This document shows positions 1-64,000 of a stretch of DNA of 64,000 nucleotides, piece by piece. Origin of the DNA: a virus. The position numbers and the translations under genes are program-made. The first letter of the stretch is position 1. The number at the start of each line of letters is the position of its first letter. Location of the stretch: IMG/VR virus record IMGVR_UViG_3300050144_000106. One strand, given 5' to 3'. The notes below the pieces were generated by a model. It had not been told where the DNA came from, did no database searches, and saw only the letters and a program-made list of their open reading frames with translations.

Positions 1-86
1 TTTTCATTTCTTCGCTCCAACCTCTCAAAGGTAAATCAACCCGATGAACCGGTGTTGTGCCGTAGCTGCTCTGTGTGGTCGCCGTC
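1..86. repeat. Near-duplicate of 1539-1624: 5' end plus upstream region of a minus-strand cassette gene
   Basis: ttttcatttcttcgctcca.cctctcaaaggtaaatcaacccgatgaacc.gtgttgtgccgtagctg... recurs at 1539-1624 with a few substitutions. It includes the same GGAGCGAAGAA-ATG (minus strand). The ATG at 7..5 starts a gene that runs off the left edge. Confidence 0.85.
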
Positions 87-182
87 GCACAACTGAACGT
101 TGCAGGCGACAAACTGCCTGCGACGTCATTTTGTTTCTCTAGCCTAGTCCTGGGCAGTTTGCGCCTGAACTAGACGTTAGCA
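87..182 (+). repeat. attC site 1 (96 bp)
   Basis: R'' GCACAAC (87-93), TGAAC, L'' GTTGCAGGCGAC (99-110) ... L' GCGCCTGAAC (161-170), TAGAC, R' GTTAGCA (176-182). The stem is extended by AAACTGCC/GGCAGTTT. Confidence 0.8.
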
Positions 183-196
183 AACACAGCGCAAGG

Positions 197-457
197 TCAG
201 AAAGTTGTTGGGCGGGCAATCGCTCGTGTAAGAGCCATCAAGCCGGTTTGGAGGTCGGTTTGACCAATAGAAACCCAACGCTGATCCAAATCGGGCATAG
301 AACGCAGCTCATCAACTAGCGAACCAAGCTCCACGCCTGCGGCTTTTACTTTGTTAATCAGCAGCGCTTCGGCTTCAGTCAGCTGGCGATAGCCGGTGAA
401 CTTGTGCTGCTGTGCAAAACGTTCAACCGGTTTTTGTTCGGTTTCAATAGCGCTCAT
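197..457 (-). CDS. Small phage-type protein (86 aa). It resembles the N4 gp49 / Sf6 gp66 family, to which I believe the cyclic-oligonucleotide sponge Acb2 belongs.
   Basis: The ATG is preceded by GAGGA 5 nt upstream. Motif FTGYRQLTEAEALLINKVKAAGVELGSLVDEL...PDLDQRWVSIGQTDLQTGLMALTRAIARP. The family assignment is from memory and is not searched. Confidence 0.75.
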   Translation of the reverse strand: MSAIETEQKPVERFAQQHKFTGYRQLTEAEALLINKVKAAGVELGSLVDELRSMPDLDQRWVSIGQTDLQTGLMALTRAIARPTTF

Positions 458-466
458 GTCAAATCC

Positions 467-609
467 TCAAAAAACAACCACGCAAATAACCGCGCATGGC
501 AAGCGGCAAAATAGTATATTTTATTACATCCGCACGCGAAGGAAATAAAATACATCAGTTTACCAACGCTCCAAACTCACAAAACCGCCGCCAGCCAACG
601 TTTCAATGC
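467..609. repeat. Conserved ~140-bp cassette module, copy 1 (copy 2 at 1005-1147), with an AT-rich inverted repeat
   Basis: Near-identical sequence occurs in cassettes 2 and 3 between the minus-strand ORF start and the attC. IR TATTTTATT (517-525) / AATAAAATA (544-552). Confidence 0.8.
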
Positions 610-694
610 TGCTAACTGAACGTTGCAGGCGACAGCCCCAAAAGCCTGCGCTTCGCTCCGTCTTTTAGGGCTGCGCCTGAACTAGACGTTAGCC
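610..694 (+). repeat. attC site 2 (85 bp)
   Basis: R'' TGCTAAC (610-616), TGAAC, L'' GTTGCAGGCGAC (622-633) ... L' GCGCCTGAAC (673-682), TAGAC, R' GTTAGCC (688-694). Confidence 0.8.
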
Positions 695-985
695 AAACAG
701 CCGAATCATTTTCGTTGGCGAAGAAAAAGAACAACTTCGGTCTCTCGCTGAGCGCGGGGGAACCCGCATGGGCCGCGTAACGCCGGCCCGTCGCTGGCGC
801 ATTAGGCGGTAATGCACGCCATCGGCTAGGGCCAAGATTACATTCTGGCCGTTTGGTGCACCATCGCGCGCCATCAAATGCTGCGCTTTAATCGCAAGCA
901 CGGGCCACCACTCGGCTGCGGCAGTGCGCAGCAGCCAGCAGGCTAGCTTGTTGGCTAAGCTGCGGATGATGTGGTGGGACTGCAT
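689..985 (-). CDS. Hypothetical cassette ORF (98 aa), doubtful
   Basis: It is the only ORF of plausible size in cassette 3. It has an Arg-rich low-complexity C-terminus and no clear SD, and its TAA stop lies inside the R' box of attC2. It may be decayed or non-coding. Confidence 0.3.
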   Translation of the reverse strand: MQSHHIIRSLANKLACWLLRTAAAEWWPVLAIKAQHLMARDGAPNGQNVILALADGVHYRLMRQRRAGVTRPMRVPPRSARDRSCSFSSPTKMIRLFG

Positions 986-1004
986 GAGTTAATTCAGCCT
1001 TTGC

Positions 1005-1147
1005 ATCAAAACAACCACGCAAATAACCCGCGCATGGCAAGCGGTACAACAATCTATTTTATTACATCCGCACGCGAGCGTAATAAAATACATCAGTTTA
1101 CCAACGCTCCAGACTCACAAAACCGCCGCCTGCCAACGTTTCAATGC
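1005..1147. repeat. Conserved cassette module, copy 2
   Basis: Matches 467-609. Perfect 10-bp IR TATTTTATTA (1055-1064) / TAATAAAATA (1081-1090). Confidence 0.8.
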
Positions 1148-1232
1148 TGCTAACTTAACGTTGCAGGCGACATCCCCAAAAGCCGGCGCTTCGCTTTGTC
1201 TTTTGGGGCTGCGCCTGAACTAGACGTTGTGC
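1148..1232 (+). repeat. attC site 3 (85 bp)
   Basis: R'' TGCTAAC (1148-1154), TTAAC, L'' GTTGCAGGCGAC (1160-1171) ... L' GCGCCTGAAC (1211-1220), TAGAC, R' GTTGTGC (1226-1232). Confidence 0.8.
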
Positions 1233-1248
1233 GACTTGCTCAAGATCG

Positions 1249-1545
1249 TTAAGTAATATCTGGATACATGGCCTTCGCCACTTGAGGCCACGGCTCCCCA
1301 AACGAAAGCATTTTTCCCGGCGTTGTTCCCTCTGGCAGCATATGTTTAATTACTTCTCCCAGCGCCGCACGGAGTGGGTCGGACTTACGCACTTCGCCCA
1401 TGAGGTGGGCGTGGATTCTAAAATGCTCTTGCTGGGCACGCTCATTCTCTTTTTTCAGCTTGTCGTTTTCATGCTCATAATACTTCACCATCAATTCGTT
1501 GTAGTGCGCTTTATCCGCGCACATGCTTATTACAGGCTTTTCCAT
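1249..1545 (-). CDS. Hypothetical cassette protein (98 aa, charged/helical)
   Basis: ORF track gives 1249..1566. I moved the start to ATG 1545 (MEKPVISM...), preceded by GGAGCGAAGAA. The translation looks protein-like, unlike the overlapping plus-strand ORF. Confidence 0.65.
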   Translation of the reverse strand: MEKPVISMCADKAHYNELMVKYYEHENDKLKKENERAQQEHFRIHAHLMGEVRKSDPLRAALGEVIKHMLPEGTTPGKMLSFGEPWPQVAKAMYPDIT

Positions 1546-1624
1546 TTCTTCGCTCCATCCTCTCAAAGGTAAATCAACCCGATGAACCTGTGTTGTGCCG
1601 TAGCTGTCCGGTGTGGCTGCCGTC

Positions 1625-1677
1625 GCACAACTGAACGTTGCAGGCGACCCTGCGGGCGCCTGAACTAGACGTTGGGC
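1625..1677 (+). repeat. attC site 4 (53 bp, short central region)
   Basis: R'' GCACAAC (1625-1631), TGAAC, GTTGCAGGCGAC, cctgcg, GGCGCCTGAAC, TAGAC, R' GTTGGGC (1671-1677, a perfect GTTRRRY). It has the same arms as attC1 but the centre is almost absent. Confidence 0.7.
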
Positions 1678-1991
1678 AACAGGTCTACCTTGGCTTTAGT
1701 TTGTAGGCCGGGTGCTCACCCAGGGCTAGCAGTAACCCGGCGTGCTCAAGCGAGCTGAGAGGGTGCCTGCCTGTCTTGATGCGGCTCCAGGCGTTTCGTA
1801 GCGCCTACCTGAGCGCCCCAGCATGGCGGCCAGCCCTTGCCGCATGCAATCCCTGCTCCTCGCCAACTGCATGTTTGGCAGTTTACAGAAAATGTGTAGC
1901 AAAAGCTATTGCGTTAATCAGTAGCAATGGCTACAGTTCACCCCATCGCGCCACCGATCCCGCCGGGACGGGCAGCGATGGGAGATCAGAC

Positions 1992-2396
1992 ATGCCAAAC
2001 AGCACGACGCCCAGCGCACTGAACGCTGGCGCCTTGACTCAGACCGCCCCCCTAGGCGAAACATTGCCCACTCCTCCGGCTGCCGCAGAAAAAATCTGCG
2101 ACGAATACTTCACCAGCCTGGCCAAAGGCCGCCCGGTTGAAATGGAAGATTTCATTGCCGCGCTGGGCAATAGCAGCAATCAAGCGCTGCGCGCGAAGCT
2201 CAAGGAGTTCTTGGCGCTGGCCTTGACTTCCGGCAACTGGGATTCACAAGCCCAGCGCGCAGCGATCAACAGTTTCAGGCAACTGGTTTGGAGTGTTGGC
2301 AGCAAATGGGCCGATGACTACCTCTCAGCCAGCGCGCTGGCTGCCGAGCAAGAGGCCGCCCACGAATCCGTACGCGATGTGCGGGAGCCAGCATGA
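1992..2396 (+). CDS. Hypothetical early protein (134 aa)
   Basis: ORF track gives 1776..2396. I set the start to ATG 1992, preceded by GGGAG. The upstream extension looks like GC-driven read-through. Confidence 0.55.
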   Translation: MPNSTTPSALNAGALTQTAPLGETLPTPPAAAEKICDEYFTSLAKGRPVEMEDFIAALGNSSNQALRAKLKEFLALALTSGNWDSQAQRAAINSFRQLVWSVGSKWADDYLSASALAAEQEAAHESVRDVREPA

Positions 2397-2686
2397 GCGC
2401 CGCTCGCCATTCGCACCCCCACATCGACCAGGAAACCGCCGCCGTCTGGGCGGAGCACGAGGAGCTTCAGCTCCGGCGTTCCCAGGCGGAGCAAATCCTG
2501 GCTGCCGCCGGTACGGGCGGCACACGCACCGACCTCGATTTGCTGCTCAGCAGCGGCGTGCTAGCGGCGGGCAATAACGCCCGCTTTAGCCGGCTTGCCC
2601 ACGCCGCACGCCGGCAAGCCAACAACGTCGGGCGTATGTGGCGCCAGCTCTGGCGCGGCCTGCGCAGCCAAGCCACCAAAAACTGA
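2393..2686 (+). CDS. Hypothetical early protein (97 aa)
   Basis: ATGA start/stop overlap with the preceding gene. Confidence 0.5.
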   Translation: MSAARHSHPHIDQETAAVWAEHEELQLRRSQAEQILAAAGTGGTRTDLDLLLSSGVLAAGNNARFSRLAHAARRQANNVGRMWRQLWRGLRSQATKN

Positions 2687-2807
2687 ACAAAACGGCCCGG
2701 CGGTATGCGCCGTGAGTTTGCGCCGCGCTTCGTTCCGAAGCCAATTAATGGGCGGCGCAGGCAATAGCTGGAGTTGCTCTCCAGCCGAGCCACCACGAAA
2801 GCAAATC

Positions 2808-4364
2808 ATGGATGTTCAAACCCTACTAAGCCGAGCCATCGAAAAGGGGTCAGCCCCTGATGTTGTGGCGCAGCTAATCGCCTACGCCGAGCGCCAGGCG
2901 GCGGCGCAAGCCAAGGAAGCGTTCGACAAAGCGTTCGCCGCCTTCCGCCAGTCCGTCACCGTTGCGGTCAAAAACGCAGCGTACGACGAGACCAGCCCCT
3001 GGAGCGGCAAACGGTTTGCCAACCTGGAAGGCGTGGTGTCGGCTGTGGCTGATCTGCTGAAAGCCCACGGCTTCGCCTACCGCTGGATTCCGCGCGTGGA
3101 GTCGCAATGGGTATCGATCACCTGCCGCCTAACCCACATTGGCGGACACAGCGAAGAGGCCCAAATGGGCTGCCCGCCGGATTGGTCGGAGGATCGCACC
3201 GAAGTCCAGGCCATTGCCGCAGCGGTCACGCAGCTGGAGCGCCACACGCTCAAAGCGGTATGCGGGATTGTGGACGGCAGCGGAACAGCGCCGGCGCAAA
3301 AGCGTGCCCCCGTGCTGGCCGCCCTGGGCGCACAAACATCAGTGCAATCCCTGGGCCGCGCGCTGTGCGCGCTGCCGCTGGAAGAGCGCCAGCGCTACCT
3401 GGCCGACTACATGCGGTTTCGCCGGGCTATCCCCACGCACGATGTGGCTGCCGAATTTAACGCCCGCCACGTTGGGCTGCTGGTGGACGACAACCCCCAA
3501 GGCTCACCCGGCTGGCATGCGGCGCGCTGCGGCGTTCTCACGGCTTCGCTGGTGGCCGATGCAGTGAGCCGCTGCCTGCGCGCATACGGGAAAAAGCAGG
3601 TGGGCGACTGGTCGGAGGCCAGTGACCGCCTGGCCGCCATCCTGGCTATCGAGAGCATCACCGGCAAACCGTACCGTGCAAACGGCAGCAGCGCCGCCAC
3701 CGAGGAGGGCCACGAACAAGAGCCGTTGGCTCGCATCGCCTATGAAGTGCAGACTGGCAACGTGGTGTTCGAGGCTGGCCTGGTGACGACCGACGACCGC
3801 GCGGTGGGCTACAGCACCGACGGCTGGACAAGCGATGCCAGCGGCCTGGGCCGCCTTGAGATCAAGACATTGGTCAGCCCTGCGCGCATCGCTGAATTCA
3901 TGAGCCAGTCCGACAAGCGCGCATGGGCAATTGCCGAGTTCGGCGTCCAGTGCAACACCGCGCTGTGGCTCACCACCGACGACTGGTGCGACTTGATTGT
4001 GTGGATCCCGGCTCTCGAGGCCACCGGTGGCCACTTCTGGATTTTCCGAATCGAGCGCGACGAAGACGCCCTGACTGACTTGGGCAATGAAATCAAAGAG
4101 TTCCTGAAGCGCAAGCGGGCATACGAAGAAATCTTTCGCCAGACCAAGAGCAACGCGCACTTCACCTGGGATGACTTCTCTTTCGAGGAGTTACCTCAGA
4201 TCGAAGTGGTGGGCACCGCCATAGCCGCCGACCTGCCCGCCGCGCCTACACCGCCAGCCACCGGCGCCCTGGCCGCCAGCCCCAAACCGGCCAAGCCCAG
4301 CAAGGCCGCCCCCGCACCCGCCCCGGCGCGTACCGCCGTCCACATCCCTGAATCCGTTTTCTGA
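2808..4364 (+). CDS. Fused ERF-family single-strand annealing protein + YqaJ/lambda-exo-type exonuclease (518 aa)
   Basis: ORF track gives 2595..4364, with the start set to ATG 2808. The N-half has an ERF-like motif: FANLEGVVSAVADLLKAHGFAYRW...ITCRLTHIGGHSEE. The C-half has YqaJ / PD-(D/E)xK motifs: GSPGWHAARCGVLTAS and DGW...GRLEIKT. One uninterrupted frame. Confidence 0.7.
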   Translation: MDVQTLLSRAIEKGSAPDVVAQLIAYAERQAAAQAKEAFDKAFAAFRQSVTVAVKNAAYDETSPWSGKRFANLEGVVSAVADLLKAHGFAYRWIPRVESQWVSITCRLTHIGGHSEEAQMGCPPDWSEDRTEVQAIAAAVTQLERHTLKAVCGIVDGSGTAPAQKRAPVLAALGAQTSVQSLGRALCALPLEERQRYLADYMRFRRAIPTHDVAAEFNARHVGLLVDDNPQGSPGWHAARCGVLTASLVADAVSRCLRAYGKKQVGDWSEASDRLAAILAIESITGKPYRANGSSAATEEGHEQEPLARIAYEVQTGNVVFEAGLVTTDDRAVGYSTDGWTSDASGLGRLEIKTLVSPARIAEFMSQSDKRAWAIAEFGVQCNTALWLTTDDWCDLIVWIPALEATGGHFWIFRIERDEDALTDLGNEIKEFLKRKRAYEEIFRQTKSNAHFTWDDFSFEELPQIEVVGTAIAADLPAAPTPPATGALAASPKPAKPSKAAPAPAPARTAVHIPESVF

Positions 4365-4379
4365 AGGAAGTCACTCACC

Positions 4380-5906
4380 ATGAGCACCCAAGCTACCGAA
4401 GCCATCGCTGAACAACCCCTTGAACTCCAACCCACTAAGGCTGCAAGCACAAGCGAGGTGATCGAGGCATCCGCCGCCGGCGGCGAACTGGCAGAGCTGT
4501 CCGCCATTGAAAAAGCTGTGACCAAGCTGTTTAACAGCGATGGCCGGGCCGAAAAGGCTCAAAAAACCTGTGATGCGGCCCTGGCCAAGCTCCCGGCCCT
4601 CGATTTGAAGACCAAGAAGGGATTGGACGAAGCTATCTCGCTCAAGACCAGCGTCCTCAAAGAGCGCACCGGGGCAGATAAAGATTCCAAGGCCATCAAG
4701 AAACGCCTAAGCGATCTTGGCAAAGCCATCGGTGCGGAGTCCGACAAGATTGCAGCCATCACCGAGCCGGTCGAGAAAAAACTCGAAACTGTCATCGAGG
4801 CCCGCAAAGTTGAACAAGCCGCTGAAAAAGCCGAAGCCGAGCGGATCAATCAAGAGCGCCTCTTGGCGCACCAAGCCAAGCTCGATCAACTGAGAGCCAT
4901 GCTGCCGGCGCAAGCGGTGGCACTGGCTGCCGGCCCGGAAAAGATCGCTCAGCAAATCGAGCGAGTGGAGTCGGTGCCTATCAGCCCTGAGCTGTGGGAG
5001 GAATTCGCTGTCTCCGCCCAGGTTGAGAAAACCCAAATCCTGGCGCACCTGCGTGCGTGGCATGACCTGGCGTTGGCCCAAGTGGCCCAAGAACGCCAGC
5101 GCATCCAAATGGAGCGCATGGGCCGCTTGACGGCGCTCAGTCAAATGGCGATGCAGGCGTTTGGCAAAACAGCGGCGGAGATTCGCACTGTGGCGCAAGA
5201 AGTCGAGGCCGCTGGCACGGAGGAAGCCGACTGGGGGGAGCTGCTGACGCAGGCCCAAATGGCCAAGACTCAAAGCCTGGGGATGCTGGGCCAGTTGTTG
5301 GCCCAGGCTGAAAAGGTCGAGGCCGCCAAAGCAGAGGCTGAGGCAGCTGCGGCCGCTGAAGCCGCCAAAGCAGTCGAGGAAGCTGCGGCCGCTGAGGCAG
5401 ACAAAGCAGCGGCTGAGAAGGCTGCGGCCGCTGAAGCCGCTGATGCCGCCCAGGTGGCCGAAGAGGCCAAAACAACAGCCGTGGCAACGACGCCAGAGAC
5501 TGCTACTGAAGCCGTGGCCGTGGTGTCGGCTCCCATGCTGATTGCTGCTGCACCGGCTCAAGAGCCTGCGATGGACGAAGCGCGCACTGCGCCTGTTGCT
5601 GAGCCGCTGACTACCGACCCTGCCACTGTTGTCCCTGCCTCTGCCTCCGCTGCTGATGAGTTCATCAAGCTGGGCGAGTTCAACCTCGCGCTTGCTGTGT
5701 GCTCTGTTGACGCTGAGCAGCTGGCCGCCCTGGGTTTTCAGCATCAAAGCGTGCCCGGCTTGAAGGGTAAGTGCTACCCCAAAGATCAGCGCGTGGCGAT
5801 GGCGCACGCCCTGATTAATGGCATCCACCGCGCTATTGCTCGGTGGGAACAAGGGGATGCTATCGGCACCTCGGGCACCTCGCGTCAGCACGACGTTCAC
5901 GCCTGA
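4380..5906 (+). CDS. Ala/Glu-rich coiled-coil protein (508 aa), function unknown
   Basis: Long ORF with GGAAG upstream and a helical low-complexity centre. The position next to the recombinase suggests a recombination or replication accessory role. Confidence 0.7.
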   Translation: MSTQATEAIAEQPLELQPTKAASTSEVIEASAAGGELAELSAIEKAVTKLFNSDGRAEKAQKTCDAALAKLPALDLKTKKGLDEAISLKTSVLKERTGADKDSKAIKKRLSDLGKAIGAESDKIAAITEPVEKKLETVIEARKVEQAAEKAEAERINQERLLAHQAKLDQLRAMLPAQAVALAAGPEKIAQQIERVESVPISPELWEEFAVSAQVEKTQILAHLRAWHDLALAQVAQERQRIQMERMGRLTALSQMAMQAFGKTAAEIRTVAQEVEAAGTEEADWGELLTQAQMAKTQSLGMLGQLLAQAEKVEAAKAEAEAAAAAEAAKAVEEAAAAEADKAAAEKAAAAEAADAAQVAEEAKTTAVATTPETATEAVAVVSAPMLIAAAPAQEPAMDEARTAPVAEPLTTDPATVVPASASAADEFIKLGEFNLALAVCSVDAEQLAALGFQHQSVPGLKGKCYPKDQRVAMAHALINGIHRAIARWEQGDAIGTSGTSRQHDVHA

Positions 5907-6023
5907 CCCGTTCCGATTTACGGGGCGCAGCAGCAAAGCCCAGCTTTTCTCCCGAGCACATCGACTTACTTTGCTGCGCAGGCCCAGCCTGCCGCCCCAT
6001 TTCCTCCATGCAAAGGTACCCTT

Positions 6024-6941
6024 ATGTTCAAAAACTTGTTGATCTACCGCATTAACCCCGAATGGCAGCCATCTGGCCTGTCTTTGATTGCCGCCGAAGC
6101 TGAGCTGAGCAGACAGCGCTTCCAGCCCTGCGCGCCCAGCCAGCCCAGCAGCTGCGGCTGGGTCGAGCCTTGTGGCATGGCCTACAGCCCCTTGGTTGAG
6201 CGCGTGGCCGGCCAGTGGCACCTCAGACTCAAGACCGAAACCAAGCTGCTGCCGGCCGCTGTGGTGAAGCGTCGCGCCGATGAGATGGCCGCAGCCATCG
6301 AAAAGGAAACCGGCCGCAAGCCAGCCCGCAAACAGCTCAAAACTTTGCGCGAAGAAGCCACGCTTGAGCTGCTGCCCAAGGCATTTACCCGTGAAGGGGT
6401 TGTTCGGGTGTGGATCAGCCCAGATGACCGCTGGCTGGCTCTTGACTGCACCAGCGCCGCGCGCGCTGAAGACGCGGTGACGCTCCTGGTGAAGGCGCTG
6501 CCCGGCTTCGCAATCACCCCCATACAGACGCAAGCAGCCCCAAGCGACGCTATGGCCATGTGGTTGAGCGACGGTGAAGCGCCTCAAGGCTTCACGGTGG
6601 ATCAGGACTGCGAACTCAAGGAGGCGGCTGACAAAAAAGGCGGCGTCCGCTATGTGGGGCAAGACCTGGGGGCCAAGGAAGTGCAGGAGCACTTGCACGC
6701 CGGCAAGAAGCCCACCCGGCTTACGCTGACCTGGAAGGGGCGTGTGTCTTTCGTGCTGACCGAGACCCTACAGCTCAAGCGGCTGAACTTTGATGTGGTT
6801 AGCGCTCGCAGCACCACCCCAAAAGATGAAGACGTGTTCAGCGCAGACGCGGCCCTCTTCACCGGCGAGACCAAGCAGCTGTTGGCCGATTTGGTGGAGG
6901 CTATGGGCGGGCTGTTGGATGCGGGGAGCAAAGCGCCATGA
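6024..6941 (+). CDS. rdgC: Recombination-associated protein RdgC
   Basis: MFKNLLIYRI...RFQPC...CGWVEP...LLPAAVVKRR...LLPKAFTR...WLALDC.SA..AED is collinear with E. coli RdgC as I remember it. Confidence 0.8.
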   Translation: MFKNLLIYRINPEWQPSGLSLIAAEAELSRQRFQPCAPSQPSSCGWVEPCGMAYSPLVERVAGQWHLRLKTETKLLPAAVVKRRADEMAAAIEKETGRKPARKQLKTLREEATLELLPKAFTREGVVRVWISPDDRWLALDCTSAARAEDAVTLLVKALPGFAITPIQTQAAPSDAMAMWLSDGEAPQGFTVDQDCELKEAADKKGGVRYVGQDLGAKEVQEHLHAGKKPTRLTLTWKGRVSFVLTETLQLKRLNFDVVSARSTTPKDEDVFSADAALFTGETKQLLADLVEAMGGLLDAGSKAP

Positions 6942-7300
6942 ACCAGCCTGTGATCCGGTGCAGCAATAAAGATTGCCGCCGCATGTTTTTTCCGAAGGTC
7001 TTATTGGCCAGAGAACTTTCTATTCCGCACCGGGATAAAAAAGCAGTTTATTACTGTGTCCACTGCAATGCGACTTCAACCACGGGGCGCATTTGGCGCC
7101 GCACTTGTACTGAGTGCGGGGGAAAAGTGGATGCGGGTAATTTGTATCCGGCAAATGGGGAGCCTATGCACTGTTTGTGTTTTAAGTGCAAGCAAAAGAT
7201 TAACCCAAGCCCGCAGCATCAAGCGGCTGAAGAAAAACCAAGCTACGGAACTATTTGTTTTCGGTGCGAAAGACCGAAAAATCTGTGCAGAAGTTGCTAA
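6938..7300 (+). CDS. Cys-rich zinc-ribbon protein (120 aa)
   Basis: Several CxxC pairs, ATGA overlap with rdgC, and a visibly AT-richer stretch. Confidence 0.6.
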   Translation: MNQPVIRCSNKDCRRMFFPKVLLARELSIPHRDKKAVYYCVHCNATSTTGRIWRRTCTECGGKVDAGNLYPANGEPMHCLCFKCKQKINPSPQHQAAEEKPSYGTICFRCERPKNLCRSC

Positions 7301-7323
7301 ATTTTTTATAAAAAAGGTTTGCC

Positions 7324-7785
7324 ATGAGAATAGCGGTTGTGAACGACGTGGAATTTAAATGCCCGCGCTATGTGGTGAGAGTGCCGAATGGTTGGCAGGT
7401 TCGCATGCCTGGCAAACAAACCGTATTCATTGGCGATGGCCGCTGGGGCGGCCCCAGTGGCTCGCATGCGCAAGCGGTCGCACTTCGCATCAGCCAAATG
7501 CCAATACTTGCTGGTGAAATTTATCTGTATGCCAGTACCGAGCGCAAAGATAAAAAAGAGCCGCTAGGTATTCCAGGTGTGTTTTTGGTTCACGCTCCTC
7601 GCCGGGGAAAGCGCGCTCCTGAAGTTCAGTTGCTGGTGGCGGTAAAAGGGCAACCCACCCGCACTATTTATGTGGGAACCCCAAGAACTTGGGAATCTCG
7701 CTTAAGTGACAAATTGGAAGTAGCGCGGGCCGTGCGAATGGAAAAGATTTTGAAGGCTGAAGTCGCGCGAAAAGACGCGCGCTAA
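7324..7785 (+). CDS. Putative DNA-binding protein with two AP2-like repeats (153 aa); paralog of 59386..59847
   Basis: Shared motifs with the paralog are PRYV.RV..GWQ...PG, ER.DK.EPLG.PGVFLV. The AP2-like call is tentative. Confidence 0.6.
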   Translation: MRIAVVNDVEFKCPRYVVRVPNGWQVRMPGKQTVFIGDGRWGGPSGSHAQAVALRISQMPILAGEIYLYASTERKDKKEPLGIPGVFLVHAPRRGKRAPEVQLLVAVKGQPTRTIYVGTPRTWESRLSDKLEVARAVRMEKILKAEVARKDAR

Positions 7786-7807
7786 ACAAACTCGACGCAC
7801 CATAACC

Positions 7808-8779
7808 ATGACCTCCCCCAAAAAACTCGCGTTAGCTCTGGCCGTGCTGGTGACTGCGGTTTGTGCTTGCATGGCTGTTGCAGCGGCGGTTGAGCGCACC
7901 ACCACAACGTTGGATGCCGTGCTTTACTCGCTGACGGCCGGCATGCTCCTGGTGGGCGCCCATGTGTTGCCGGCTATGTCTGGCCGGCGCCCGGCAGTTT
8001 GGGGCTTGTCATGCCTGTGCATGCTGACATCCCTTTACCACATGGCGCACTACTTCGGCGCAGCTGAGGAGCGTGCGGGGCATGGCCGGGCCGCCCAGGT
8101 GCGGACAGGTGGGCGCCAGCTGGCCGCCGTAGAGCAAGAGCTGAGGCAGATTAAAGCCCGCCCGCTGACCGATGTGGCGGCGGATTTGGCCAAGGAAGAA
8201 GGTGCCTTGGCTCGCGCAAGCGCCTCAGTTGATCTGTGCAAAAACAAGTGCACCACCGAAAAGGCGCGCCTAAGCCAGATAGGCGCCAAGGTTGCCGCGC
8301 TGAAGCTGGAGCTTCAGCAGGCACAGCGAGCAGCCAACTTAGCCGAGCGCATCAGCAGCATTGCCGCCACGGCCGATGGCGCCATTGCGGCTCAACAAGC
8401 CGACCCTGTTGATGTGCGCTTGGCTGCGCTCATCGGCGCGCAAACCCAAACGATTAGCTTCGTGGCCAGCCTGGTGCAAAGCGCCTTGCTCGAAGTGATC
8501 GGCATCGCAGCGTGGGCGGTGGCTCTTGGCCAGCCTGCCCCAGTGGCGAAAAGTCCAGCAGTTGAGGCGCAGGCCACCCAAAACCAGCGGGTCACTGCTG
8601 CATCTGCCCCCAGGAAAGCCAGCACCCGCATGCCAGCTGTTGTCGCAACGCAAGCACCCCAGAAAGCGAGGGCAGTCGCGCCGCTTGCCGTTGGCTGGCC
8701 TGCGCTCTTGCGCCGAGCCAGCACCTCAGTGCGAAATTTGTGGGGCCGCCCCGCAACTTTGATTACCGCGCCAATTTGA
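7808..8779 (+). CDS. Membrane protein with central coiled coil (323 aa)
   Basis: Several hydrophobic helices at the N-terminus and near residues 215-240, with a heptad-like middle. Confidence 0.6.
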   Translation: MTSPKKLALALAVLVTAVCACMAVAAAVERTTTTLDAVLYSLTAGMLLVGAHVLPAMSGRRPAVWGLSCLCMLTSLYHMAHYFGAAEERAGHGRAAQVRTGGRQLAAVEQELRQIKARPLTDVAADLAKEEGALARASASVDLCKNKCTTEKARLSQIGAKVAALKLELQQAQRAANLAERISSIAATADGAIAAQQADPVDVRLAALIGAQTQTISFVASLVQSALLEVIGIAAWAVALGQPAPVAKSPAVEAQATQNQRVTAASAPRKASTRMPAVVATQAPQKARAVAPLAVGWPALLRRASTSVRNLWGRPATLITAPI

Positions 8780-8801
8780 TGCCAATTTGAGGAATAACTT
8801 C

Positions 8802-10190
8802 ATGAACCCGGAACAGCCTCATCAAAACAAAGCAGCCATGCTTTTTGCGTCTGCAAAAAACGCCCAGCATTTAGAGGGGAATACTTATATTTTGTGCAAG
8901 CAGCCCCCTGCACCCGGTATGGCCGCCGGCTTGTATGTTGTTGGCCACGATGAAAACATCAACGAAAAAGACCCATTGTGGGTGTGCGCGCCACTGTGTG
9001 TTTTGCCTACGCCATCCCAAACCACGCGCTATTTGGAGTGGCGTGATGACTCGCGCAAAGCCATAGCTCGCATGGCGATCCCCGTTAATTATCTATCTGC
9101 GAACAACCAGTATAAGTTTGACGCAGTAATGCAAGAGTTGGCGGAGGGGGGTCTTGAAATATCAGATCGATTGGGGGCCAAGGTATTTCTATGGACGTAC
9201 ATTAGAGGGTGGAATGTGCCAATATATTCCGCTATATTGCCAACATATGAATTCTCAATTGCATCCGAGCTTGGTGATGCGTGGATCGATGAAATTGCTG
9301 ACTTTGTTGTGAAGGGTATGCCCGAAGGCATCCGAGGGTTCATGCGCGAGTGGGGATGGCGGCAGTTTGCGCGTGCCTTGCTGGATGCGTGCAAGGCACC
9401 TGGGCAATCGGGTTCTGAATTGGCCACCGATGAACTAGAAACGACCAACGAAACCCTTTTGCATGCCCTGCGCATCGCTTCGTTGGCCCTGACCCATGCT
9501 GCCGAAACAAGCCCCAACGTGACCCCAGCCTATAACAAGATTGCCCAGGTTTTGCGCTCGCATCAGCAGGTGTTGCTGTCGCAACTGCATGACGGAACCC
9601 CCACCGTGCCACCCATGACGGGCACAGGCCGCAAAAAACTGAATGAACTGATGGCTGATTGCTGGGTGGTAGATGGCTACTCTATCAGCCGCACCGTAGA
9701 CGGCGTAATCAAGCATGGGCTTGTGACGCGCTGGGGCAAGGTGCTGTGGTGGCACGGCAACGAAGAAGCCGATGCGGACAACACTGCGCCGGCCAAGGTG
9801 CAGCCAATGGCGCACCCCGACGATGCCGCCGTGGATCAATTCGCAGCCCTGCTGAAATCCAAATTGGCCAAGGCCCGCGAAAAGGGGTGCAACGGCTGGA
9901 GCGATCCGGCATGGCCTGCGGCCGAGATCAATCGCCAGTTGCATGAGCACGCAGTAAAAGGTGACCCGCTGGACGTGGCAGCTTACGCGATGTTCTTGGC
10001 GCTGCGGGGTGAGGCAACAACCGGCGCGCAGCTACACGCCGATGTACTCAAGGCCCCCTCTTTTAAGTGCAGCGCCTGTCTTGCTGTTGTGACGACTTGG
10101 TGCCCAGGAGATCACAGCGGGTGTCCAAACGATTTTCGTGCGATCCGGGCTGCCGTCCAAGTAATCAACCAAGAAGGCGGTGCAGCATGA
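8802..10190 (+). CDS. DUF927-like domain protein (462 aa), possibly replication-associated
   Basis: Start set to ATG 8802, with GAGGA 8 nt upstream. The N-terminal pattern GLYVVG...PLWVCAPLCVL...WRDDSRKAIARMAIP...L.EGGLEIS...FLWTYI recalls DUF927 N-domains of phage/plasmid primase-helicases (from memory). Confidence 0.55.
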   Translation: MNPEQPHQNKAAMLFASAKNAQHLEGNTYILCKQPPAPGMAAGLYVVGHDENINEKDPLWVCAPLCVLPTPSQTTRYLEWRDDSRKAIARMAIPVNYLSANNQYKFDAVMQELAEGGLEISDRLGAKVFLWTYIRGWNVPIYSAILPTYEFSIASELGDAWIDEIADFVVKGMPEGIRGFMREWGWRQFARALLDACKAPGQSGSELATDELETTNETLLHALRIASLALTHAAETSPNVTPAYNKIAQVLRSHQQVLLSQLHDGTPTVPPMTGTGRKKLNELMADCWVVDGYSISRTVDGVIKHGLVTRWGKVLWWHGNEEADADNTAPAKVQPMAHPDDAAVDQFAALLKSKLAKAREKGCNGWSDPAWPAAEINRQLHEHAVKGDPLDVAAYAMFLALRGEATTGAQLHADVLKAPSFKCSACLAVVTTWCPGDHSGCPNDFRAIRAAVQVINQEGGAA

Positions 10191-10390
10191 CCGGCCTGAG
10201 GCACTTTGATGAGTCAACCTGTCTCGGTGATATTGACGCAGAGGCATGGCGGCGCATCCTCGAATTGCGGGGCGGCTGCGCGTGTCATGTGTCCCCGCCA
10301 TGCCAAAACTGCTTCACACCTCTCACCGAGGATGAACTCAACGGTGAAGGCTACACCCTGGAAAAACCAGCCAAAGGAGATACGGCATGA
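10187..10390 (+). CDS. Hypothetical small Cys-containing protein (67 aa)
   Basis: ATGA overlap at 10187-10190. In-frame part of track ORF 10067..10390. Confidence 0.45.
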   Translation: MTGLRHFDESTCLGDIDAEAWRRILELRGGCACHVSPPCQNCFTPLTEDELNGEGYTLEKPAKGDTA

Positions 10391-10662
10391 GCACAAAACC
10401 CTTGCTGTGGTGCATTCACATCCCTGGCCCAGATGACTTGATTGCTGCCCCGTCAAAGGCGGCAGCAGAGCACATGGCCGCAAATCACAACGCGGCTATG
10501 AACAGCTATTACGACAACCACGACCTCGGTGCATACGCACCCTCGCGCGAATCCGTGCTGGCTGTTGTGATTGAGTGGCCGGGCGGCAGCGAAGAAGAGC
10601 ATGCCGAGGCGCTGAAGAAATTTGACGCGGACGAATGGGGTTGGGTGGAGAGCGCAGCATGA
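10387..10662 (+). CDS. Hypothetical protein (91 aa)
   Basis: ATGA overlap with the upstream gene. Acidic. Confidence 0.5.
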   Translation: MSTKPLLWCIHIPGPDDLIAAPSKAAAEHMAANHNAAMNSYYDNHDLGAYAPSRESVLAVVIEWPGGSEEEHAEALKKFDADEWGWVESAA

Positions 10663-10952
10663 GCACAACGCACACACAGGGGCCGTGGAAGGCCTGCATC
10701 TACGGCGGATGGGATGCGCCCCGCGTTTGGTCTGCAAGCGGATCGGTAGCGCTGCTACAGCATCACGAAAGCGGGCCGGGCGAAGGCGTTGCCAATGCAC
10801 ACCTGATTGCCGCCGCGCCAGAGCTGCTGGAGTCGCTGGAAACTCTGCTTTTGCATGTGCTGCATTACGCCTCCATGCCACATGCCCATTCGGATGCCCA
10901 CAAAAACGCGGCAGCCGCCAGAGCCATCATCAAAAAGGCCAAGCAGGCATGA
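10659..10952 (+). CDS. Hypothetical protein (97 aa); tandem paralog of the next gene
   Basis: Motif GPW...ANAHLIAAAPELLESLE. ATGA coupling at both ends. Confidence 0.55.
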   Translation: MSTTHTQGPWKACIYGGWDAPRVWSASGSVALLQHHESGPGEGVANAHLIAAAPELLESLETLLLHVLHYASMPHAHSDAHKNAAAARAIIKKAKQA

Positions 10953-11290
10953 GCAAGCAAGTCGCGCACACGCCCGGCCAGTGGCATGCCGTGGGCACAT
11001 GGGTTGAAATTGAAGACGACCGAGTCCCCGATATTTGCTCTTGCGACCCAAGAACCATTGACCAAGAGGGGCGAAGCGATGCGGAAATGGCTGCCAACGC
11101 CCGGCTCATAGCCGCCGCACCCGATCTGCTGAAGGCGCTTCAGGAATTGGAGCAGGCCTACTGCCGGGCAGGTGAGCCGCTCACAAGAGCTGAGCGCAAC
11201 GAAGACCGTAAGCGCTTAATTGCGGCCCGCCAGGCCATCGCAAAAGCAACCTATGGCGCGTTGCTTGGTGCGCCGGTAGAAGACGCTTAG
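10949..11290 (+). CDS. Hypothetical protein (113 aa); tandem paralog
   Basis: Motif GQW...ANARLIAAAPDLLKALQELE. Start at ATG 10949 within track ORF 10622..11290. Confidence 0.55.
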   Translation: MSKQVAHTPGQWHAVGTWVEIEDDRVPDICSCDPRTIDQEGRSDAEMAANARLIAAAPDLLKALQELEQAYCRAGEPLTRAERNEDRKRLIAARQAIAKATYGALLGAPVEDA

Positions 11291-11299
11291 GAGGCGCCT

Positions 11300-11563
11300 G
11301 TGAATACGGGATTCCTTTTGATGGCGCAGTACGGCGCTATGGCTATTATTCCGCTGGAGCTGGTGTGCCGGGACTACTTCCCGCACCTGGATGAAAAGCA
11401 GCTTTTGCGCAAAATAAGTGCTGGGCAGATTCGGCTGCCCGTCACAAGGCTCGATCAAGCAAGCCAGAAGGGGGCTAGAGGCGTTCACCTGAGCGACTTG
11501 GCCGACTACATCGACGCCAGCTCTGCGAAAGCCCGCAAGGAGCTGGCGCAGCTGCAAGGCTAG
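11300..11563 (+). CDS. PrtN (pyocin activator) family DNA-binding protein; candidate excisionase or activator
   Basis: GTG start with GGAGG 5 nt upstream. ...IPLELVCRDYFPHL...LPV.RL.QASQKGARGVHLSDLADYIDA...A matches my memory of the PrtN family. It lies immediately upstream of int. Confidence 0.6.
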   Translation: MNTGFLLMAQYGAMAIIPLELVCRDYFPHLDEKQLLRKISAGQIRLPVTRLDQASQKGARGVHLSDLADYIDASSAKARKELAQLQG

Positions 11564-11854
11564 CCCCACGCCTTGCCTTCGATGGCGCTACGCCCGTGCT
11601 ACACGCTCAGCCCATTTGCTTTATAAGTAGCTGATTTATAAAGAAATTCTTATTTTGCGCGTCCAATCCAGCATCGGCGCCACACTTAAAAGCCAAGGGC
11701 TTGATTTGCTTGGATTTCTTTTGAAATCAATCACTTCAGAATCTGGTTTTGGTGTCATATTCACTTGCATTTAGCCAATTTTGGTGCAATTTTGGAACTG
11801 TGCTGCTACGTGCGTTGCTACAAAATTTTCTCGTAGCAACGATGGGACGTATGA
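11564..11854. other. AT-rich repeat-dense intergenic region; candidate attP or int regulatory region
   Basis: IR CTTTATAA (11619-11626) / TTATAAAG (11636-11643). Direct repeat AATTTTGG x2 around 11776-11795. Perfect 9-bp IR CGTTGCTAC (11813-11821) - 11 nt - GTAGCAACG (11833-11841), 14 bp before the int ATG. Confidence 0.35.
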
Positions 11855-12985
11855 ATGGGAACGATCACAAGGCGAACGCGCTCAGACAAGACTGCCGCGT
11901 TTACCGCACAGATTCGCATCAAACGACAAGGCAGCAAGACCTACACAGAGGCCAAAACGTTTGACCGGGAGGCCGCTGCCAGGCAGTGGCTGCGCAAACG
12001 GGAAGGCGAGCTGGCGGCGCCTGGGGCGCTTGATGGCGCAGGCGACGTGCCACTCAAAGACATCATAAAAAGATACATTGAAGAAACAAACCGAGCGTAT
12101 GGGAAAACAAAAGCTCAAGTGCTGAGATCAATCAGTGATTCTTGGCTTGGGGATATTAATGCAACCCAGTTAAAAAGCTCAGAATTTGTGAAGTTTGGGA
12201 AATATCTAGAAAAAAATGGCGCTTCCCCGTCAACTGTTTCAAACTACATGAGCCACTTGGGCGCGGTGATTTCTGTTGCAAAACCAGCGTGGAGCTACCC
12301 TGTTGAGGCTACAGAGTTAAAGTCGGCAAGCGTTGTGCTCAAACAGCTTGGCGTGACAGGGAAATCAAAAAAGCGCGAAAGAATACCGGCGGTCGATGAG
12401 CTTAGCCGGCTAATGGAGTTCTTTGAAAAATCTTACTTATCCGATAAAAGAACCATTCCAATGCACTGGGCAGTTGCTTTTTTGCTCTTTAGCACAAGAA
12501 GACTTAACGAGTGCTGTAATTTAGTTTGGGAGGATTTGAATATCAAAAACTCTGAACAAATTGTGCGCAACATGAAAAACCCAGGCAGCAAAAACGGCAA
12601 TGACGTAAGAGTTGCCGTTACCGCCCCAGCATTGCGGGTTTTAATGGCATGGCACAAGAAATGTGGAGCACCCAAAAAAGGTAAAATATTTGGGTGGAAC
12701 TCTGATTCTGTGAGCGCTAGATTCACGCGAGCGTGCAAAATCTTGGAGATTGAGGATTTGCACCTGCATGACTTGCGTCATGCCGGGATCACCAGACTTT
12801 TTGAAATTGGGCTATCCATCCCCAAGGTGGCAACGGTTACAGGGCACAGGAGTTGGCAAAGCCTTCAGCGGTACACCCACATTCGGCAATCTGGCGATGT
12901 GTGGGCCAGCTGGGAGTGGCTTGACCGACTTTGCCAGGTGCATGAACTTGTGCCGCCTCTTGATGCGGCATTGCCTCAGTCTTGA
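11855..12985 (+). CDS. int: Tyrosine recombinase / phage integrase (376 aa)
   Basis: The C-terminal catalytic region reads LHLHDLRHAGITRL...ATVTGHRSWQSLQRYTH. The gene is AT-richer than its surroundings. Confidence 0.9.
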   Translation: MGTITRRTRSDKTAAFTAQIRIKRQGSKTYTEAKTFDREAAARQWLRKREGELAAPGALDGAGDVPLKDIIKRYIEETNRAYGKTKAQVLRSISDSWLGDINATQLKSSEFVKFGKYLEKNGASPSTVSNYMSHLGAVISVAKPAWSYPVEATELKSASVVLKQLGVTGKSKKRERIPAVDELSRLMEFFEKSYLSDKRTIPMHWAVAFLLFSTRRLNECCNLVWEDLNIKNSEQIVRNMKNPGSKNGNDVRVAVTAPALRVLMAWHKKCGAPKKGKIFGWNSDSVSARFTRACKILEIEDLHLHDLRHAGITRLFEIGLSIPKVATVTGHRSWQSLQRYTHIRQSGDVWASWEWLDRLCQVHELVPPLDAALPQS

Positions 12986-13212
12986 GTGGTTACCGTGGCG
13001 GCAGCCTTTGCGGCGTAGCGCGCTCTGCGCTTTTCAGGATGCTTGTACCGCCAGTAGTCCCAGAGCTGAGTAGCAAGCCACGCTGCCGACAGCATCCCGA
13101 TAACGCCATTGATCATTCCCATTGCAGATGTAATGCCAAGCCCTGCAGAGAGCCATGACAAAAAATCCTTTGCCCAGCGCAGCAGGGCGTCGTGTTGTTC
13201 AGGAGTCTTCAT
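12976..13212 (-). CDS. Small membrane protein (78 aa), holin-like candidate
   Basis: Start set to ATG 13212 (MKTPEQ...). Hydrophobic stretch LSWLSAGLGITSAMGMINGVIGMLSAAWLATQLW followed by a basic tail. Its 3' end overlaps the int 3' end by 10 nt. Confidence 0.4.
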   Translation of the reverse strand: MKTPEQHDALLRWAKDFLSWLSAGLGITSAMGMINGVIGMLSAAWLATQLWDYWRYKHPEKRRARYAAKAAATVTTQD

Positions 13213-13294
13213 GTGTCGCGCCTTCAAAATTCCAAGCGTTGTGATGCCTCTATGCTGAGGCGTCACGGCGCCACGCGCTGCTGCGACTTACCAC

Positions 13295-14230
13295 CTACGC
13301 GCCATCAAAAGCACGCCACGCGACACGCGCAGCGCCCGCAACGCTAAACCCGACCGTTTCGGGCGCACCAATACCGTAATAATCAACAGCAACCCGCGCA
13401 TATTCTTCCATAAACTCGCTGCCGTAGTACGCTTGCGGGCCGTAACGGAAAACGTACTGTGTGCCCGTCCATTCAATTTCAAGAGTCAAAGAGCCGGGGT
13501 CAAATGCGCGCACTCCGTTAATCGTTGTTATATTGCTTGCATCTCTGCTAGATTTGGCAAACAAAATAAATTGACTGGCGCTTTTATCAATAGTAAACAG
13601 CCAAACTCTCCCGGAAGTACCAACAACATACATTCCGGTGCCATAACCCCCACTGCCGGCAAACGCATCAATACTGACTCGCCTCTTCCATGGATTAGCG
13701 TCAACAGCTTGCTCAACCCCCAGTATCTCCCATGCCCCGCGACTAATAGCCCCGGCGCCGCTCATGACCAGCGCGCCTTTGTGCTGATAAATAACATCGA
13801 GCAGCATTTGGCCGTGCACATTCCACGGCGTAGCGTTGGAAAATCGCGGCGCACCCCCGGCAGACCTATAGGACACCGTGTCTAACTCAGTTGCTTGGTG
13901 AAAATAATCAGAAAAAACACCGACACCCGGCCCGTCGTCTGGATGTGGCGCAACCTCATTGCTCCCGCCTTCCCCGCCAACTCCAAACCCGGCTGTTGCC
14001 GTTTCCCAGTCGGTCAAGTCGGTTGTTTTCAAGGACGCCAGCGCGGTCTGCAACGCCGCAACTTCAGCCGCTGTAGCGCCCCCTTCGGCGACGGCTCGCG
14101 CCAGCGTGCGCACCTGCCCGCCTTCCGTGGTCACCAAAGACCCCGCGCCCGTCGCTGGCCCGTGAATAATGGCGTGCGCAATATCTACATCGCTGGAGAA
14201 TTGCGCTATTTTGGCTGCAATGGTTGACAT
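13295..14230 (-). CDS. Putative receptor-binding / tail fibre-like protein (311 aa)
   Basis: The Ala-rich N-terminus is typical of fibre attachment regions. The Gly/aromatic-rich beta-type C-half includes an AT-richer segment. It is the last gene of the late block. Confidence 0.35.
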   Translation of the reverse strand: MSTIAAKIAQFSSDVDIAHAIIHGPATGAGSLVTTEGGQVRTLARAVAEGGATAAEVAALQTALASLKTTDLTDWETATAGFGVGGEGGSNEVAPHPDDGPGVGVFSDYFHQATELDTVSYRSAGGAPRFSNATPWNVHGQMLLDVIYQHKGALVMSGAGAISRGAWEILGVEQAVDANPWKRRVSIDAFAGSGGYGTGMYVVGTSGRVWLFTIDKSASQFILFAKSSRDASNITTINGVRAFDPGSLTLEIEWTGTQYVFRYGPQAYYGSEFMEEYARVAVDYYGIGAPETVGFSVAGAARVAWRAFDGA

Positions 14231-14292
14231 TTAAATCTCGCTTGATGTGAATATGTGCCCGCTAAATACCAATAACAGCACGCGGGCATTTA

Positions 14293-14493
14293 TTAACCGA
14301 TTGAACGCGCTAATGCGCCAATGGCGCGCACCACGTTGTTTGTGGCCTGAACCTGGGTGACGGAGAGCTTGTCGCGGGCATCCCGCACTTTGCTGAGGCG
14401 CTCCCACTCTCGGCTTTCAAAGTGAGCTTGCGCCAGGCTCATGGGCAGGCGCAAGGCAGCATCAAACGGGGTGCCAACCGCACCAAGACGCAC
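14293..14493 (-). CDS. Possible small ORF (66 aa) or +1-frame extension of the upstream gene
   Basis: The protein-like tail ...GTPFDAALRLPMSLAQAHFESREWERLSKVRDARDKLSV... is in the +1 frame relative to 14501..15235. A GTG at 14493 follows that gene's stop. Confidence 0.3.
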   Translation of the reverse strand: MRLGAVGTPFDAALRLPMSLAQAHFESREWERLSKVRDARDKLSVTQVQATNNVVRAIGALARSIG

Positions 14494-14500
14494 CGCCAGA

Positions 14501-15235
14501 TCAATCCACGAAGCCTGCCAGGCTTCTCGTAAGCTCACCGATACAGGCGGAAAACGGAAATCGCGCCGGCGGTAAGCCGGCCTCCTTATCCTTGGGCAGG
14601 CAAACCTGCCCCAAGTCGTCGAAGGCGATGCGCCAGATGTGCTCCAGTTGCCGCTTACCGTGCGTGTAAGCGACAAATAGCGCATCAAAGTCGCTGCTGG
14701 GCATGCTGAGCAAGGCCTGCTTTGTGGCGCTCAGCCACTGCGTGAACTCTGCTGGGGCGCTTTTGTGGCATGGGCGCGTTTCGCCTTGCCTGAGCAGCCG
14801 CACCGCCATGTCCGCAAGCGTCCAGTCCAGGGCGGTGTGTGCTACCGTTTGCACAAGCTCGCTCTGCGCGCCGCTCATTTGTGTGAGGCGCAGGCCAGGG
14901 GCGCCAAACTCGGCCAGGTCTACATCGTCCGGAGTGCTGCGGTCGTCGAAGTAGAGGTAATCGGTCAGCACGCCGCCGCTGTTAAGTCTGAAGTTGGCCT
15001 CACTGCCCACTGCGCTTAGGTAGTGGGCGACGGCGTAAATGCGCTCTTCCACTGTCCAGTCTTGGGGGTCAGCCACTTGCCCGGTGCTAGACACGATGAC
15101 GGATTTGAGTAGCAGCGTGCGCCCAGCTTCTTGGGTTTGTTCCGGCACGCTGGCCAGCGCAATACCCTCGCCAACACTGAGTTCGCGCATCTCAGCATTG
15201 ATGCGATCCGTGCGCAAAGGGGGGATGTGTTTCAT
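14501..15235 (-). CDS. Virion/tail-associated hypothetical protein (244 aa)
   Basis: Overlaps the tube-like gene by 4 nt. Assigned by position in the tail module only. Confidence 0.55.
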   Translation of the reverse strand: MKHIPPLRTDRINAEMRELSVGEGIALASVPEQTQEAGRTLLLKSVIVSSTGQVADPQDWTVEERIYAVAHYLSAVGSEANFRLNSGGVLTDYLYFDDRSTPDDVDLAEFGAPGLRLTQMSGAQSELVQTVAHTALDWTLADMAVRLLRQGETRPCHKSAPAEFTQWLSATKQALLSMPSSDFDALFVAYTHGKRQLEHIWRIAFDDLGQVCLPKDKEAGLPPARFPFSACIGELTRSLAGFVD

Positions 15236-16047
15236 GCCGGAGGATTTTGGTTGCTGAAGAGTGCAATGGGTCGCCCGCTGCGCATGCGCTGCCAGTCGCC
15301 GGCGTCTAGGGATGTCAGCGTGGCCAGCGTCAGCTGCACGCTCATCTCAATCGGGTTGCCTTTGGCGTCGCACGGGGGATTCAGTGGGTAACTCATGTTT
15401 TCGATCACCATCGGCGCGATGTACATCCCCCGGAACTGAAAACCCACTAGCGTGGGCGATTTGCTGGGGAAGAAGGCTTGCATCAAGCTGCCCCCCTGCT
15501 TCACCGCATTGATCGCATTGACCAGCGTCCCGTTGATTGCCATCTCTTGCGACAAATGCCACCGAGCAAGCTGGTCAACAGGCGCCTGCACTTCGCTTGC
15601 GCCGTCTGCAAAGGCCTTGAAATGCGCGGTGAGATTGATCTTCATCGGCGGCGCCCCGCTGAAAATCTGCATCGCGTTGATTTTGGTCATGCCGGAGCGC
15701 CCGGTCATGGTGGTGGCGGCGTCATTCAGCTCGCCGGCCAGGCGGCCAATGAAGTTGGCCTCATCAGCCTTTTTGCTGGCGTCATTGCCGAGATTGAACA
15801 GGGCGCTGAGCAGCGGCCCCGCCGCCCCGCTCTGCACCAAAGCAGCAAAGGCGGGCGCCTTAGATTCCGGCCCGGATTGCTCGAAGGGGCTTTGCCAGTT
15901 GGCGCTCAGCTCGATGGTGGCCTCAGAGATCGGCGCGAACACCTCCGGTTGAGAAGCGATGCGAAACCCACCCGCGTCCACCGGGTAGATGTGGCACATC
16001 AAGTGCTCGGATAGCCCCGACCACTTGCTTCCGAGCGATGCAGCCAC
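15232..16047 (-). CDS. Tail tube protein, T4 gp19-like (271 aa)
   Basis: The motif ATIELSANWQSPFEQSG ... MKINLTAHFKAF ... GNPIEMSVQLTL resembles the gp19 tube family pattern (from memory). It lies two genes downstream of the sheath-like gene, after the acidic 248-aa ORF. Confidence 0.5.
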   Translation of the reverse strand: MAASLGSKWSGLSEHLMCHIYPVDAGGFRIASQPEVFAPISEATIELSANWQSPFEQSGPESKAPAFAALVQSGAAGPLLSALFNLGNDASKKADEANFIGRLAGELNDAATTMTGRSGMTKINAMQIFSGAPPMKINLTAHFKAFADGASEVQAPVDQLARWHLSQEMAINGTLVNAINAVKQGGSLMQAFFPSKSPTLVGFQFRGMYIAPMVIENMSYPLNPPCDAKGNPIEMSVQLTLATLTSLDAGDWQRMRSGRPIALFSNQNPPA

Positions 16048-16051
16048 GGAC

Positions 16052-16798
16052 TTACATCCCCACCGAGCGGCGAACCTTCATGCTCTTCTTGCGAGCCATG
16101 TTGGCCTTGGCCCCGTGAGACTTCGTCTGCATCTTGCGGGTTGCCGCCCGCTGCGCCGGCGTTCGATGCACCGTGCCGCTGATGCGCTTGCGCACCGTGA
16201 CCTTCTTGCCATGCTTGATGGCTATTTTTTTGCCGTAAGCCGCATCAAACGCGGACAACGTCACATTCGGGTCGCCAAAAGCAAAGTCGTCCATGTCGCC
16301 CAGCGATTCATCTTCACCGCTGGGCAAGGAATCCACCAAGACGCTGATGATGCGCTCGCCGGCGGCGTTGGCCTCGTCCGGGTCGTCGCTGTTGAACATA
16401 GTGTCCAAGTCATCCTCAGAGATGCCTTTGTCCACCATGTAATCCCAGGCCGCTCGGGCGGCGTCCAAGTAGATGGCTTGTTCGTTTTCGTCAAGCTCGC
16501 CGGATTGATCGGCATCGGCAATGCCAATCAGCATGGCCACCAGGCGGTCGCAAGCGCCCTCGCCTGCACCCAGCGGAGGGGATTCCTCAGCATCAGCCCA
16601 CACCTGCACAGCGCTGGCGGCTTGCACGCGGATGTTTTGCTGCGCGTACGTCGCGGCGGCGGCGTTGACCGTCGCGCCATCCAAAGCGGGTTTGCCAGTT
16701 GGCCCGCAGCCGTCGAGGGAGGGGCGCCCGGTGCCAGATCCGGAAGCGGAAGTGGCTTGAAGTGCTTGAGCAATCGCTCGGTATTGCGGTGTCGTCAT
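16052..16798 (-). CDS. Acidic protein with strongly basic C-terminal tail (248 aa)
   Basis: Asp/Glu-rich middle, with the C-terminus KKVTVRKRISG...RKMQTKSHGAKANMARKKSMKVRR. Confidence 0.55.
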   Translation of the reverse strand: MTTPQYRAIAQALQATSASGSGTGRPSLDGCGPTGKPALDGATVNAAAATYAQQNIRVQAASAVQVWADAEESPPLGAGEGACDRLVAMLIGIADADQSGELDENEQAIYLDAARAAWDYMVDKGISEDDLDTMFNSDDPDEANAAGERIISVLVDSLPSGEDESLGDMDDFAFGDPNVTLSAFDAAYGKKIAIKHGKKVTVRKRISGTVHRTPAQRAATRKMQTKSHGAKANMARKKSMKVRRSVGM

Positions 16799-16821
16799 CG
16801 TTGTCCTCCTTGCGCCGGGTC

Positions 16822-18462
16822 TCAGCGCAAAACTTGGGTGATCTCGGAGCGGCGGTTGCAGCCGTCGTAGTGCAGCCAGTACGTGATGTGTACGGTGTCA
16901 ACCGCATCTTGCGCTTGTGTGGTGACGCTGTACTCGTAAGGCGGGATGTCTTGGCCTTCGATGTCCGTGCCAACCGTCAGCCAGCCTGACGATGTCGCGC
17001 GAGAGAAAATGGCCTCAAGCTGTCGCTCGACAAAGCGCTTCTTTTCGGCTTGGGGGAGGAAGCGGGTTTCTTGATCCAGGCGCACCACCATTTCGTCGAT
17101 GTGTGACGCCATTTCCGCCACCGAGATGAGCTTGCGCCAGCTGGTGGTGCTGTTTGCCGCTGTCAAGCAATCGGCGAACACGATGAGCGTGCCATCGGCG
17201 TAGGCCTCGGGCAACACTGGGTTGATCTTGGATTTGGCCAAGTCAGAGCGCACGTCATCCCAGCTGGTGGTAGGCGTGAAAATCAGGCTCGCCAGCGTGC
17301 GACCCAGCGGGTAGTCATGCCCGGCTACCGGATGGTTTTTGGCAGCAAACCCGTACGCATTGGTTACGGCATTGCGGGCGCAGCGCTGCCCGGCTTGGTT
17401 GCCGCTGGTGCCAAAAACGGCCATGCCGCCGTTCAGCGGGTCTAAAGCCTTGGTGGGCGCCCAGTAAAACTGGGGATACCAATCGTGGCCGCCGTTGCCT
17501 ACATCAAACTGCTGCACCCATGCAATCGCTGCGGCGGCATTCAGCGTGCCTGGCACATCCACAATGAGCTGGCGGTTGCGTTGGTAAGACAGCTCGATAA
17601 GGTTGCTGATAAAGCTCACCGAGGTGCAGCCGGCCGTAATCATGTAGCCGTAGGGATCCCAGGTGTTGGCCAAAGCCTCGTAGGCTTTGATGTAGGGGTC
17701 GCTTACCGTGCCGCCGTACTCCGGATCGCTTTCGATGAAGTACATCATCAGCCCCGATGTGGCCCATTTCAGCGCGCCGGCGGCTTTGCCGTACCCGTCG
17801 TCGGTGGACGAGATCGCCGCCCCGGTTTTGATGCTCCACTTGAGCACGTCACCCAGAAAGCGCTCACTCACATCCGGCAGGTACAAGCTCAGCCCCGAAT
17901 CGTCCGTCGCTGTGGGGTCGAGTGACCCGGTGATGCTGTGAATTTCGATGTTGTCGGCATCGATCACTTTGACGGTGATCGTCTTGGCGGGCGAGCTGGA
18001 AGTGCTGCCCACGGCATCGGCATGCACTTTGATGCGAATGCCATCCGAATGGCAAAGCATGTGCTGCACGGCAAAGGTGTAGTCATCGCCAGCCGCAGGC
18101 GCAGTCGCCGACAGCGTGAACGTTGACGTGGCGCCGCTGCCAAACACGATCCAGCTAAGGGATTGCGAGCCATCCACCAGGCGTTGCACCACCAGGCTGT
18201 TGGCCCCCTTGCGCAAGCATTCGTAGGCAATCACCATGGCCTCGTTGGCCGAGGCAGCAGCAATACTTCCAGGCTTGCCCAGTTTGAGCCGAAAGTCGCT
18301 CTTGCGCACCACAAAGGGCTTGTCGATGCGCCCGCGCCGGGCGCTTAAAGCCAGTGCGACGACTTGATCCCAAGTGCCCAGATTGCCAGTCTGCGAAGAC
18401 TGGTCTTGCAAGGGGTTCAGCTGGGTGCCTGCTTGGCTGCCCAGTTGGCGTACAAAGCTCAT
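16822..18462 (-). CDS. Tail sheath-like protein (546 aa)
   Basis: The size and the C-terminal pattern KINPVLPEAYADGTLIVFADCLT...WRKLISVAEMASHIDEMV...FLP...FVERQLEAIF...GWL are reminiscent of contractile sheath C-domains. A distant match at best. Confidence 0.5.
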   Translation of the reverse strand: MSFVRQLGSQAGTQLNPLQDQSSQTGNLGTWDQVVALALSARRGRIDKPFVVRKSDFRLKLGKPGSIAAASANEAMVIAYECLRKGANSLVVQRLVDGSQSLSWIVFGSGATSTFTLSATAPAAGDDYTFAVQHMLCHSDGIRIKVHADAVGSTSSSPAKTITVKVIDADNIEIHSITGSLDPTATDDSGLSLYLPDVSERFLGDVLKWSIKTGAAISSTDDGYGKAAGALKWATSGLMMYFIESDPEYGGTVSDPYIKAYEALANTWDPYGYMITAGCTSVSFISNLIELSYQRNRQLIVDVPGTLNAAAAIAWVQQFDVGNGGHDWYPQFYWAPTKALDPLNGGMAVFGTSGNQAGQRCARNAVTNAYGFAAKNHPVAGHDYPLGRTLASLIFTPTTSWDDVRSDLAKSKINPVLPEAYADGTLIVFADCLTAANSTTSWRKLISVAEMASHIDEMVVRLDQETRFLPQAEKKRFVERQLEAIFSRATSSGWLTVGTDIEGQDIPPYEYSVTTQAQDAVDTVHITYWLHYDGCNRRSEITQVLR

Positions 18463-18800
18463 TGGCCAACTCCTTTCTTGGGTCGTTTGGCGGCGGGTGC
18501 GGCTTCAGCAGCCGCCGGCGCGTCTTGCGGGAGGGGTGTCGCTTGGAGAACCGTCATGGGGTAAATCTCGTCAAGCTCCCGGCCGTGAAGACGCGCCTGA
18601 GCGCCAACTTTTTTGACAAAGATGGCGAGTTCAGCCTGCGTTGCAAAACTGACCTGTGCGTTGCTGTAGGGCGCCACACCGATGCGGGCGCCGGTACGGC
18701 ACAACGTCATCGGGGTGTTGTTTTGCACCTCGATGACAACCGGAAACGATGCGGCCTCTTGTTCGCACAAGAGCGCCGCCACAGTGGGCGTGTCACTCAT
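18459..18800 (-). CDS. Hypothetical structural protein (113 aa)
   Basis: 4-nt overlap with the sheath-like gene. Confidence 0.5.
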   Translation of the reverse strand: MSDTPTVAALLCEQEAASFPVVIEVQNNTPMTLCRTGARIGVAPYSNAQVSFATQAELAIFVKKVGAQARLHGRELDEIYPMTVLQATPLPQDAPAAAEAAPAAKRPKKGVGQ

Positions 18801-18809
18801 GGGGGCCGA

Positions 18810-20597
18810 TCAGGTGTTCACCAGGCCGGTGACCTTGATGTAGCCCACGCCCTGGCGGAACAACTCGTGCTTGTTCAGCTCGGTGGCCGACTTGCCCCAC
18901 AACAGGCTGCGCACATCGTTGCCGCTTTGAGATGCCAGCGGCGTCAGGGTTGCGGCCACCGGATCAGCAACGATGATCGTGCTGCGCGCAGTCGACGTGC
19001 CACGGCCGATGGTGAGCACTTCGGTGGTGCCGGCGGCGTCATCGTTGTCTAGCACGCCCTGGGTAGCCAAGTCCTTGGGGATCCAGTAGACATCGATGCC
19101 CTGATTGGTCAGGCGACCCATCCGGAAAATGCCCGGCGCCTTGGGAATACCCGATGGCTGGAAGTGGGTCGCGGGCAGCGCCTCGATGTACTGTGCCAGC
19201 AGGCCCGTGCAGTAGATGGTGTCGATACCGTGATCCTGCGTGGCCGCCGCCATATTGGCGGATTGGCTGGAGAGCACTGGCAGGAAATCCAACATCACAT
19301 GAGCGATGTTGAGCTGCTGCTCACGCACCTGCCAATTCATATCCCAAGTGTCGGAGAGCTTGGTGGATGCCTTAGCCACCGACTTAAGCCGCTTGAGCGC
19401 CATCATGTAGCGCTCAGCCAGCACTTTGGAGCGGCCAAACATGTTGGCCGCGCTGAACAGGTCAGTACCCGTTTCAGCCTGGGCTTGCTGCATCGCCACC
19501 ATTGAGCCGATCACATGCGCCATATAGGGTTTGGCCACGTAATCATGCACGTCGAACTGCGAACCCACCACCGGTAGCATGTCCGCGTGGCCTTCGTAGT
19601 CGGCGTAGCCCACCAGCTCGATGAGCGTGCCGGCCGGCAAAGCCGTGTCAAAGCGCACCGAGTAAGCGCCCGTCAAAGCGTTCACGGTAGATGCCGTGAG
19701 GGTGTGGGTCGCGTTGGCCGCATCAACGTAGTAGCCCACCAGCGTCGCTTGCCCCGCACCATTACCGCGGTTCATGGCGCTGCCAAACGCTGCGTTGGTA
19801 GGCTCCACACCAACGGTCAAGCCGTTGACGCGCACCTCGGTCAGGCCAGCCATCAGCGGCAGCGCCGTGGAGCCATTTGTTTTGGTTCGGAACGTGCCCG
19901 TGAAAGCGGTCGCGCCGCCACCGTTGGTGGATAGCGTGATGATGCGCTCGCTCATGATGTAGGGCTTGAAGCCGTACAGGCCGTCGATCACATCCTTGTT
20001 CGCGTATTCCGCCCAGTCGCTGCCGGCAATGCCGCGCACAACCCCCAGGCGGAAGTTGCTCATGCCGCCCGCATCCGCCGCAGCCGGCGCGCGGCCAGCA
20101 AACGGGATTTCCTCACCCAGCAGCTGCATCACCGCCGTCGTCACCGGGCCGGCGGTCAGCGCGTAGGTGTTGGACTGACTCGCGCTGCTGGCGCCCACAT
20201 CGTCAAACACATGGCGGCGGCCGAAGTGCTGGCACTTCTGGCTATAAGCGTCGCTCATGCCCTTGACGCTGGCCAAGATGCCGGCCAGCGTGTCGGCGCT
20301 GGCTTCGCGGCCATGCTTGCTCTTGTAGGCCGCCAGCCCTTGTGCAACAGAATCCAACGCAATGCCGCGCTGGAGCTTGGGAACCAAGCCCAAGAAATCG
20401 GACAGCGGCTTTGGCAAGCCATTCGCGCCGGCGACATTGGCCTTCTCGCCAATAGCGGCGTCAAGGGCTGCTTCAAGCTCTTGTGAATTTTTGCCGCCAA
20501 CGCTCAGCATTTCGCCCGGCTTGACGCTATCAAAAATGGCGCGGGTGACCACCACGCCTTCGGCTTCCAACAGGCCGTCTTCGGTTTCGCTGCTCAT
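18810..20597 (-). CDS. Large virion protein (595 aa), candidate major capsid protein
   Basis: Start set to ATG 20597 (MSSETEDG...) with AAGGAA upstream. Assigned from size, composition and position only. Confidence 0.4.
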   Translation of the reverse strand: MSSETEDGLLEAEGVVVTRAIFDSVKPGEMLSVGGKNSQELEAALDAAIGEKANVAGANGLPKPLSDFLGLVPKLQRGIALDSVAQGLAAYKSKHGREASADTLAGILASVKGMSDAYSQKCQHFGRRHVFDDVGASSASQSNTYALTAGPVTTAVMQLLGEEIPFAGRAPAAADAGGMSNFRLGVVRGIAGSDWAEYANKDVIDGLYGFKPYIMSERIITLSTNGGGATAFTGTFRTKTNGSTALPLMAGLTEVRVNGLTVGVEPTNAAFGSAMNRGNGAGQATLVGYYVDAANATHTLTASTVNALTGAYSVRFDTALPAGTLIELVGYADYEGHADMLPVVGSQFDVHDYVAKPYMAHVIGSMVAMQQAQAETGTDLFSAANMFGRSKVLAERYMMALKRLKSVAKASTKLSDTWDMNWQVREQQLNIAHVMLDFLPVLSSQSANMAAATQDHGIDTIYCTGLLAQYIEALPATHFQPSGIPKAPGIFRMGRLTNQGIDVYWIPKDLATQGVLDNDDAAGTTEVLTIGRGTSTARSTIIVADPVAATLTPLASQSGNDVRSLLWGKSATELNKHELFRQGVGYIKVTGLVNT

Positions 20598-20676
20598 CTC
20601 GTTCCTTTTGGCGCTTTTCGCCGCTGGCGCGGCGCGAGGCCGCTGTAAATCCTGAAGGGGAGTTTTGGGCAGCGAA

Positions 20677-21225
20677 TTAGCCCGGCGCCGGTGGATTACC
20701 GACTGCGGAACTTGGCCCGCTAGGCACCTGCTCAAGCGGGATGCCCTTCAGCTGCGCCAGCTCTTGGCGGGCCTCGCCAATGGCTGCATCGACTTCGGCA
20801 ATTTGCCTAACGAGTTCCGCTTCCATGTTCGGGGCGGCAGTTTTGATGCCTTCCGGTGGCTTCATCTTTAGCGCGGCTTGGCGCTTTTGGAATGCGGCGC
20901 GGCCGGTATCGAGCTTGCCGACCAGCTCTTGCGCCGCCTTTGTCGGGTCATCCTGCGCAGCAATGGGCGCTAGCTTGCCGTTGATCTGCACTTGGCCGAT
21001 GTCTCCGGACTCCTTGACCCGTAGCGTGAGCACCTGCCCATCCGCCAGGTTGATCGTGGCGTCGCGGTACTTAACCGAGCTGGCGCGCTTGGTTTTGCCG
21101 TCACTGGTCGCATCCACCACTTGCATGCCCGCGCGGGTGAGCATCGTCACCACGCGGCGCAGCGCCTTGGCCGGGTTGGTGGCCAGGCCTTCAAAGTCGA
21201 TCAAGAGCGTGTTCATGCCCAGCAC
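20677..21225 (-). CDS. Hypothetical structural or scaffold-like protein (182 aa)
   Basis: C-terminal coiled coil (AELVRQIAEVDAAIGEARQELAQLKG). Confidence 0.5.
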   Translation of the reverse strand: MLGMNTLLIDFEGLATNPAKALRRVVTMLTRAGMQVVDATSDGKTKRASSVKYRDATINLADGQVLTLRVKESGDIGQVQINGKLAPIAAQDDPTKAAQELVGKLDTGRAAFQKRQAALKMKPPEGIKTAAPNMEAELVRQIAEVDAAIGEARQELAQLKGIPLEQVPSGPSSAVGNPPAPG

Positions 21226-21317
21226 TGTGCGCAGTCCGGCGCGGCGAGGGGAGGCCGATTACCGTGCCGGCCTACACGCCGGCGCACAAATTTTTAAGCC
21301 AAAGCCAAAAAAACAGC

Positions 21318-21346
21318 TTGCCACTTTTTGATTTATGTGCATAATT
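21318..21346 (+). promoter_or_regulatory. Sigma70-type promoter candidate for the plus-strand moron
   Basis: TTGCCA (21318-21323), 17-nt spacer ending in TGc, then ATAATT (21341-21346). An A-rich tract lies upstream and a C9 run (21390-21398) lies in the leader. Confidence 0.5.
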
Positions 21347-21415
21347 CAAAACATCGCAGCAAGCGACACCGTACCGAGCGGCTTCTCGGCCCCCCCCCAC
21401 CACCGAGGACTCATC

Positions 21416-21706
21416 ATGAAAATCGTCATCCAGATCGCCGACATCGTCACAACGGCAGCGTTTGCTCGAGTCGAGCAAGCCGCCGCTGCAACGCTCCTCA
21501 ACCACGCATCGTTCAACGGGGACGAAATTTCTGTGGAGTGGGGGGATTGCATCTGCATTGCGGAGGGTGACGATCACCGCGAAGCACCCGCTCTGTATCA
21601 GCTGGTGCAAGACGTTGTGTCCGGTGGGTCGTTTGATCGCAACGGCCCGTATATCGAGGTTCCCTACGCCGGCGGCGGGGTTTATTTAGCTCAAGCTGAG
21701 GCGTAA
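21416..21706 (+). CDS. Moron gene 1: small acidic protein (96 aa)
   Basis: ATG 21416 with GAGGA 6 nt upstream. It is on the opposite strand to the surrounding late genes. Confidence 0.6.
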   Translation: MKIVIQIADIVTTAAFARVEQAAAATLLNHASFNGDEISVEWGDCICIAEGDDHREAPALYQLVQDVVSGGSFDRNGPYIEVPYAGGGVYLAQAEA

Positions 21707-21768
21707 CGCCACCCACGCAAAAGCTCGCACGCAGCGAGCTTTTCTTGCCGCACCACGGAGATTCCGCA

Positions 21769-22338
21769 ATGCCCATCATATTTTTAAGCGGCCTAGCCCA
21801 AGAAAAAAACTTTGCTTTCGCACTGCTTGAATCTGTAGATGACTTAGACGGCTCGCCTTCCGAAGGCGCCTGCCGAATTGGGTTTGCCCGCGATCTAGTT
21901 GCGCAATTTGTGCGTCGACATGATCTTGACGGGGCCGACCAGGAAAGCATTACTCAAGCGCTGCTGAGGCCTCAAGGCCTACAGATCCCCGGCTGCCGAA
22001 GTGCAAAGCTGCGACGGGCAGAAGAAGTCGTTGCTCACGAATTTGCAACTTTGGCAGACATGGAAAGCCTGCTCGTCTACTACAAAAACAACGACGTTTA
22101 CCGGGACATGCTGAGCACAATGCCGCAGCACATCAGTAATGGCGCCGGCGGATCAGTTCCGAACGAGGCGTATTACGTCGCGCAAATGCGCGTCATGCGC
22201 GCGGTGGCCGGGTGCAGTGACCGTGGCGACTTGCACGGGATGCTGGACTTCTTGGCAGAAGACTGCCCCAGCGAGTACACACCCGCCGTGGTTGCCGCGA
22301 TCTCCGCGCAAATTGATGAGGCGGATTGGCCAAAATAA
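21769..22338 (+). CDS. Moron gene 2: hypothetical protein (189 aa)
   Basis: ATG 21769 preceded by GGAG. Confidence 0.6.
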   Translation: MPIIFLSGLAQEKNFAFALLESVDDLDGSPSEGACRIGFARDLVAQFVRRHDLDGADQESITQALLRPQGLQIPGCRSAKLRRAEEVVAHEFATLADMESLLVYYKNNDVYRDMLSTMPQHISNGAGGSVPNEAYYVAQMRVMRAVAGCSDRGDLHGMLDFLAEDCPSEYTPAVVAAISAQIDEADWPK

Positions 22339-22352
22339 CCCACCCCAAAGAC

Positions 22353-22574
22353 ATGCCAAGCACCAAGTTAAAAAAAGACGGCACACCAAAATCTAGTGGC
22401 GGCGCCAACCGTGGTCAGGGCCGTAAGCCGGCGGATGGCATTCCAAACAAGGAACAGCACAAGGCGCTAATTGATCCGGAGCTGTACGAGTACGCCAAAA
22501 AACTGGGCAAGGGTGTTTTGAGCGCCGGAATTACGCGGGCGCTACTGCACGCAAAAGACAGTGGGTTGAGCTGA
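22353..22574 (+). CDS. Moron gene 3: small basic protein (73 aa)
   Basis: Lys/Arg/Gly-rich N-terminus followed by a helical IDPELYEYAKKLGKGVLSAGITRALL. The start is uncertain (TTG 22326 or ATG 22353). Confidence 0.45.
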   Translation: MPSTKLKKDGTPKSSGGANRGQGRKPADGIPNKEQHKALIDPELYEYAKKLGKGVLSAGITRALLHAKDSGLS

Positions 22575-22579
22575 TGCCG

Positions 22580-23146
22580 TTAGGGTATTACGCCACCAGA
22601 CGGCCCGGCTGGCGTGTTGTGCGCGTGGGATGAGCCAACACTCACCCCGAGGTGCTTAATGTCCCCTCCGGTTGCGGATAGGCCAAGCATCAGCGTCAGC
22701 AGCTTTTGCAGGGTGACGGGGCCGCTGAACGTGGCCTCCCCCTTGAACTCAAAGTTCGGCGCTTCAAATACCAATTTTGTGCCGGCTTTGATGGTCATCG
22801 TGCCGTCCTTGGCTGATAGAGCCATGTCCGTGTCGGCCACGAGTTCGATTTTCTGCTGCGCAATGTGGCGCGTGCCTACCGCGTTGCCCTGCTGCGGGCA
22901 GCGGTAGCCGGTGATGATGGGGTACTTGGGGTTACCGCCCACAAAGTCCAGCCACACCAGAGCGCCGGGCTTGAGCTGGCGGTCGGTTTCGCGGCTGTCG
23001 TCGCCGACCGGGTAGCAAATATCCGCTTCCGGCAGCTGCTGCGCGCCGTCGGTCAAGCCAGGGATTTGCACGCGCACCACGCGGGTGGCGGCATCTACGC
23101 TGTCGATGATGCCGGGAGTCCAGCTCCCCAAACTAGCTCTGCTCAT
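22580..23146 (-). CDS. Baseplate central spike, P2 gpV-like (188 aa)
   Basis: The N-terminal OB-like segment reads G.I.SVDAATRVVRVQIPGL...P.GALVWLDFVGGNPKYPIITG. The C-terminal beta-helix-like repeats end in SSHAHN (an HxH apex motif). Confidence 0.7.
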   Translation of the reverse strand: MSRASLGSWTPGIIDSVDAATRVVRVQIPGLTDGAQQLPEADICYPVGDDSRETDRQLKPGALVWLDFVGGNPKYPIITGYRCPQQGNAVGTRHIAQQKIELVADTDMALSAKDGTMTIKAGTKLVFEAPNFEFKGEATFSGPVTLQKLLTLMLGLSATGGDIKHLGVSVGSSHAHNTPAGPSGGVIP

Positions 23147-23149
23147 TGC

Positions 23150-24046
23150 TCACGTCTTGATCTGGCCCAGCCACAGGCGGGTTTGTTGATTGGAGCCGCC
23201 GCCGTCCGCGTTGTTTTCCCAGAGGTGGGCGGCTGTAACGATGAGATGCTGACTTCCCGCCAGCGACACCACTTGCCCCGCGCGCAAAGCGCCCGACCAC
23301 TGCGCGTCTAGGCAACGCCGCACCGCCAACCACCGCCCCCAGTTGGTCAACACTCGCAGGGGCTGGCGCGGCAAGAAGGCGGCTCGGTGCGCTTGGGTAG
23401 CGCCCGGCGCTTGGATGACGGCGCCGCGCGGATCGCACGAATACGCCGAGATGGTCTCGAACTGCTCCAGCCAGTTGGATTCGATGACTTGGCCAGCATC
23501 GGAGTCCAGCGCATGCGCGGCCTTTTGGGCAAGCAAATCGGGGATGCGCTTGAAGTGCATCCTCGCGTCTTGCCACACAGGGCTGGCGAACTCTTCGGCC
23601 ATCAACTCAGCAAGGGCGTAGGTGGCCAAGTGGCCCTTGGGCACAAACATGCGCTGAATCGGCACATCGGTGCCCATGCGCGCCGTGGTGCCGCAAGAGC
23701 GGTAACACTCCACCATGCCCACGCCTTGTTTGACAACGGCCTTTTGCTGCGCCCACATCAGCGCCTGCATGCCATCGAGCACCCCAATGATTTGGCGCAG
23801 CTGCATGGACTCACCGTTTTGAGCCGCAGCGCTGGGGGGTTGATGCACTACCTTGATGATCCGGTAGAGGTCAAAGTCCGTGCCGGCCCGCAGCTTGCCG
23901 CCTTCAACCAGCAAATTTTGGGTGCTGGTATCTACGCGGATGGTGGCTTCCAGGGTGGAGGGCACCGGCGCCAGATCAAACCGCTGCACGATGCGCATCA
24001 CCATGTCGCCGCGCAATGCAGCGCCGTCCTCGGTGGCCAGCATCAT
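23150..24046 (-). CDS. Baseplate-associated protein (298 aa), possibly hub-like
   Basis: Assigned only because it lies immediately upstream of the spike gene. Confidence 0.35.
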   Translation of the reverse strand: MMLATEDGAALRGDMVMRIVQRFDLAPVPSTLEATIRVDTSTQNLLVEGGKLRAGTDFDLYRIIKVVHQPPSAAAQNGESMQLRQIIGVLDGMQALMWAQQKAVVKQGVGMVECYRSCGTTARMGTDVPIQRMFVPKGHLATYALAELMAEEFASPVWQDARMHFKRIPDLLAQKAAHALDSDAGQVIESNWLEQFETISAYSCDPRGAVIQAPGATQAHRAAFLPRQPLRVLTNWGRWLAVRRCLDAQWSGALRAGQVVSLAGSQHLIVTAAHLWENNADGGGSNQQTRLWLGQIKT

Positions 24047-24048
24047 GA

Positions 24049-24447
24049 TCAGTAGCCGTCCGGGAAGCCCACAGAGAACGGAGCGGCGCTAAATGCTTTG
24101 TTGGGCAATTCCTGTCGCATAGCCTCAATGGCCTGGGCGCATTCGGATGAGCTGCGCGGCGGAGATGGCATCCCCAGGCCGGCGCAGGACTCCAGCCGCA
24201 TCGCGTTGCCGTACTCCACCAGCAGGGAAAACATCGGCCCGATGACGCCCCACTCGCTTGGCGACACATCGGTTTCCGCCGTCACGCCGTCCAAAGTGCC
24301 ATTCCATGCAGGGTCTTCCAGCAGGCACCAGCCAGCCATCTCCTGGACTGCCGAAACTGCGCAGTTACGCACTTCGTGAGCATCCAAATAAAGCCCGCCG
24401 GTGGTGTGCCTTGCAAGAAGCTGGTTGGCGTATTCGCGGATCTTCAT
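24049..24447 (-). CDS. Hypothetical tail protein (132 aa)
   Basis: Tightly packed within the tail module. Confidence 0.45.
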   Translation of the reverse strand: MKIREYANQLLARHTTGGLYLDAHEVRNCAVSAVQEMAGWCLLEDPAWNGTLDGVTAETDVSPSEWGVIGPMFSLLVEYGNAMRLESCAGLGMPSPPRSSSECAQAIEAMRQELPNKAFSAAPFSVGFPDGY

Positions 24448-24450
24448 CGC

Positions 24451-24954
24451 TTACACGAGCAGTGGCGGAACGCTTGCGCCAAAGTAGTTGAACCAAATCG
24501 TGCCCGACGGAGTGACGATTTGGGTGCGGTTTTCAGCATCCGCGTCGAAGTTGTCCAACTTGAAAAAAGCCCCCACGATTTTCCAGCCGCCCCGGTGAGC
24601 ATCTATGGTGCCGTCATAAATCGTGGCGTCAAAGTAGCCGCCTTGAGCGACCACCCAGTTCACAAAGTTGCGCACTACATCGCTGGTGGTCTCCATGAGG
24701 GTGATGCCGCCGGTAAAGCGGGTATCTGGCGGGGTGGCGACGTACGTCGCCCCGCCGCCAGGGACGGCCACTTCGGCAGCTTCGCCGCTCGGGCTGAGGA
24801 ACGGCACCGGGAACTGCTTGAAGGCCAAGTACATGGCCTCCAGCCCGGCGGGAACCAGGGTGTAGGTGCTGGCGTTGCGCTTGTGGCCGGTGGCGGCTTG
24901 CAGCGCAAACTGCTGCTGTTGTAGGGCGGGCGAGGCAATGATGGGCATGGGCAA
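24451..24954 (-). CDS. Hypothetical tail protein (167 aa)
   Basis: Tightly packed within the tail module. Beta-rich composition. Confidence 0.45.
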   Translation of the reverse strand: MPMPIIASPALQQQQFALQAATGHKRNASTYTLVPAGLEAMYLAFKQFPVPFLSPSGEAAEVAVPGGGATYVATPPDTRFTGGITLMETTSDVVRNFVNWVVAQGGYFDATIYDGTIDAHRGGWKIVGAFFKLDNFDADAENRTQIVTPSGTIWFNYFGASVPPLLV

Positions 24955-25028
24955 CCTTTAGCTGTTGAGCGTTGCCCTGAGCTTTGAGCGGTTTGGCTGC
25001 CCGGCCCGCTGGAATTACCGCGCCCGCA

Positions 25029-27494
25029 TTACAGGGAGCGCCACCCGATTCCCCCGGATGCAACGTGCGCAATACCCCTATCCGGCACGTTTTGCCCAAT
25101 CGGAGCGCTAGCGGGTGGCACCACGATGGTGGGCGCTGCCGTGCCGTTGATGCGCTGGGGCGTGGAGGCAGGCTCTTGAGGCGGGGGCACCGCCACCGCA
25201 GCCGCAGGACGAACCGCCGGAACACTCAGCGCCGGGATATTGGGGGTTGCCGGCGCTAACGGCGCGCTGGCACCAGTGGCGGCACCCACCTTCTTCAAAA
25301 GCACCGCCTGTTCTTGGATTGCTCTGCGGGCTGTAGAGGCCTGAATATTGGGAGGGGAGGAGCGGAATAACTCTGCGTTGTGGGTCAACTTGTAGTTTTG
25401 GACGGCGGTCACGATGTCCGCATCCGACATGCTGGGCAAGCTGCGGCCACTCAGCGCGTTTTTGATGAGCGCAAACGCCCCCTTAGCGTTATTTGGCCCA
25501 CCGGGGCCAAACTGCGTAGCGGTGGAAAACAGCATTTCCTGTACAGCTCTGCCGCGCCCGCTTAAATCCAGCCCTGCGGCCTTGAGCGCATCGCTGGCTG
25601 GGATGACGTTGTTTTTGCGCAGGAAATCGAGCTGGGCAAACTGAAAATCTGCTGGCTCGCGTGCTTGAACCTCCTGCCACTTCTTTTTGAAATCAGGCGT
25701 GCCAGGCTCCAGCCCTTTGAAATCTTGGCCGTATTTGGTTTTGGCCAAAAACGCTTTAAGCGTTCCGGTATTGGTTGACAGTTGGTACAGCCCGTAAGAG
25801 GGGCCGCCGGGGTCGCCTTTGTTATTGCCCACGGCGTTAGGGTTGCCGCCGCTTTCAAAAGTGGTGCTTACCGCGCTGCCAGGGGCGCCGGCAGCTTGCG
25901 CCGGAGATAGAGCGGCCACGGGCTTGGGTAGGCGTGGGTCGCGCTCATCACCGCCCACCAGGCGGCTGACCCATCCCGAAAACTGCCCCCAGGAGGATGC
26001 GGCGTCATCAGCGAACTCCCCGAGCTTGTCCCAGACGGTCAGCTTGCGGATGAAGTCGTATACCTTCATCATCGGCTCGCCTAGGAGCTTGCCGCCCTCG
26101 CCTCCCAGCCATGCGCCTATGACGGCGCCAATGGGGCCACCCAGCACCATCCCAAGCGAGCCACCGGCCAGCGAGCCGACGGCCCCGCTCAAATTCTCGG
26201 CTCGCGCTTTACGGCGCTCTTCATCCGTGAGGTTTGGGTCGTTTTGGATGTCGTTATCGCTCATCCATGCCGAAAGACCCGTTAGCGCCGTCCCAAGGAC
26301 TGGCAGGCGCCCCAAGAACTTCAAGGCAGATTTGCCGCCGCGCCCTAGCCACCCAAGAGCCTTGGCGGCCGCTTCTGCTGCGGCAGAGGCGGGCCGGCCT
26401 ACCCGTGACTTGGCCCACGCCCATGCGCCCGTTGCTGCTGCGCCTACGCGCTCGCCCATGCGGCCAAACCAGCCGCTAGCACTTTTGGCGCGCTGCCCAA
26501 TCGCGCTGGGCACCCCGTAACGATCCAGCAAGCGGGGAATGGCGCCTTGCCACAAGAACCGCTTGAGCATGGCGGGCAGCCCCGCCAACAGCAGCGGCAG
26601 CATGGACAGCAGCCCGCCGGACTTTTCTTTGCCCGCCGCTTTGGCGACATCGCGCAGCCCGCGCACTTGTTGATTGGACTGGGTCTTGGCATCGCGCCGG
26701 CTCAAGCCCAGCGTCTGGGCAATGCGCTTGAGCCACCCCGTTTGTTTTTGCTCCTGAGAGCCCCCTAGCCCAGTCAGTGCCCCAATGCCTTGCATTACTG
26801 GCGTGGCCACGTTCTTGACGGAGGTGGCCAGGTTGCGCATTTCCTCGGCTGCGGCCAGCGTGGGGTCAAGCCCCGCCGTTCCGCTCAGCGCTTGATCGGC
26901 CACTTCTCCGACGGCTCCACCAGCGGCACGGATTCGCCCGACTGCCCCGCCACTGTCTTGGCCCTCGCCACCTCCTTGGAAGCGCCCATTGCCATCGCGC
27001 ATCCGCTGCTCAGCTCGGTCTTCACGCCGGGCTTTTTGCTCATGCTCGGCCATGCTGGCTAGCGTGCGTGCCGTCTCTTGCGGCGCCTGGGCCGCCGCTT
27101 TGGCTGCGCTGGTTGTTTGGGGGGTGGCCGGCGCCGCAGTTGAGCGCACGAACCGCCCTCGGTCATCGCGGGGTCGCTCCAGAGCGCGCTGGGAAGCCGC
27201 TGCCGCCGCTGCTGGCGACGACGTAGCCCGGCTGGGCACGCTGGTGGGAGCTTGCCCCCGAAAAGCCTGCCGAATGGCTTTGGCAACTAGCTGAGTTTCC
27301 TTGCTTGCTAGCGCAGCAGGAACAGCCCGCGCCCGGCTTGTCACCACGGCCGCATGCTTGCGCATCATGGCCAGGATGTGGTGTGTGTCCTGCCTGACAG
27401 CGCCCAGCAGCCCCGCCATCTGCTGCTCATCACCCGCAGAGCGCAGCCCCAAGGGCGTGCCACCCGTCAAAAATCCTTGGTTGTCGCTTTGCAT
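25029..27494 (-). CDS. Tape-measure-like / ejection protein with C-terminal lysozyme-like (transglycosylase-type) domain (821 aa)
   Basis: RDDRGRF / RDGNGRF motifs and a Gly-zipper membrane segment GGSLGMVLGGPIGAVIGAWLGG. The stretch FESGGNPNAVGNNKGDPGGPSYGLYQLS resembles the E-S...G-L-x-Q transglycosylase motif. Confidence 0.55.
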   Translation of the reverse strand: MQSDNQGFLTGGTPLGLRSAGDEQQMAGLLGAVRQDTHHILAMMRKHAAVVTSRARAVPAALASKETQLVAKAIRQAFRGQAPTSVPSRATSSPAAAAAASQRALERPRDDRGRFVRSTAAPATPQTTSAAKAAAQAPQETARTLASMAEHEQKARREDRAEQRMRDGNGRFQGGGEGQDSGGAVGRIRAAGGAVGEVADQALSGTAGLDPTLAAAEEMRNLATSVKNVATPVMQGIGALTGLGGSQEQKQTGWLKRIAQTLGLSRRDAKTQSNQQVRGLRDVAKAAGKEKSGGLLSMLPLLLAGLPAMLKRFLWQGAIPRLLDRYGVPSAIGQRAKSASGWFGRMGERVGAAATGAWAWAKSRVGRPASAAAEAAAKALGWLGRGGKSALKFLGRLPVLGTALTGLSAWMSDNDIQNDPNLTDEERRKARAENLSGAVGSLAGGSLGMVLGGPIGAVIGAWLGGEGGKLLGEPMMKVYDFIRKLTVWDKLGEFADDAASSWGQFSGWVSRLVGGDERDPRLPKPVAALSPAQAAGAPGSAVSTTFESGGNPNAVGNNKGDPGGPSYGLYQLSTNTGTLKAFLAKTKYGQDFKGLEPGTPDFKKKWQEVQAREPADFQFAQLDFLRKNNVIPASDALKAAGLDLSGRGRAVQEMLFSTATQFGPGGPNNAKGAFALIKNALSGRSLPSMSDADIVTAVQNYKLTHNAELFRSSPPNIQASTARRAIQEQAVLLKKVGAATGASAPLAPATPNIPALSVPAVRPAAAVAVPPPQEPASTPQRINGTAAPTIVVPPASAPIGQNVPDRGIAHVASGGIGWRSL

Positions 27495-27495
27495 G

Positions 27496-28287
27496 TCACT
27501 TTGCCACCAGGTTTACCGGGTCAAACGTATTTGAGGGTTCGAAGGTCAAATTGACGGTTTGCAGCTGGTTTTCGCTGCGCGCGTACTCCTCTTCGCAAGA
27601 CGCAGCCGACACCAAAAACTCACGCGAAAACCCGTTAAGCAACTCGCCGTCGAGCGCTTTGGGGTCTCGCTTGAGTCGGGTCACGCGGATCAGCAGTAGG
27701 TAGTCCTTTGGGTAGCCGAACGTGCCGTCAGGGTGGGCCACCTGGTCGCACTTGCCTTCAAACCACTGCTGGAGGGTGCCGTCAGCATCATCCCGAGTTG
27801 TGATGCGGATGCTGGTGCCCTGGGCTACGCCACGGCGATCGATGGCGGCGCTGCCCACGGGGATGGTTTCGCCACTCAGCGTGCGCGACCCAAAGCTCAC
27901 GCTTTCGGCCAGCAACTCCAGCCGCTCGCCAGCCTGGGTGCTCAAAGCACCCTTGCCGGAGCGGGCTTCGGTGATCTCCACGCTCCACAAGTTGGCCCAG
28001 CTCAAGCTAAGGGCGCGCACCTGCTGGGTAAGTCGCTCGATCCTGCCGTAATGCACCTGGCGGATTACGCCCTTGTTTGTGAGCGCAGCAAGGCCGGGCA
28101 CCGGCTTAGGCGGCAGGCCGCCACCTCGATTGAGCAAAGCGTTGGCCACCGCGCCTGCTGCGCCCATGGCTCGCACAACATCAGCCCCAATGAACGGCGC
28201 GCTCAAAGCGGCGCGGGCTTTGTCAACCCTGGAAATGGCCTGTTCGTAAGCCGACAGCACGGAGCCGCTTACCGGTGGCAGGCTCAC
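27496..28287 (-). CDS. Hypothetical virion protein (263 aa)
   Basis: 4-nt overlap with the portal gene. Confidence 0.45.
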   Translation of the reverse strand: MSLPPVSGSVLSAYEQAISRVDKARAALSAPFIGADVVRAMGAAGAVANALLNRGGGLPPKPVPGLAALTNKGVIRQVHYGRIERLTQQVRALSLSWANLWSVEITEARSGKGALSTQAGERLELLAESVSFGSRTLSGETIPVGSAAIDRRGVAQGTSIRITTRDDADGTLQQWFEGKCDQVAHPDGTFGYPKDYLLLIRVTRLKRDPKALDGELLNGFSREFLVSAASCEEEYARSENQLQTVNLTFEPSNTFDPVNLVAK

Positions 28288-29915
28288 AGCGGCTCTCCTT
28301 CGTCGCCGGCGCCGCCGGCGGTGCTGGCGGCCAAATCATTGGCGTAGGTTGTGGCCTCATCCTCATCAAGGCCAAACTGGTTTTTGAGCATCGTCAACAT
28401 CCCGTCTTTGCTCAACCCCAGGTCTTTAAGCTGCGCCATCGTGGCCACCAGCATGCTGGCTGCACCAATTTGGTCACTTTTTGTTTTTGCCGCTTCCGCT
28501 TGTTGCGCGCTAATGCCGCCGGCAAATTTGACATCCCAAAAGCAGTCGTCATCAGAATATGTTTTGCTAGTGGCGTAATACCGATCTAGGCTTAACAAGT
28601 GATTCACAAAATCGGCGGCCGCCACACGGAATAAACGGCTGCGTTCAGCCGTTTGAATGCTGTTGCGCAGGAAGCCGCCCTCACCCAAACCACCAGACAA
28701 CAAGTCAGAAAACCCGACCATCGTCAAATCAATTCCTAAGCCACCCGCCATTTTTTTGGCGTGGTACATAACATCATCAATCGTGATGTTTGTTGGGCTG
28801 GAGGCCTGTGCGCTATTGCTGCGCAGTTCAACCACCTGCTTTTCGTTGCTGACGGGAATGTAGTGCGTGAGTTTGCCAAACCAGTAAGTGCCTGATTCAG
28901 CCATATCCTGATAGAACTTTGCCGCCCGCTCCGAAATTGTTTGGAGCATGCCCAAAAATCGTTTTTGTTGTGCAGGCGGCGAATTCGTGAGGTTTACTGC
29001 ATAGTACGTTTCATCGATTGACGCTTTGATACGCTGCGCCACCAAGCCCTTGCTTGCGCGCCGGTATGCGGTGAAGTCCTCTTCTAGGCCAGCCAGAAAA
29101 GAGCCGCCAACTTCAGCGGGCAATGCCACCAGCTTGTCTGCATCGTCTTGCAGCAAGTTTGTTTTGACGGCTTTTTCTTCCGAGCGTGGCTGCGCCACGT
29201 AGTTCATGCGCGGCATCTTCATGCGCGCGATTTGCGCAATGTTCATGCGCTCTTGCTGCTTTGGCCCGGTGGCCACCATGTAGGCCACGGTTTTCCCGGC
29301 GCGCTCGTAAGCCTGAATCAGCGGCGGCAACACCACATCCCCCGTGACCAGCGACACCAACCCCACCCCCGCTTTGCCGTAGGGCCGGCAATAGCCGTCA
29401 CCGTAAGCCACCGCGTTGTAGCCTACCGTGGGTAGAGCTTTGTCGAGCATGGCGCCTAAGCGGCGCTGCATGTCTTGGCACTGCTTTTTTTGATCCGCCG
29501 TGGCGCCGGGCTTGGCCTCGATAAATATCAGCTGCCCTTTTGCTTCATGGCCTCCGAGGGCCGCCGTGACGTGGATGTGTAGGGCTTGGCTCACCAGGCC
29601 GTCCCCGAGCATGTCGGTGTAGCCCTGGTAGATGATTTGGCGCATGCGGCCCACCGAATTCGGTGTACCCATGAGGATTTGGGAACTGATGCCGTCAGCT
29701 CCCGAGTACCAATCAACGCCATCGGCTCCGGCATTGGCGCCAAAAGCCATTACCGGTTGTTGTGCCACGGGCGCCCCGCCAAGCCGTTTTACCCAGCCCA
29801 TCATGGCGTCCGCAGCACGGGAAATTGCCCCGCTTTGCCCTTCCTGCATCATTGGGGCAACGAGCGCGCGAGCGGCTTGGACTTGTGATTTTTCGGTGGA
29901 AGGCATGCCGCGCAA
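28284..29915 (-). CDS. Portal protein (543 aa)
   Basis: RMRQIIYQGYTDMLGDGLVSQALHIHVTAAL...AYGDGYCRPY resembles the N-terminal signature of podovirus-type head-tail connector portals (from memory). The C-terminus is acidic. Confidence 0.55.
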   Translation of the reverse strand: MRGMPSTEKSQVQAARALVAPMMQEGQSGAISRAADAMMGWVKRLGGAPVAQQPVMAFGANAGADGVDWYSGADGISSQILMGTPNSVGRMRQIIYQGYTDMLGDGLVSQALHIHVTAALGGHEAKGQLIFIEAKPGATADQKKQCQDMQRRLGAMLDKALPTVGYNAVAYGDGYCRPYGKAGVGLVSLVTGDVVLPPLIQAYERAGKTVAYMVATGPKQQERMNIAQIARMKMPRMNYVAQPRSEEKAVKTNLLQDDADKLVALPAEVGGSFLAGLEEDFTAYRRASKGLVAQRIKASIDETYYAVNLTNSPPAQQKRFLGMLQTISERAAKFYQDMAESGTYWFGKLTHYIPVSNEKQVVELRSNSAQASSPTNITIDDVMYHAKKMAGGLGIDLTMVGFSDLLSGGLGEGGFLRNSIQTAERSRLFRVAAADFVNHLLSLDRYYATSKTYSDDDCFWDVKFAGGISAQQAEAAKTKSDQIGAASMLVATMAQLKDLGLSKDGMLTMLKNQFGLDEDEATTYANDLAASTAGGAGDEGEPL

Positions 29916-29980
29916 TGTGGCAGCACATCACTTATGCGCTCCCCCGCATTACCGTGAGAGTGCCGCCTTACGCTGTGCAC

Positions 29981-30178
29981 TTAAGCCGTGGGCAAGCTCA
30001 GCTCGGGGCCTTTGATCGCCGCAATCACGTTTTGAGCGTGAGCGGCATCGCTGACGACGATGACAGACTGATTGCCGCTCGCGTCTTGCAAAGTCACAAC
30101 GCCAGCCCCGGCGTCATACCAAGCTGAGCACACCAGGGCGGGATCGACGTATTTCTCGCCATCACAGATCACATACAT
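29981..30178 (-). CDS. Hypothetical small protein (65 aa)
   Basis: ORF with the expected strand and spacing. Confidence 0.4.
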   Translation of the reverse strand: MYVICDGEKYVDPALVCSAWYDAGAGVVTLQDASGNQSVIVVSDAAHAQNVIAAIKGPELSLPTA

Positions 30179-30220
30179 ACAAATCTCCTATAAATAAGGG
30201 TGGGGTGGAGGTAGGGAAGG

Positions 30221-30724
30221 TTAGGTTGGATAAGCGGTCACTTGCATTTGGTAAGACCGCACGCCCCCGCTGTAATTTGCGATTGACACTTGCACGTAGC
30301 GACCCTGCGTCATCAGTAAAGCAACGCATGCAGTTGTTTGGCCAACTGTGACGGATGCAATGCCCGTCGTTGTGACTGCTGCCAGGTAAGTAGTGCGCAT
30401 ATTGCGCACCTCGTTTTCGCTTAAAAACGTCGAAAACGATACTGATCCAGCTCCATCCCCACTTACGGATAACAACCAACTACGGTACTGATCCCAATCG
30501 TCGCCAAGATCAATAATATAGCCACGCGAGCTTGAGTTATTTACATTTTCTGGCGGATCGTAAAAACCAACAAACCCAGGCTTGCCGTTCGATCGAGGTG
30601 CGTTGTAAGGCGCAATTGCTGGGTTGAACACAAGCACAGGCGGGCGTTTGCGAATCCCATCAAATTGCGCCTGTGTTACTGGAATCCATTGGCCACCAGC
30701 TTTAACCATAATGCCTACGGACAT
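30221..30724 (-). CDS. Hypothetical protein (167 aa), AT-richer
   Basis: Start set to ATG 30724 (MSVGIMVK...) with GAGG upstream. Track ORF is 30221..30760. Confidence 0.45.
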   Translation of the reverse strand: MSVGIMVKAGGQWIPVTQAQFDGIRKRPPVLVFNPAIAPYNAPRSNGKPGFVGFYDPPENVNNSSSRGYIIDLGDDWDQYRSWLLSVSGDGAGSVSFSTFLSENEVRNMRTTYLAAVTTTGIASVTVGQTTACVALLMTQGRYVQVSIANYSGGVRSYQMQVTAYPT

Positions 30725-30790
30725 ACTTTGTGCCTCACTAGGGTTGCAATGAGGCATCATGTAACGCCTGGGCGCACACGTTTGCGATCG

Positions 30791-31210
30791 TTACCGAGGG
30801 CCGATCTTGGACTCCATGTCCAAGTCAACCAGCCTGTATGCGTCGCCTCCTGCCTCATCCAAATCAAAAACACGGGTGCCTGCCGACCAAGTTTGGCGGT
30901 AAAGCTCCTTGAAAATTTCGGCCTTGACGATGATGGCGTCATCGTCGATGCCGGTGTAGGCGGCAGACAGGGCCGGCGCATCATCGTCGCCGATGACGTG
31001 GCCACTGCGCGCCAGCACTGCCTTGAGTGCCCACCAGTAGGGGCCAAACTCCAAATACAGCTCGGGGTGGTTTTGCATGCGGCGCGCCAACACGCCGGCC
31101 GCAAATCCACCAAAGTCGCTTTGCCCTTGGGTTTCAAGAAGGCTGGCCTTTTTGCGTGCCAGCTCTTCAGCGGCCACGTCATCGCCAATCAGGTATCGGG
31201 TGAAGTTCAT
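30791..31210 (-). CDS. Hypothetical protein (139 aa)
   Basis: Directly downstream of the 2199-aa gene. Confidence 0.5.
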   Translation of the reverse strand: MNFTRYLIGDDVAAEELARKKASLLETQGQSDFGGFAAGVLARRMQNHPELYLEFGPYWWALKAVLARSGHVIGDDDAPALSAAYTGIDDDAIIVKAEIFKELYRQTWSAGTRVFDLDEAGGDAYRLVDLDMESKIGPR

Positions 31211-31263
31211 GGGTTTTCACATCTTGTGGTCAAAGCTAGCGGCCCCAGGCCGCCAGCGCGGCG

Positions 31264-34200
31264 TCAATTCTTGGCAACAGCCAGCGGTGGGCTGACCTTC
31301 ATGGTCAGGGATCGCGCAGCCCGTGGGTAGGCTGCGATCAAGCGCTTCCACACCCGAAGCGGTACCTCCCAAGCGTTCAGCTCTCTCTTCCACTTGGCGA
31401 CATCGCCTGCGGCTTTAGCTGACGCCTTGATTTGATCTTTCCACGTAAAGGTCTCGCCGCCAATCAGCACCAGGTCGTTGTCGCCTGGCTCGCGCTGTTT
31501 CGTGGCTGGCGCCACGCCTGCCGCTTCGGTGGCCTTTGGGGCCTCCAGCGCTTTGATGGCATTGGCATAAATCGCAACGCTGCCTGGGGATGCAATTTGC
31601 AGCAGACTTGCCGCACCCCCCTGACTGTAGTCCGGATCAGTTGTGAGGTCATACCCAGCAAATGCCTGCTGCACCCACTGATCCAAAGCTTGATCTATTT
31701 CTTGCTGCGTGCTCAGATCTTTGAGGCTGTCTTCTAGCCGGGCACCTTGATGCGTGGCAAGAAGAACAGCCCTACTAGGCCAGGTGTGGCGATCCACCAC
31801 AGCCTTGGCATCGCTCCACGTCAATTTCAGGCCACGGGCCGCCGCAAACGCCAACATGCTGCTGAGTGAAATGCTGTATTGCATGCGCCCAGCTGGCCGG
31901 CGCAGCACGCCGGCGCTGGCCGGCGCGGTGAACATCACGCCGGCGCCGTAGTCGCCATCGCGCACGTCCGACACGATGGCGGCCTGCTGCTCCACGATAG
32001 CGCGCACCACCCGCGTGCCCTCCACAGCCTTGGCTGGATCAATCACATCGGGGAAGAGCGGGGATGGCAGCATGTAGTCGCGCAAGGTGTAGCGCAAGGC
32101 CACCGGCTTGGCGCAGCGCTCCCCCACCTCGGGCAACAGGGCGCTATAGAGATCGGGCTGGTGCTCAGGCTTGACGGCGGAAAGCCGTTCCTCCACCTGC
32201 GCCGCAGTGCTCAGGCAGGCGTCGTAGCCAGGCATGCCGGGCAACACCAACTCGCCGCCGCCGCTCATGGCGTCGGCCACCGACACGGTAATTGGCGCCC
32301 CTTGCTCCAGCACCCAGCCCACGGCCACCAGCGCATCGCCGCGCGTGGATTTGCGCACAAGGTAAAGCGGATTGCCGTCCTTGCGGATGAAGGCGCCGGT
32401 ACACACCGGCTTGCCATCCACCATAGCAGCCTCGCCGGTTTCCAGCTTGTCGGCCAGCACCGCCGGCATGCCCCCGGCTTCGCTCGCCAAGCGCTTGAAG
32501 TTGACCTTGGACTCCTCCACCATGCTGCGCGCCAAGTCCACCTCGGACTGCCAGTCTTGCTGGAGGATCGAGCCGTCGCTCACTTCAATGGCGAACATCG
32601 GGTAAGTCGCCCCCGTCAGGCTCTTAAACATCTCTTCTTCGAGCTTTTCGCCGCGCTTGAGTGAGCGCTGCACCTCCTGGGTGACTTGCGCCAGCGTGAC
32701 CACTTGGCCGTCATCCCTGCCGCCGTTTTTGCGCTTGATCGTGCCGGAGGTCTCAAGGTCGCGCTTCAGGCCGATCAAGCGGGCATCGATGTCGGCCTTG
32801 GTGGCTTGGTTGCGCAGCACCGACGAAGCGCTGGCCCTGGGGTTGTTGATGCGCTCTTGCAGAAGGCTCGACTGCGCCAACAACACCGCACAAGCGCAGG
32901 CCTTGCGGGCATACCAATGAGCCGGCGTGGCGTTGCCAGCCAGAAACGCCAGTTGCTTGGCTGCCGTGGCCAGGTTGACGGCTTGCTTGTTGCGCGTGCC
33001 CACGGCGCGCTTTTGCTCCTCCAGAGCGGTGGCCCGCTGCTGCATTTTGGTCATGGCGTCAGCGTCGCCCACCGAATCAATCAGGGCCTCCAACTGCTCG
33101 CGGGTCAGACCTGACTGAATGGCCACGTTGTCGCTGCCATCCTTGGCCATCAGGCTGTCGATCCAGCCGGCCTTGTTGCTCACCAGTTGGCGCTTGTAGC
33201 TGTCGAAGGTGCCGTCCGCGTCGTAGTGGTAGACGCGCACCATCTCGGTTTCGTTGCCCTGGCGCACGCCCCGGCCGTCGCGCTGGGTCAGGCTGTCGGG
33301 CGTCCAGCCGGTGGTGAGGTGGTGAATGGCCTGCGTGCCCTTTTGCAGGTTCAGCCCCACCTCGCCCTTCTCGTTCATGATGACCACGCGGTACTTATTG
33401 CCTTCCCCGTCCGCGTTGAATCCATCCTGCACCGCCAGGATTTCCTCGGGCTTGCCATTTACCTTGCCGGTGATGATGGCGATGGCCCCGGTCGGCACCC
33501 CGCAGCGCTTGATAAGCAAACGCCGGAGCTTGTTGTGGATGGCTAGGGTGTCGCAGAAGATGAGCTGGCGCACGCGCTGGGTTCGCTGCCCATTGATGAC
33601 CCCGCGCGGGTGAGCCTCCTCGTTTTGAAAGTTCTCCAGCAGCGCCGCCAGCTTTGGTGGCACGCTCACATCCAAATCCACGCCAGCCTTCTCCGCCATG
33701 GTCTCGAAGGCGGTCTGGGTCTGGGCGTCCATGCTGTCCAAGCACAGCCGCCCGTCATCCAACACCCGCGCCAAAGCTTTGATCCTTACCAGCGTCACAT
33801 CGCTGTCGCCATCGCGGATGGTTTTGGTGCCCACCACGGCGCCGGCCAGCGTCATTGGCCCAGGGCGCGAGCGCTCTTCCACCGGCGCCTTGGTCTCCCA
33901 GCGTGCCACCAGGTCGGCCACCTGCACCTGCTGGACGGCGGAAACCCGGTAGAACGTGGCCCGGTCGTCTAGCTCCGGGTCGGCAATCAGCGCCGCCATC
34001 TTGTTGATGAGGTTGAACGGGTGGCCAATCAGCTCCATCGGCTCGCCGAACTTTTCGGCCACGCGGTCATAGGCATCCTTGCTGCCGCCCACGGTTTTCT
34101 TTTCCATCAAGGTATCGATGGCAAAGCGGAAAGCGCCCTTGTAGTCTTGCAGGGTGGCTTTCACGCTTTCGGGCAAGTCCACGGCCACCGACGCCCGCCC

Positions 34201-37200
34201 CGCATCGGGCGCGACGATTTGCTCGCCCACTTCCTCGGCCGTCTTAATGGTGCAGCTCTGCTGAATGATGCGACGCAAAGCCTTGGCGTTGTTCAGCCCG
34301 ACGAACACGTCATAGGACTTGATCTGCCCGTCGAGCGTTTCCTCGTCGCGGTTTTCCATCGCGCAGGTCAGCTCCATGAACTGGTCGGAGCCTTCCACCA
34401 TCATCAAGTCGTTCACCCGCTGGTCACCCATCGTCAGCGAGAGCATGGAGTACACCTCCAGCGGGCTGTTGGTGATTGGGGTGGCTGAGAGGCCCATCAC
34501 GCCATCGTTGCGCACGTTGCCCTTGCGCACGAACCAGGCCTTAGCCTGGGCATCCAAGCCACGGCCCGAGGGGTCAGCCAGGCTCAGGAACTTGCCGCCC
34601 TTGAAGTCGTTGACCTTGCGGCTGTTCTTGAAAGCGTGCGCCTCATCGATGACCAGGGAATCAATGCCTAGGTCTTCGAAGAACGGCGCGGCCGCGCTCT
34701 TGGTCTTGTCCTGGGTAAGCTGGAAGATCAGGGCTTCGCGCAGGCTCTTGGCGCGCTCGTTGTCCTTGTTCTTGTCGGACTCGGCATAAGCCTTGTCCAC
34801 TTTGGCCAGGTGCTTGTCGTACTCGGCGGCCGTGGCGTCCTTAAGACGTAGGCGCTGGAAAGCCTCGAAGGTTAGGAAAATCTTGCTGTGGCGGTTCTCC
34901 AGGATGCGGTTCAGGTCGCGGTCGTAGTCTGAAGAGCTGACGCTGAATGAGCCGTCGGCTTTCACGGTCAAGCCCACAAACAGACAGTCCTCCGTGGAGG
35001 CGTAGACCTTGGCTGCCTCCTTGCGCCAGTTGGAAAGCACCGAGTTCGGCACCACGAACGCGGTTTTCTTCTTCGTGCCGATGGCCTGGGCGTACTGCAC
35101 CGCCACCAGGGAGGTGCTTGTCTTGCCTAAGCCCACGCCAAAGCCGTTGATGCCGCTGAACTCGCGTGCGGTCTTGCGCACGTAGGCGCACTGGAACCCT
35201 TTTACGCCCCAATCGGGATTGAGGCCGGGCACAGCCAGGGGGCTTTCGTCGTCAGCTTGCTCGAAGTAGAGCCGCTCGGGATCGTTGGCCAAGGCTTCGA
35301 GCTTGCCCATCACCACCGGGTTGGCGCGCACCCAGCCGCCGAAAGCCTGCTCCGCCTCGTTAATCATGCGGCGCAGCTCTTCAAGCGCCTTCTTGTTGTC
35401 GCTGAACTCCGCCCCGCGCAGCGAGACCGTGCGCTTGCGCATGTACTCGCCCAAACGCTTGAGCAACTTTTCATGCTCGTTCTTGGGCGTCTTGATGTCG
35501 CAGGCGATGTAGGGCGTGCCGTCCTGCTCGTCGTAGGCCACAACAAAGCGTGGATCGATGAAGCGCCGGACGAACTCGGCCTTTTGCTCCAGCGGCACCA
35601 AAGGCGATGCCAGGTTGAAGCTCATACTGGCGGGATCAAGCCGGCTCACACGCTGCTCGGCCACCAGCTTCTGGCGCACCAGCTTGTCGCGCACCGCATC
35701 GCTCTTGGCGGCGGCGATGTCGCCATCGATGCGCCGCGAGAAGTCGCCGTAGTTGCCCACGTAGTAGTCAGCCGCCCGGCACACGCTGGCGCCGTCGCTG
35801 GAAACGCACCAGTCGTCGCTGGCATGCGGGTTGAATGCCTCGCCCAGCACGCCCTTGGCGTCGCCCAGACTCACCCAGGCGCTGCCGCCTCCGGCGTTGT
35901 AGCGCAGAGCCTCAAAGCGTTGATCCGGTGTGCGCTCGTCGGGCTTGTCCTGGGGCAGCACATCCCCGCGCCACACAGCAGAGTAGCCGCCGGCACGGGT
36001 GTAGTGGATGCCAATCTTGGCCATGGCGGTCTTCAGCCGGCGATTGAACGTGGCAGGCACCTCGCGCGCGGCGCCGGCGTAGCGCTTCATCGCCTCCGAC
36101 AGCTCTGGGTACTCCTCAAGGTAGTTCACCGGCCCGTCCTCAGCTTGGGCTTCGTGCATCACGTCGTCCATCGCCAAGCCCACGGCCGCCGCACTCCAAA
36201 GCCCATCTTGCTGCGCCGCCGGCGCACCGGCCACGCTACTCAAGGTCGAGCGCAGCCAGCCGGGCGCATCAAAGCCCCGGCCGCTGGCCTGCATTTGCTC
36301 CAGCACCTGGGCAGCAGCCGGGTACTCCACCTTGGCCAACACCGCCCGCAGCGGCGTGGATAGCGTGCCCAGCACCTCCTCGAAACGCGCGCTTTGATCC
36401 GATTCGCTGGGTAGTGCCACCCATGCGCCGCCCTTCATCACCAGGGTTTGCCCTGCGTGGCGCACTGTGTCGCCCTCGTTGTAAATGATGGGCTGGGTTT
36501 CGGTCGCATCCAGCAGCGCCCACTCCACCCGGCTGGGCGGGAACTTGCGCAACAGCTTGGCAATGTCGGCCACGCTGCCGGTGTTGATGACGCGATCCAC
36601 GTCGCGCAGCTTGTTAGGGTCTTTGGCGACAAACTCGCCCAGCACATGCTTGGCACCCTCAGACGTCTTGAAGTAGTTGCCGCCGATGAACTCATCCCAC
36701 AGCACCTTGGCCTGGGTCAGCACGCCAGGGTTTTGCTCGCGCAGCTCGGCCACCTTGTCCAGCACCTCGCGGCTGTACTTGCGCAGCACGATCACGTCGG
36801 TGATGGTGTCCGCCTGGGCTGTGCCAAACACGCTGTTAGGCAGGCGGTAGGCGCCCACGAACTCAGCCATGTAGCTCAGCCGCTGCCGCAGGCTTTCTTC
36901 TTTGCCGTCCTTGCCAGAGACGCAACGCGGCGGCGTGATGAACGCCGCCAGGCCACCTGGGCGCAGCTTCTCCAAGCTGCGCAGGACGAAGTAGTTTTGG
37001 ATCGGCTCGCGGCGGTACTTGGTGTCCTTGAGCTGGTTGCCGCCCCGGTCAGCCACCTCGCCGAACGGCACGTTGGTGACTACCGCGTCATAGACCTCGT
37101 CCGGGGTGGCCGCCGCCACCGCTTCGAAGGCGCTTACCGTGGTTGCGTAGCCCGGCCCGTTGTTCACCAGCGCGTTGATGCGCCCGCTGGTGGCGTTCAG

Positions 37201-37863
37201 CTCCACCGCGTCCACGGCGGCATTGGCCGGCGCGGTGGCGCCAAAAACCCCCACGCCAGCCGCAGGATCAAGCACGCGCCCACCGGCAAAGCCAAGCTCG
37301 CCCAGCAAGTCCCACACGCCCGATGCCACGGGCTTGGGCGTGTAGTACTCGTAAGCGCTGCCCTTCTTGCCGTCCGCACCCTCCAAGTTGCCACCGGTAC
37401 CGCTGTACTTGGCCAGAATGGCTTTCTGGGCGCCATCCAAGGCTGACGGGTTGACCTCGCCGGCATCTATCTGGCGCAGCAAGGCCAAGGCGGCCGTGTT
37501 GTCGCGCTTGCGCTGAGCCAGCTTGCGGCTGGGGTCAAACTCGTAGAGGTGGCCTTGGGGTGTGCGCACCGCCGGCGCGGGGCTGTCTGGGGTCGGGTCG
37601 GCCACCTGCGCCGGTGGCGGCGCCTCAGCACCGGCCGCCTTAGCTTGGCCAAGTAGCAGCGTGCGCAGCTCAGCCAGCCGGCGCCCCAGCGTAAGGCGCT
37701 CCCTCAAGCTGGGTTTAGCGGCCAAACTTTGGCGAACGCTGGCCAGTTCTTTGCCAAGCCGAATGCGCTGTAAGAGCGGGAGTTTGACGGCCGCAACGGC
37801 GGCATCCACTTTGTCAAACAGGGTACGACGACGGGCCAGCAATGCGGCGTAAACAGTGCTCAT
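31264..37863 (-). CDS. Giant N6-adenine methyltransferase + SNF2-type helicase protein (2199 aa), P1 DarB-like
   Basis: Methylase motifs are VLDPAAGVGVFG and VVTNVPFGE. Helicase motifs are GFGVGLGKTSTSL, LVIDEAHAFKN, GLSATPITNSPLE and QRDGRGVRQGN. A long C-terminal extension has no recognisable domain. Confidence 0.8.
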   Translation of the reverse strand: MSTVYAALLARRRTLFDKVDAAVAAVKLPLLQRIRLGKELASVRQSLAAKPSLRERLTLGRRLAELRTLLLGQAKAAGAEAPPPAQVADPTPDSPAPAVRTPQGHLYEFDPSRKLAQRKRDNTAALALLRQIDAGEVNPSALDGAQKAILAKYSGTGGNLEGADGKKGSAYEYYTPKPVASGVWDLLGELGFAGGRVLDPAAGVGVFGATAPANAAVDAVELNATSGRINALVNNGPGYATTVSAFEAVAAATPDEVYDAVVTNVPFGEVADRGGNQLKDTKYRREPIQNYFVLRSLEKLRPGGLAAFITPPRCVSGKDGKEESLRQRLSYMAEFVGAYRLPNSVFGTAQADTITDVIVLRKYSREVLDKVAELREQNPGVLTQAKVLWDEFIGGNYFKTSEGAKHVLGEFVAKDPNKLRDVDRVINTGSVADIAKLLRKFPPSRVEWALLDATETQPIIYNEGDTVRHAGQTLVMKGGAWVALPSESDQSARFEEVLGTLSTPLRAVLAKVEYPAAAQVLEQMQASGRGFDAPGWLRSTLSSVAGAPAAQQDGLWSAAAVGLAMDDVMHEAQAEDGPVNYLEEYPELSEAMKRYAGAAREVPATFNRRLKTAMAKIGIHYTRAGGYSAVWRGDVLPQDKPDERTPDQRFEALRYNAGGGSAWVSLGDAKGVLGEAFNPHASDDWCVSSDGASVCRAADYYVGNYGDFSRRIDGDIAAAKSDAVRDKLVRQKLVAEQRVSRLDPASMSFNLASPLVPLEQKAEFVRRFIDPRFVVAYDEQDGTPYIACDIKTPKNEHEKLLKRLGEYMRKRTVSLRGAEFSDNKKALEELRRMINEAEQAFGGWVRANPVVMGKLEALANDPERLYFEQADDESPLAVPGLNPDWGVKGFQCAYVRKTAREFSGINGFGVGLGKTSTSLVAVQYAQAIGTKKKTAFVVPNSVLSNWRKEAAKVYASTEDCLFVGLTVKADGSFSVSSSDYDRDLNRILENRHSKIFLTFEAFQRLRLKDATAAEYDKHLAKVDKAYAESDKNKDNERAKSLREALIFQLTQDKTKSAAAPFFEDLGIDSLVIDEAHAFKNSRKVNDFKGGKFLSLADPSGRGLDAQAKAWFVRKGNVRNDGVMGLSATPITNSPLEVYSMLSLTMGDQRVNDLMMVEGSDQFMELTCAMENRDEETLDGQIKSYDVFVGLNNAKALRRIIQQSCTIKTAEEVGEQIVAPDAGRASVAVDLPESVKATLQDYKGAFRFAIDTLMEKKTVGGSKDAYDRVAEKFGEPMELIGHPFNLINKMAALIADPELDDRATFYRVSAVQQVQVADLVARWETKAPVEERSRPGPMTLAGAVVGTKTIRDGDSDVTLVRIKALARVLDDGRLCLDSMDAQTQTAFETMAEKAGVDLDVSVPPKLAALLENFQNEEAHPRGVINGQRTQRVRQLIFCDTLAIHNKLRRLLIKRCGVPTGAIAIITGKVNGKPEEILAVQDGFNADGEGNKYRVVIMNEKGEVGLNLQKGTQAIHHLTTGWTPDSLTQRDGRGVRQGNETEMVRVYHYDADGTFDSYKRQLVSNKAGWIDSLMAKDGSDNVAIQSGLTREQLEALIDSVGDADAMTKMQQRATALEEQKRAVGTRNKQAVNLATAAKQLAFLAGNATPAHWYARKACACAVLLAQSSLLQERINNPRASASSVLRNQATKADIDARLIGLKRDLETSGTIKRKNGGRDDGQVVTLAQVTQEVQRSLKRGEKLEEEMFKSLTGATYPMFAIEVSDGSILQQDWQSEVDLARSMVEESKVNFKRLASEAGGMPAVLADKLETGEAAMVDGKPVCTGAFIRKDGNPLYLVRKSTRGDALVAVGWVLEQGAPITVSVADAMSGGGELVLPGMPGYDACLSTAAQVEERLSAVKPEHQPDLYSALLPEVGERCAKPVALRYTLRDYMLPSPLFPDVIDPAKAVEGTRVVRAIVEQQAAIVSDVRDGDYGAGVMFTAPASAGVLRRPAGRMQYSISLSSMLAFAAARGLKLTWSDAKAVVDRHTWPSRAVLLATHQGARLEDSLKDLSTQQEIDQALDQWVQQAFAGYDLTTDPDYSQGGAASLLQIASPGSVAIYANAIKALEAPKATEAAGVAPATKQREPGDNDLVLIGGETFTWKDQIKASAKAAGDVAKWKRELNAWEVPLRVWKRLIAAYPRAARSLTMKVSPPLAVAKN

Positions 37864-37887
37864 GATGGCGCTCGAATTAAAAAGCAG

Positions 37888-38442
37888 TCATTGCCCTTGG
37901 TGCGAATCTCGGTCGGAAGGCCAAGCCTCCCGACACAGGTTCACTTTTGCGCCGTACTGCGCAGCCAGATCAACGCCTTTTGCTGCCAATCCTCCGCCGC
38001 CCGCAACCAAACTTGCACCCTCTGCAAGTAGGCGTCCGCAGGTTGCGAGCTGTGTGCGGCAATCGGCGCCGGCAGGGCCGGGATATGCGGCGGGGCCGGA
38101 CAATCCAGCGGCGCCGTCTGCAATGCGGGCTGAGAGCTGGCGCAAGCGCTCAGTAGCACGCACAACATCATCGCGGGCCAATTGGCCTTGTTGCGCAACG
38201 TGCAAATACGATTCCAGTGCGGCATTTGCGCGCTCCTTCAGATTGCGCTCGGTGGCGCGGTAGCGGACACCAAGACCGACTAGCTGCTTGGCGTTTTGGG
38301 CGTTTTCGGTAGCCCACTGCTCTTTGGTTTGCGTGTGCGCAGTGGTTTCGGCGGCAAGGCGCAGGGTTTGCATGCCAGCCAAGGTCAGCAACACAAGAAT
38401 GGGTAAAAAGCGAGTCAGGCCCATAGCGGTATTGATAAGCAT
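37888..38442 (-). CDS. Rz: i-spanin (Rz-like, 184 aa)
   Basis: N-terminal TM helix (LTRFLPILVLLTLAGM), a coiled-coil periplasmic domain, and an embedded lipoprotein ORF in the +1 frame. Confidence 0.7.
   Translation of the reverse strand: MLINTAMGLTRFLPILVLLTLAGMQTLRLAAETTAHTQTKEQWATENAQNAKQLVGLGVRYRATERNLKERANAALESYLHVAQQGQLARDDVVRATERLRQLSARIADGAAGLSGPAAYPGPAGADCRTQLATCGRLLAEGASLVAGGGGLAAKGVDLAAQYGAKVNLCREAWPSDRDSHQGQ
37941..38225 (-). CDS. Rz1: o-spanin (Rz1-like lipoprotein) fully embedded in the Rz-like gene
   Basis: Signal peptide ending in the lipobox LLSAC, then a Pro-rich mature part (ASSQPALQTAPLDCPAPPHIPALPAP...). The start could also be the Met pair at 38171/38168. Confidence 0.65.
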   Translation of the reverse strand: MPHWNRICTLRNKANWPAMMLCVLLSACASSQPALQTAPLDCPAPPHIPALPAPIAAHSSQPADAYLQRVQVWLRAAEDWQQKALIWLRSTAQK

Positions 38443-38480
38443 GAAGTGATGTGGCGGTGAAGAATATTGGTTTGCGCCGG

Positions 38481-39560
38481 CTATCGCATTTCGTTTAGTT
38501 CAGCCAACCGCTTGTTTAAGGCAATTCTTTCCCTGAGTCCAACAGTCGGGCTGGCCAATTTCTCTTTTATTTGTGAAATTTCACTTTTGTCCGGCAAGTT
38601 AACTTGCTTTTTTGTTTTTTCAATTAATTTTCCGTCGCTTACTGAAAATTCGGTAAATATATTTCTTGGGTTGCTTTTTGATAAAAGAGGAAGATTGTTT
38701 GCCCGCGAATAGGTTATATAGCCTGATGTTAGCGAAGCAACCTTTTTTTCTGCTGGTGTCTCTGCTTTTTTAAAGTAGATTTTTAGTTTTTTTGCAGCGG
38801 GATTTGCCACATTGTTCAAAACACTTGACTCAAATAAATCGCTTAATTTTTCATCTTCAAAAATATCATCCTCAGTGAAGTTGTTGCCCCTAATTTCCCC
38901 GCCGGAGTAAGTTGAAATAACAAAATCACACACGCGACCCACAGCGTCGCCAGGATCAAATAATTTGGCGTACTTGGCTTTGATCCCGGAAACCGAATCA
39001 ATGCCCTCTTCTTCTAGAGATACCAAAGAGTCGGCCACTTGATTTTTTATCTCCAAAATCGCCTGCGAGGAAATTGATCCGCAAAAATTAACCCAATCCT
39101 CGCAATTAAGAAAGCTCTCTGCAAAACTTGCATTGTGATAATCACGCAAGGCAAGGTGAAATTTGAGGCGTCCGTTTTTGAATGTATATTTTCCCTTAAC
39201 AATCGCCTCTGCCGCAATTTTTTCTTTTTGTGAATTTTGCCCCAAGTAAGCATTTATTTTCTCAAGAACTTCCGCGCCCACCTCCATCCCCGCCTTGTGC
39301 TTAAAGTAATCGCTTGCAGATACCCCCATCTTTTTTAACTCTTCCGGGTTTGGATCGGATGTCGGGAGCGTCCTTGCAACAATGTCGGTAAGCCAATCCA
39401 TATAATCGCTAAAGCTTTTTCTTTTGGCTGAATCAAAAGCAAAGCGGGGCAAGCCAGAAAAAAGAATGGCAATGATTTCATTTCTTTCCAGGCGCTGTAG
39501 CGGCGAAAGCGCATCAACATCCCGGTAACGCTCCAGCTCTTTTTTCCAATCGTATGACAT
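38481..39560 (-). CDS. Orphan AT-rich protein (359 aa), no recognisable domain
   Basis: Start at ATG 39560 (MSYDWKKELERYRD...). It begins 16 nt after the stop of the 1291-aa gene, and its base composition differs strikingly from its neighbours. Confidence 0.75.
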   Translation of the reverse strand: MSYDWKKELERYRDVDALSPLQRLERNEIIAILFSGLPRFAFDSAKRKSFSDYMDWLTDIVARTLPTSDPNPEELKKMGVSASDYFKHKAGMEVGAEVLEKINAYLGQNSQKEKIAAEAIVKGKYTFKNGRLKFHLALRDYHNASFAESFLNCEDWVNFCGSISSQAILEIKNQVADSLVSLEEEGIDSVSGIKAKYAKLFDPGDAVGRVCDFVISTYSGGEIRGNNFTEDDIFEDEKLSDLFESSVLNNVANPAAKKLKIYFKKAETPAEKKVASLTSGYITYSRANNLPLLSKSNPRNIFTEFSVSDGKLIEKTKKQVNLPDKSEISQIKEKLASPTVGLRERIALNKRLAELNEMR

Positions 39561-39575
39561 GGCTTTCCCCAAAAA

Positions 39576-43451
<3,876 letters not shown>

Positions 43452-43516
43452 GGGGCGCCTGGGGCAGAGTTACCGCGTAGCAAGCGGGCAATGCGGGCCT
43501 AATGCTTTGACTTTTG

Positions 43517-43985
43517 AAGCTCGCCTTTTTGGGGGAGCTTTTAGCACCGAGAAGGCTCGCCGGATGAGCCGCAGCGTGCGCAGCGCGGGCAAGCATGGCG
43601 ATGCGCTTCGCGGCATCTAAGGTCAGCAGGCATTCGATGCGTGCCTGACCCGTTGCTGAAAGCTCCCCTTTTTGGGGGAGCTTCAAAAAGTCGAGGCCTT
43701 CGGTCAGCATCGCCCGCTTCACCTGGGCTTTGATCCAGTCGGAGAAGTCCTTGCGCACCCCTAGGCCGGCGTGCGGCTTGGATGCCAACACGGCGCACCT
43801 GTTTTTTACTCCCCCAAAAAAGGGAGCAAAAAGCTCCCTCATTCTTTGGGTGGTCTTCAAAAATGGCGAGGTGCTTCGCAGCGCCTAGGATCAACAGGTT
43901 CTCACGGCGGTTATGCCTGCCGCGCTCTGTTCTTTGCTCGCCTTTTTGGGCGAGCAAAGGGTTCTCGCCTTTTTGGGCGAGAACC
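43517..43985. repeat. Cluster of five palindromic hairpins with T5 (A5) loops
   Basis: The five hairpins are 43517-43540, 43660-43683, 43821-43839 (inverted polarity), 43932-43959 and 43960-43985. The shared core is CTCSCC-TTTTT-GGSGAG with 7-11 bp stems. Confidence 0.85.
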
Positions 43986-44050
43986 ACAAAATCGAAGCCT
44001 TTGGCCAGCATCGCCAGCACATCGCCAGTCCTCCAGCGGATGCGGCGCAT
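43861..44050 (-). pseudogene. Truncated or frameshifted second AntA-like copy
   Basis: ...FDFVVLAQKGENPLLAQKGEQ...RRENLLILGAAKHLAI has the C-half of an AntA-like domain with a duplicated LAQKGE. Its frame runs on over the next gene (track ORF 43541..44050) without a domain-like continuation. Confidence 0.35.
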
Positions 44051-44063
44051 ACCCAGCTTGACT

Positions 44064-44648
44064 TCAAACCCCGTCTAGAAACTGCGCCACCGCCGGAATG
44101 TGGGTCAGGTTGCCTGCTGCCTCCAACACCAGCTTGGGCACGAAGGGCGGCAGCATCAGTGTGTTGACCTTGTCTTGCACGAAGTAGGTCAGCACCACGC
44201 CTAAACCGGGGAACACCATCACCATGTCCCCCTTGCCTACCTCGAAGTAGCCCGCCTCATCTGGCCCCGCCAAAGGCTCGATGCGAGCCTCCACCAGCTG
44301 GGGCGCATCGGCGCCTTGGCCGTTGTCAAACATCGACGCACCTTGGTAGGGCTGCAAAATTTGCAGCTTGCCGTGGAACGCATCATCCGGGCCAACGGGC
44401 TGGTAATCCATGTCAGCCTCTTCGTCGTCGGCCAGCACCGGGATACCGCCGAGCATGGGCTGGCCACCAAAGCTCTCGCCTGCGCCGCCCAGCACATCCG
44501 TAGTGCTGGTTTCATCCATGCGCAAAAACACCTTGCGCCACACCTGGCAATCCAGGCTCGCCGGGTGGTTGAGTGTGACCATGCGGGCGGATTTGGCCAG
44601 TGCCTCGGGCACGCCGGTTAGCGAAGAGGTGATGAGCGGCAGAGGCAT
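44064..44648 (-). CDS. Hypothetical virion protein (194 aa)
   Basis: ORF on the late strand with an acidic middle. Confidence 0.5.
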   Translation of the reverse strand: MPLPLITSSLTGVPEALAKSARMVTLNHPASLDCQVWRKVFLRMDETSTTDVLGGAGESFGGQPMLGGIPVLADDEEADMDYQPVGPDDAFHGKLQILQPYQGASMFDNGQGADAPQLVEARIEPLAGPDEAGYFEVGKGDMVMVFPGLGVVLTYFVQDKVNTLMLPPFVPKLVLEAAGNLTHIPAVAQFLDGV

Positions 44649-44717
44649 TGCGTGGGTTGATCTGGCGGGTTGAGGTGCTTCAGTGTGCGGTCGCCCAAGC
44701 TACGCACACCGGCGCGC

Positions 44718-45800
44718 TTATTTGCCCATCATCATCTCCAGCAGCCGCTTGGCGTCATCTTTTGACAGCGTGCCTAGCAGCCCCTTCATCTTGTTTGCCG
44801 CTTCAGCAAGCTGCCCCTCGCGCGCCTTGGCTGCGGCCTGCTTTTCTGCCAGCTTGGCAGCCTGGGCCAGCGCCCGGCGTTGCGCCGCCGGAGTTTTCCG
44901 GGCCGCATCCTTGCGGGCCTTGGCCATCGCCGCTGATTCGACCTTAGCCGATACATTCCCCCGGTTACGGGCGTCCAACTGCTTTTGGACATGCTCTCGC
45001 GCTTCCTGTGCGCTGACCTTCACCGGCTTGGCGCGAGTGCCTCGAACGGCCTCCAGCATCTTGACCACGCCAGCCTTCACCGTGGGGTCTTTTTGCAAGG
45101 CCGTCATCACCCGCAAGACATGCTTGCAGCCAAGCCCCACCAGGTTTGGGTTGCGGATCTTCGGGAACGCTTGCTCTTGCCGGCCCGCGCAGTAATTGCC
45201 CAGGGTGGCCATGTAGCGCAGCCAAAAGTTAAAGCGCCCGCAGTCGCAGTCAAACAGCAGCCGATCCTTGAGCATGGACGCTGCAATCTTGGCCGGGTCG
45301 GCTGGCGAAGCTGACCAAGCCGGGAAGTCAGCAAACATCACATGGACGTGGTGGCGCGCCACATCACTATCCGGCCCCGAGTTGGTGATGAAGTGCAGCT
45401 CACCACGGTTGGCTGACATCAGTGCCGCCACATGAATTTGCGCATTGGCCCGCGCAATGTCTATGTCCAGGGAGTGATCGAGCACCGTCTTGGCCGTGAT
45501 CCCAGAGGCCAAAGACTTTTCGCGCGCGCTGATGATGCGCTTGAACTGCCGCAAGTCCTCTGCGGTAATCGGGCGTGTTTTCGCGCCGTTGCCCAGCGTC
45601 GTCAGCAGCACGCTTTCAAAGCCGGTTTTCCCACCGATGTGGTCGGGCAGCAGCAGGTTATCGGCGGCGTCGCGCCGGGCTTGCTCCGCATCGCGCTGCC
45701 TGGCCACCTCCGCGCCGTAGCCGGACTTACCGCCGAACAAGCGCTTGAGGTCAATTCCGGGCCGGCGCGCGGCCGCTTTGGGCGAGGGCATGCTGGCCAT
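44718..45800 (-). CDS. SWIM zinc-finger protein with Lys/Ala-rich C-terminal tail (360 aa)
   Basis: CDCGRFNFW...GLGCKHVLRV fits the CxCxnCxH SWIM pattern. Confidence 0.6.
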   Translation of the reverse strand: MASMPSPKAAARRPGIDLKRLFGGKSGYGAEVARQRDAEQARRDAADNLLLPDHIGGKTGFESVLLTTLGNGAKTRPITAEDLRQFKRIISAREKSLASGITAKTVLDHSLDIDIARANAQIHVAALMSANRGELHFITNSGPDSDVARHHVHVMFADFPAWSASPADPAKIAASMLKDRLLFDCDCGRFNFWLRYMATLGNYCAGRQEQAFPKIRNPNLVGLGCKHVLRVMTALQKDPTVKAGVVKMLEAVRGTRAKPVKVSAQEAREHVQKQLDARNRGNVSAKVESAAMAKARKDAARKTPAAQRRALAQAAKLAEKQAAAKAREGQLAEAANKMKGLLGTLSKDDAKRLLEMMMGK

Positions 45801-45803
45801 GAC

Positions 45804-46157
45804 TTAGGCTCCGGTGCTCAGCGGATTGTCGGGCGTGCCATCGCGCTTCCAGGCCTGGGTGCGCAAGCCATGCAATGCTTTTAGCGCCTCGCGCTGCGCC
45901 GGCGTGGGCAGTCGCAAGACGCGCGGCGTGAGGGGTTGCTCTGGCGAGTCCAGGCCAGAGGCGGCGTAGATGGTGAGCCACTCTTCGGTGTCTGCGTACA
46001 CCTCGTAGGCAATGCGGTGCAGCCCATTCCATTCGTAGCCGGGAGGCACCTCTTTCAGGATGCACTCAGCCCAATCCGGCTGTGTCTGGGCAAAGGTACG
46101 CACGGCCTCGAAGTATTTGGCCGCAGCGGTGTAGCGCGTGACGGGCATGGTTGGCAT
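45804..46157 (-). CDS. Hypothetical protein (117 aa)
   Basis: Tight packing in the late operon. Confidence 0.5.
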   Translation of the reverse strand: MPTMPVTRYTAAAKYFEAVRTFAQTQPDWAECILKEVPPGYEWNGLHRIAYEVYADTEEWLTIYAASGLDSPEQPLTPRVLRLPTPAQREALKALHGLRTQAWKRDGTPDNPLSTGA

Positions 46158-46171
46158 AAGGAGGCAAGCCT

Positions 46172-46831
46172 TTATTCACCGCCAGGTGGCTGACTACCAA
46201 AGAAAAAGAGGCCCGAAAACAAACCCCTGCCCGCCACGATGTTGTGGTGGTGCGAGCGGCTCACACCACCGGTGCCGCCGGCGCCGTTGCGCGCGAAGAC
46301 GGTTTCCTGTCCGCGCATGGATTGCGCCACCAGCTGCTGGCCAGCTTGCGCCACATGCTCCGCCTCCAGCAGGCGCCGACTCAGCCAGCACAGAGCCAGG
46401 ATGGCGGCGTGAGCATTCTCAGCGCCGGGGTTCAGCCGAATCTTGGGCTTGCCGTTGTCATCCATCCCGTCAAAAGCGACGGCGGATTCCATTTGCCAGC
46501 GCTGGGCGCCCTTGTCTAGCACCAGCAAGCCCTGGGATTGCATCGAGCGCATCTCCATCACGGCGTCGATGATTTCTGCGAATGAGAACAGCCCATCAAA
46601 GTCTTCGGCCCGCCAGTTGTCGGTGACAAAGGCGGCCGGCCCGGCCTTGGTGGTGTTGCGCTGGTGTAGCGGCTTAGGCGTGGAGCCGGTGATGATGAGC
46701 GTGCCGGTGACGAGGTGCAATGCCCCGACGATGGTGACTGGCGCGCCCCCAAAGGTCAACATCGTGGCCTGCATGGCCTGCATGGCCTGCATGGCCTGCA
46801 TGGCCTGCATGGCCTGCATTGGCTGCGTCAT
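46172..46831 (-). CDS. Hypothetical virion protein (219 aa) with N-terminal (MQA)6 repeat
   Basis: ATGA overlap with the upstream gene. The repeat was read directly from the sequence. Confidence 0.55.
   Translation of the reverse strand: MTQPMQAMQAMQAMQAMQAMQATMLTFGGAPVTIVGALHLVTGTLIITGSTPKPLHQRNTTKAGPAAFVTDNWRAEDFDGLFSFAEIIDAVMEMRSMQSQGLLVLDKGAQRWQMESAVAFDGMDDNGKPKIRLNPGAENAHAAILALCWLSRRLLEAEHVAQAGQQLVAQSMRGQETVFARNGAGGTGGVSRSHHHNIVAGRGLFSGLFFFGSQPPGGE
46765..46827. repeat. 9-bp tandem repeat TGGCCTGCA x6 plus one degenerate copy
   Basis: Read directly. It is in frame and encodes MQAMQAMQAMQAMQAMQA at the N-terminus of 46172..46831. Confidence 0.95.
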
Positions 46832-47694
46832 GTCGCCCCCCCTGCGCCAGTAGACAAAGATTGCATCAGCGCCTCAAACCCGCCCAATAGATCGTGCGGG
46901 CCGCCCTGCACCGACGGTGGCGCGGGCACAAGGGCGCCCATCGTGGTGCGCGCCAGCATTGAGGCTGCCGATCCCATCGGCTCAAGCGACGGTGTGGCCG
47001 CTTGCCCGCCACTGGAAATCACCGCTGCGCCCGCTTGCGCGTAGCCCTCACCGTTTGGCCCGGCGTCTATGTGCGGCACCGTGGGCACCAGCTCCACATC
47101 GATGCGGTACACCCGAATCCGGTTTTGTTCGACTTGCTCGGCAACGGCGTAAGCATCCCCGGCTTTTACCTGGCATGGCCATGCCGTGAGCTGGTCTGCC
47201 GTGCTTACTGTGTAGCTAAACGAGGTGCCCGCCACGTCAAGCGTGAAGCTGAGGAATTGGGCGGCCATGTCGCGGGCCGTTTCGATGTCTGCCGCCACCA
47301 CCACTAGCTGCGCCCGCAGCGCTGCCATCGTGGTGCGCAGTTTCATCCAACGCGCGTCGCCGCCGGGCAGCTGCACAAACATTGGGCGTAGCAGTGTTGT
47401 GTGGCCGTACTCGGGCGGCAATGGGTTGAGGTCGTTGGCCACGGCCACCAGCATGACGGGCAGGAAAGCCGAAGAGCCGGGCTTGGTGCTGTTGGCGTTG
47501 GTTCGCCAAGCCTTGAGCATTTCGTCCACCGCATCCACCATCCGGCCGGGCACATGAGCCATCGCCAAACGCACGTCACGGCTCTGCCACTCCACCCCCG
47601 CAGCGGTGCATGGGATGAACCATGTGTCCCGAAACGTTTGCAGCCAGCGCGCAAACCCCGCGCGAACGGGCAAGAAGCTACCGTTAGCGGCCAT
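46828..47694 (-). CDS. Hypothetical head-module protein (288 aa)
   Basis: It follows the protease/scaffold-like gene. No motif recognised. Confidence 0.45.
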   Translation of the reverse strand: MAANGSFLPVRAGFARWLQTFRDTWFIPCTAAGVEWQSRDVRLAMAHVPGRMVDAVDEMLKAWRTNANSTKPGSSAFLPVMLVAVANDLNPLPPEYGHTTLLRPMFVQLPGGDARWMKLRTTMAALRAQLVVVAADIETARDMAAQFLSFTLDVAGTSFSYTVSTADQLTAWPCQVKAGDAYAVAEQVEQNRIRVYRIDVELVPTVPHIDAGPNGEGYAQAGAAVISSGGQAATPSLEPMGSAASMLARTTMGALVPAPPSVQGGPHDLLGGFEALMQSLSTGAGGAT

Positions 47695-48586
47695 ACAACA
47701 ACCGCTTGGCGGCGGCTTTGACGGTTTGAATGAGCGCTCTTTGCTCGCCTTCCTCTTGCTCGCTCATGGGCACACCCAGGGGTGCAAAACCTGCCAACTC
47801 GATGGTTGCAGACATGCGCAAAGCCTCCTCAAACGATGCGGCGCCGCCGCTGATTGAAGAGCGCGTCGGGCGGGTAAACGAGTGAGAGGCGTCTAGCGCT
47901 GTGCGCAGTTGCTGGGCATCCGGCCGCTTGGCCAACATCGCTACCAGCAGGTCTCGATCCGCCAGCGCCTGTTCCAGCGCCTGGTTTGCACTCACCAGTT
48001 GCTGGGCCACCTGGGATTGCAAGTTGCCGTAAGCTGAATCCATCGCGGCAATCAGGCTTTGATGCTCCCTGACCACAGCATCAAGCGCATCGCGCCCCGC
48101 CTCGCGCGTCACCCCATCCAGGGCATACCCGCGATTGCTGCTGAAGTTAGGCTCGTTGACGAAATCCAGGCCGTGGAAGTCCAGTGGGAAATCTATATCT
48201 TCCCGCTCAGCCAAGCTAACGGCTGTGGAGAACCCGCCCACCTTGGCCGACCACATCCGTTCCGCGCTGCGGCCGGTAGGCGTGTCCAGGAACTCTGCCT
48301 GGTGCCGCACCGTGCCGTCTGGATCTGCCTCCAGCCGCACCGTGACTAGGGCTGGCTCCAAAGCCACCACCTTGCCCTGATGGATCACCGATTCGGGCGG
48401 CTCCATCCCGTAGCGCTCACGCACCCAATGCCCCAAGTAGCCCGGCATGTCGCGCCGCTTGACGCGCTCCTGCACCGCCGGGCTGTTGATGAGGCGGGCC
48501 ATCGCGCCCGTTTCAAAGTTGCGCTCTTGCCCGCGCCATTTGCGGTGCCGCTCACGCACGTTGAAAATAATGATGTCAGTTTTCAT
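47684..48586 (-). CDS. Prohead protease / scaffold-like protein (300 aa)
   Basis: Start set to ATG 48586 (TAATG overlap with the tail-fibre stop). PGYLGHW...KVGGFSTAV suggests a His/Ser protease core, followed by a C-terminal coiled coil. Tentative. Confidence 0.45.
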   Translation of the reverse strand: MKTDIIIFNVRERHRKWRGQERNFETGAMARLINSPAVQERVKRRDMPGYLGHWVRERYGMEPPESVIHQGKVVALEPALVTVRLEADPDGTVRHQAEFLDTPTGRSAERMWSAKVGGFSTAVSLAEREDIDFPLDFHGLDFVNEPNFSSNRGYALDGVTREAGRDALDAVVREHQSLIAAMDSAYGNLQSQVAQQLVSANQALEQALADRDLLVAMLAKRPDAQQLRTALDASHSFTRPTRSSISGGAASFEEALRMSATIELAGFAPLGVPMSEQEEGEQRALIQTVKAAAKRLLYGR

Positions 48587-50190
48587 TACTTGGCCCACAT
48601 GCACAGTAAAAAAGCAACGCTTTTGGGTCTAGCTTCACTCCCGCCGGATTGGTCTGTTGTGTGGGAATGCAAACCCACTTCACTTGTTGAAAATGTGTGC
48701 GTGTGGCTTCCGGCGGCATTAATAGTTATCCCATCGCCCGCTTGCTCAAACTTGCTGGAGTCTCCTGATCCTACTTTCTTACCGCCCCCGTTTTCGTCAT
48801 ACACACCATACGAAACTGTATGCGTATGCTCCCCATCCGAATTTGTGGTGCCAATATGCCAATGATTTCCTTGCTCGTCTGTTGTGTGGTCATGCTCTTT
48901 GTTTTGATCTGCTTTATACGTGCCTACAAGCAAACTTACATCTATTCCAGCCCCTCTATCGGCAAACCTAGGGAATAACCCGCCAAGTCGTGGAACTCGA
49001 AAATTTGTAGATCCATTTCCTGAGCTAAAAAAAGTTTTTTCGCTAATGCCACCCACCGTCCAATTATTGTCAGAGATAACCAAGTCATTGTCTTGTGCAT
49101 GCTGCCAAAGACTTGGATAATCCGCCCTATTCAATAACTGCCCAGCTGGCTCAATTGAATATTCTGGCGCAGTGCTGCCGTAATTTAAAAAACATGACCC
49201 GATTGGGTTTTGCTTTAGCCGCTGCGCATCAAACAACGCTTGAATTGCAGACAAACTGAAGTGGGCATAGTCTTCGACATGCTGCGCCACTGCTCCGCTA
49301 GGCTCCGCTCCGCACTGCGCGGGGGTATGCGCAACCGTTTTGCCTTCGTGCGTGGCCACCGCATCCCCCACCAGTGTGGTGAGGTCAACACTGACGGTTG
49401 AGTCATCGGACATCAACAGCGATAGCGTGTTCGTCGTCGCGTCATACCCGGACAACCCGGCCAAAAACTTATCCCCCGGCAACGCATCAATTTGTGCTGT
49501 GACGTATGCCTGCAATTGCTGAAGCGGCACTGCATGCAGCGGTGAGCCGGCATTGCCCGACAACACAAGCGGGGCCAGCATGGCCAGCGTGCCATCGCGC
49601 TTGAGTGCATCGCCATCCTTCTCGGCGGCAATGTTGGCGCGCGCTTGTGCTTGCTTTGCTGCCGTCAGCCCCTGGCTTGCATCGTGGCGCACGTACTGCT
49701 CATGCGGGTCTGCGTCGCTCAAATGCTCGCGCATGACAGCCGCATCAAACCCAGCCGAGGGGTCTGACGTGATCGTCACACTCCCGTCCGGCACATCATC
49801 AAACTCCAGTGTGAACGAGGGGGCGAAATCAGCTTCAATGGTGCCCCCACGGTACGCGCAAACCCAGTTTGGGCGCGAGTAAACGGCAAAGAGCACACCG
49901 CCGTCGTTGGGGTCTCCGATGTGGAATCCCACTTCTTTCACAACATAAACGGAACTTGAAAAATCACTCGCAAGAAACAGCCCGGTGATAGTTGCCGTGC
50001 CATCGGAATTTTGCGCGCCATCGATTTTGCTGGAGACCTCGCGCAGGTCTTGCAACTCCGTTTCCTGCCCCGTAATAGTGTAGGCGACCGCCCCCAGGCT
50101 CATGTGCGTGATAGTGATCGACTGATTTAAAGCGTAGGCCGCCAATGCAGCAGCTTTACCTGCGGCTGTAATTTTAGGAATCAGGCTCAT
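48586..50190 (-). CDS. Tail fibre protein (534 aa) with C-terminal tail-collar-type domain
   Basis: The N-terminus MSLIPKITAAGKAAL...ITITHMSLG...VKEVGF is typical of P2 gpH-type fibres. The C-terminus YPSLW...GNGSTNFRVPRLGGLFPR is a tail-collar motif. The 3' third is AT-richer. Confidence 0.75.
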   Translation of the reverse strand: MSLIPKITAAGKAAALAAYALNQSITITHMSLGAVAYTITGQETELQDLREVSSKIDGAQNSDGTATITGLFLASDFSSSVYVVKEVGFHIGDPNDGGVLFAVYSRPNWVCAYRGGTIEADFAPSFTLEFDDVPDGSVTITSDPSAGFDAAVMREHLSDADPHEQYVRHDASQGLTAAKQAQARANIAAEKDGDALKRDGTLAMLAPLVLSGNAGSPLHAVPLQQLQAYVTAQIDALPGDKFLAGLSGYDATTNTLSLLMSDDSTVSVDLTTLVGDAVATHEGKTVAHTPAQCGAEPSGAVAQHVEDYAHFSLSAIQALFDAQRLKQNPIGSCFLNYGSTAPEYSIEPAGQLLNRADYPSLWQHAQDNDLVISDNNWTVGGISEKTFFSSGNGSTNFRVPRLGGLFPRFADRGAGIDVSLLVGTYKADQNKEHDHTTDEQGNHWHIGTTNSDGEHTHTVSYGVYDENGGGKKVGSGDSSKFEQAGDGITINAAGSHTHTFSTSEVGLHSHTTDQSGGSEARPKSVAFLLCMWAK

Positions 50191-50192
50191 AT

Positions 50193-50951
50193 TTAATTCA
50201 CGCCAAAGTTATTTGGATATGTTTCATGGATCAACGTGTGCAAGGCATCCGCTTCCGTATCACTCACGGCTGGCACAGCTTTTCTTTTCATCGCCAAATA
50301 AACACCTTTCACGCCCAGGGTTTGCAATGGGTGAAAACCGGCGCACACCCTTAACGGATGCCCGCTAGATTTCTTGTTTTCAAACCGCCGCAAAAGCGCC
50401 ATCAAAATTACTAGCCGGGCCGCTAAAACCGTTCTAAAGCTGCCGCGAAGTTTTAGCAATTCGGCCCCGGTAGGGTCATCAACTTCCACGGCCACCATCA
50501 CCCGAGAAGTCAGGAAGTACCCGTCTCGCTGCATGCGAGAGACCGCCTCCGGGTATGGCTGGTCGGGCGCGCACCACAACTGATGCGCCTCCCACTTGCC
50601 CGGCCACAACAGCTGGAGGTACTGCACCAGAAAGTGCAGCCCTCGCCGTGGGTTGCGCGCTTTCCACGCCCGGTAGAGCTGGCGGATGTGCGCCTCCTCG
50701 GCATCGGGGCGCTCCATTGCCAGCCCGTCGGCGGTGACCGCCTGGCGCACAACGGCTAGGCTGGCGCGGTGCGCAACGGCTTGGGTTTCGATGGCCGTAA
50801 TGCGTGGCCGCAGCAATGCCTCGAACACCTGCATGAAGATGGCTTGCGCAGCCTCCTCTAGCTCGTTGTTCGTGTAGCTGTTGGCCAGCGGCCCCAAGCT
50901 GGCGGGGATGTGCGGCGCGGGCGTCAGCGGGTTTGATGCGGGCGTGCTCAT
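50193..50951 (-). CDS. Baseplate wedge / fibre-attachment protein (P2 gpI / Mu gp48-like position, 252 aa)
   Basis: Start at ATG 50951 (ATGA overlap with the J-like gene). Assigned mainly by synteny J-I-H. Confidence 0.45.
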   Translation of the reverse strand: MSTPASNPLTPAPHIPASLGPLANSYTNNELEEAAQAIFMQVFEALLRPRITAIETQAVAHRASLAVVRQAVTADGLAMERPDAEEAHIRQLYRAWKARNPRRGLHFLVQYLQLLWPGKWEAHQLWCAPDQPYPEAVSRMQRDGYFLTSRVMVAVEVDDPTGAELLKLRGSFRTVLAARLVILMALLRRFENKKSSGHPLRVCAGFHPLQTLGVKGVYLAMKRKAVPAVSDTEADALHTLIHETYPNNFGVN

Positions 50952-52396
50952 TGCGTCCACATTCCTTGGCTGTCGCTGACGCGCTCCACCGTTACGGTGA
51001 TGCTGGCGGAGCTGACGTAAGTCCAGTCTTCGGGCAGCGCTTGCCCGTAAGTGCCAACGGTGAGCGCGAAGTCGCTTACCCCGTCTTGCAATGCTGCGAT
51101 GTTGTCCGCCAGCAGGCTGTGCGCGTCGCGGTTGCGCCACGACCTGGCTAGCCCGCGCGAGGCCGCCGCCGTGCCTCGCCCGTAGTTGCTCAGCAGCAGC
51201 GCCCGGATTTGCGCTTCCACATCCGCCGGGTCATAAACAGCGGGCACGCTGGCCGCCACCGTCACGGGGATTTCGCATTCCCTCGCGGTGACGTGGCCAA
51301 CAACGTAGCTGTCATCGGCGCGCTTAACCGCTGCTTCTACCGTGGCCATCGTAGCGGCCGAGGTTTGCCCTTGCACCACGGCCGCCACGAACAGCTTGTT
51401 GATATTGCTGGTGCTGGCACCACGCACACCCTCTTCCACTTGTTCGTTCCAGGTGGCCAGGAACAGCAAGTTGCCACCCAGCTTAGCGCGCAGGTAGTAG
51501 TCCCACTGGTTGCGGTAGACTGGGTTTTCGTCGTGCAGGCCTGGATACTTGGCCATTACACGCAGCTGGTCAATAGTTGGCGCGGCTGCGCCGGTGTCAT
51601 CAACAGCGGCTAGGGCGAAGCTCAAACCTTGCTCTGCTGACGACCCCAAATAGTCGAGCGCAAACGGCGCAGCATCATCCAAGTCTGAAATAGCCCCTTG
51701 GCACTCCGTCACGGTGACGGTGATTGCGTCACCCGCAGCCGGCTGCTGCCCCGTCACGTCTAGCGCACCAAAACGCACCCACACCCGGCGGTATTCATCG
51801 GTTTCAACCGTGAACACCTTTTTGCCTTGCGTCACGTTGAAAAAGTCGGGCGTGTAGGTGTAGGCATCGCTGGCATCGGCCACCGACACCCCCACCAGGT
51901 AGGCATCGTCAGCCCCAGCGGGCACCAACATTTCAGCAAACGGCGCACTGCTGGTGAAGGTGTACGTCACGGTGCGCTTGCTGAGCTGGCGCACGCTGAT
52001 CGTTGCGGCGCCCGGCGTGCCGCTGGCTGCCGCCGGCACCGTAACCCCGCCCTCAATCACATACGGCCGCCCCTTGGGGTCGCTCAAGCCCCGGCCAGTA
52101 GCCAACACGCAAGCCGCCGCTCCTTCGTTGGCAACATCGATCGTCAGCCGGGAAGGCTTGCCCAGCGGCAAAACACCCCGCAAGGCAGCATCGGCCAACA
52201 CCGTGCCATCACGCGCCTTGGTGACCCACTCTGTAGAAGCGATGTCCACTTGGGCCGAGACCATTGCCAGCATCGTGGCCATCGCGTTGAGCTGAGCTTC
52301 AAAACGTGGATCCTTGGCCGCAAGCGCTGCCTTAGCCGCCGGGTAGTCGGCCGCCGCGTCTTTGATTGCTTGGATGAAGTCAGCTTTGAGATACAA
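50948..52396 (-). CDS. Baseplate J-like protein (482 aa)
   Basis: Assigned from size, the N-terminal MYLKADFIQAIKD...DPRFEAQLNAMATMLAM, and synteny between the W-like and I-like/fibre genes. Confidence 0.6.
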   Translation of the reverse strand: MYLKADFIQAIKDAAADYPAAKAALAAKDPRFEAQLNAMATMLAMVSAQVDIASTEWVTKARDGTVLADAALRGVLPLGKPSRLTIDVANEGAAACVLATGRGLSDPKGRPYVIEGGVTVPAAASGTPGAATISVRQLSKRTVTYTFTSSAPFAEMLVPAGADDAYLVGVSVADASDAYTYTPDFFNVTQGKKVFTVETDEYRRVWVRFGALDVTGQQPAAGDAITVTVTECQGAISDLDDAAPFALDYLGSSAEQGLSFALAAVDDTGAAAPTIDQLRVMAKYPGLHDENPVYRNQWDYYLRAKLGGNLLFLATWNEQVEEGVRGASTSNINKLFVAAVVQGQTSAATMATVEAAVKRADDSYVVGHVTARECEIPVTVAASVPAVYDPADVEAQIRALLLSNYGRGTAAASRGLARSWRNRDAHSLLADNIAALQDGVSDFALTVGTYGQALPEDWTYVSSASITVTVERVSDSQGMWTQ

Positions 52397-52724
52397 CTGT
52401 CGTTCCCCCCGCGTCGATGTACGCCTGCACGCTGGCGGAGTTCGTTTCGACGCTCAACAACAGCCGGTCAGGCCCTTTGCTTTGGGCCAGGATGGCCACC
52501 GCTGAAGCAGGCATCAACCCCACCAGGGGAACATCTGCGCGCAACTTGCGCTCCATGTCCTGCCCTGCCCCTGACGCTAAGGGCGACATCAGCAAGCGGC
52601 GATCATCAAAGCCGTAAGAGCTACCCAGATAGCCCCATGTGGGGGTGCCAAGCCAATGGCCTATTTGCGCCGCCACAGATTGCGGCGACGCGGGCGAATC
52701 GGTCGTAAGGGTTGCTGCTGCCAT
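52380..52724 (-). CDS. Baseplate wedge protein, gpW/gp25-like (114 aa)
   Basis: Start set to ATG 52724. IGHWLGTPTWGYLGSSYGFD is loosely gp25-like. A GCCCAAACATTTGGGC hairpin abuts the start and there is no clear SD. Confidence 0.4.
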   Translation of the reverse strand: MAAATLTTDSPASPQSVAAQIGHWLGTPTWGYLGSSYGFDDRRLLMSPLASGAGQDMERKLRADVPLVGLMPASAVAILAQSKGPDRLLLSVETNSASVQAYIDAGGTTVVSQS

Positions 52725-52800
52725 GCCCAAATGTTTGGGCCTGCAAAGGCGCCATCGGCGCACGATTACCGCCGCCGGATCGCGCGCCTTAATCTGCGCC

Positions 52801-54387
52801 TTAATCTGCGCCTTGGACGATGGCGCGCAGCTCATCCAGCAAAGCGTTGCTGCCTGCGTCCGCCAGCTCACTCCCTAGCAAAGAGGTGCGCATTTGCTGG
52901 CGCGGGACATACGTGACCGCTTCGAGGAATGCAAACGTCATAGAGTCGATCATGTCGGGACTCTTAATCCCATCCGCCGCCATTTGCTCTTTGCTCGCCA
53001 TTTTGTGCTTAAGGCCCCCGTGCTCGACAAAGTAATAAGGCAGGTTGCTCCCCTGCTTTATGAGTTTGTTGCGCTCAAGCTGGTTGAGTGGGGCCGTAAC
53101 ACTTACCCGGCCTTGCCTGCACGCATTGCGAAAACGCACATTGGCGCACGCACGTTGGTTGAAATATTGCCTGCGGTAGTCCGACCTAAAACACGGCTCA
53201 CCCCAGTTGATGCGCGTCACCGGTTTGCCCGCACGCTCGATGTGAGTGCAGGTGGCATGCCCCACCCCGCCCGCGTCAACATAGGCCAGTATGTCGCTGG
53301 CGCCATCCAAGATTTGGATGATCTCCCCTGCCAGATCGATCTCGTTTTTGGTGTTACTGCACAGGGGCAACTTCATGAACTCCACGCGGCGCGCATCCGG
53401 CTCAAAGTCCGCACTGCCTATCACTTTCGCCAGCCAAATAACGCTGTCGTCGCGGTACTCGCCCGCACCCACATCACCCAGCAAAATCACACCGTATGGC
53501 TCATCATCCCCAATGATTGGCCCGCGCTCAAACAGGCTTTGCACTTCGTCGCGCGTCAGCAGCAAATTACTGGTGTCCTGCGCAAACAAACCCAAAACGC
53601 CAATTTGATATTCAATGGACTGCCGCCCACCGCATTCAAACTCTCGTGTTTTGAGCCATTCGTCGGTGACAAAAGGCGACTCCTCAGAGTTGAATCTAAG
53701 AGATTCCCATGTGCCCCCAGATTCGATGCTCAGCTCATGATGGCTGTCGTAAAACCGCCCAATGCACGATACCCCTTGAGAGGCCATCACCGTGCGGTTG
53801 CCGCCCTGGGTTTGGGTGCGCGCAATCACATCATGGTGCTCGTCCGGCACGCCGGCCGCTTCGTCAATGATGATGAGCTGCCAAAAACGGTGCTTGCCCG
53901 CAATCCCCACAGCCTGCCCGGCTTGCATGGCAACCTGCGCAATAAACCACTGGTCAGAATACCCATTCACCAACACCCGAGTTTTGGTGATCTTGTAGTA
54001 ATAGTTGATCCATGCGTGCGGCCCTTGAGCAATGGCCATGCGCCGGTCGGACATCTCTTTCCAAATCCCGTCGGCCACCTGCTGGATACGCGGCGCCCCG
54101 ATGTAAGTGTTGGAGCCAGTTTCATCCTTGCCATCGTATTCAGCCAAGGGATGGCACAAGAGGTGCCACAGCGCGAGCACAGCGAACGACGCGGTCTTGC
54201 CTGTACCTGTGCCAGATACAACGGAAACCTTGGCCGTCTGCGGCTCCATGCTGTCAAACAGCGCAGCTTGATCGTCAGACGGCACCATGCCGCACACTTC
54301 AATGGCAAACCGCAGCGGGTCAGGCTGATAGCGGGCCACAAAATGCAAATACCGCAGGTCTAGCAGCAGGTCACGGCTCCTCCTCAT
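52801..54387 (-). CDS. terL: Terminase large subunit (528 aa)
   Basis: Walker A VVSGTGTGKTAS, Walker B-like LIIIDEAAGV, and a C-terminal nuclease-type region. ATGA overlap with terS. Confidence 0.85.
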   Translation of the reverse strand: MRRSRDLLLDLRYLHFVARYQPDPLRFAIEVCGMVPSDDQAALFDSMEPQTAKVSVVSGTGTGKTASFAVLALWHLLCHPLAEYDGKDETGSNTYIGAPRIQQVADGIWKEMSDRRMAIAQGPHAWINYYYKITKTRVLVNGYSDQWFIAQVAMQAGQAVGIAGKHRFWQLIIIDEAAGVPDEHHDVIARTQTQGGNRTVMASQGVSCIGRFYDSHHELSIESGGTWESLRFNSEESPFVTDEWLKTREFECGGRQSIEYQIGVLGLFAQDTSNLLLTRDEVQSLFERGPIIGDDEPYGVILLGDVGAGEYRDDSVIWLAKVIGSADFEPDARRVEFMKLPLCSNTKNEIDLAGEIIQILDGASDILAYVDAGGVGHATCTHIERAGKPVTRINWGEPCFRSDYRRQYFNQRACANVRFRNACRQGRVSVTAPLNQLERNKLIKQGSNLPYYFVEHGGLKHKMASKEQMAADGIKSPDMIDSMTFAFLEAVTYVPRQQMRTSLLGSELADAGSNALLDELRAIVQGAD

Positions 54388-55313
54388 CCGCCGCGCTCCT
54401 TGCGTCTAGCTCTGACAGCCTCCCGGCGCTGAGCCATCAGCTCTTGCACGTCACCAAACAGCCGATCCAACATCTCGGGCACCACCTCCTTGTCATTGGA
54501 TGCCGCCTGCTGATCATTGAACGCCCCAATGATGCGCCCGTAGTTCACCCAGGCGGCGTCTTGATCCGCCAGCTTCACCTCGATCCCGTCCTTACCCTGC
54601 TTCACGCCCCGGAACAGCCGCCTATGCACGCCACTGAGGGCGCGGCTGTCGGCAATGAACACATCTAGCACGCCATCTCCACGGCATTCCGCGCACTCCG
54701 GGTTTGGCGGTTTGCGTGTGTCGTACCAGTTGCCGGGCTTGAAGGCGAATTCGGGGAAGGTCTTGCCGGCCACTTCGGCCACCAAACGGTTTTGGTCATA
54801 TGCAGCTTTGCGGCTGGCGTATTCACTCGGCTTGAGCTGGGGCAGCAATGGGTCACCGGAATGGCAGTAGCGGCAGCACAAACGCCGCGCTTGGCTGACG
54901 GCTTGCGCATCAGCTTGGGCTACCTCCAGCGTCAGCCGGGCGTACTCCTCCACCTCCATCCCGACGCTCTTTGCCAGCGCCTTTTCGTGGGCCTCGATTA
55001 CCGCAGCAACGTTAGCATTTGTTAGCAGTCTGACTGCCGTAACCCTGGCACCTTTAGCGCCATATCCAGCCCGGATTGCTGCCTGCGTGCCGTTCCTGTC
55101 TTTAAGGTACTCCAGCACAAACAGCCGCATCCGTGCGTTCTGCGGCCCCCTCAGCTCGGCATCCCAATCCGGCCCCAGGCACTTCAAATGGTCATCAGCC
55201 GTCTTGTCCAAATCCGTGGCCCCAGGCTTGGCCTGTTTGGCTCGTTTGGCCGGCTTGGCCTGACGGCGGCCTCCTTGCCCCGCAGCCGCTTTCTTTGCCC
55301 TCTCAGCCATCAC
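54384..55313 (-). CDS. terS: Terminase small subunit (P27/Terminase_2-like, 309 aa)
   Basis: RLFVLEYLKDRNGTQAAIRAGYGAKGARVTAVRLLTNANV is the classical small-terminase HTH signature. Confidence 0.8.
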   Translation of the reverse strand: MMAERAKKAAAGQGGRRQAKPAKRAKQAKPGATDLDKTADDHLKCLGPDWDAELRGPQNARMRLFVLEYLKDRNGTQAAIRAGYGAKGARVTAVRLLTNANVAAVIEAHEKALAKSVGMEVEEYARLTLEVAQADAQAVSQARRLCCRYCHSGDPLLPQLKPSEYASRKAAYDQNRLVAEVAGKTFPEFAFKPGNWYDTRKPPNPECAECRGDGVLDVFIADSRALSGVHRRLFRGVKQGKDGIEVKLADQDAAWVNYGRIIGAFNDQQAASNDKEVVPEMLDRLFGDVQELMAQRREAVRARRKERGG

Positions 55314-56011
55314 GTACCCCGCATCCGCCCACCAGTGACGCCCGTCATCAAAAAGCTTTCACCCTCTTTTAGCGCGCCAAACAGATCGCCTGAGACCTGC
55401 TGCATCCTGTGCATCTCAGCCCGGTGCGCTCGGGCATGCCGGCTAATCGCGTCTTGCGCCCGGTCTGCCGCTGTTTGCAGCTTCAGCACAACCGAGCCTA
55501 AGCCTCGCACATCTTGATCCAAAGCCGGGTAGGCTTGCCGCACCCGCGTCATCGCCGCATCAATCTCCAGCACCAACTCACTCAAGCGCAGGGTTTCACC
55601 TGTGTCCACGCTCATCTTGCGCACCGCATCAATGTTGCGCTCCGCCATCGCGCGCGCAAGCATGACAAATCGCCCGGTGACGAAGTCGGTCAGCCGACGC
55701 TGTGCGCTGGCCACGGGGTCGCTGTCCGGGTCATCCGTCAACCCCAGCAAGTAATCCATCGTGGTGCCGTAAAGCCTAGCCAATGGGATGAGCTTGTTGT
55801 TATCCAGCATGCGCTTTCCCGCTTCAGCCTCATTTAGTTGTGTAGCCGCCTTGTAGCCAATTTGTTGTGCTGCTTCAATTTGCTGCATGCCAGCATATAA
55901 GCGCGCCTGCTTCAGCCGCTCGCCTACCATCTTGAGGTGTTTGGAGCGATCAAACGGAACAATCCTGCGCCGCTGATCCTGTCCGGGAAAGCTCATGTTT
56001 GATGTTTCCAT
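55310..56011 (-). CDS. XRE-family HTH protein with long helical C-domain (233 aa)
   Basis: LKQARLYAGMQQIEAAQQIGYKAATQLNEAEAGKR...LIPLARLYGTTMDYLLG. Its stop overlaps the terS start (GTGA). The start is uncertain (56011 or 55996). Confidence 0.65.
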   Translation of the reverse strand: METSNMSFPGQDQRRRIVPFDRSKHLKMVGERLKQARLYAGMQQIEAAQQIGYKAATQLNEAEAGKRMLDNNKLIPLARLYGTTMDYLLGLTDDPDSDPVASAQRRLTDFVTGRFVMLARAMAERNIDAVRKMSVDTGETLRLSELVLEIDAAMTRVRQAYPALDQDVRGLGSVVLKLQTAADRAQDAISRHARAHRAEMHRMQQVSGDLFGALKEGESFLMTGVTGGRMRGT

Positions 56012-56152
56012 TGCGCCGCGACCCAATCGATTATTAAGGCTGCTCCGATGCAACAGCTTATTGCGCCATCTACACTTATGCGTGTACAATTTAATCGCCC
56101 GAATTGTGCCATGTATTTGGGTGCTTGGAAAACTTTTTAAACTATATCTGCA

Positions 56153-57385
56153 ATGCCAAAAAATATATTACTTGCATGGGAGTTCGGGCGCAACCTTGGG
56201 CATATAACGCGATTGACCGAGCTTGCCAAGGTTTGCGATGGCTTGGGCTTTAGCGCCGCATGGGCATTACCCGCTCAGTATGCCTGTACGCTTACCCCTG
56301 GTGCATTATCCGCAATGAACCCGAGCTGTGTTGTGTCGCCAAAGGTGGTGGCACAAGCCCTCAAAGCGCAAACAGCCATTCATTCTTTCGCAGATATTTT
56401 GGCGGCGCTAGGATATAACGATCCATTCGCGCTACAAGAAGCAGTAATCCAATGGGTGAAAATATTCGATCGCTTTAAGGTTGAGCGCGTCATTTTGGAT
56501 TACGCGCCCACAGCGCAATTAGCCGCAGCCTTGGTTAATTTGCCCGCAACGCAAATCACCAACGGTTTTGACAGCCCGCCAGCGGATTGCCCGCTTTTTG
56601 ACGCGGCCATGAGCTGTCAGGCGCTTACAGAGTCAAACAAACAAACAGTGCGCGCGATCAACGCAAGTTTTTTGCAAGTAGGCAAGCGCCTAAACTTCAA
56701 CTCCCGCCCGACACTGCATGATGTTTTACGCCACCCAACACGGGTATTTGATTGCATTCCCGAGTTAGACCCTTATGGCCTGCGTGAAGAGAATGCTCAC
56801 TATGTCGGGCCTATTCTAAAAACAAATGTTAGCGGCGGCCCTGCAGCGGATTTACCCCGCACTTCATGGCATTGGCCAGGGTCAGCCGGCGCATTCAACA
56901 TCTTCGTTTACGTGCGGGATGAATCTTTGTGCGGCGACCTCATTGAAGCCATCCAAGGGGAAGCCAACGTCATTTGCTTTGCTCCAACAGCTACGCCAGA
57001 AACCATTCGCGCACTCAGCCGCCGCAATGTGTGCATCTCTACGCGGGCAGCGCATCTTCCCCAAGTGCTGCCCGCTTGCGATTTGGTCATCACCTACGGA
57101 GCGGCCAACACGTCTGCGCAGGCGCTATTGGCGGGAGTCCCCCTGCTTGTGCTGCCACAGGATGGTGAAAAGCAGCTCATAGCCAACTGCGTTGCACAAG
57201 TGGGGGCCGGCTTGTCGCTACCCATGCACAGCAGCAAAGTGCAGTTGCAGCAGGCAATCAATTTGCTGTTGAGTGCCCCAGCGTTCAAGCTAAAGGCTCA
57301 GGCCATCAAAAGCAAATATGCGCACCTGGCGCTGCCCCCACACCAAGCCGCCGCGCGCTTAGCCGGCTTTCTAGGAGGAGGCTGA
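56153..57385 (+). CDS. GT1/MGT-type glycosyltransferase (410 aa), moron
   Basis: The C-terminal nucleotide-sugar motif reads LVITYGAANTSAQALLAGVPLLVLPQDGEKQLIANCVAQVGAGLSL. It is on the opposite strand to its neighbours and is AT-richer. Confidence 0.7.
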   Translation: MPKNILLAWEFGRNLGHITRLTELAKVCDGLGFSAAWALPAQYACTLTPGALSAMNPSCVVSPKVVAQALKAQTAIHSFADILAALGYNDPFALQEAVIQWVKIFDRFKVERVILDYAPTAQLAAALVNLPATQITNGFDSPPADCPLFDAAMSCQALTESNKQTVRAINASFLQVGKRLNFNSRPTLHDVLRHPTRVFDCIPELDPYGLREENAHYVGPILKTNVSGGPAADLPRTSWHWPGSAGAFNIFVYVRDESLCGDLIEAIQGEANVICFAPTATPETIRALSRRNVCISTRAAHLPQVLPACDLVITYGAANTSAQALLAGVPLLVLPQDGEKQLIANCVAQVGAGLSLPMHSSKVQLQQAINLLLSAPAFKLKAQAIKSKYAHLALPPHQAAARLAGFLGGG

Positions 57386-57835
57386 AGGGAACCTCAGCGG
57401 TGCTCCAACAGCCTCATCGGGTTGCAGGGGGAACTCCACCCCCAGCTCTGTGGCGGCATACGCCATCGCGCGCAGCACGTAGTCATGCCTGGCGGACAAA
57501 CTCATGCGCGTGGTGCTGCAAGGGCGGCGCACCAAGCGCCCACCTTCGCGCACAAACTCCACGCCCAGCAACGCCTCCTTCAGGTGCTCATGCCACACCC
57601 TTGGGAGATACCGCTGCCCCTCTACGCGCACTTGCTCGCTGATTTGGCCCAAGACGTGGCCCCAGTAAAACCGCAGCAAAGGCACCTCCCACGGCGAGGA
57701 TGCTTCTTGCACAACGATTTGCACTTTGCCCACGCCCGAGGCCAGCAGCTCGCGCGCCAGTTGGTACGCGGCTTTGGCTGCTGCATGGGCGGCTCGGCGG
57801 TCAGCCACAACCACTTCCATCAGCGGCTCGGTCAT
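57371..57835 (-). CDS. NinB/Orf-like recombination mediator (154 aa)
   Basis: Start at ATG 57835 (ATGA overlap). KVQIVVQE...PLLRFYWGHVLGQISEQV...W...LK...STTRMS......Y....AYATELGVEF parallels lambda NinB as I remember it. Confidence 0.5.
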   Translation of the reverse strand: MTEPLMEVVVADRRAAHAAAKAAYQLARELLASGVGKVQIVVQEASSPWEVPLLRFYWGHVLGQISEQVRVEGQRYLPRVWHEHLKEALLGVEFVREGGRLVRRPCSTTRMSLSARHDYVLRAMAYAATELGVEFPLQPDEAVGAPLRFPSASS

Positions 57836-58335
57836 GGCTTGGCCTTCACCTTCGCAGCCAGCACGCTCGGGACAGCAACCGCACGGCCCAACACCAGCAT
57901 CCCAGCATCCCGGCCGTGGTTGCTGGTGCGTTTTTCCCACCGAGCCAGGCGCGCGAAGGTGTCCGGGTTGACCTTGGCGCCCTTCTGCTGCGGGGACATC
58001 GCAAGGCATGGGATGCCCATGTCCTCGCAGAAATCGGCCAGGATGGTGCAGTCCCGCTTGATGCTGCCAGCACCTTGCTTGCGTGCATCGTCTGCGGCTG
58101 AACCTCGGACGGTGCCAAAGAACGTGCGCAGCCGGGCATCCTCAAACACCACGTAAGCCAGCCAGCCCTCACACCAGCCTTGGCGAAGATCGTGCAACAC
58201 GCGGTGGATTTTGCTGGTCTCCACTGCCACCATCTTTTGCTCTGCGGCATCCCACTTGGCGTACCCAGTTTGCACGCCAGGATCAATCCCGGCCACGATG
58301 TTTCGAGTGTGTGGGGGGGGGTGAAGGGAAGTCAT
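57832..58335 (-). CDS. RuvC-like Holliday junction resolvase (167 aa)
   Basis: IVAGIDPGVQTGYA near the N-terminus and NHGRDAGMLVLG near the C-terminus. Start at ATG 58335 with ATGA overlap. Confidence 0.6.
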   Translation of the reverse strand: MTSLHPPPHTRNIVAGIDPGVQTGYAKWDAAEQKMVAVETSKIHRVLHDLRQGWCEGWLAYVVFEDARLRTFFGTVRGSAADDARKQGAGSIKRDCTILADFCEDMGIPCLAMSPQQKGAKVNPDTFARLARWEKRTSNHGRDAGMLVLGRAVAVPSVLAAKVKAKP

Positions 58336-58730
58336 GCTGCGCCCTCCACCTGAAGGCGAATGGCATCGGACCAGGGCAAGCCTGCTTCCACCAGCGCCGC
58401 AATCCGCCATCGCGTTGGCGCATCGATGTCATGCCAAAGGCAGCAGTCAGCAGCGTCCTCCAGGGCTGCATACTTTCGGCCGCAAACCGGGCATTCGCAA
58501 GCGGACTTAGCGACTTCGCCGCCTTCATCATCCTCGCAGCAGGAGGCGGCATCGTCTTCCGTGTCGTGCAGCTCACTGCACTCTGGGCACCGGTACTGAA
58601 CGACCATCTCGATCCGCCTGGATTTGCTCGGCTCGGTTTTCTTTGGCGCAGTTGCATTTGCCTCAGCCTGGCTAAGCGGAGGGCGCAGGCCAGCAAGGCC
58701 AGCCGAAATCAACGGAGAAAGCCGGATCAT
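58332..58730 (-). CDS. Cys-rich zinc-ribbon protein (132 aa)
   Basis: CPEC...CC...CECPVC...CC. ATGA overlaps at both ends. Confidence 0.5.
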   Translation of the reverse strand: MIRLSPLISAGLAGLRPPLSQAEANATAPKKTEPSKSRRIEMVVQYRCPECSELHDTEDDAASCCEDDEGGEVAKSACECPVCGRKYAALEDAADCCLWHDIDAPTRWRIAALVEAGLPWSDAIRLQVEGAA

Positions 58731-59389
58731 GCGGCACCGCCTTTGGCATCGGACACTTTTGCAGCGTCATAGGTCATCACAGCCCATCGCAGCGCAAAGC
58801 AGCACCACTCAAAACGAGGCGTCCAGCGTTTGCAATCTGGAAATTCACTGGTGTCGAGACAAATATCCTTCCTGACACGTCTTTGATGCAAGAACCAGTG
58901 GTTCCAATTGAAGACGGCCTGCATAGCCAGGCTCTCACCATCATGGGCTTTGTCGCGTAACTCCCCGAGGTCGCACCACAACTCCCATCGCTGGCTCACG
59001 GCCATGTCTCGACCATACCGAACCAGCAGCTTGCGGCGCTGCACAGTGATCTCGCGCCGAAATGCACATGGGTCAAACTCCGTAACCCCGCTACGGTCGA
59101 TCCCCTCCAGCTTCCCCTGCCAATACCGGCGATCGATTCCGCGAAATGGGTCTTCTGCTGCGCGCTCACTTGGGCGAAAGAAGTCAAGCATGTCGTGCGT
59201 GCGCTTAAACACAAACGTGCCCATGTCGCCACAGTAGCAGAGGTATCCAGGCCAAGTGATAAGGTCAAAACGCATGCAGCTTGTGTCTGGCCTAGAAAAC
59301 CGCAGGTGCCGGTAAACATCGTCCTCACGCAAGATGGTCAGCCGGTGGTCGGCCACCTCCTTGAGGAACTGATCTTTGGTGAGGCTCAT
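58727..59389 (-). CDS. Hypothetical early protein (220 aa)
   Basis: Start at ATG 59389 (ATGA overlap). Trp/Cys-rich. The upstream part of track ORF 58727..59779 is judged spurious. Confidence 0.55.
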   Translation of the reverse strand: MSLTKDQFLKEVADHRLTILREDDVYRHLRFSRPDTSCMRFDLITWPGYLCYCGDMGTFVFKRTHDMLDFFRPSERAAEDPFRGIDRRYWQGKLEGIDRSGVTEFDPCAFRREITVQRRKLLVRYGRDMAVSQRWELWCDLGELRDKAHDGESLAMQAVFNWNHWFLHQRRVRKDICLDTSEFPDCKRWTPRFEWCCFALRWAVMTYDAAKVSDAKGGAA

Positions 59390-59847
59390 GCAGCACCACC
59401 TTTCTCGCCAGCACCCGTATCCCGCTGCGCGATCATCCGGGCACGCGCCGCCTTGGCAATCTCCAGGCCTTTCGGCAAAGAGTCCCGCCAAGGGCCGCTT
59501 ACATGCCCCAGCACAATCGGGAACATCGGCATGCGCCGCACGCGCACATTCAATTCCATCCGCCCACTGGGGCGTTGCACCAAGAACACGCCGGGCACGC
59601 CCAGCGGCTCGCGCTTGTCCTCGCGCTCGTAGTGCCTGAAGTAGCCGCCGTGGTCTTCGTTTTGCCACGGCAGTTGCTCCAAGCGATGGGCGCATGCCGC
59701 CTGGTGGGCGCCAGCAATGCCGCCGTGAGATGCGTCCGAGAAAAACAGCGTGGCCTCGCCCGGCAGGTAGGTCTGCCAACCCCCTTCAACCCGGCGCACG
59801 TAGCGCGGGGATGCGAACTCGCACTCGTCAACAAAGGTGCTTCTCAT
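59386..59847 (-). CDS. AP2-like DNA-binding protein (153 aa); paralog of 7324..7785
   Basis: MRSTFVDECEFASPRYVRRVEGGWQTYLPG...YEREDKREPLGVPGVFLV has the same length and motif order as the 7324 gene. Confidence 0.6.
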   Translation of the reverse strand: MRSTFVDECEFASPRYVRRVEGGWQTYLPGEATLFFSDASHGGIAGAHQAACAHRLEQLPWQNEDHGGYFRHYEREDKREPLGVPGVFLVQRPSGRMELNVRVRRMPMFPIVLGHVSGPWRDSLPKGLEIAKAARARMIAQRDTGAGEKGGAA

Positions 59848-60026
59848 GCTGCTACCCCCTGAACGAAGGCAAAGGAAAGGCCAAACATTTGGTGGGCGGC
59901 TTGCATGCTCATGGAGTTCTTGAAGGCGGTTTTTTGAGGGGTTGATGTGGGTTTTGCGTAGCGCTTGCTGCGATCTAGGCAATGCAGCGGCCTGACCGGC
60001 AGTGCCGGCCCAAGGTTTTTGCTCAT
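59844..60026 (-). CDS. Possible small ORF (60 aa)
   Basis: ATGA overlap with the downstream gene. The start is 4 nt after the upstream stop. No SD. Confidence 0.3.
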   Translation of the reverse strand: MSKNLGPALPVRPLHCLDRSKRYAKPTSTPQKTAFKNSMSMQAAHQMFGLSFAFVQGVAA

Positions 60027-60030
60027 GGGG

Positions 60031-60489
60031 TCAGCCCTGTGGTGTGGGGAAGAGGTCAGTCTTTGCGCAGGGCGCAGGGGCATGCGGCGCTAGCGGCTCA
60101 ACAACAAGGGTCAGGTCGAGGCCTTCAGGCGGCTCGCCCCAGGCGATGCGGGGCACTGGCCGGCGCATGGCTTCGCGGGTCAGGACGGTGGCCACGCGCA
60201 CGGCCAGGGCAGCGCTGCGGCGCTCTTGCTCCACGCTGAGTAGCTCGAAAACATCGTGCCCCGCCAAGCCATGCGGCCCGCTGGCTTGCTGCTGAGCTAG
60301 CGCCAACATGGCGAGAGCGGTAGCGCCATCGTCCGCGTGCAGGGCTTGCAAGGCCAGGTCGAGCGAGCCATCCCGCTGGAGAGTCGCCAAACAGCCATTG
60401 GCCGCCCACACCGGGAACAGACCGGCGATAAAGCTGGCCAGGTACTCGGCCGCCAGGGCGAAGGGGGGAGAAGTGGTAGCGGCGCTCAT
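60031..60489 (-). CDS. Hypothetical early protein (152 aa)
   Basis: ATGA overlap with the upstream gene. Confidence 0.5.
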   Translation of the reverse strand: MSAATTSPPFALAAEYLASFIAGLFPVWAANGCLATLQRDGSLDLALQALHADDGATALAMLALAQQQASGPHGLAGHDVFELLSVEQERRSAALAVRVATVLTREAMRRPVPRIAWGEPPEGLDLTLVVEPLAPHAPAPCAKTDLFPTPQG

Positions 60490-60884
60490 GCGGGGACTCC
60501 TTGCGTTTGCCCAGCGTGGCCGGCTTTGCTATCGCATTTCGAGCATGCGGCGGCCTGGGCGGCGGCAGCTCTTTTCGCGCACCAATCCTCAAATAGCAAC
60601 TTTTCGATAGTGCGGCTCAGGCCTTGCAGCAGCGCATCCCCAGCCAAAGGGTAGTAAGTCAGTGTTATGGCCGTGATGTCGCCTTTAGGGGCATGCTTCT
60701 TGGTCAGGGCCTCAGTCATCCCTGCGGCCTCCAACAGCATCAGCGCCACGGCGCGCATATGCTCCGGGGTTGCCTGTACAGAGGCTTGTCCAAAGTGCAA
60801 GACTGGCAGGCCAAACTCGCACAATGGGGCGCCGTTAGGCCAGGTGCTGCGCACGCGCATCCCTTTACCGAAGAACTTGTTCAT
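60486..60884 (-). CDS. Hypothetical early protein (132 aa)
   Basis: Start at ATG 60884 (ATGA overlap with the ant stop). Confidence 0.5.
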   Translation of the reverse strand: MNKFFGKGMRVRSTWPNGAPLCEFGLPVLHFGQASVQATPEHMRAVALMLLEAAGMTEALTKKHAPKGDITAITLTYYPLAGDALLQGLSRTIEKLLFEDWCAKRAAAAQAAACSKCDSKAGHAGQTQGVPA

Positions 60885-61714
60885 GCCACACCTCCAACCG
60901 GCTGCATGCGCTGCTTTGCCGTTTGCAGCTTCGCCCACTGCGCTTGCGTAGCAGCTAGCGCGATGGCGTGGCAATCGGCCACCGACAGGTCGCCAACGGA
61001 ACCGCGAATAACGCGCGCCAGCCTTTGCCCCTCACCATCCGGGCTGTTTGCTGTTGCGATGTACGCCGCGTGGCAGGCCGCTTCGGCCACCTCCAGCGCA
61101 TCCGCCTGCGCCACCTGGCCAGTGCGCAGCATGGCAGCTAGCTCGGCCCAAGTGCCCACCACCTCGCCGTTGCGCAGGGTGTGCCCGTCGAAGTTGATCT
61201 CGCCATCCGGAGTGGCGTACAGGCTCACGAAGTACCGCACGTCCTTGGCCGGAACGCCTCGGCTCAGCTGCGCGCACACGCTGCGGCGCACTGCCGCACC
61301 GGCAGCCATCGCCACTTCCATCGCATGCCGCCGGGTGTTGCGGTCAGGCGTGGCGTACTGCCCCGTCTTGCGGATGGCGGGCAGCACCACGGAGGTCACC
61401 CACTTCTTGAAGCGCTTGGCCTCGGGCTTGCGGCTGCCAAGGATCAGGCTGTAGAGGCCGGATTCGTTGATGAGGTTGACCAGGTCGTTGCCGCGCGAGA
61501 TGCCCTGAATTGAAATCAGGGCTTGTTCATCCTCATCCAGCCGATCCAGGGCTCGCGTCGTGTTCGGAAGATCAAGCGCTGCGCACACATCCGCAGCGAC
61601 GAACCAAGGTTCGCCGTCACGCAATACGGCGCGCACGGTGTGGGAATCGAACGGGAAGGCGAGCGCCGAAGCTGCCCCCGCCTGGGGCGTGCTAACTGCA
61701 CAGATAGAATTCAT
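60881..61714 (-). CDS. ant: Antirepressor with Bro-N domain (277 aa)
   Basis: FPFDSHTVRAVLRDGEPWFVAADVCAALDL...ESGLYSLILGSRKPEAKRFKKWVTSVVLP is a classical Bro-N pattern. Confidence 0.75.
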   Translation of the reverse strand: MNSICAVSTPQAGAASALAFPFDSHTVRAVLRDGEPWFVAADVCAALDLPNTTRALDRLDEDEQALISIQGISRGNDLVNLINESGLYSLILGSRKPEAKRFKKWVTSVVLPAIRKTGQYATPDRNTRRHAMEVAMAAGAAVRRSVCAQLSRGVPAKDVRYFVSLYATPDGEINFDGHTLRNGEVVGTWAELAAMLRTGQVAQADALEVAEAACHAAYIATANSPDGEGQRLARVIRGSVGDLSVADCHAIALAATQAQWAKLQTAKQRMQPVGGVA

Positions 61715-61748
61715 GGCGTGGATCCTTTGCTTTGCTTGCCTGGGGTTC

Positions 61749-61976
61749 TCACTCAGACGCCCCGACGGTTCCAGCCGTCGGGGCGTTTTCTTTTAGGCGT
61801 CGAAACTCTTCGCGGCCATCGCCAAAGCATTTACGTTCGTCGTCTTGCGCTTTTTCAATCAAGCGCAAAAGCCAACTGTTTACGCTCATGCGCTCTTTCT
61901 TGGCTTGGGATCGAACCCACGCTTTGATGTCTGGCGGCATGCGCAGACCAAAGGGGGTGATTGGTTTGTTGCTCAT
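61749..61976 (-). CDS. Arc/MetJ-type ribbon-helix-helix repressor (75 aa)
   Basis: PFGLRMPPDIKAWVRSQAKKERMSVNSWLLRLIEKA. It lies immediately upstream of ant. Confidence 0.7.
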   Translation of the reverse strand: MSNKPITPFGLRMPPDIKAWVRSQAKKERMSVNSWLLRLIEKAQDDERKCFGDGREEFRRLKENAPTAGTVGASE

Positions 61977-61990
61977 CGCGTCTCCTGCGG

Positions 61991-62039
61991 CTTCACCATG
62001 AAGCTGCGTGCAACGATGATACCCGGCTTCACTTTGAAG
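61991..62039. promoter_or_regulatory. Candidate operators in the divergent arc-like / mnt-like intergenic region
   Basis: Two 13-bp palindromes, CTTCAC-C-ATGAAG (61991-62003) and CTTCAC-T-TTGAAG (62027-62039), each preceded by CGG. A third GTGAAG half-site lies at about 62051-62056. Confidence 0.5.
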
Positions 62040-62077
62040 TCAACATCACAGTGAAGTCGTGACGTAGGATTTGCAAC

Positions 62078-62524
62078 ATGGCAAACCAAGACGATTTCAT
62101 CCGCACGGCCCTGAGAGTTCCTCCAAGTCTGCACAAACAGCTACACGATGCAGCGAAGACGGCAAACAGGACATTCAATGCCGAAATCGTGGATAGGCTG
62201 CAAGCCAGCTTTCAACCGCCCGCCGGCGTCAGCCAAGGTCAGGGCGAGGCATGGGAAGGATTGGCCAGCCAGCTTATGCAAGCGCAGCGCACAGCAGCTC
62301 GGTCGGGGGTGGCCTTGGTGAACGCAGTCGCCGCGCTAAAGAAACAGGGCTTCGCTGACGAAGAGCTGCTAGCCGATTGGCAGGAGCGCGCGCTGGACGG
62401 GGCGATGCAGGCAGTGAACATGCTCCCAGTCAACTTGGCAGATCTGGAAGACTTGGTGCGCCGGATTCGTGAAGGCAAGGCCGCGCCGCCTTGGATAAGC
62501 GACAACCCAATAAACCACAGGTAG
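62078..62524 (+). CDS. Mnt-like ribbon-helix-helix repressor (148 aa)
   Basis: FIRTALRVPPSLHKQLHDAAKTANRTFNAEIVDRLQASF. Divergent from the arc-like/ant operon. Confidence 0.65.
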   Translation: MANQDDFIRTALRVPPSLHKQLHDAAKTANRTFNAEIVDRLQASFQPPAGVSQGQGEAWEGLASQLMQAQRTAARSGVALVNAVAALKKQGFADEELLADWQERALDGAMQAVNMLPVNLADLEDLVRRIREGKAAPPWISDNPINHR

Positions 62525-62529
62525 ATGCG

Positions 62530-63498
62530 ATGCTTCATAAACTCACAATATGCACCACCGCATATTTATTCGCACTTCCATCATTTGCAATAAATGAAAC
62601 GCAAAAATCAATAATTGACAGCAGGGTGTTATCATGCAAAATAATATATTGCACAAATACAATGTTATTTAATAGATGCTCGGGCGATCTTGCAAAATGC
62701 TTTGATGGGACAATTACATCCAGCATTTCCGAGTTTTCATTAACTGATCCAGGCGCAATTTGCGGAGACCCAGCTGCACCAGTATTCACATCACCAAAAG
62801 GCGACTACGGGCATGAGCGATGCATGTCAACCGCCCGAACTGAAATTGCAAACATTTCAGAAAAAAAAGCTAGGGCAACGGCTGAAGCAATGGCAGCAGA
62901 GTCGGCCAAGCTAAAAGCAGAAGAAGAGCGAAGGGCCGAGCGTATTCGTCGAGAACGCGAGGCAGAAGACCTTAGAAAAGCAGAAGAAGAAAAACGATTG
63001 GCCGATATTGAAGAGCGCGCCAAAGAGGGTTTGCGCATAGCGCAACAAGCGGCCAAGGCTGCATCAGCGGCCGAATCAGAAAAAATTGAATCTCGCAGAA
63101 AACTACGCGAAGAAATTGCCAAAGTTGGCCCCAAGCAAGGAAACCCAACAACAGAAAGCATGTCAACCATTGCCGCAACTCTTGGCAACGCCTATCGCAA
63201 GAGTGGAACAGCCGGCATGCTGCTTGTTGAAGAGAACTGCTGGAAAAAGGCATCCAGGGGCGATGAATTTGCATTCACTCAATGTGTTAAGTTTTTTGGG
63301 GTTCTAGCGGTTATTGATGGGGCTAAAGCAAATCAAGAAAGACGGCCGATAAACTACGGGGTGGCGCAGGGAAAAATTCGAGTTGTGGAGAACGGACAGA
63401 AAATGGGTTTTGCTAAACAACGAATTGATGACCTTATGGCGTGGGTTTTAGTTGACTATGAAAAGATAATTGCCGCCGCAATGTCTACAGGGTTATAG
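62530..63498 (+). CDS. Secreted/periplasmic coiled-coil protein (322 aa), AT-rich moron
   Basis: Start at ATG 62530. Signal-peptide-like MLHKLTICTTAYLFALPSFA, a Glu/Lys/Arg/Ala-rich coiled coil, and a globular C-domain. Confidence 0.65.
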   Translation: MLHKLTICTTAYLFALPSFAINETQKSIIDSRVLSCKIIYCTNTMLFNRCSGDLAKCFDGTITSSISEFSLTDPGAICGDPAAPVFTSPKGDYGHERCMSTARTEIANISEKKARATAEAMAAESAKLKAEEERRAERIRREREAEDLRKAEEEKRLADIEERAKEGLRIAQQAAKAASAAESEKIESRRKLREEIAKVGPKQGNPTTESMSTIAATLGNAYRKSGTAGMLLVEENCWKKASRGDEFAFTQCVKFFGVLAVIDGAKANQERRPINYGVAQGKIRVVENGQKMGFAKQRIDDLMAWVLVDYEKIIAAAMSTGL

Positions 63499-64000
63499 GC
63501 AGCGCTCCTTTTCAAACCCCCACACCTGAAACACGTTATAGGTCAGCTTGTGTAACCCCTTGACCGTCACCAGCAGCGAATCACGCACCGCACCATCCCT
63601 GCCAGTCCGGGGCTGGTGCTCGAAGTAGCCCCGCTCCATCGTGTAGGCTGATGCCTTCAAGCTGCCTTGCCGGCCGTCTGCCAAATCCCGCCGGTAGAGC
63701 CACCCCACCTCGATCAGCTTGCGGATCAGCGCACGCTCACCAACCCCGATGTTCTTGGCTGCATCGCGGATGCACATGCACCCCGGTCGGTGGTGCAGGT
63801 CATCGAAGACGGCCGCCTTGGGCACCGTCACCGCAAGCACCTTGGCCTGCTGGGCGGTTTCCTGCTCCAGCGCCTGACGACGCTCAAACTCAGCCGCCCA
63901 GGCGCGGGCTGCCGCCGCCGGGTTGGTGAAGTCAGGCAAGGCTGGCGTGGCGGGATGCGCTGCCTTGGCGCGACGCTCGCACTCGATGAAGTACAGACGG
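63493..64000 (-). CDS. Antirepressor-type protein with KilAC domain; 5' end beyond the window
   Basis: The track lists 63493..63939 (TTG start). The frame stays open to position 64000, reading ...RLYFIECERRAKAAH... (Ant-type motif). The KilAC-like part reads PKAAVFDDL...IRDAAKNIGVGERALIRKLIEVGWLYRR. Confidence 0.6.
   Translation of the reverse strand, partial: RLYFIECERRAKAAHPATPALPDFTNPAAAARAWAAEFERRQALEQETAQQAKVLAVTVPKAAVFDDLHHRPGCMCIRDAAKNIGVGERALIRKLIEVGWLYRRDLADGRQGSLKASAYTMERGYFEHQPRTGRDGAVRDSLLVTVKGLHKLTYNVFQVWGFEKERCL

Follow-up and report, generated by a model that had tools for sequence, protein, structure and literature searches.

An integrase-less array of attC cassettes with inverted cargo in a temperate tailed-phage genome

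Using a combination of covariance modelling, structure-only site detection and comparison of related contigs, our work here shows that positions 1-1677 of the window (the whole stretch of viral DNA that was analysed, 64,000 nucleotides long) are four fifths of a five-cassette CALIN, a cluster of attC sites without an integron integrase, whose cargo genes all lie on the attC bottom strand, with each attC preceding its gene. The five sites share one strand and span 2.7 kb, the fifth attC and its cassette (A) lying directly left of position 1. We think it probable that this CALIN, placed in the early or accessory region of a phage, undergoes exchange by a host integron integrase (IntI) acting in trans and functions as a bank of accessory genes.

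attC sites and cassette boundaries

The four repeats of the window are attC sites (Table 1). A covariance model trained on 28 heterologous attCs unrelated to the array (including R100 aadA1 and an IntI-linked array) returns all four as full-length matches on the + strand (43.6-52.8 bits, E 1.4e-11 to 3.8e-9; the aadA1 positive control gives 59 bits) and finds no further attC in the 64-kb window, where the next best match reaches 12.6 bits (E 0.65). A structure-only detector, working without family-specific sequence and with a false-positive rate of 0.1 per 64 kb of shuffled sequence, picks the same four sites in the window and no others, while Rfam at its gathering thresholds returns nothing in the window, an attC-type match included. 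The preliminary description, made from the letters alone, had recognized four repeats with the attC layout; its coordinates are right, and the model, with significant matches at all four, and the detector agree on them. The 18-mer GCGCCTGAACTAGACGTT is confined to these sites, with four copies where 0.03 would be expected by chance.

Table 1. Features of the cassette array and the phage integrase, in window coordinates (negative numbers lie left of position 1)
Feature	Coordinates	Strand	Description	Evidence
Cassette B	-455..176		most lies left of the window	
Cargo gene B, start	1..7	-	first two codons and one base of a 149-aa ORF (MKKTF...); remainder left of the window	contig L001 sequence, gene call
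Leader of cargo gene B	8..86	-	5'UTR with RBS; 93% identical to the cassette E leader (1546-1624)	
attC1	87..182	+	96 nt, long variable centre; R'' GCACAAC, R' GTTAGCA; site of cassette B	covariance model 48.1 bits, E 2.5e-10; detector; fold
Cassette C	177..688	+	512 nt between G|TT crossover points; start TTAGCA complementary to own R'' TGCTAAC	
Cargo gene C	197..457	-	86-aa Acb2-family protein (cyclic-oligonucleotide sponge, anti-CBASS)	
Leader of cassette C	458..609	-	repeat D1, inverted repeat I3	
attC2	610..694	+	85 nt; R'' TGCTAAC, R' GTTAGCC	covariance model 52.8 bits, E 1.4e-11
Cassette D	689..1226	+	538 nt	
Cargo D, candidate ORF	689-985	-	98 aa; stop codon within the preceding R' box	
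attC3	1148..1232	+	85 nt; R'' TGCTAAC, R' GTTGTGC	covariance model 46.9 bits, E 5.2e-10
Cassette E	1227..1671	+	445 nt; first 20 nt and leader common to cassette B	
Cargo E ORF	1249-1545	-	98 aa, orphan	
attC4	1625..1677	+	53 nt, 7-nt centre; R'' GCACAAC, R' GTTGGGC; distal array end	covariance model 43.6 bits, E 3.8e-9
Non-cassette spacer	1678..1991	.	separates attC4 from the first gene of the rightward early operon	
Tyrosine recombinase	11855..12985	+	ordinary phage integrase; sole PF00589 gene in the whole genome	PF00589

Every window site has R'' and R' boxes with the conserved AAC and GTT triplets (RYYYAAC ... GTTRRRY), and these AAC/GTT pairs are invariant across the 28 sites of the family. 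The previously noted extra G of L'' is confirmed; it is joined by an extra A 6 bp further in, so that L'' has two extrahelical bases (top strand GTT[G]CAGGCG[A]C), in a geometry identical to that of attC_aadA1 (GTT[C]AAGCCG[A]C). On the bottom strand the same stretch reads G[T]CGCCTG[C]AAC, the distal extrahelical base being T. This arrangement agrees with the published rules for attC sites, namely two to three extrahelical bases, the first and last a 6-bp stem apart, with the distal T on the bottom strand, opposite the R-box AAC (PMC5027507); the one deviation is a proximal bottom-strand extrahelical base of C where G is usual. The 5-nt spacers TGAAC and TAGAC are unpaired on both arms, the variable centres measure 7, 39, 39 and 50 nt, and the bottom strand of attC2 folds at -26.4 kcal/mol (z -5.9), leaving two bases bulged. 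Pairing in the L-box helix is 97% over the 28 sites of the family, and 10 of 13 L-box/stem pairs show compensatory, double-sided changes. For this alignment, which had been fitted to the model, the covariation score of 0.40 compares with 0.14 in shuffles (0/500 reach the observed value) and 0.01-0.10 in slid controls. Within a site, R-box positions 2-4 fail to pair in 13-17 of these 28 cases. From sequence and fold we infer that an integron integrase would recombine the folded sites on their bottom strands.

The boundaries between cassettes are equally regular. For all five cassettes, R' of one site is the reverse complement of R'' of the next at 7/7 or 6/7 positions, the hybrid R-box signature of G|TT strand exchange. 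Cassette starts are complementary to their own R'' at 6/7, 7/7, 7/7, 6/7 and 7/7 positions from A to E, and the complementarity reported earlier for the cassettes inside the window thus holds (7/7, 6/7, 7/7). At its proximal end the array begins with a lone GTTAGCC after GTCTAAA-TCAC, with no attC ahead of it and no promoter identified; a similar layout recurs in a second phage (L120), which makes two cases only.

Position in the phage genome

The window is part of the circular 71,767-bp genome of a temperate tailed phage. Its right end (61964..64000) agrees with the far end of contig L001 with 0 mismatches in 2,037 nt, which closes the circle, and the ~7.8 kb from there to position 1 hold replication and regulatory genes followed by cassettes A and B. 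On one side of the array lies a 151-aa gene beside the cII/SSB/replication module, with cII-like CP76, SSB, replication genes, pRha and AntA following leftward; on the other lies the ERF-YqaJ/RdgC operon, a rightward early operon encoding proteins of 134 and 97 aa, ERF-YqaJ, a 508-aa protein and RdgC. The spacer ahead of this operon yielded neither an attC match with the covariance model nor a consensus promoter in the promoter scan. Among isolated phages the closest is Xanthomonas phage Rb1, whose TerL is 61% identical; it has the same early-gene order, and no attC by the covariance model. Separately, the interval from the 151-aa gene to CP76 is variable, some contigs having an extra 104- or 116-aa gene there that is not attC-flanked.

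Searches with the PF00589 and TIGR02249 profiles find no IntI gene in the whole 71.8-kb genome. The lone PF00589 protein scores 32 bits on TIGR02249, where the cut-off is 265, and aligns in its catalytic C-terminus only, in keeping with the earlier view of an array without integron integrase. That view had left two readings: either the phage has a CALIN-like array in its early region, or a sedentary chromosomal integron is followed by a prophage at its distal end. With phage genes flanking the array in the circular genome, and with no IntI, the CALIN belongs to the phage and not to a chromosomal integron abutted by a prophage. The one observation in favour of a window that starts in a chromosomal integron, or of a chimeric assembly at the junction, is that the window is cut inside the array. 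Leftward of position 1, where the preliminary description had suggested looking for more attC sites, intI or host genes, come one more attC and cassette and then phage genes without intI, up to the mismatch-free closure of the circle; the junctions on both sides of the array are identical in more than eight independent contigs, from at least eight samples (JGI and Logan data); and the integrase with its adjacent att region lies 10 kb away, inside the element. We therefore regard the chromosomal or chimeric origin as refuted, and the array as phage-borne.

The array is identical in eight contigs from several samples, and on that scale its turnover is therefore not rapid. Contigs retrieved through the flanking 134-aa gene were likewise all identical to the window, with no empty site or alternative array among assemblies that break at the repeats.

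Cargo genes and their orientation

Cargo C is an Acb2 homologue by family membership: it matches Pfam PF24729 (Acb2_Tad1_hairpin) at 63.9 bits (cut-off 27, E 1.6e-17), the 'p26' structures PDB 8H2J/8IXZ at E 3e-11, and phrog_717. The typical small phage protein that the preliminary description saw in the second cassette can thus be specified as a homologue of an anti-CBASS sponge, which is predicted to bind cyclic oligonucleotides and block CBASS. We considered whether Acb2 genes generally ride in cassettes, an idea ruled out by 48 other viral contigs encoding Acb2 relatives, where acb2 is not attC-flanked (308 kb scanned, with one weak detector match); the cassette form of acb2 is peculiar to this lineage. 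The remaining cargo, A, B, D and E, has no sequence match in Pfam, NCBIfam, PHROG, PADLOC or PDB. Cargo E has no relative at all, itself being the sole match among 5.8 billion proteins, and cargo D, an ORF called only in some contigs, is doubtful and the least certain of the five. Partial relatives of cargo B share a central 64-aa block, and the protein is a mosaic.

The real oddity of the locus, which the preliminary description missed, is that the cargo runs antisense to the attC sites. The strand of the Acb2 gene is backed by homology, and the inverted layout is found in all members of this attC family, comprising at least 28 genes. R100 (intI1, aadA1, attC), an IntI-linked array (L039), Tetrasphaera phage TJE1 and Shewanella phage M16-3 all come out in canonical orientation with the detector and model used here, and we could accordingly reject a reversed strand convention as the cause. 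The array departs from the canonical rule by which cargo on the attC top strand is followed by its attC and, being promoterless, is read from Pc. We found inverted cargo neither described in the phage-CALIN literature nor present in the published examples that we re-analysed, and found no published figure for its frequency in ordinary integrons. In the promoter scan the sole consensus-like promoter of the conserved leader (ATTACA-17-TAAAAT) is on the + strand, antisense to the cargo, with no convincing promoter in the cargo sense direction. Without a Pc and with the genes inverted, each gene must depend on a promoter of its cassette or of the phage, the attC lying in or ahead of the 5' leader.

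Inversion throughout the family, set against the canonical R100, TJE1 and M16-3, might also mark a distinct phage-adapted cassette system run by a recombinase other than IntI, be it the phage tyrosine integrase (11855-12985) or an enzyme of phage or host that has escaped recognition. The C in place of G at the first bottom-strand extrahelical base and the likeness of the proximal junctions in two different phages would fit such an enzyme as well. However, no recombinase gene is common to the backbones that carry these arrays, PF00589 being absent in L118, L120 and L122 and from within 8 kb of the array in L012; the geometry of the sites is exactly as IntI requires; and arrays of the same geometry adjoin a true IntI in L039. 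We consider another recombinase very unlikely, and IntI remains our preferred enzyme.

The inversion leads us, more tentatively, to posit a phage-adapted branch of integrons, in which 'reverse' cassettes (attC and leader ahead, gene on the recombinogenic bottom strand) possibly circulate among unrelated phages of freshwater or soil Betaproteobacteria and provide a store of counter-defence genes, acb2 among them, as opposed to being accidental captures. If this were so, inversion would keep the genes silent on landing in a host integron and, in the phage, would make the attC bottom strand coincide with the non-template strand, the more often single-stranded of the two; cassette mobility would then be coupled to early transcription or induction, when SOS also turns on the host IntI.

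Proposed cassette exchange and known systems

The same attC family with its inverted layout recurs in at least four other phage backbones, with 13 sites in one of them. Four contigs (L012, L118, L120 and L122) have the same attC types with other cargo, adjoining other phage modules, and exact R'/R'' links, eight in L118 and three in L120, involve five different R boxes. One site family common to at least five phage backbones implies that phages draw on a shared pool of exchangeable cassettes. An 18-mer scan of IMG/VR gave L012 as the only real relative, and exact 18-mer scans of genome and metagenome contigs gave chance matches in coding DNA without attC structure and no host integron or genome with this attC type, so the IntI partner is one that we infer.

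We hypothesize that the host, probably a betaproteobacterium, supplies in trans the integron integrase that would have inserted the cassettes and would still exchange them, and that the phage most likely uses the array as a bank from which counter-defence and accessory genes can be swapped. Since SOS typically controls both IntI and prophage induction, exchange would be expected mainly at induction. The first insertion may have used a simple GTT secondary site (attG or attI-like) at window position -964, after which existing attCs would have served as targets. Cassette insertion by IntI at GWT attG sites is known for double-stranded genomes (bioRxiv 10.1101/2022.09.11.507474), and IntI1 recombines attCs from phages (PMC9892861).

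Some of the variation may have another origin. Two related contigs, L009 and L010, hold the same cassette parts with different neighbours, ORFs and attCs: in L010 the ORF body alone is replaced between conserved ends, and in L009 an attC is swapped behind an unchanged leader. Their breakpoints fall within cassettes, either at the start of the ORF or at the leader/attC boundary, and not at G|TT, so those events suggest homologous or illegitimate recombination as opposed to site-specific exchange. The ERF/YqaJ system of the phage could additionally swap ORFs through homology between conserved attC-plus-leader modules, which would explain these variants. Such homology is evident within the array, where 1-110 repeats directly as 1539-1648 (D2) and where 471-608, including an AT-rich palindrome at 505-564 in the cassette C leader, is part of a ~215-nt leader and attC module that cassettes A and D share at 92-93%.

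Taken further, these observations could mean that the attC sites are relics of integron cassettes, their attC-plus-leader modules (80-215 nt, 92-93% identical) now serving only as portable homology by which phage single-strand annealing (ERF-YqaJ here, RecT in L118) shuffles, duplicates and deletes genes in the manner of the PeSL modules discussed below. Besides the ORF replacement in L010 and the attC swap in L009, this would account for inter-cassette similarity that reaches well past the attC to the start codon, for the mosaic cargo B protein, for the annealing-protein/exonuclease module adjoining the array both here and in L118, and for the absence of IntI from all these phage loci. Shuffling by homology nevertheless fails to predict R boxes that are mismatched within a site and exactly complementary across a cassette, in five sequences, or both extrahelical bases, the 6-bp spacing and the compensatory L-box changes across very different attC types in one array, and relics would be expected to decay. 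We judge relic sites rather unlikely as the whole explanation and continue to favour exchange by IntI, with which a homology mechanism can coexist.

CALINs and integrons in phage genomes are already known from the survey of Qi, Rajabal, Ghaly, Tetu & Gillings (2023, Front Microbiol, PMC9892861), with Tetrasphaera phage TJE1 and Shewanella phage M16-3 among its examples. The occurrence of such an array in a tailed phage is thus less unusual than the preliminary description assumed. As in the present phage, the published cases are IntI-less attC clusters in tailed phages with small cargo, some of it of counter-defence flavour (orphan DNA methylases). In TJE1 and M16-3, however, the attC follows the ORF on the same strand, whereas here it lies on the opposite strand ahead of the cargo; the published arrays have 2-3 heterogeneous predicted sites, compared with 5-13 sites of one attC family in several backbones; and the cargo here includes Acb2.

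Insertion at attG sites creates SALINs and CALINs in bacterial chromosomes (bioRxiv 10.1101/2022.09.11.507474). Similarly, the array described here starts at an isolated GTT half-site, without a preceding attC or a nearby integrase, as an attC x attG event followed by further insertions would leave it, although the target is a phage genome and not a bacterial chromosome. The proximal sequence GTCTAAA-TCAC-GTTAGCC, which looks like a small inverted-repeat core and has a counterpart of similar layout in a second phage, may instead be a dedicated attI-like site. T4-type phages reportedly carry PeSLs, promoter-stem-loop 'mobile regulatory cassettes' described by Arbiol et al. in 2010. The present array resembles these in its repeated stem-loop and leader/promoter module ahead of small accessory genes, its hyperplastic early region and its ORF swaps. 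To our knowledge PeSLs have no R/L boxes, extrahelical bases or hybrid R-box chain and move by homologous recombination only, in contrast to the attC-like array here.

For Acb2 itself, cargo C aligns to the C-terminal binding region of PaMx33 p26 (PDB 8H2J, 8IXZ), and the flanking attC sets it apart from the 48 other loci. The attC upstream of and antisense to the gene offers a search criterion for accessory and counter-defence genes of phages, most of which are orphans here, and the inverted cargo a handle on cassette expression and mobilisation without an integron platform. Finally, integrons, both sedentary chromosomal and mobile, are reported in recent work to be banks of anti-phage defence cassettes (bioRxiv 10.1101/2024.07.02.601686, 10.1101/2024.07.02.601719; Science 2025). 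The phage array shares with them the recombination-site architecture and the character of an exchangeable bank of small genes in phage-host conflict, but is phage-borne, holds an anti-defence gene, lacks the intI/attI/Pc platform and has inverted cargo. The locus thereby mirrors the bacterial defence banks, as a phage array built on the same recombination sites with a proven class of anti-defence gene.

Recognition of the attC sites

The preliminary description had placed four integron-type attC repeats on the + strand of the window, and both their positions and their strand are confirmed here. The 18-mer GCGCCTGAACTAGACGTT, common to all four, has no further copy in the window; its four occurrences compare with a chance expectation of 0.03. 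A detector built from layout only (AAC, 5 nt, a 3-bp L triplet, a 6-bp stem flanked by one extra base at each end, a stem extension, then the complementary arm, 5-6 nt and GTT) returned exactly these four sites in 64 kb and 0.1 sites per shuffled window. The covariance-model check proposed earlier was run with a model trained on 28 heterologous attCs, including attC_aadA1 of plasmid R100, two sites adjacent to an integron integrase (IntI), and other L-box types from several loci; none of the training sites (0/28) carries the window's GTTGCAGGCG L-box. All four repeats matched it over their full length (E 1.4e-11 to 3.8e-9), while the next best match in the window reached 12.6 bits (E 0.65) and the aadA1 positive control 59 bits. 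The four repeats are genuine attC sites.

On the + strand, each site runs from R'' (GCACAAC or TGCTAAC) through a 5-nt spacer, GTT[G]CAGGCG[A]C, a variable centre of 7-50 nt, GCGCCTGAAC and TAGAC to R' GTTNNNN, with two extra bases, 6 bp apart, on the 5' arm. This geometry is the same as in GTT[C]AAGCCG[A]C of attC_aadA1, whose sequence matched R100 at 100%. Extrahelical bases are known to lie on the bottom strand, in the arm opposite the R-box AAC triplet, with a conserved T as the distal base and a 6-bp stem separating the first one from the last (Nivina et al., PMC5027507). The window's minus strand, G[T]CGCCTG[C]AAC, fits these rules except that the proximal base is C instead of the usual G; the + strand is therefore the attC top strand, as had been assumed. 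When 28 sites of the window's attC family and sister types were aligned to the covariance model, the L-box/stem helix was 97% paired, with compensatory changes in 10 of its 13 pairs. The covariation score of 0.40 compares with 0.14 after shuffling (reached in 0 of 500 shuffles) and 0.01-0.10 with partners slid; fitting the alignment to the model favours structure, a bias that the slid controls carry as well.

A cassette array inside a phage genome

Using the exact Acb2-like protein of the array as query, we retrieved contigs from ten samples, the longest being JGI Ga0501141_000021 (L001; 72,024 nt). Over 10,457 nt on one side it shows no difference from the window, nor does its far end from window 61964-64000; with 0 mismatches in either, the two overlaps together close a phage genome circle of 71,767 bp. 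The contig exceeds the circle by a 257-nt terminal overlap, and the window represents a rotated portion of an assembly that is circular or terminally redundant; the window's own two ends lie only ~7.8 kb apart in the same genome. Leftward of position 1, where the preliminary description had advised looking, lie one further attC and cassette and then phage genes (see table). Among the precomputed gene calls for the whole genome are terminase, baseplate and tail genes, DarA_N and a single PF00589 protein, which scores 32 bits on the integron-integrase model TIGR02249 (cut-off 265); by these criteria the genome lacks IntI. Given phage genes on both sides, the closed circle and a sole PF00589 protein far below the cut-off, the array is a CALIN, a set of clustered attC sites that lacks IntI, inside an unintegrated temperate phage genome. 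Of the two readings offered earlier, a CALIN-like array in the phage early region is thus supported; the closed circle and the phage flanks exclude the other, in which a prophage adjoins a chromosomal integron's end.

Features of the array and its phage genome (window coordinates; negative values lie left of position 1; L002 and L003 are other contigs of the same phage)
Feature	Position	Strand	Remark
AntA, pRha	beyond replication genes		left of array
Replication genes, SSB, cII-like CP76	left of 151-aa gene		divergent
Second variable spot	L001:12047-12669; L002:7136-7450; L003:12083-12433		between CP76 and 151-aa gene
151-aa gene	left of lone GTTAGCC
Lone GTTAGCC	-964 (L001:11421)		no attC ahead
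Fifth attC, cassette A	left of cassette B
Cargo B	1-7 + L001:10346-10900	-	rest of cassette B left of position 1
attC1	87-182	+	48.1 bits
Cargo C	197-457	-	86 aa
attC2	610-694	+	52.8 bits
attC3	1148-1232	+	46.9 bits
attC4	1625-1677	+	43.6 bits
Leader palindrome	505-564; 1043-1102; L001:11051-11110		cassettes A, C, D
Spacer	right of array		314 nt
134 aa, 97 aa, ERF-YqaJ, 508 aa, RdgC	right of spacer	rightward	operon
Phage integrase	11855-12985		right of operon
Backbone genes	31264-37863; 39576-43451; 52801-54387	-
DarA_N gene	L104:7247-7786		in structural block
Glycosyltransferase-like gene	56153-57385	+	410 aa, EryCIII-like_C

The proximal end of the array resembles that of L120 (top-strand coordinate 6377), another phage locus: each has an inverted-repeat partner followed by a spacer of 4 nt, the last three being CAC, and then GTT (GTCTAAA-TCAC-GTTAGCC and ATGAAC-ACAC-GTTCGGC), a layout reminiscent of the attI1 simple site, although two cases are too few to call it attI. 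In otherwise identical phage contigs, the second variable spot is either empty or occupied by a gene of 104 or 116 aa; no flanking attC sites were found, so that exchange 1 kb from the array proceeds by another mechanism.

The backbone is partly P1-like or Rb1-like, its TerL being 61% identical to that of Xanthomonas phage Rb1 and ~31% to P1 PacB. It encodes a 1,291-aa protein and another of 2,199 aa, which has a faint SNF2 hit and whose Rb1 counterpart is annotated 'chromatin remodeling complex ATPase'; these large proteins may be packaged in the virion or ejected, as another class of counter-defence. The glycosyltransferase-like gene, of low local GC (0.51) and oriented opposite to its neighbours between early/regulatory and terminase genes, looks like a moron, possibly with a role in DNA or surface modification.

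Inverted cargo and conserved leader modules

The product of cassette C scores 63.9 bits against Pfam Acb2_Tad1_hairpin (cut-off 27) and hits the solved Acb2 'p26' structures 8H2J/8IXZ with E 3e-11, showing by homology that the cargo includes a predicted anti-defence gene; in 48 other viral contigs encoding Acb2 relatives, no attC sites surround the gene. For cargo A, B, D and E, searches of Pfam, NCBIfam, PHROGs, PADLOC and PDB sequences gave no match; 5.8 billion proteins include no relative of E, and ORF D is the least convincing of the set. Cargo B has only a central 64-residue block (residues 25-88) in common with five proteins, at 80-86% identity. It is a mosaic, its N- and C-terminal parts being unrelated to relatives in other arrays (P0003, P0004), and the counterpart of the block in the phage contig L118 follows a different attC type.

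All five cargo genes (5/5) are on the minus strand, which for the attCs is the bottom strand. The end of each falls at the preceding R' box or within it, and each starts behind a leader abutting its own attC, so that the order along the gene is attC, leader, cargo. Cassettes A, C and D have in common a ~215-nt leader-plus-attC module at 92-93% identity, and in B and E the common part comprises 111 nt of leader and attC together with the opening 20 nt of the cassette; the proteins behind these modules are unrelated to each other. Since every fetched array looked inverted, we considered a reversed strand convention, which the controls reject. R100 gave intI1 (-), aadA1 (+) and its attC (+) directly after the gene; in L039, another IMG/VR contig, a true IntI (TIGR02249, 473 bits) is located upstream, on the opposite strand to the attC top strands; and in the already published elements of Tetrasphaera phage TJE1 and Shewanella phage M16-3 the covariance model placed attCs downstream of annotated genes on the same strand. 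With the controls correctly oriented, the inversion is real: the TJE1 and M16-3 CALINs are canonical and the window's family is inverted.

With no Pc and the genes inverted, expression would have to come from cassette or phage promoters; our promoter scan identified none driving the cargo. The leader of A, C and D contains an AT-rich palindrome, ATATTTTATTACATCCGCACGCGAAGGAAATAAAATAC, whose only consensus-like promoter (ATTACA-17-TAAAAT) runs along the attC top strand, antisense to the cargo, and which may function as an operator or as a promoter, either bidirectional or antisense. One idea is that inversion would make the recombinogenic bottom strand the non-template strand and would keep phage genes silent in a host integron. 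Other IMG/VR arrays, of putative viral nature, also contain bottom-strand genes (L039:1022-5000, L030:6826-8759, L035:35-2729, L040:3522-5136, L042:2952-4218). Their pooled bottom-strand ORFs include an N6_N4 DNA methylase (2.6e-20; L039, which has its IntI at 1022-2047), MT-A70 (5.9e-18; L042) and an HTH domain, and the top-strand ORFs gave a single marginal hit; in L035 an RBS overlaps the R'' box (GTTAGGTGGTCAATTATG). Since such genes occur in these arrays, the IntI-linked L039 included, inverted cargo may be more frequent in environmental integrons than textbook accounts imply; we found no published baseline frequency for bacterial integrons.

Cassette boundaries, exchange and precedent

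Within sites, R-box positions 2-4 are unpaired in 13-17 of 28 cases. Across cassettes, R' of each site matches the reverse complement of the next R'' at 6/7, 7/7, 7/7, 6/7 and 7/7 positions for A-E, and it is exactly complementary in eight consecutive links in L118 and three in L120, involving five different R boxes. Mismatch within the site combined with a match across the cassette is the trace of G|TT strand exchange, and the boundaries are of IntI type; neither homologous recombination nor a terminator function predicts such a combination.

The same attC family recurs in other phages. L012 (IMG/VR), adjoining DUF1376 and DnaC-like replication genes, has five attCs, one ~95% identical to attC1. 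L118, a contig of 42.6 kb reached via relatives of protein B, carries RecT, H-NS and a tail-collar gene; among its 13 sites are several that hardly differ from the window's, interspersed with other L-box types. L120, which belongs to a Betaproteobacteria MAG and carries baseplate genes, has four sites, and L122-L124 each carry a single attC1-like site. In all these loci the called genes lie opposite the attC top strand and no PF00589 gene is present; the closest isolate, Rb1, has no attC. In short contigs from other samples, L010 retains the start, leader and attC1 of cassette B around a replaced ORF body and behind a different attC, and L009 carries the Acb2 cassette behind a different cassette and ending in a different attC. 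A cassette pool is thus common to several phage backbones, at least five of them with one attC family.

We propose that a first cassette would have been inserted by host-supplied IntI at a simple GTT site, IntI being known to use GWT 'attG' sites in double-stranded genomes (bioRxiv 10.1101/2022.09.11.507474), and that later cassettes would be added or exchanged at attCs, phage attCs being IntI1 substrates (PMC9892861). The phage ERF-YqaJ probably also swaps ORFs via the long conserved modules, as the breakpoints of L009 and L010 lie inside cassettes. Scans with 18-mers across genome and metagenome contigs turned up neither a host integron nor an IntI partner.

Both the occurrence of CALINs in phages and the proposal that they provide phages with counter-defence cargo were published in 2023 (PMC9892861). 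New here are a multi-cassette array with good support, lying in the complete genome of a temperate phage, Acb2 as a cassette, one attC family common to at least five phage backbones, and uniformly inverted cargo behind conserved attC-leader modules. The 2023 study makes no mention of cargo orientation, and its examples are canonical, unlike the window's family.

Follow-up and report, generated by a model that had tools for sequence, protein, structure and literature searches.

The locus considered here raises the question of why five closely similar hairpins should stand together just upstream of two genes for giant proteins in a phage genome, whether they serve these genes, and what has kept their arms complementary. 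The window, i.e., the whole stretch of 64,000 nucleotides that was analysed, had previously been read from its letters only, and this sequence-only reading described five hairpins between positions 43517 and 43985, for which it proposed a protein-binding array, a signal acting in RNA, a recombination hotspot or a small mobile repeat. All five hairpins are present in the sequence as described. They also have a core in common, which reads CTCSCC-T5-GGGSGAG (18 nt, i.e., CTCSCCTTTTTGGGSGAG) and not CTCSCC-T5-GGSGAG as first given, and of which the whole 64 kb holds five copies, at 43520-43981. With at most one mismatch, CTCSCCTTTTTGGGSGAG matches the plus strand at 43520, 43663, 43937 and 43964 and the minus strand at 43809, and no further match is found in the 64 kb even if three mismatches are allowed. 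The expected copy number is 0.28, and none of 100 shuffles reached 5.

Five palindromes in the remnants of one antA gene

The palindromes, of which the second, fourth and fifth are among the five strongest perfect hairpins of the window, are the following:

Palindrome 1, 43517..43540, minus strand: 9-bp stem with one G/G mismatch
Palindrome 2, 43660..43683, minus strand: AAGCTCCCC-caaaaa-GGGGAGCTT, perfect 9-bp stem
Palindrome 3, 43804..43841, no strand assigned: three-arm composite, an inverted family copy overlapping AGGGAGC-N5-GCTCCCT
Palindrome 4, 43932..43959, minus strand: CTTTGCTCGCC-caaaaa-GGCGAGCAAAG, perfect 11-bp stem
Palindrome 5, 43960..43985, minus strand: GGTTCTCGCC-caaaaa-GGCGAGAACC, perfect 10-bp stem, in antA fragment B

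The region that holds them (43414-44063, minus strand) lies between a 194-aa ORF (44648..44064) and a 1291-aa ORF (43451..39576), and all five sit in remnants of a single minus-strand antA gene (Pfam AntA, PF08346), to which the enrichment of the motif is local. Three pieces of this gene can be recognized:

antA copy A, 43414..43860, minus strand: 148-aa ORF; the called gene has 142 aa and starts from 43842
antA fragment B, 43862..44050, minus strand: N-terminally truncated, not called by the gene caller
Inverted fragment of the antA N-terminal half (...KRAM...), 43481..43515, plus strand: adjoins palindrome 1

Copy A covers positions 3-67 of the 68-position PF08346 profile at 53.9 bits (E=2.7e-14; cut-off 27), and its homologues are annotated with the same family. 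Its AntA domain is complete. Other sequence stands in place of the N-terminal strand, gaps have removed the conserved RRYFIE helix, and a further stretch is deleted internally; copy A and the 1291-aa gene overlap at the start of the latter. In fragment B, the near-invariant Asp of the LDAAK motif has become Gly, and the fragment reads through into copy A out of frame, in agreement with the truncated or out-of-frame AntA-like copy that had been suspected. The inverted fragment is the reverse complement of 43686-43719 (34 nt, 79% complementary). An intact full-length antA gene, with the N-terminal strand, the RRYFIE helix and the C-terminal effector part, is found in none of copy A, fragment B and the inverted piece.

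Palindrome 2 encodes K-L-P-Q-K-G-E-L in the wing loop of copy A, and its site appears to be the ancestral position of the antA palindrome, since the same codon position has a hairpin in 95 of 130 homologues; its DNA fold has -9.7 kcal/mol. Palindrome 4, an in-frame 27-nt tandem duplicate, starts 27 nt from palindrome 5, the two being translated as LLAQKGEQR and VVLAQKGENP, respectively, both in the degenerate fragment B and in another frame than that of copy A. As single-stranded DNA, this tandem pair folds with -24.9 kcal/mol on the minus strand and -26.0 kcal/mol on the plus strand (z ~ -9). The earlier reading of L-(P/A)-Q-K-G-E on the minus strand thus holds for hairpins 2, 4 and 5, which use two different frames between them. 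It had also placed one hairpin in a different frame; palindrome 1 lies downstream of the AntA domain and out of frame with it, so that the frame of the antA ORF gives SSPKKASF and another frame, right after a stop codon, KLPQKGEL. For palindrome 3, at the 5' end of the called antA gene, the AGGGAGC-aaaaa-GCTCCCT hairpin first reported (43821-43839) is real, and the member of the family is the inverted copy of opposite polarity that overlaps it at 43809-43826, with one mismatch to the core.

The scrambling of the locus was mapped by blastn against an intact homologous gene, L057, which encodes the protein P0003:

Fragment B, 44017-43967: L057 858-908, 86%
Fragment B, 43980-43862: L057 922-1040, 90%
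Hairpin 3: L057 972-945, reverse strand, 24/28 nt
Copy A, N-terminal half, 43795-43664: L057 779-910, 86%
Copy A, C-terminal half, 43640-43567: L057 994-1075, 77%, gapped
Copy A past the internal deletion, 43584-43552: L057 1208-1240, 85%
Hairpin 1: L057 948-967, 19/20 nt
43493-43481: L057 868-856, reverse strand, 13/13 nt

Relative to L057, the locus of the window consists of two direct fragments, two inverted pieces and one 27-nt in-frame duplication; palindrome 5 with its upstream flank gives an 86% match, and the matches of palindromes 1 and 3 are to the L057 palindrome itself (palindrome 3 to its reverse strand). The rearrangement junctions coincide with the palindromes, which fits the recombination hotspot among the roles proposed earlier. 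L057/P0003 has three such 27-nt units and L009 has two, the duplication in L009 being independent. Two contigs with the same antA protein as the window (L010 and L011) are identical at the locus and hence carry no comparative signal, and blastn of the region against GenBank phages gave zero matches.

The setting of the locus bears on the idea that the five hairpins form a protein-binding array for their neighbours, whether as a pac site, as a centromere-like site or as the target of a ParB-superfamily domain. Upstream of the antA slot are tail and baseplate genes and downstream are the genes of two polyvalent anti-restriction proteins, the first with InPase, DarA_N and ddrB-ParB domains, the second of 2199 aa with weak methylase and SNF2-related matches. 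The ParB-like domain ascribed to the next gene is therefore confirmed as ddrB-ParB (ParB superfamily), and the palindromes are indeed clustered directly upstream of it. Against an array, every copy lies inside antA-derived sequence, and the intervals between copies (143, 274 and 27 nt) are irregular and reflect antA homology; the terminase gene is ~9 kb off. Neither a conserved association with a partner gene nor regular identical sites, as in parS or pac arrays, is found. The relative L236 keeps the gene order of a 360-aa protein, a 194-aa protein and a polyvalent protein, and at the antA slot it has ~1.4 kb of unrelated sequence in which neither an antA match nor a family palindrome was detected. 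Moreover, single-copy palindromes travel with antA in phages of unrelated architecture, e.g., beside attR in 933W and beside cI/cro in ul36. Taken together, antA sits in a variable slot between tail genes and polyvalent anti-restriction genes, and from the comparison with L236, one distant relative of the window phage and the single genome used for this operon test, we infer that the palindromes have no detectable link to the adjoining giant-protein genes. The array is largely refuted already and would be very surprising.

One codon boundary across the antA family

The DNA of antA homologues was collected from viral contigs, isolate and MAG genomes, metagenomes and GenBank phages, giving 176 unique and 130 non-redundant (<=75% amino-acid identity) segments of 180 nt anchored on the LDAAK motif, with a locus GC of 23-66%. 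A hairpin (score >=6) of 7-14 bp is present at the same codon boundary in 95 of the 130 non-redundant homologues, i.e., ~73% retain the palindrome and ~27% of antA lineages are without it; in 86 of the 130, these same positional bins also contain the best hairpin to be found anywhere in the segment. The dyad centre is most often at the codon boundary and the spacer is AT-rich and 4 or 6 nt long. Pairing exceeds 0.8 over ~9 positions and drops to ~0.3 just beyond the arms. The family consensus can be written as GTTTTCCCC-AAAAAA-GGGGAAAAC, and the stems themselves are diverse, as in TTCCCGCTCCCC-cgtttt-GGGGAGCGGGAA, AGAGGTTTCTCTCA-aaaa-TGAGAAAAACCTCT, GGTTTTCGATA-aacc-TATTGAAAACC and CTATTCGATA-aatt-TATCGAATAG. 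Among known phages, the palindrome is found in L0142 of phage 933W (CTATTTCCC-agaaac-GGGAAATAG), ORF238 of ul36, gp42 of A118, Klebsiella phage MEW1, Bordetella phage IFTN3 (12-bp stem) and S. thermophilus phage Abc2.

The protein homologues keep L-[PA]-Q-K-G-E, one of them with the unit in triplicate. Translation of both arms makes the encoded peptide antisense-symmetric (e.g., E-V-F-x...x-E-N-L): GAG/CTC places Glu opposite Leu, GTT/AAC pairs Val with Asn, and TTC/GAA pairs Phe with Glu. An AlphaFold model of modest to low confidence (pLDDT 62), which served only to place the peptide roughly, puts residues K54-L61, in a lower-confidence part of the model, where a predicted strand ends and the loop of a strand-loop-strand "wing" begins, ahead of the conserved LDAAK helix. 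Foldseek searches with this model returned only matches of E>0.1, and no solved AntA structure was found. That the wing loop tolerates change is seen from homologues that carry 9-aa insertions in tandem.

Of all perfect hairpins in the complete genome of ul36, the antA palindrome is the strongest, and in that of IFTN3 it shares first place, which implies that such palindromes are not freely generated elsewhere in these genomes. Second copies of the arms were sought in both complete genomes and gave only chance-level matches with one or two mismatches. These results speak to the proposal that antA was invaded by a small mobile repeat of palindromic type (REP, MITE or RPE-like), of which the hairpins would be copies. 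RPE and REP elements are dispersed in many copies over many unrelated loci. The antA element resembles Rickettsia palindromic elements and REP/BIME in being palindromic DNA that is read in frame and adds a surface peptide, and the tandem arrangement and the two orientations seen in the window would suit a mobile unit as well. Unlike them, it is specific to one family and one site and measures just 22-30 bp. It keeps to the same codon boundary across the antA family; no copies occur off antA in ul36, in IFTN3 or, at <=3 mismatches, in the 64 kb of the window; and among 2.9 million viral contigs the exact 18-mer has nine matches, of which six are in AntA-like ORFs. An invading repeat is accordingly hard to credit. 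A CRISPR-repeat mimic, a LexA box and a CRP box were also considered and dropped, the arms being too variable and the position fixed by the reading frame.

No description of a palindrome in antA or antirepressor genes was found in open-access papers and bioRxiv. Maintenance of inverted repeats by template switching and cis-sites embedded in coding DNA are known kinds of phenomena. What we did not find in this literature is a palindrome whose position at a single codon boundary is conserved throughout a widespread family of phage genes and which forces the peptide to be antisense-symmetric.

Pairing maintained at synonymous sites and at the DNA level

Is the palindrome a by-product of the conserved peptide? 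Synonymous codons were resampled while each protein sequence and the codon usage of each locus were held, and the summed hairpin score of the 130 native sequences (980.5) far exceeds that of the synonymous shuffles (617.1, sd 12.9; z=28.1); taken singly, 77 of the 130 sequences reach significance at p<=0.05. Elsewhere in these genes, two control regions gave z=3.0 (10 sequences significant) and z=2.1 (4 sequences significant); as the sequences compared are related, all these z-scores overstate independence. A profile of dyad symmetry over fixed columns (130 sequences) was rejected, for it suffered from dilution by indels and showed a non-covarying peak at 156.5 that stems from the invariant LDAAK codons. 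It was replaced by a set of 57 sequences picked solely by the spacing of protein motifs, regardless of any hairpin, and scored against a fixed structure of nine pairs. In this set, 80% of the cells are paired vs 60% in the control, and 100 cells are changed on both sides vs 32 (sd 7) after shuffling, a count that none of 500 shuffles reached. The covariation score is 0.519 vs 0.205 for shuffled sequences and at most 0.19 for slid controls, and double-sided changes occur at nine of the nine stem pairs. The claim that the palindrome is not produced by coding alone and that its complementarity is maintained is hence borne out, and the covariance check on homologues proposed with it has all nine pairs covarying. 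Relatives that conserve the protein and lose the palindrome had been named as the result that would overturn it; the opposite is observed, the peptide changes and the palindrome is kept.

Stable stems with covariation are also what is expected of an RNA, and the hairpin might act in the antA mRNA or an antisense RNA, e.g., as an RNase III or other processing site, a translational brake or an attenuator, or, in this phage, in processing or antitermination of a late transcript. All copies are on the transcribed strand upstream of the giant genes, and on the sense strand the spacers are rich in A (361 vs 138 T), a bias that Lys, Gln and Asn codons in the protein turn can explain. The mismatches argue otherwise. 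Of the 85 mismatches within stems, among 1049 Watson-Crick pairs, 14 are G:T and 20 are A:C, and the unbiased motif-spacing set has 28 and 24 (p=0.68). The similar frequency of the two classes means that wobble pairs are tolerated on neither strand and that the palindrome signal is one of DNA and not of RNA. In addition, the spacers occur in both orientations. Rfam, searched with permissive E-values, returned nothing below E=0.97, all matches staying far under the gathering scores of their families (a CRISPR repeat model at E=8.6 was rejected as chance-level). The antA palindromes share a GC-containing stem-loop of similar size with Rho-independent terminators and differ from them in lying inside an ORF, without a U-tract and without tolerance of G:U pairs. 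Terminator-like sites number 2 vs 1.4 expected, the match at palindrome 3 being no more than chance predicts, and scans for promoters and terminators gave no signal beyond chance. An RNA role, including the antitermination or processing suggested earlier for this locus, is consequently improbable. Separately, true Rho-independent terminators, each followed by a T-run, are found in the window at 21719-21743 and 61757-61786.

Probable template switching, possible selection and what the palindrome means

The palindrome was also compared between relatives. The spacers of L174 (caaatt) and of L179/L181 (aatttg) are exact reverse complements, and the 10-bp arms around them have 0/20 differences in segments that are 21% diverged as a whole; further pairs of reverse-complement spacers are aaaacg/cgtttt and aaattc/gaattt. 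Between relatives at least 80% identical in their flanks, 6 double compensatory changes, corresponding to ~3 independent events, were counted vs 4 single-arm changes, so that the double changes are no rarer than the single ones, and they include C:G to G:C transversions. Arms differ by 3.8% and flanks by 9.2% among these relatives. Mutation of quasi-palindromes by template switching was reportedly described in earlier work by Ripley and by Lovett. Concerted changes of both arms between close relatives and inversion of the spacer between unchanged arms are both observed, and arm homogenisation and spacer inversion are documented signatures of template switching between short inverted repeats (PMC8604942; PMC8794818). 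We infer that template switching maintains and multiplies the palindrome, and it would also account for the inverted partial copies and the 27-nt duplications.

The five hairpins of the window are probably copies of an ancestral antA palindrome that were multiplied when antA was duplicated, truncated and inverted, that template switching has kept, and that have no role for the giant genes. The ancestral element would be a short palindrome in DNA whose arms (~8-12 bp) flank an AT-rich spacer (4 or 6 nt) and whose centre falls between two codons of the antA wing-loop region. Phages of Gram-negative and of Gram-positive hosts would have inherited it together with this gene. During replication, the arms would pair within one strand and the polymerase would switch template, copying one arm from the other. 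This would create seemingly "compensatory" changes, including double transversions, would flip the spacer, and would sometimes yield in-frame 27-nt duplications or inverted partial copies. The translated arms, in turn, would force the encoded peptide into its antisense-symmetric pattern. In the phage of the window, the breaks that duplicated and truncated antA and turned part of it around would have fallen at the palindrome, which left five copies.

Like the template-switch quasi-palindromes described so far, the antA palindrome has arms kept complementary by concerted multi-base changes, spacer inversion between identical arms, runs of amino-acid replacements in coding DNA, and duplication and inversion junctions at the repeat. 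Unlike the published cases, which are scattered and lineage-specific, it is kept at one codon boundary across a deeply diverged family, and this retention may need selection in addition. Indeed, retention in ~73% of homologues despite saturated synonymous sites may exceed what a purely mutational process gives, and an added selective constraint may be needed. That such palindromes are not freely generated elsewhere in ul36 and IFTN3 also weighs against template switching as the whole explanation.

Such a constraint is the essence of the alternative that the palindrome is a selected cis-acting DNA element, with template switching as no more than the route by which compensatory changes arise. 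Candidates are a dyad site for a dimeric protein (e.g., the AntA N-domain, with autoregulation by roadblock) or a cruciform that limits expression. This alternative fits the same story of local rearrangement and differs only on why the palindrome persists. It draws on the deep retention at one site (95/130) despite saturated divergence and on the slower evolution of the arms than of the flanks. The palindrome being single-copy and strongest, or tied for strongest, in phage genomes is as expected of an element that acts on its own gene, and the symmetric mismatch statistics suit double-stranded DNA or a cruciform. Furthermore, in the degenerate antA fragments of the window, the palindromes stay perfect and the flanks are 10-23% off the intact homologue. 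On the other hand, arm sequences vary widely even among fairly close relatives, which argues against a conserved sequence-specific binder, and the arm positions that are conserved (C4/G4' and T8/A8') are accounted for by a conserved Gly codon and a hydrophobic residue. The ~27% of lineages that have lost the palindrome, and the lack of second copies that would indicate a regulon, count against it as well. Selection of this kind is possible, if doubtful. In its broadest and equally tentative form, it would mean that hundreds of phages, including the Stx phage 933W, the lactococcal phage ul36 and the Listeria phage A118, carry a functional cis-element in antA, serving as a throttle, an autoregulator or a recombination boundary. 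If this were true, the requirement for symmetry would dictate amino acids of the wing loop, and the structure of the DNA would constrain the protein and not the reverse.

A known precedent for a functional site within a phage gene is phage lambda, in which the ori iterons lie inside gene O as four conserved direct iterons with an AT-rich region and a known binding protein. As in lambda, the dyad DNA in antA encodes part of a DNA-binding protein, a linker or loop that tolerates change, and some antA alleles have tandem copies (three in L057, two in the window). In contrast to lambda, antA is accessory and occurs in varied contexts, and mostly it carries a single palindrome, the sequence of which varies; to our knowledge, AntA is not an initiator. 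The three or four or more conserved direct dyad repeats with an AT-rich region in an essential replication gene that characterize an origin of the lambda type are not found at the antA palindrome.

The gene antA, annotated as an antirepressor, occurs in many temperate phages, including Shiga-toxin phages, and the palindrome inside it is often the strongest hairpin of the genome. If the palindrome is functional, it is a new cis-element on a gene annotated in the lysis-lysogeny switch, which recoding could test. Should mutation alone maintain the palindrome, it represents an unusually clear and deep natural case of template switching, in which the process preserves an inverted repeat, yields "compensatory" substitutions without selection, shapes a protein loop and seeds rearrangements; it would then also call for caution in the covariation-based discovery of RNAs in coding regions. 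For the annotation of phage genomes, clustered palindromes such as those of the window may be the wreckage of a single gene and not a regulatory array.

Tandem expansion of the palindrome within antA, and two palindromes beside antA in IFTN3

The palindrome unit, a short DNA inverted repeat at a fixed codon boundary of antA genes, has been tandemly duplicated in frame within antA on contig L009 (~1860-1913, VVLSNAQKGGSSLLPQKGEQ), and three tandem 27-nt units lie in frame within antA at 895-975 of L057, the intact homologue used as reference. These duplications are independent events, and therefore palindrome-unit expansion in antA genes is recurrent. In Bordetella phage IFTN3, the antA gene adjoins a Rha-family antirepressor locus, whose antirepressor gene is flanked by two palindromes, ~1 kb apart, that may be operators or terminators of this locus:

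27145-27166: palindrome with arm CCCGCATC...GATGCGGG
28145-28174: palindrome with arm CCCGCATC...GATGCGGG

Terminator-like hairpins and a repeat tract in the window

Two perfect hairpins followed by T-runs look like genuine Rho-independent terminators:

21719-21743: 10-bp stem, strong
61757-61786: 12-bp stem, the strongest of all hairpins in the window

The arm AAGCTCGC is common to the first of these and the antA palindromes, which is probably a coincidence. Elsewhere, a 9-nt tandem repeat (six copies, 46766-46819) codes for MQAMQAMQAMQAMQAMQA at the N terminus of a 219-aa ORF (46831..46172) assigned to a PHROG of unknown function; this tract could be slippage-prone.

Genes bordering the antA slot

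Two giant ORFs lie downstream of the antA remnants, the scrambled antA locus of the window:

39576-43451, minus strand: 1291-aa product
31264-37863, minus strand: 2199-aa product

The 1291-aa product contains InPase, DarA_N and ddrB-ParB domains and is therefore a polyvalent anti-restriction-type protein. Between its domains lies a perfect (Ala-Pro)7 linker (41454-41498, APAPAPAPAPAPAPA), the DNA of which gives RS/GS repeats in the other frames. The 2199-aa product weakly matches Eco57I-methylase and SNF2-related families, with scores that lie at the Pfam cut-offs or close to them; this would be consistent with a DarB-like protein.

In L236 (IMGVR_UViG_3300037462_000184), the only relative found with the same gene order, antA is missing from the slot, which separates the gene for the 194-aa protein from that for the polyvalent protein. 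An unrelated segment of ~1.4 kb (3552-4928), carrying ORFs on the opposite strand, takes its place there, and the slot thus resembles a variable insertion point of the moron type.
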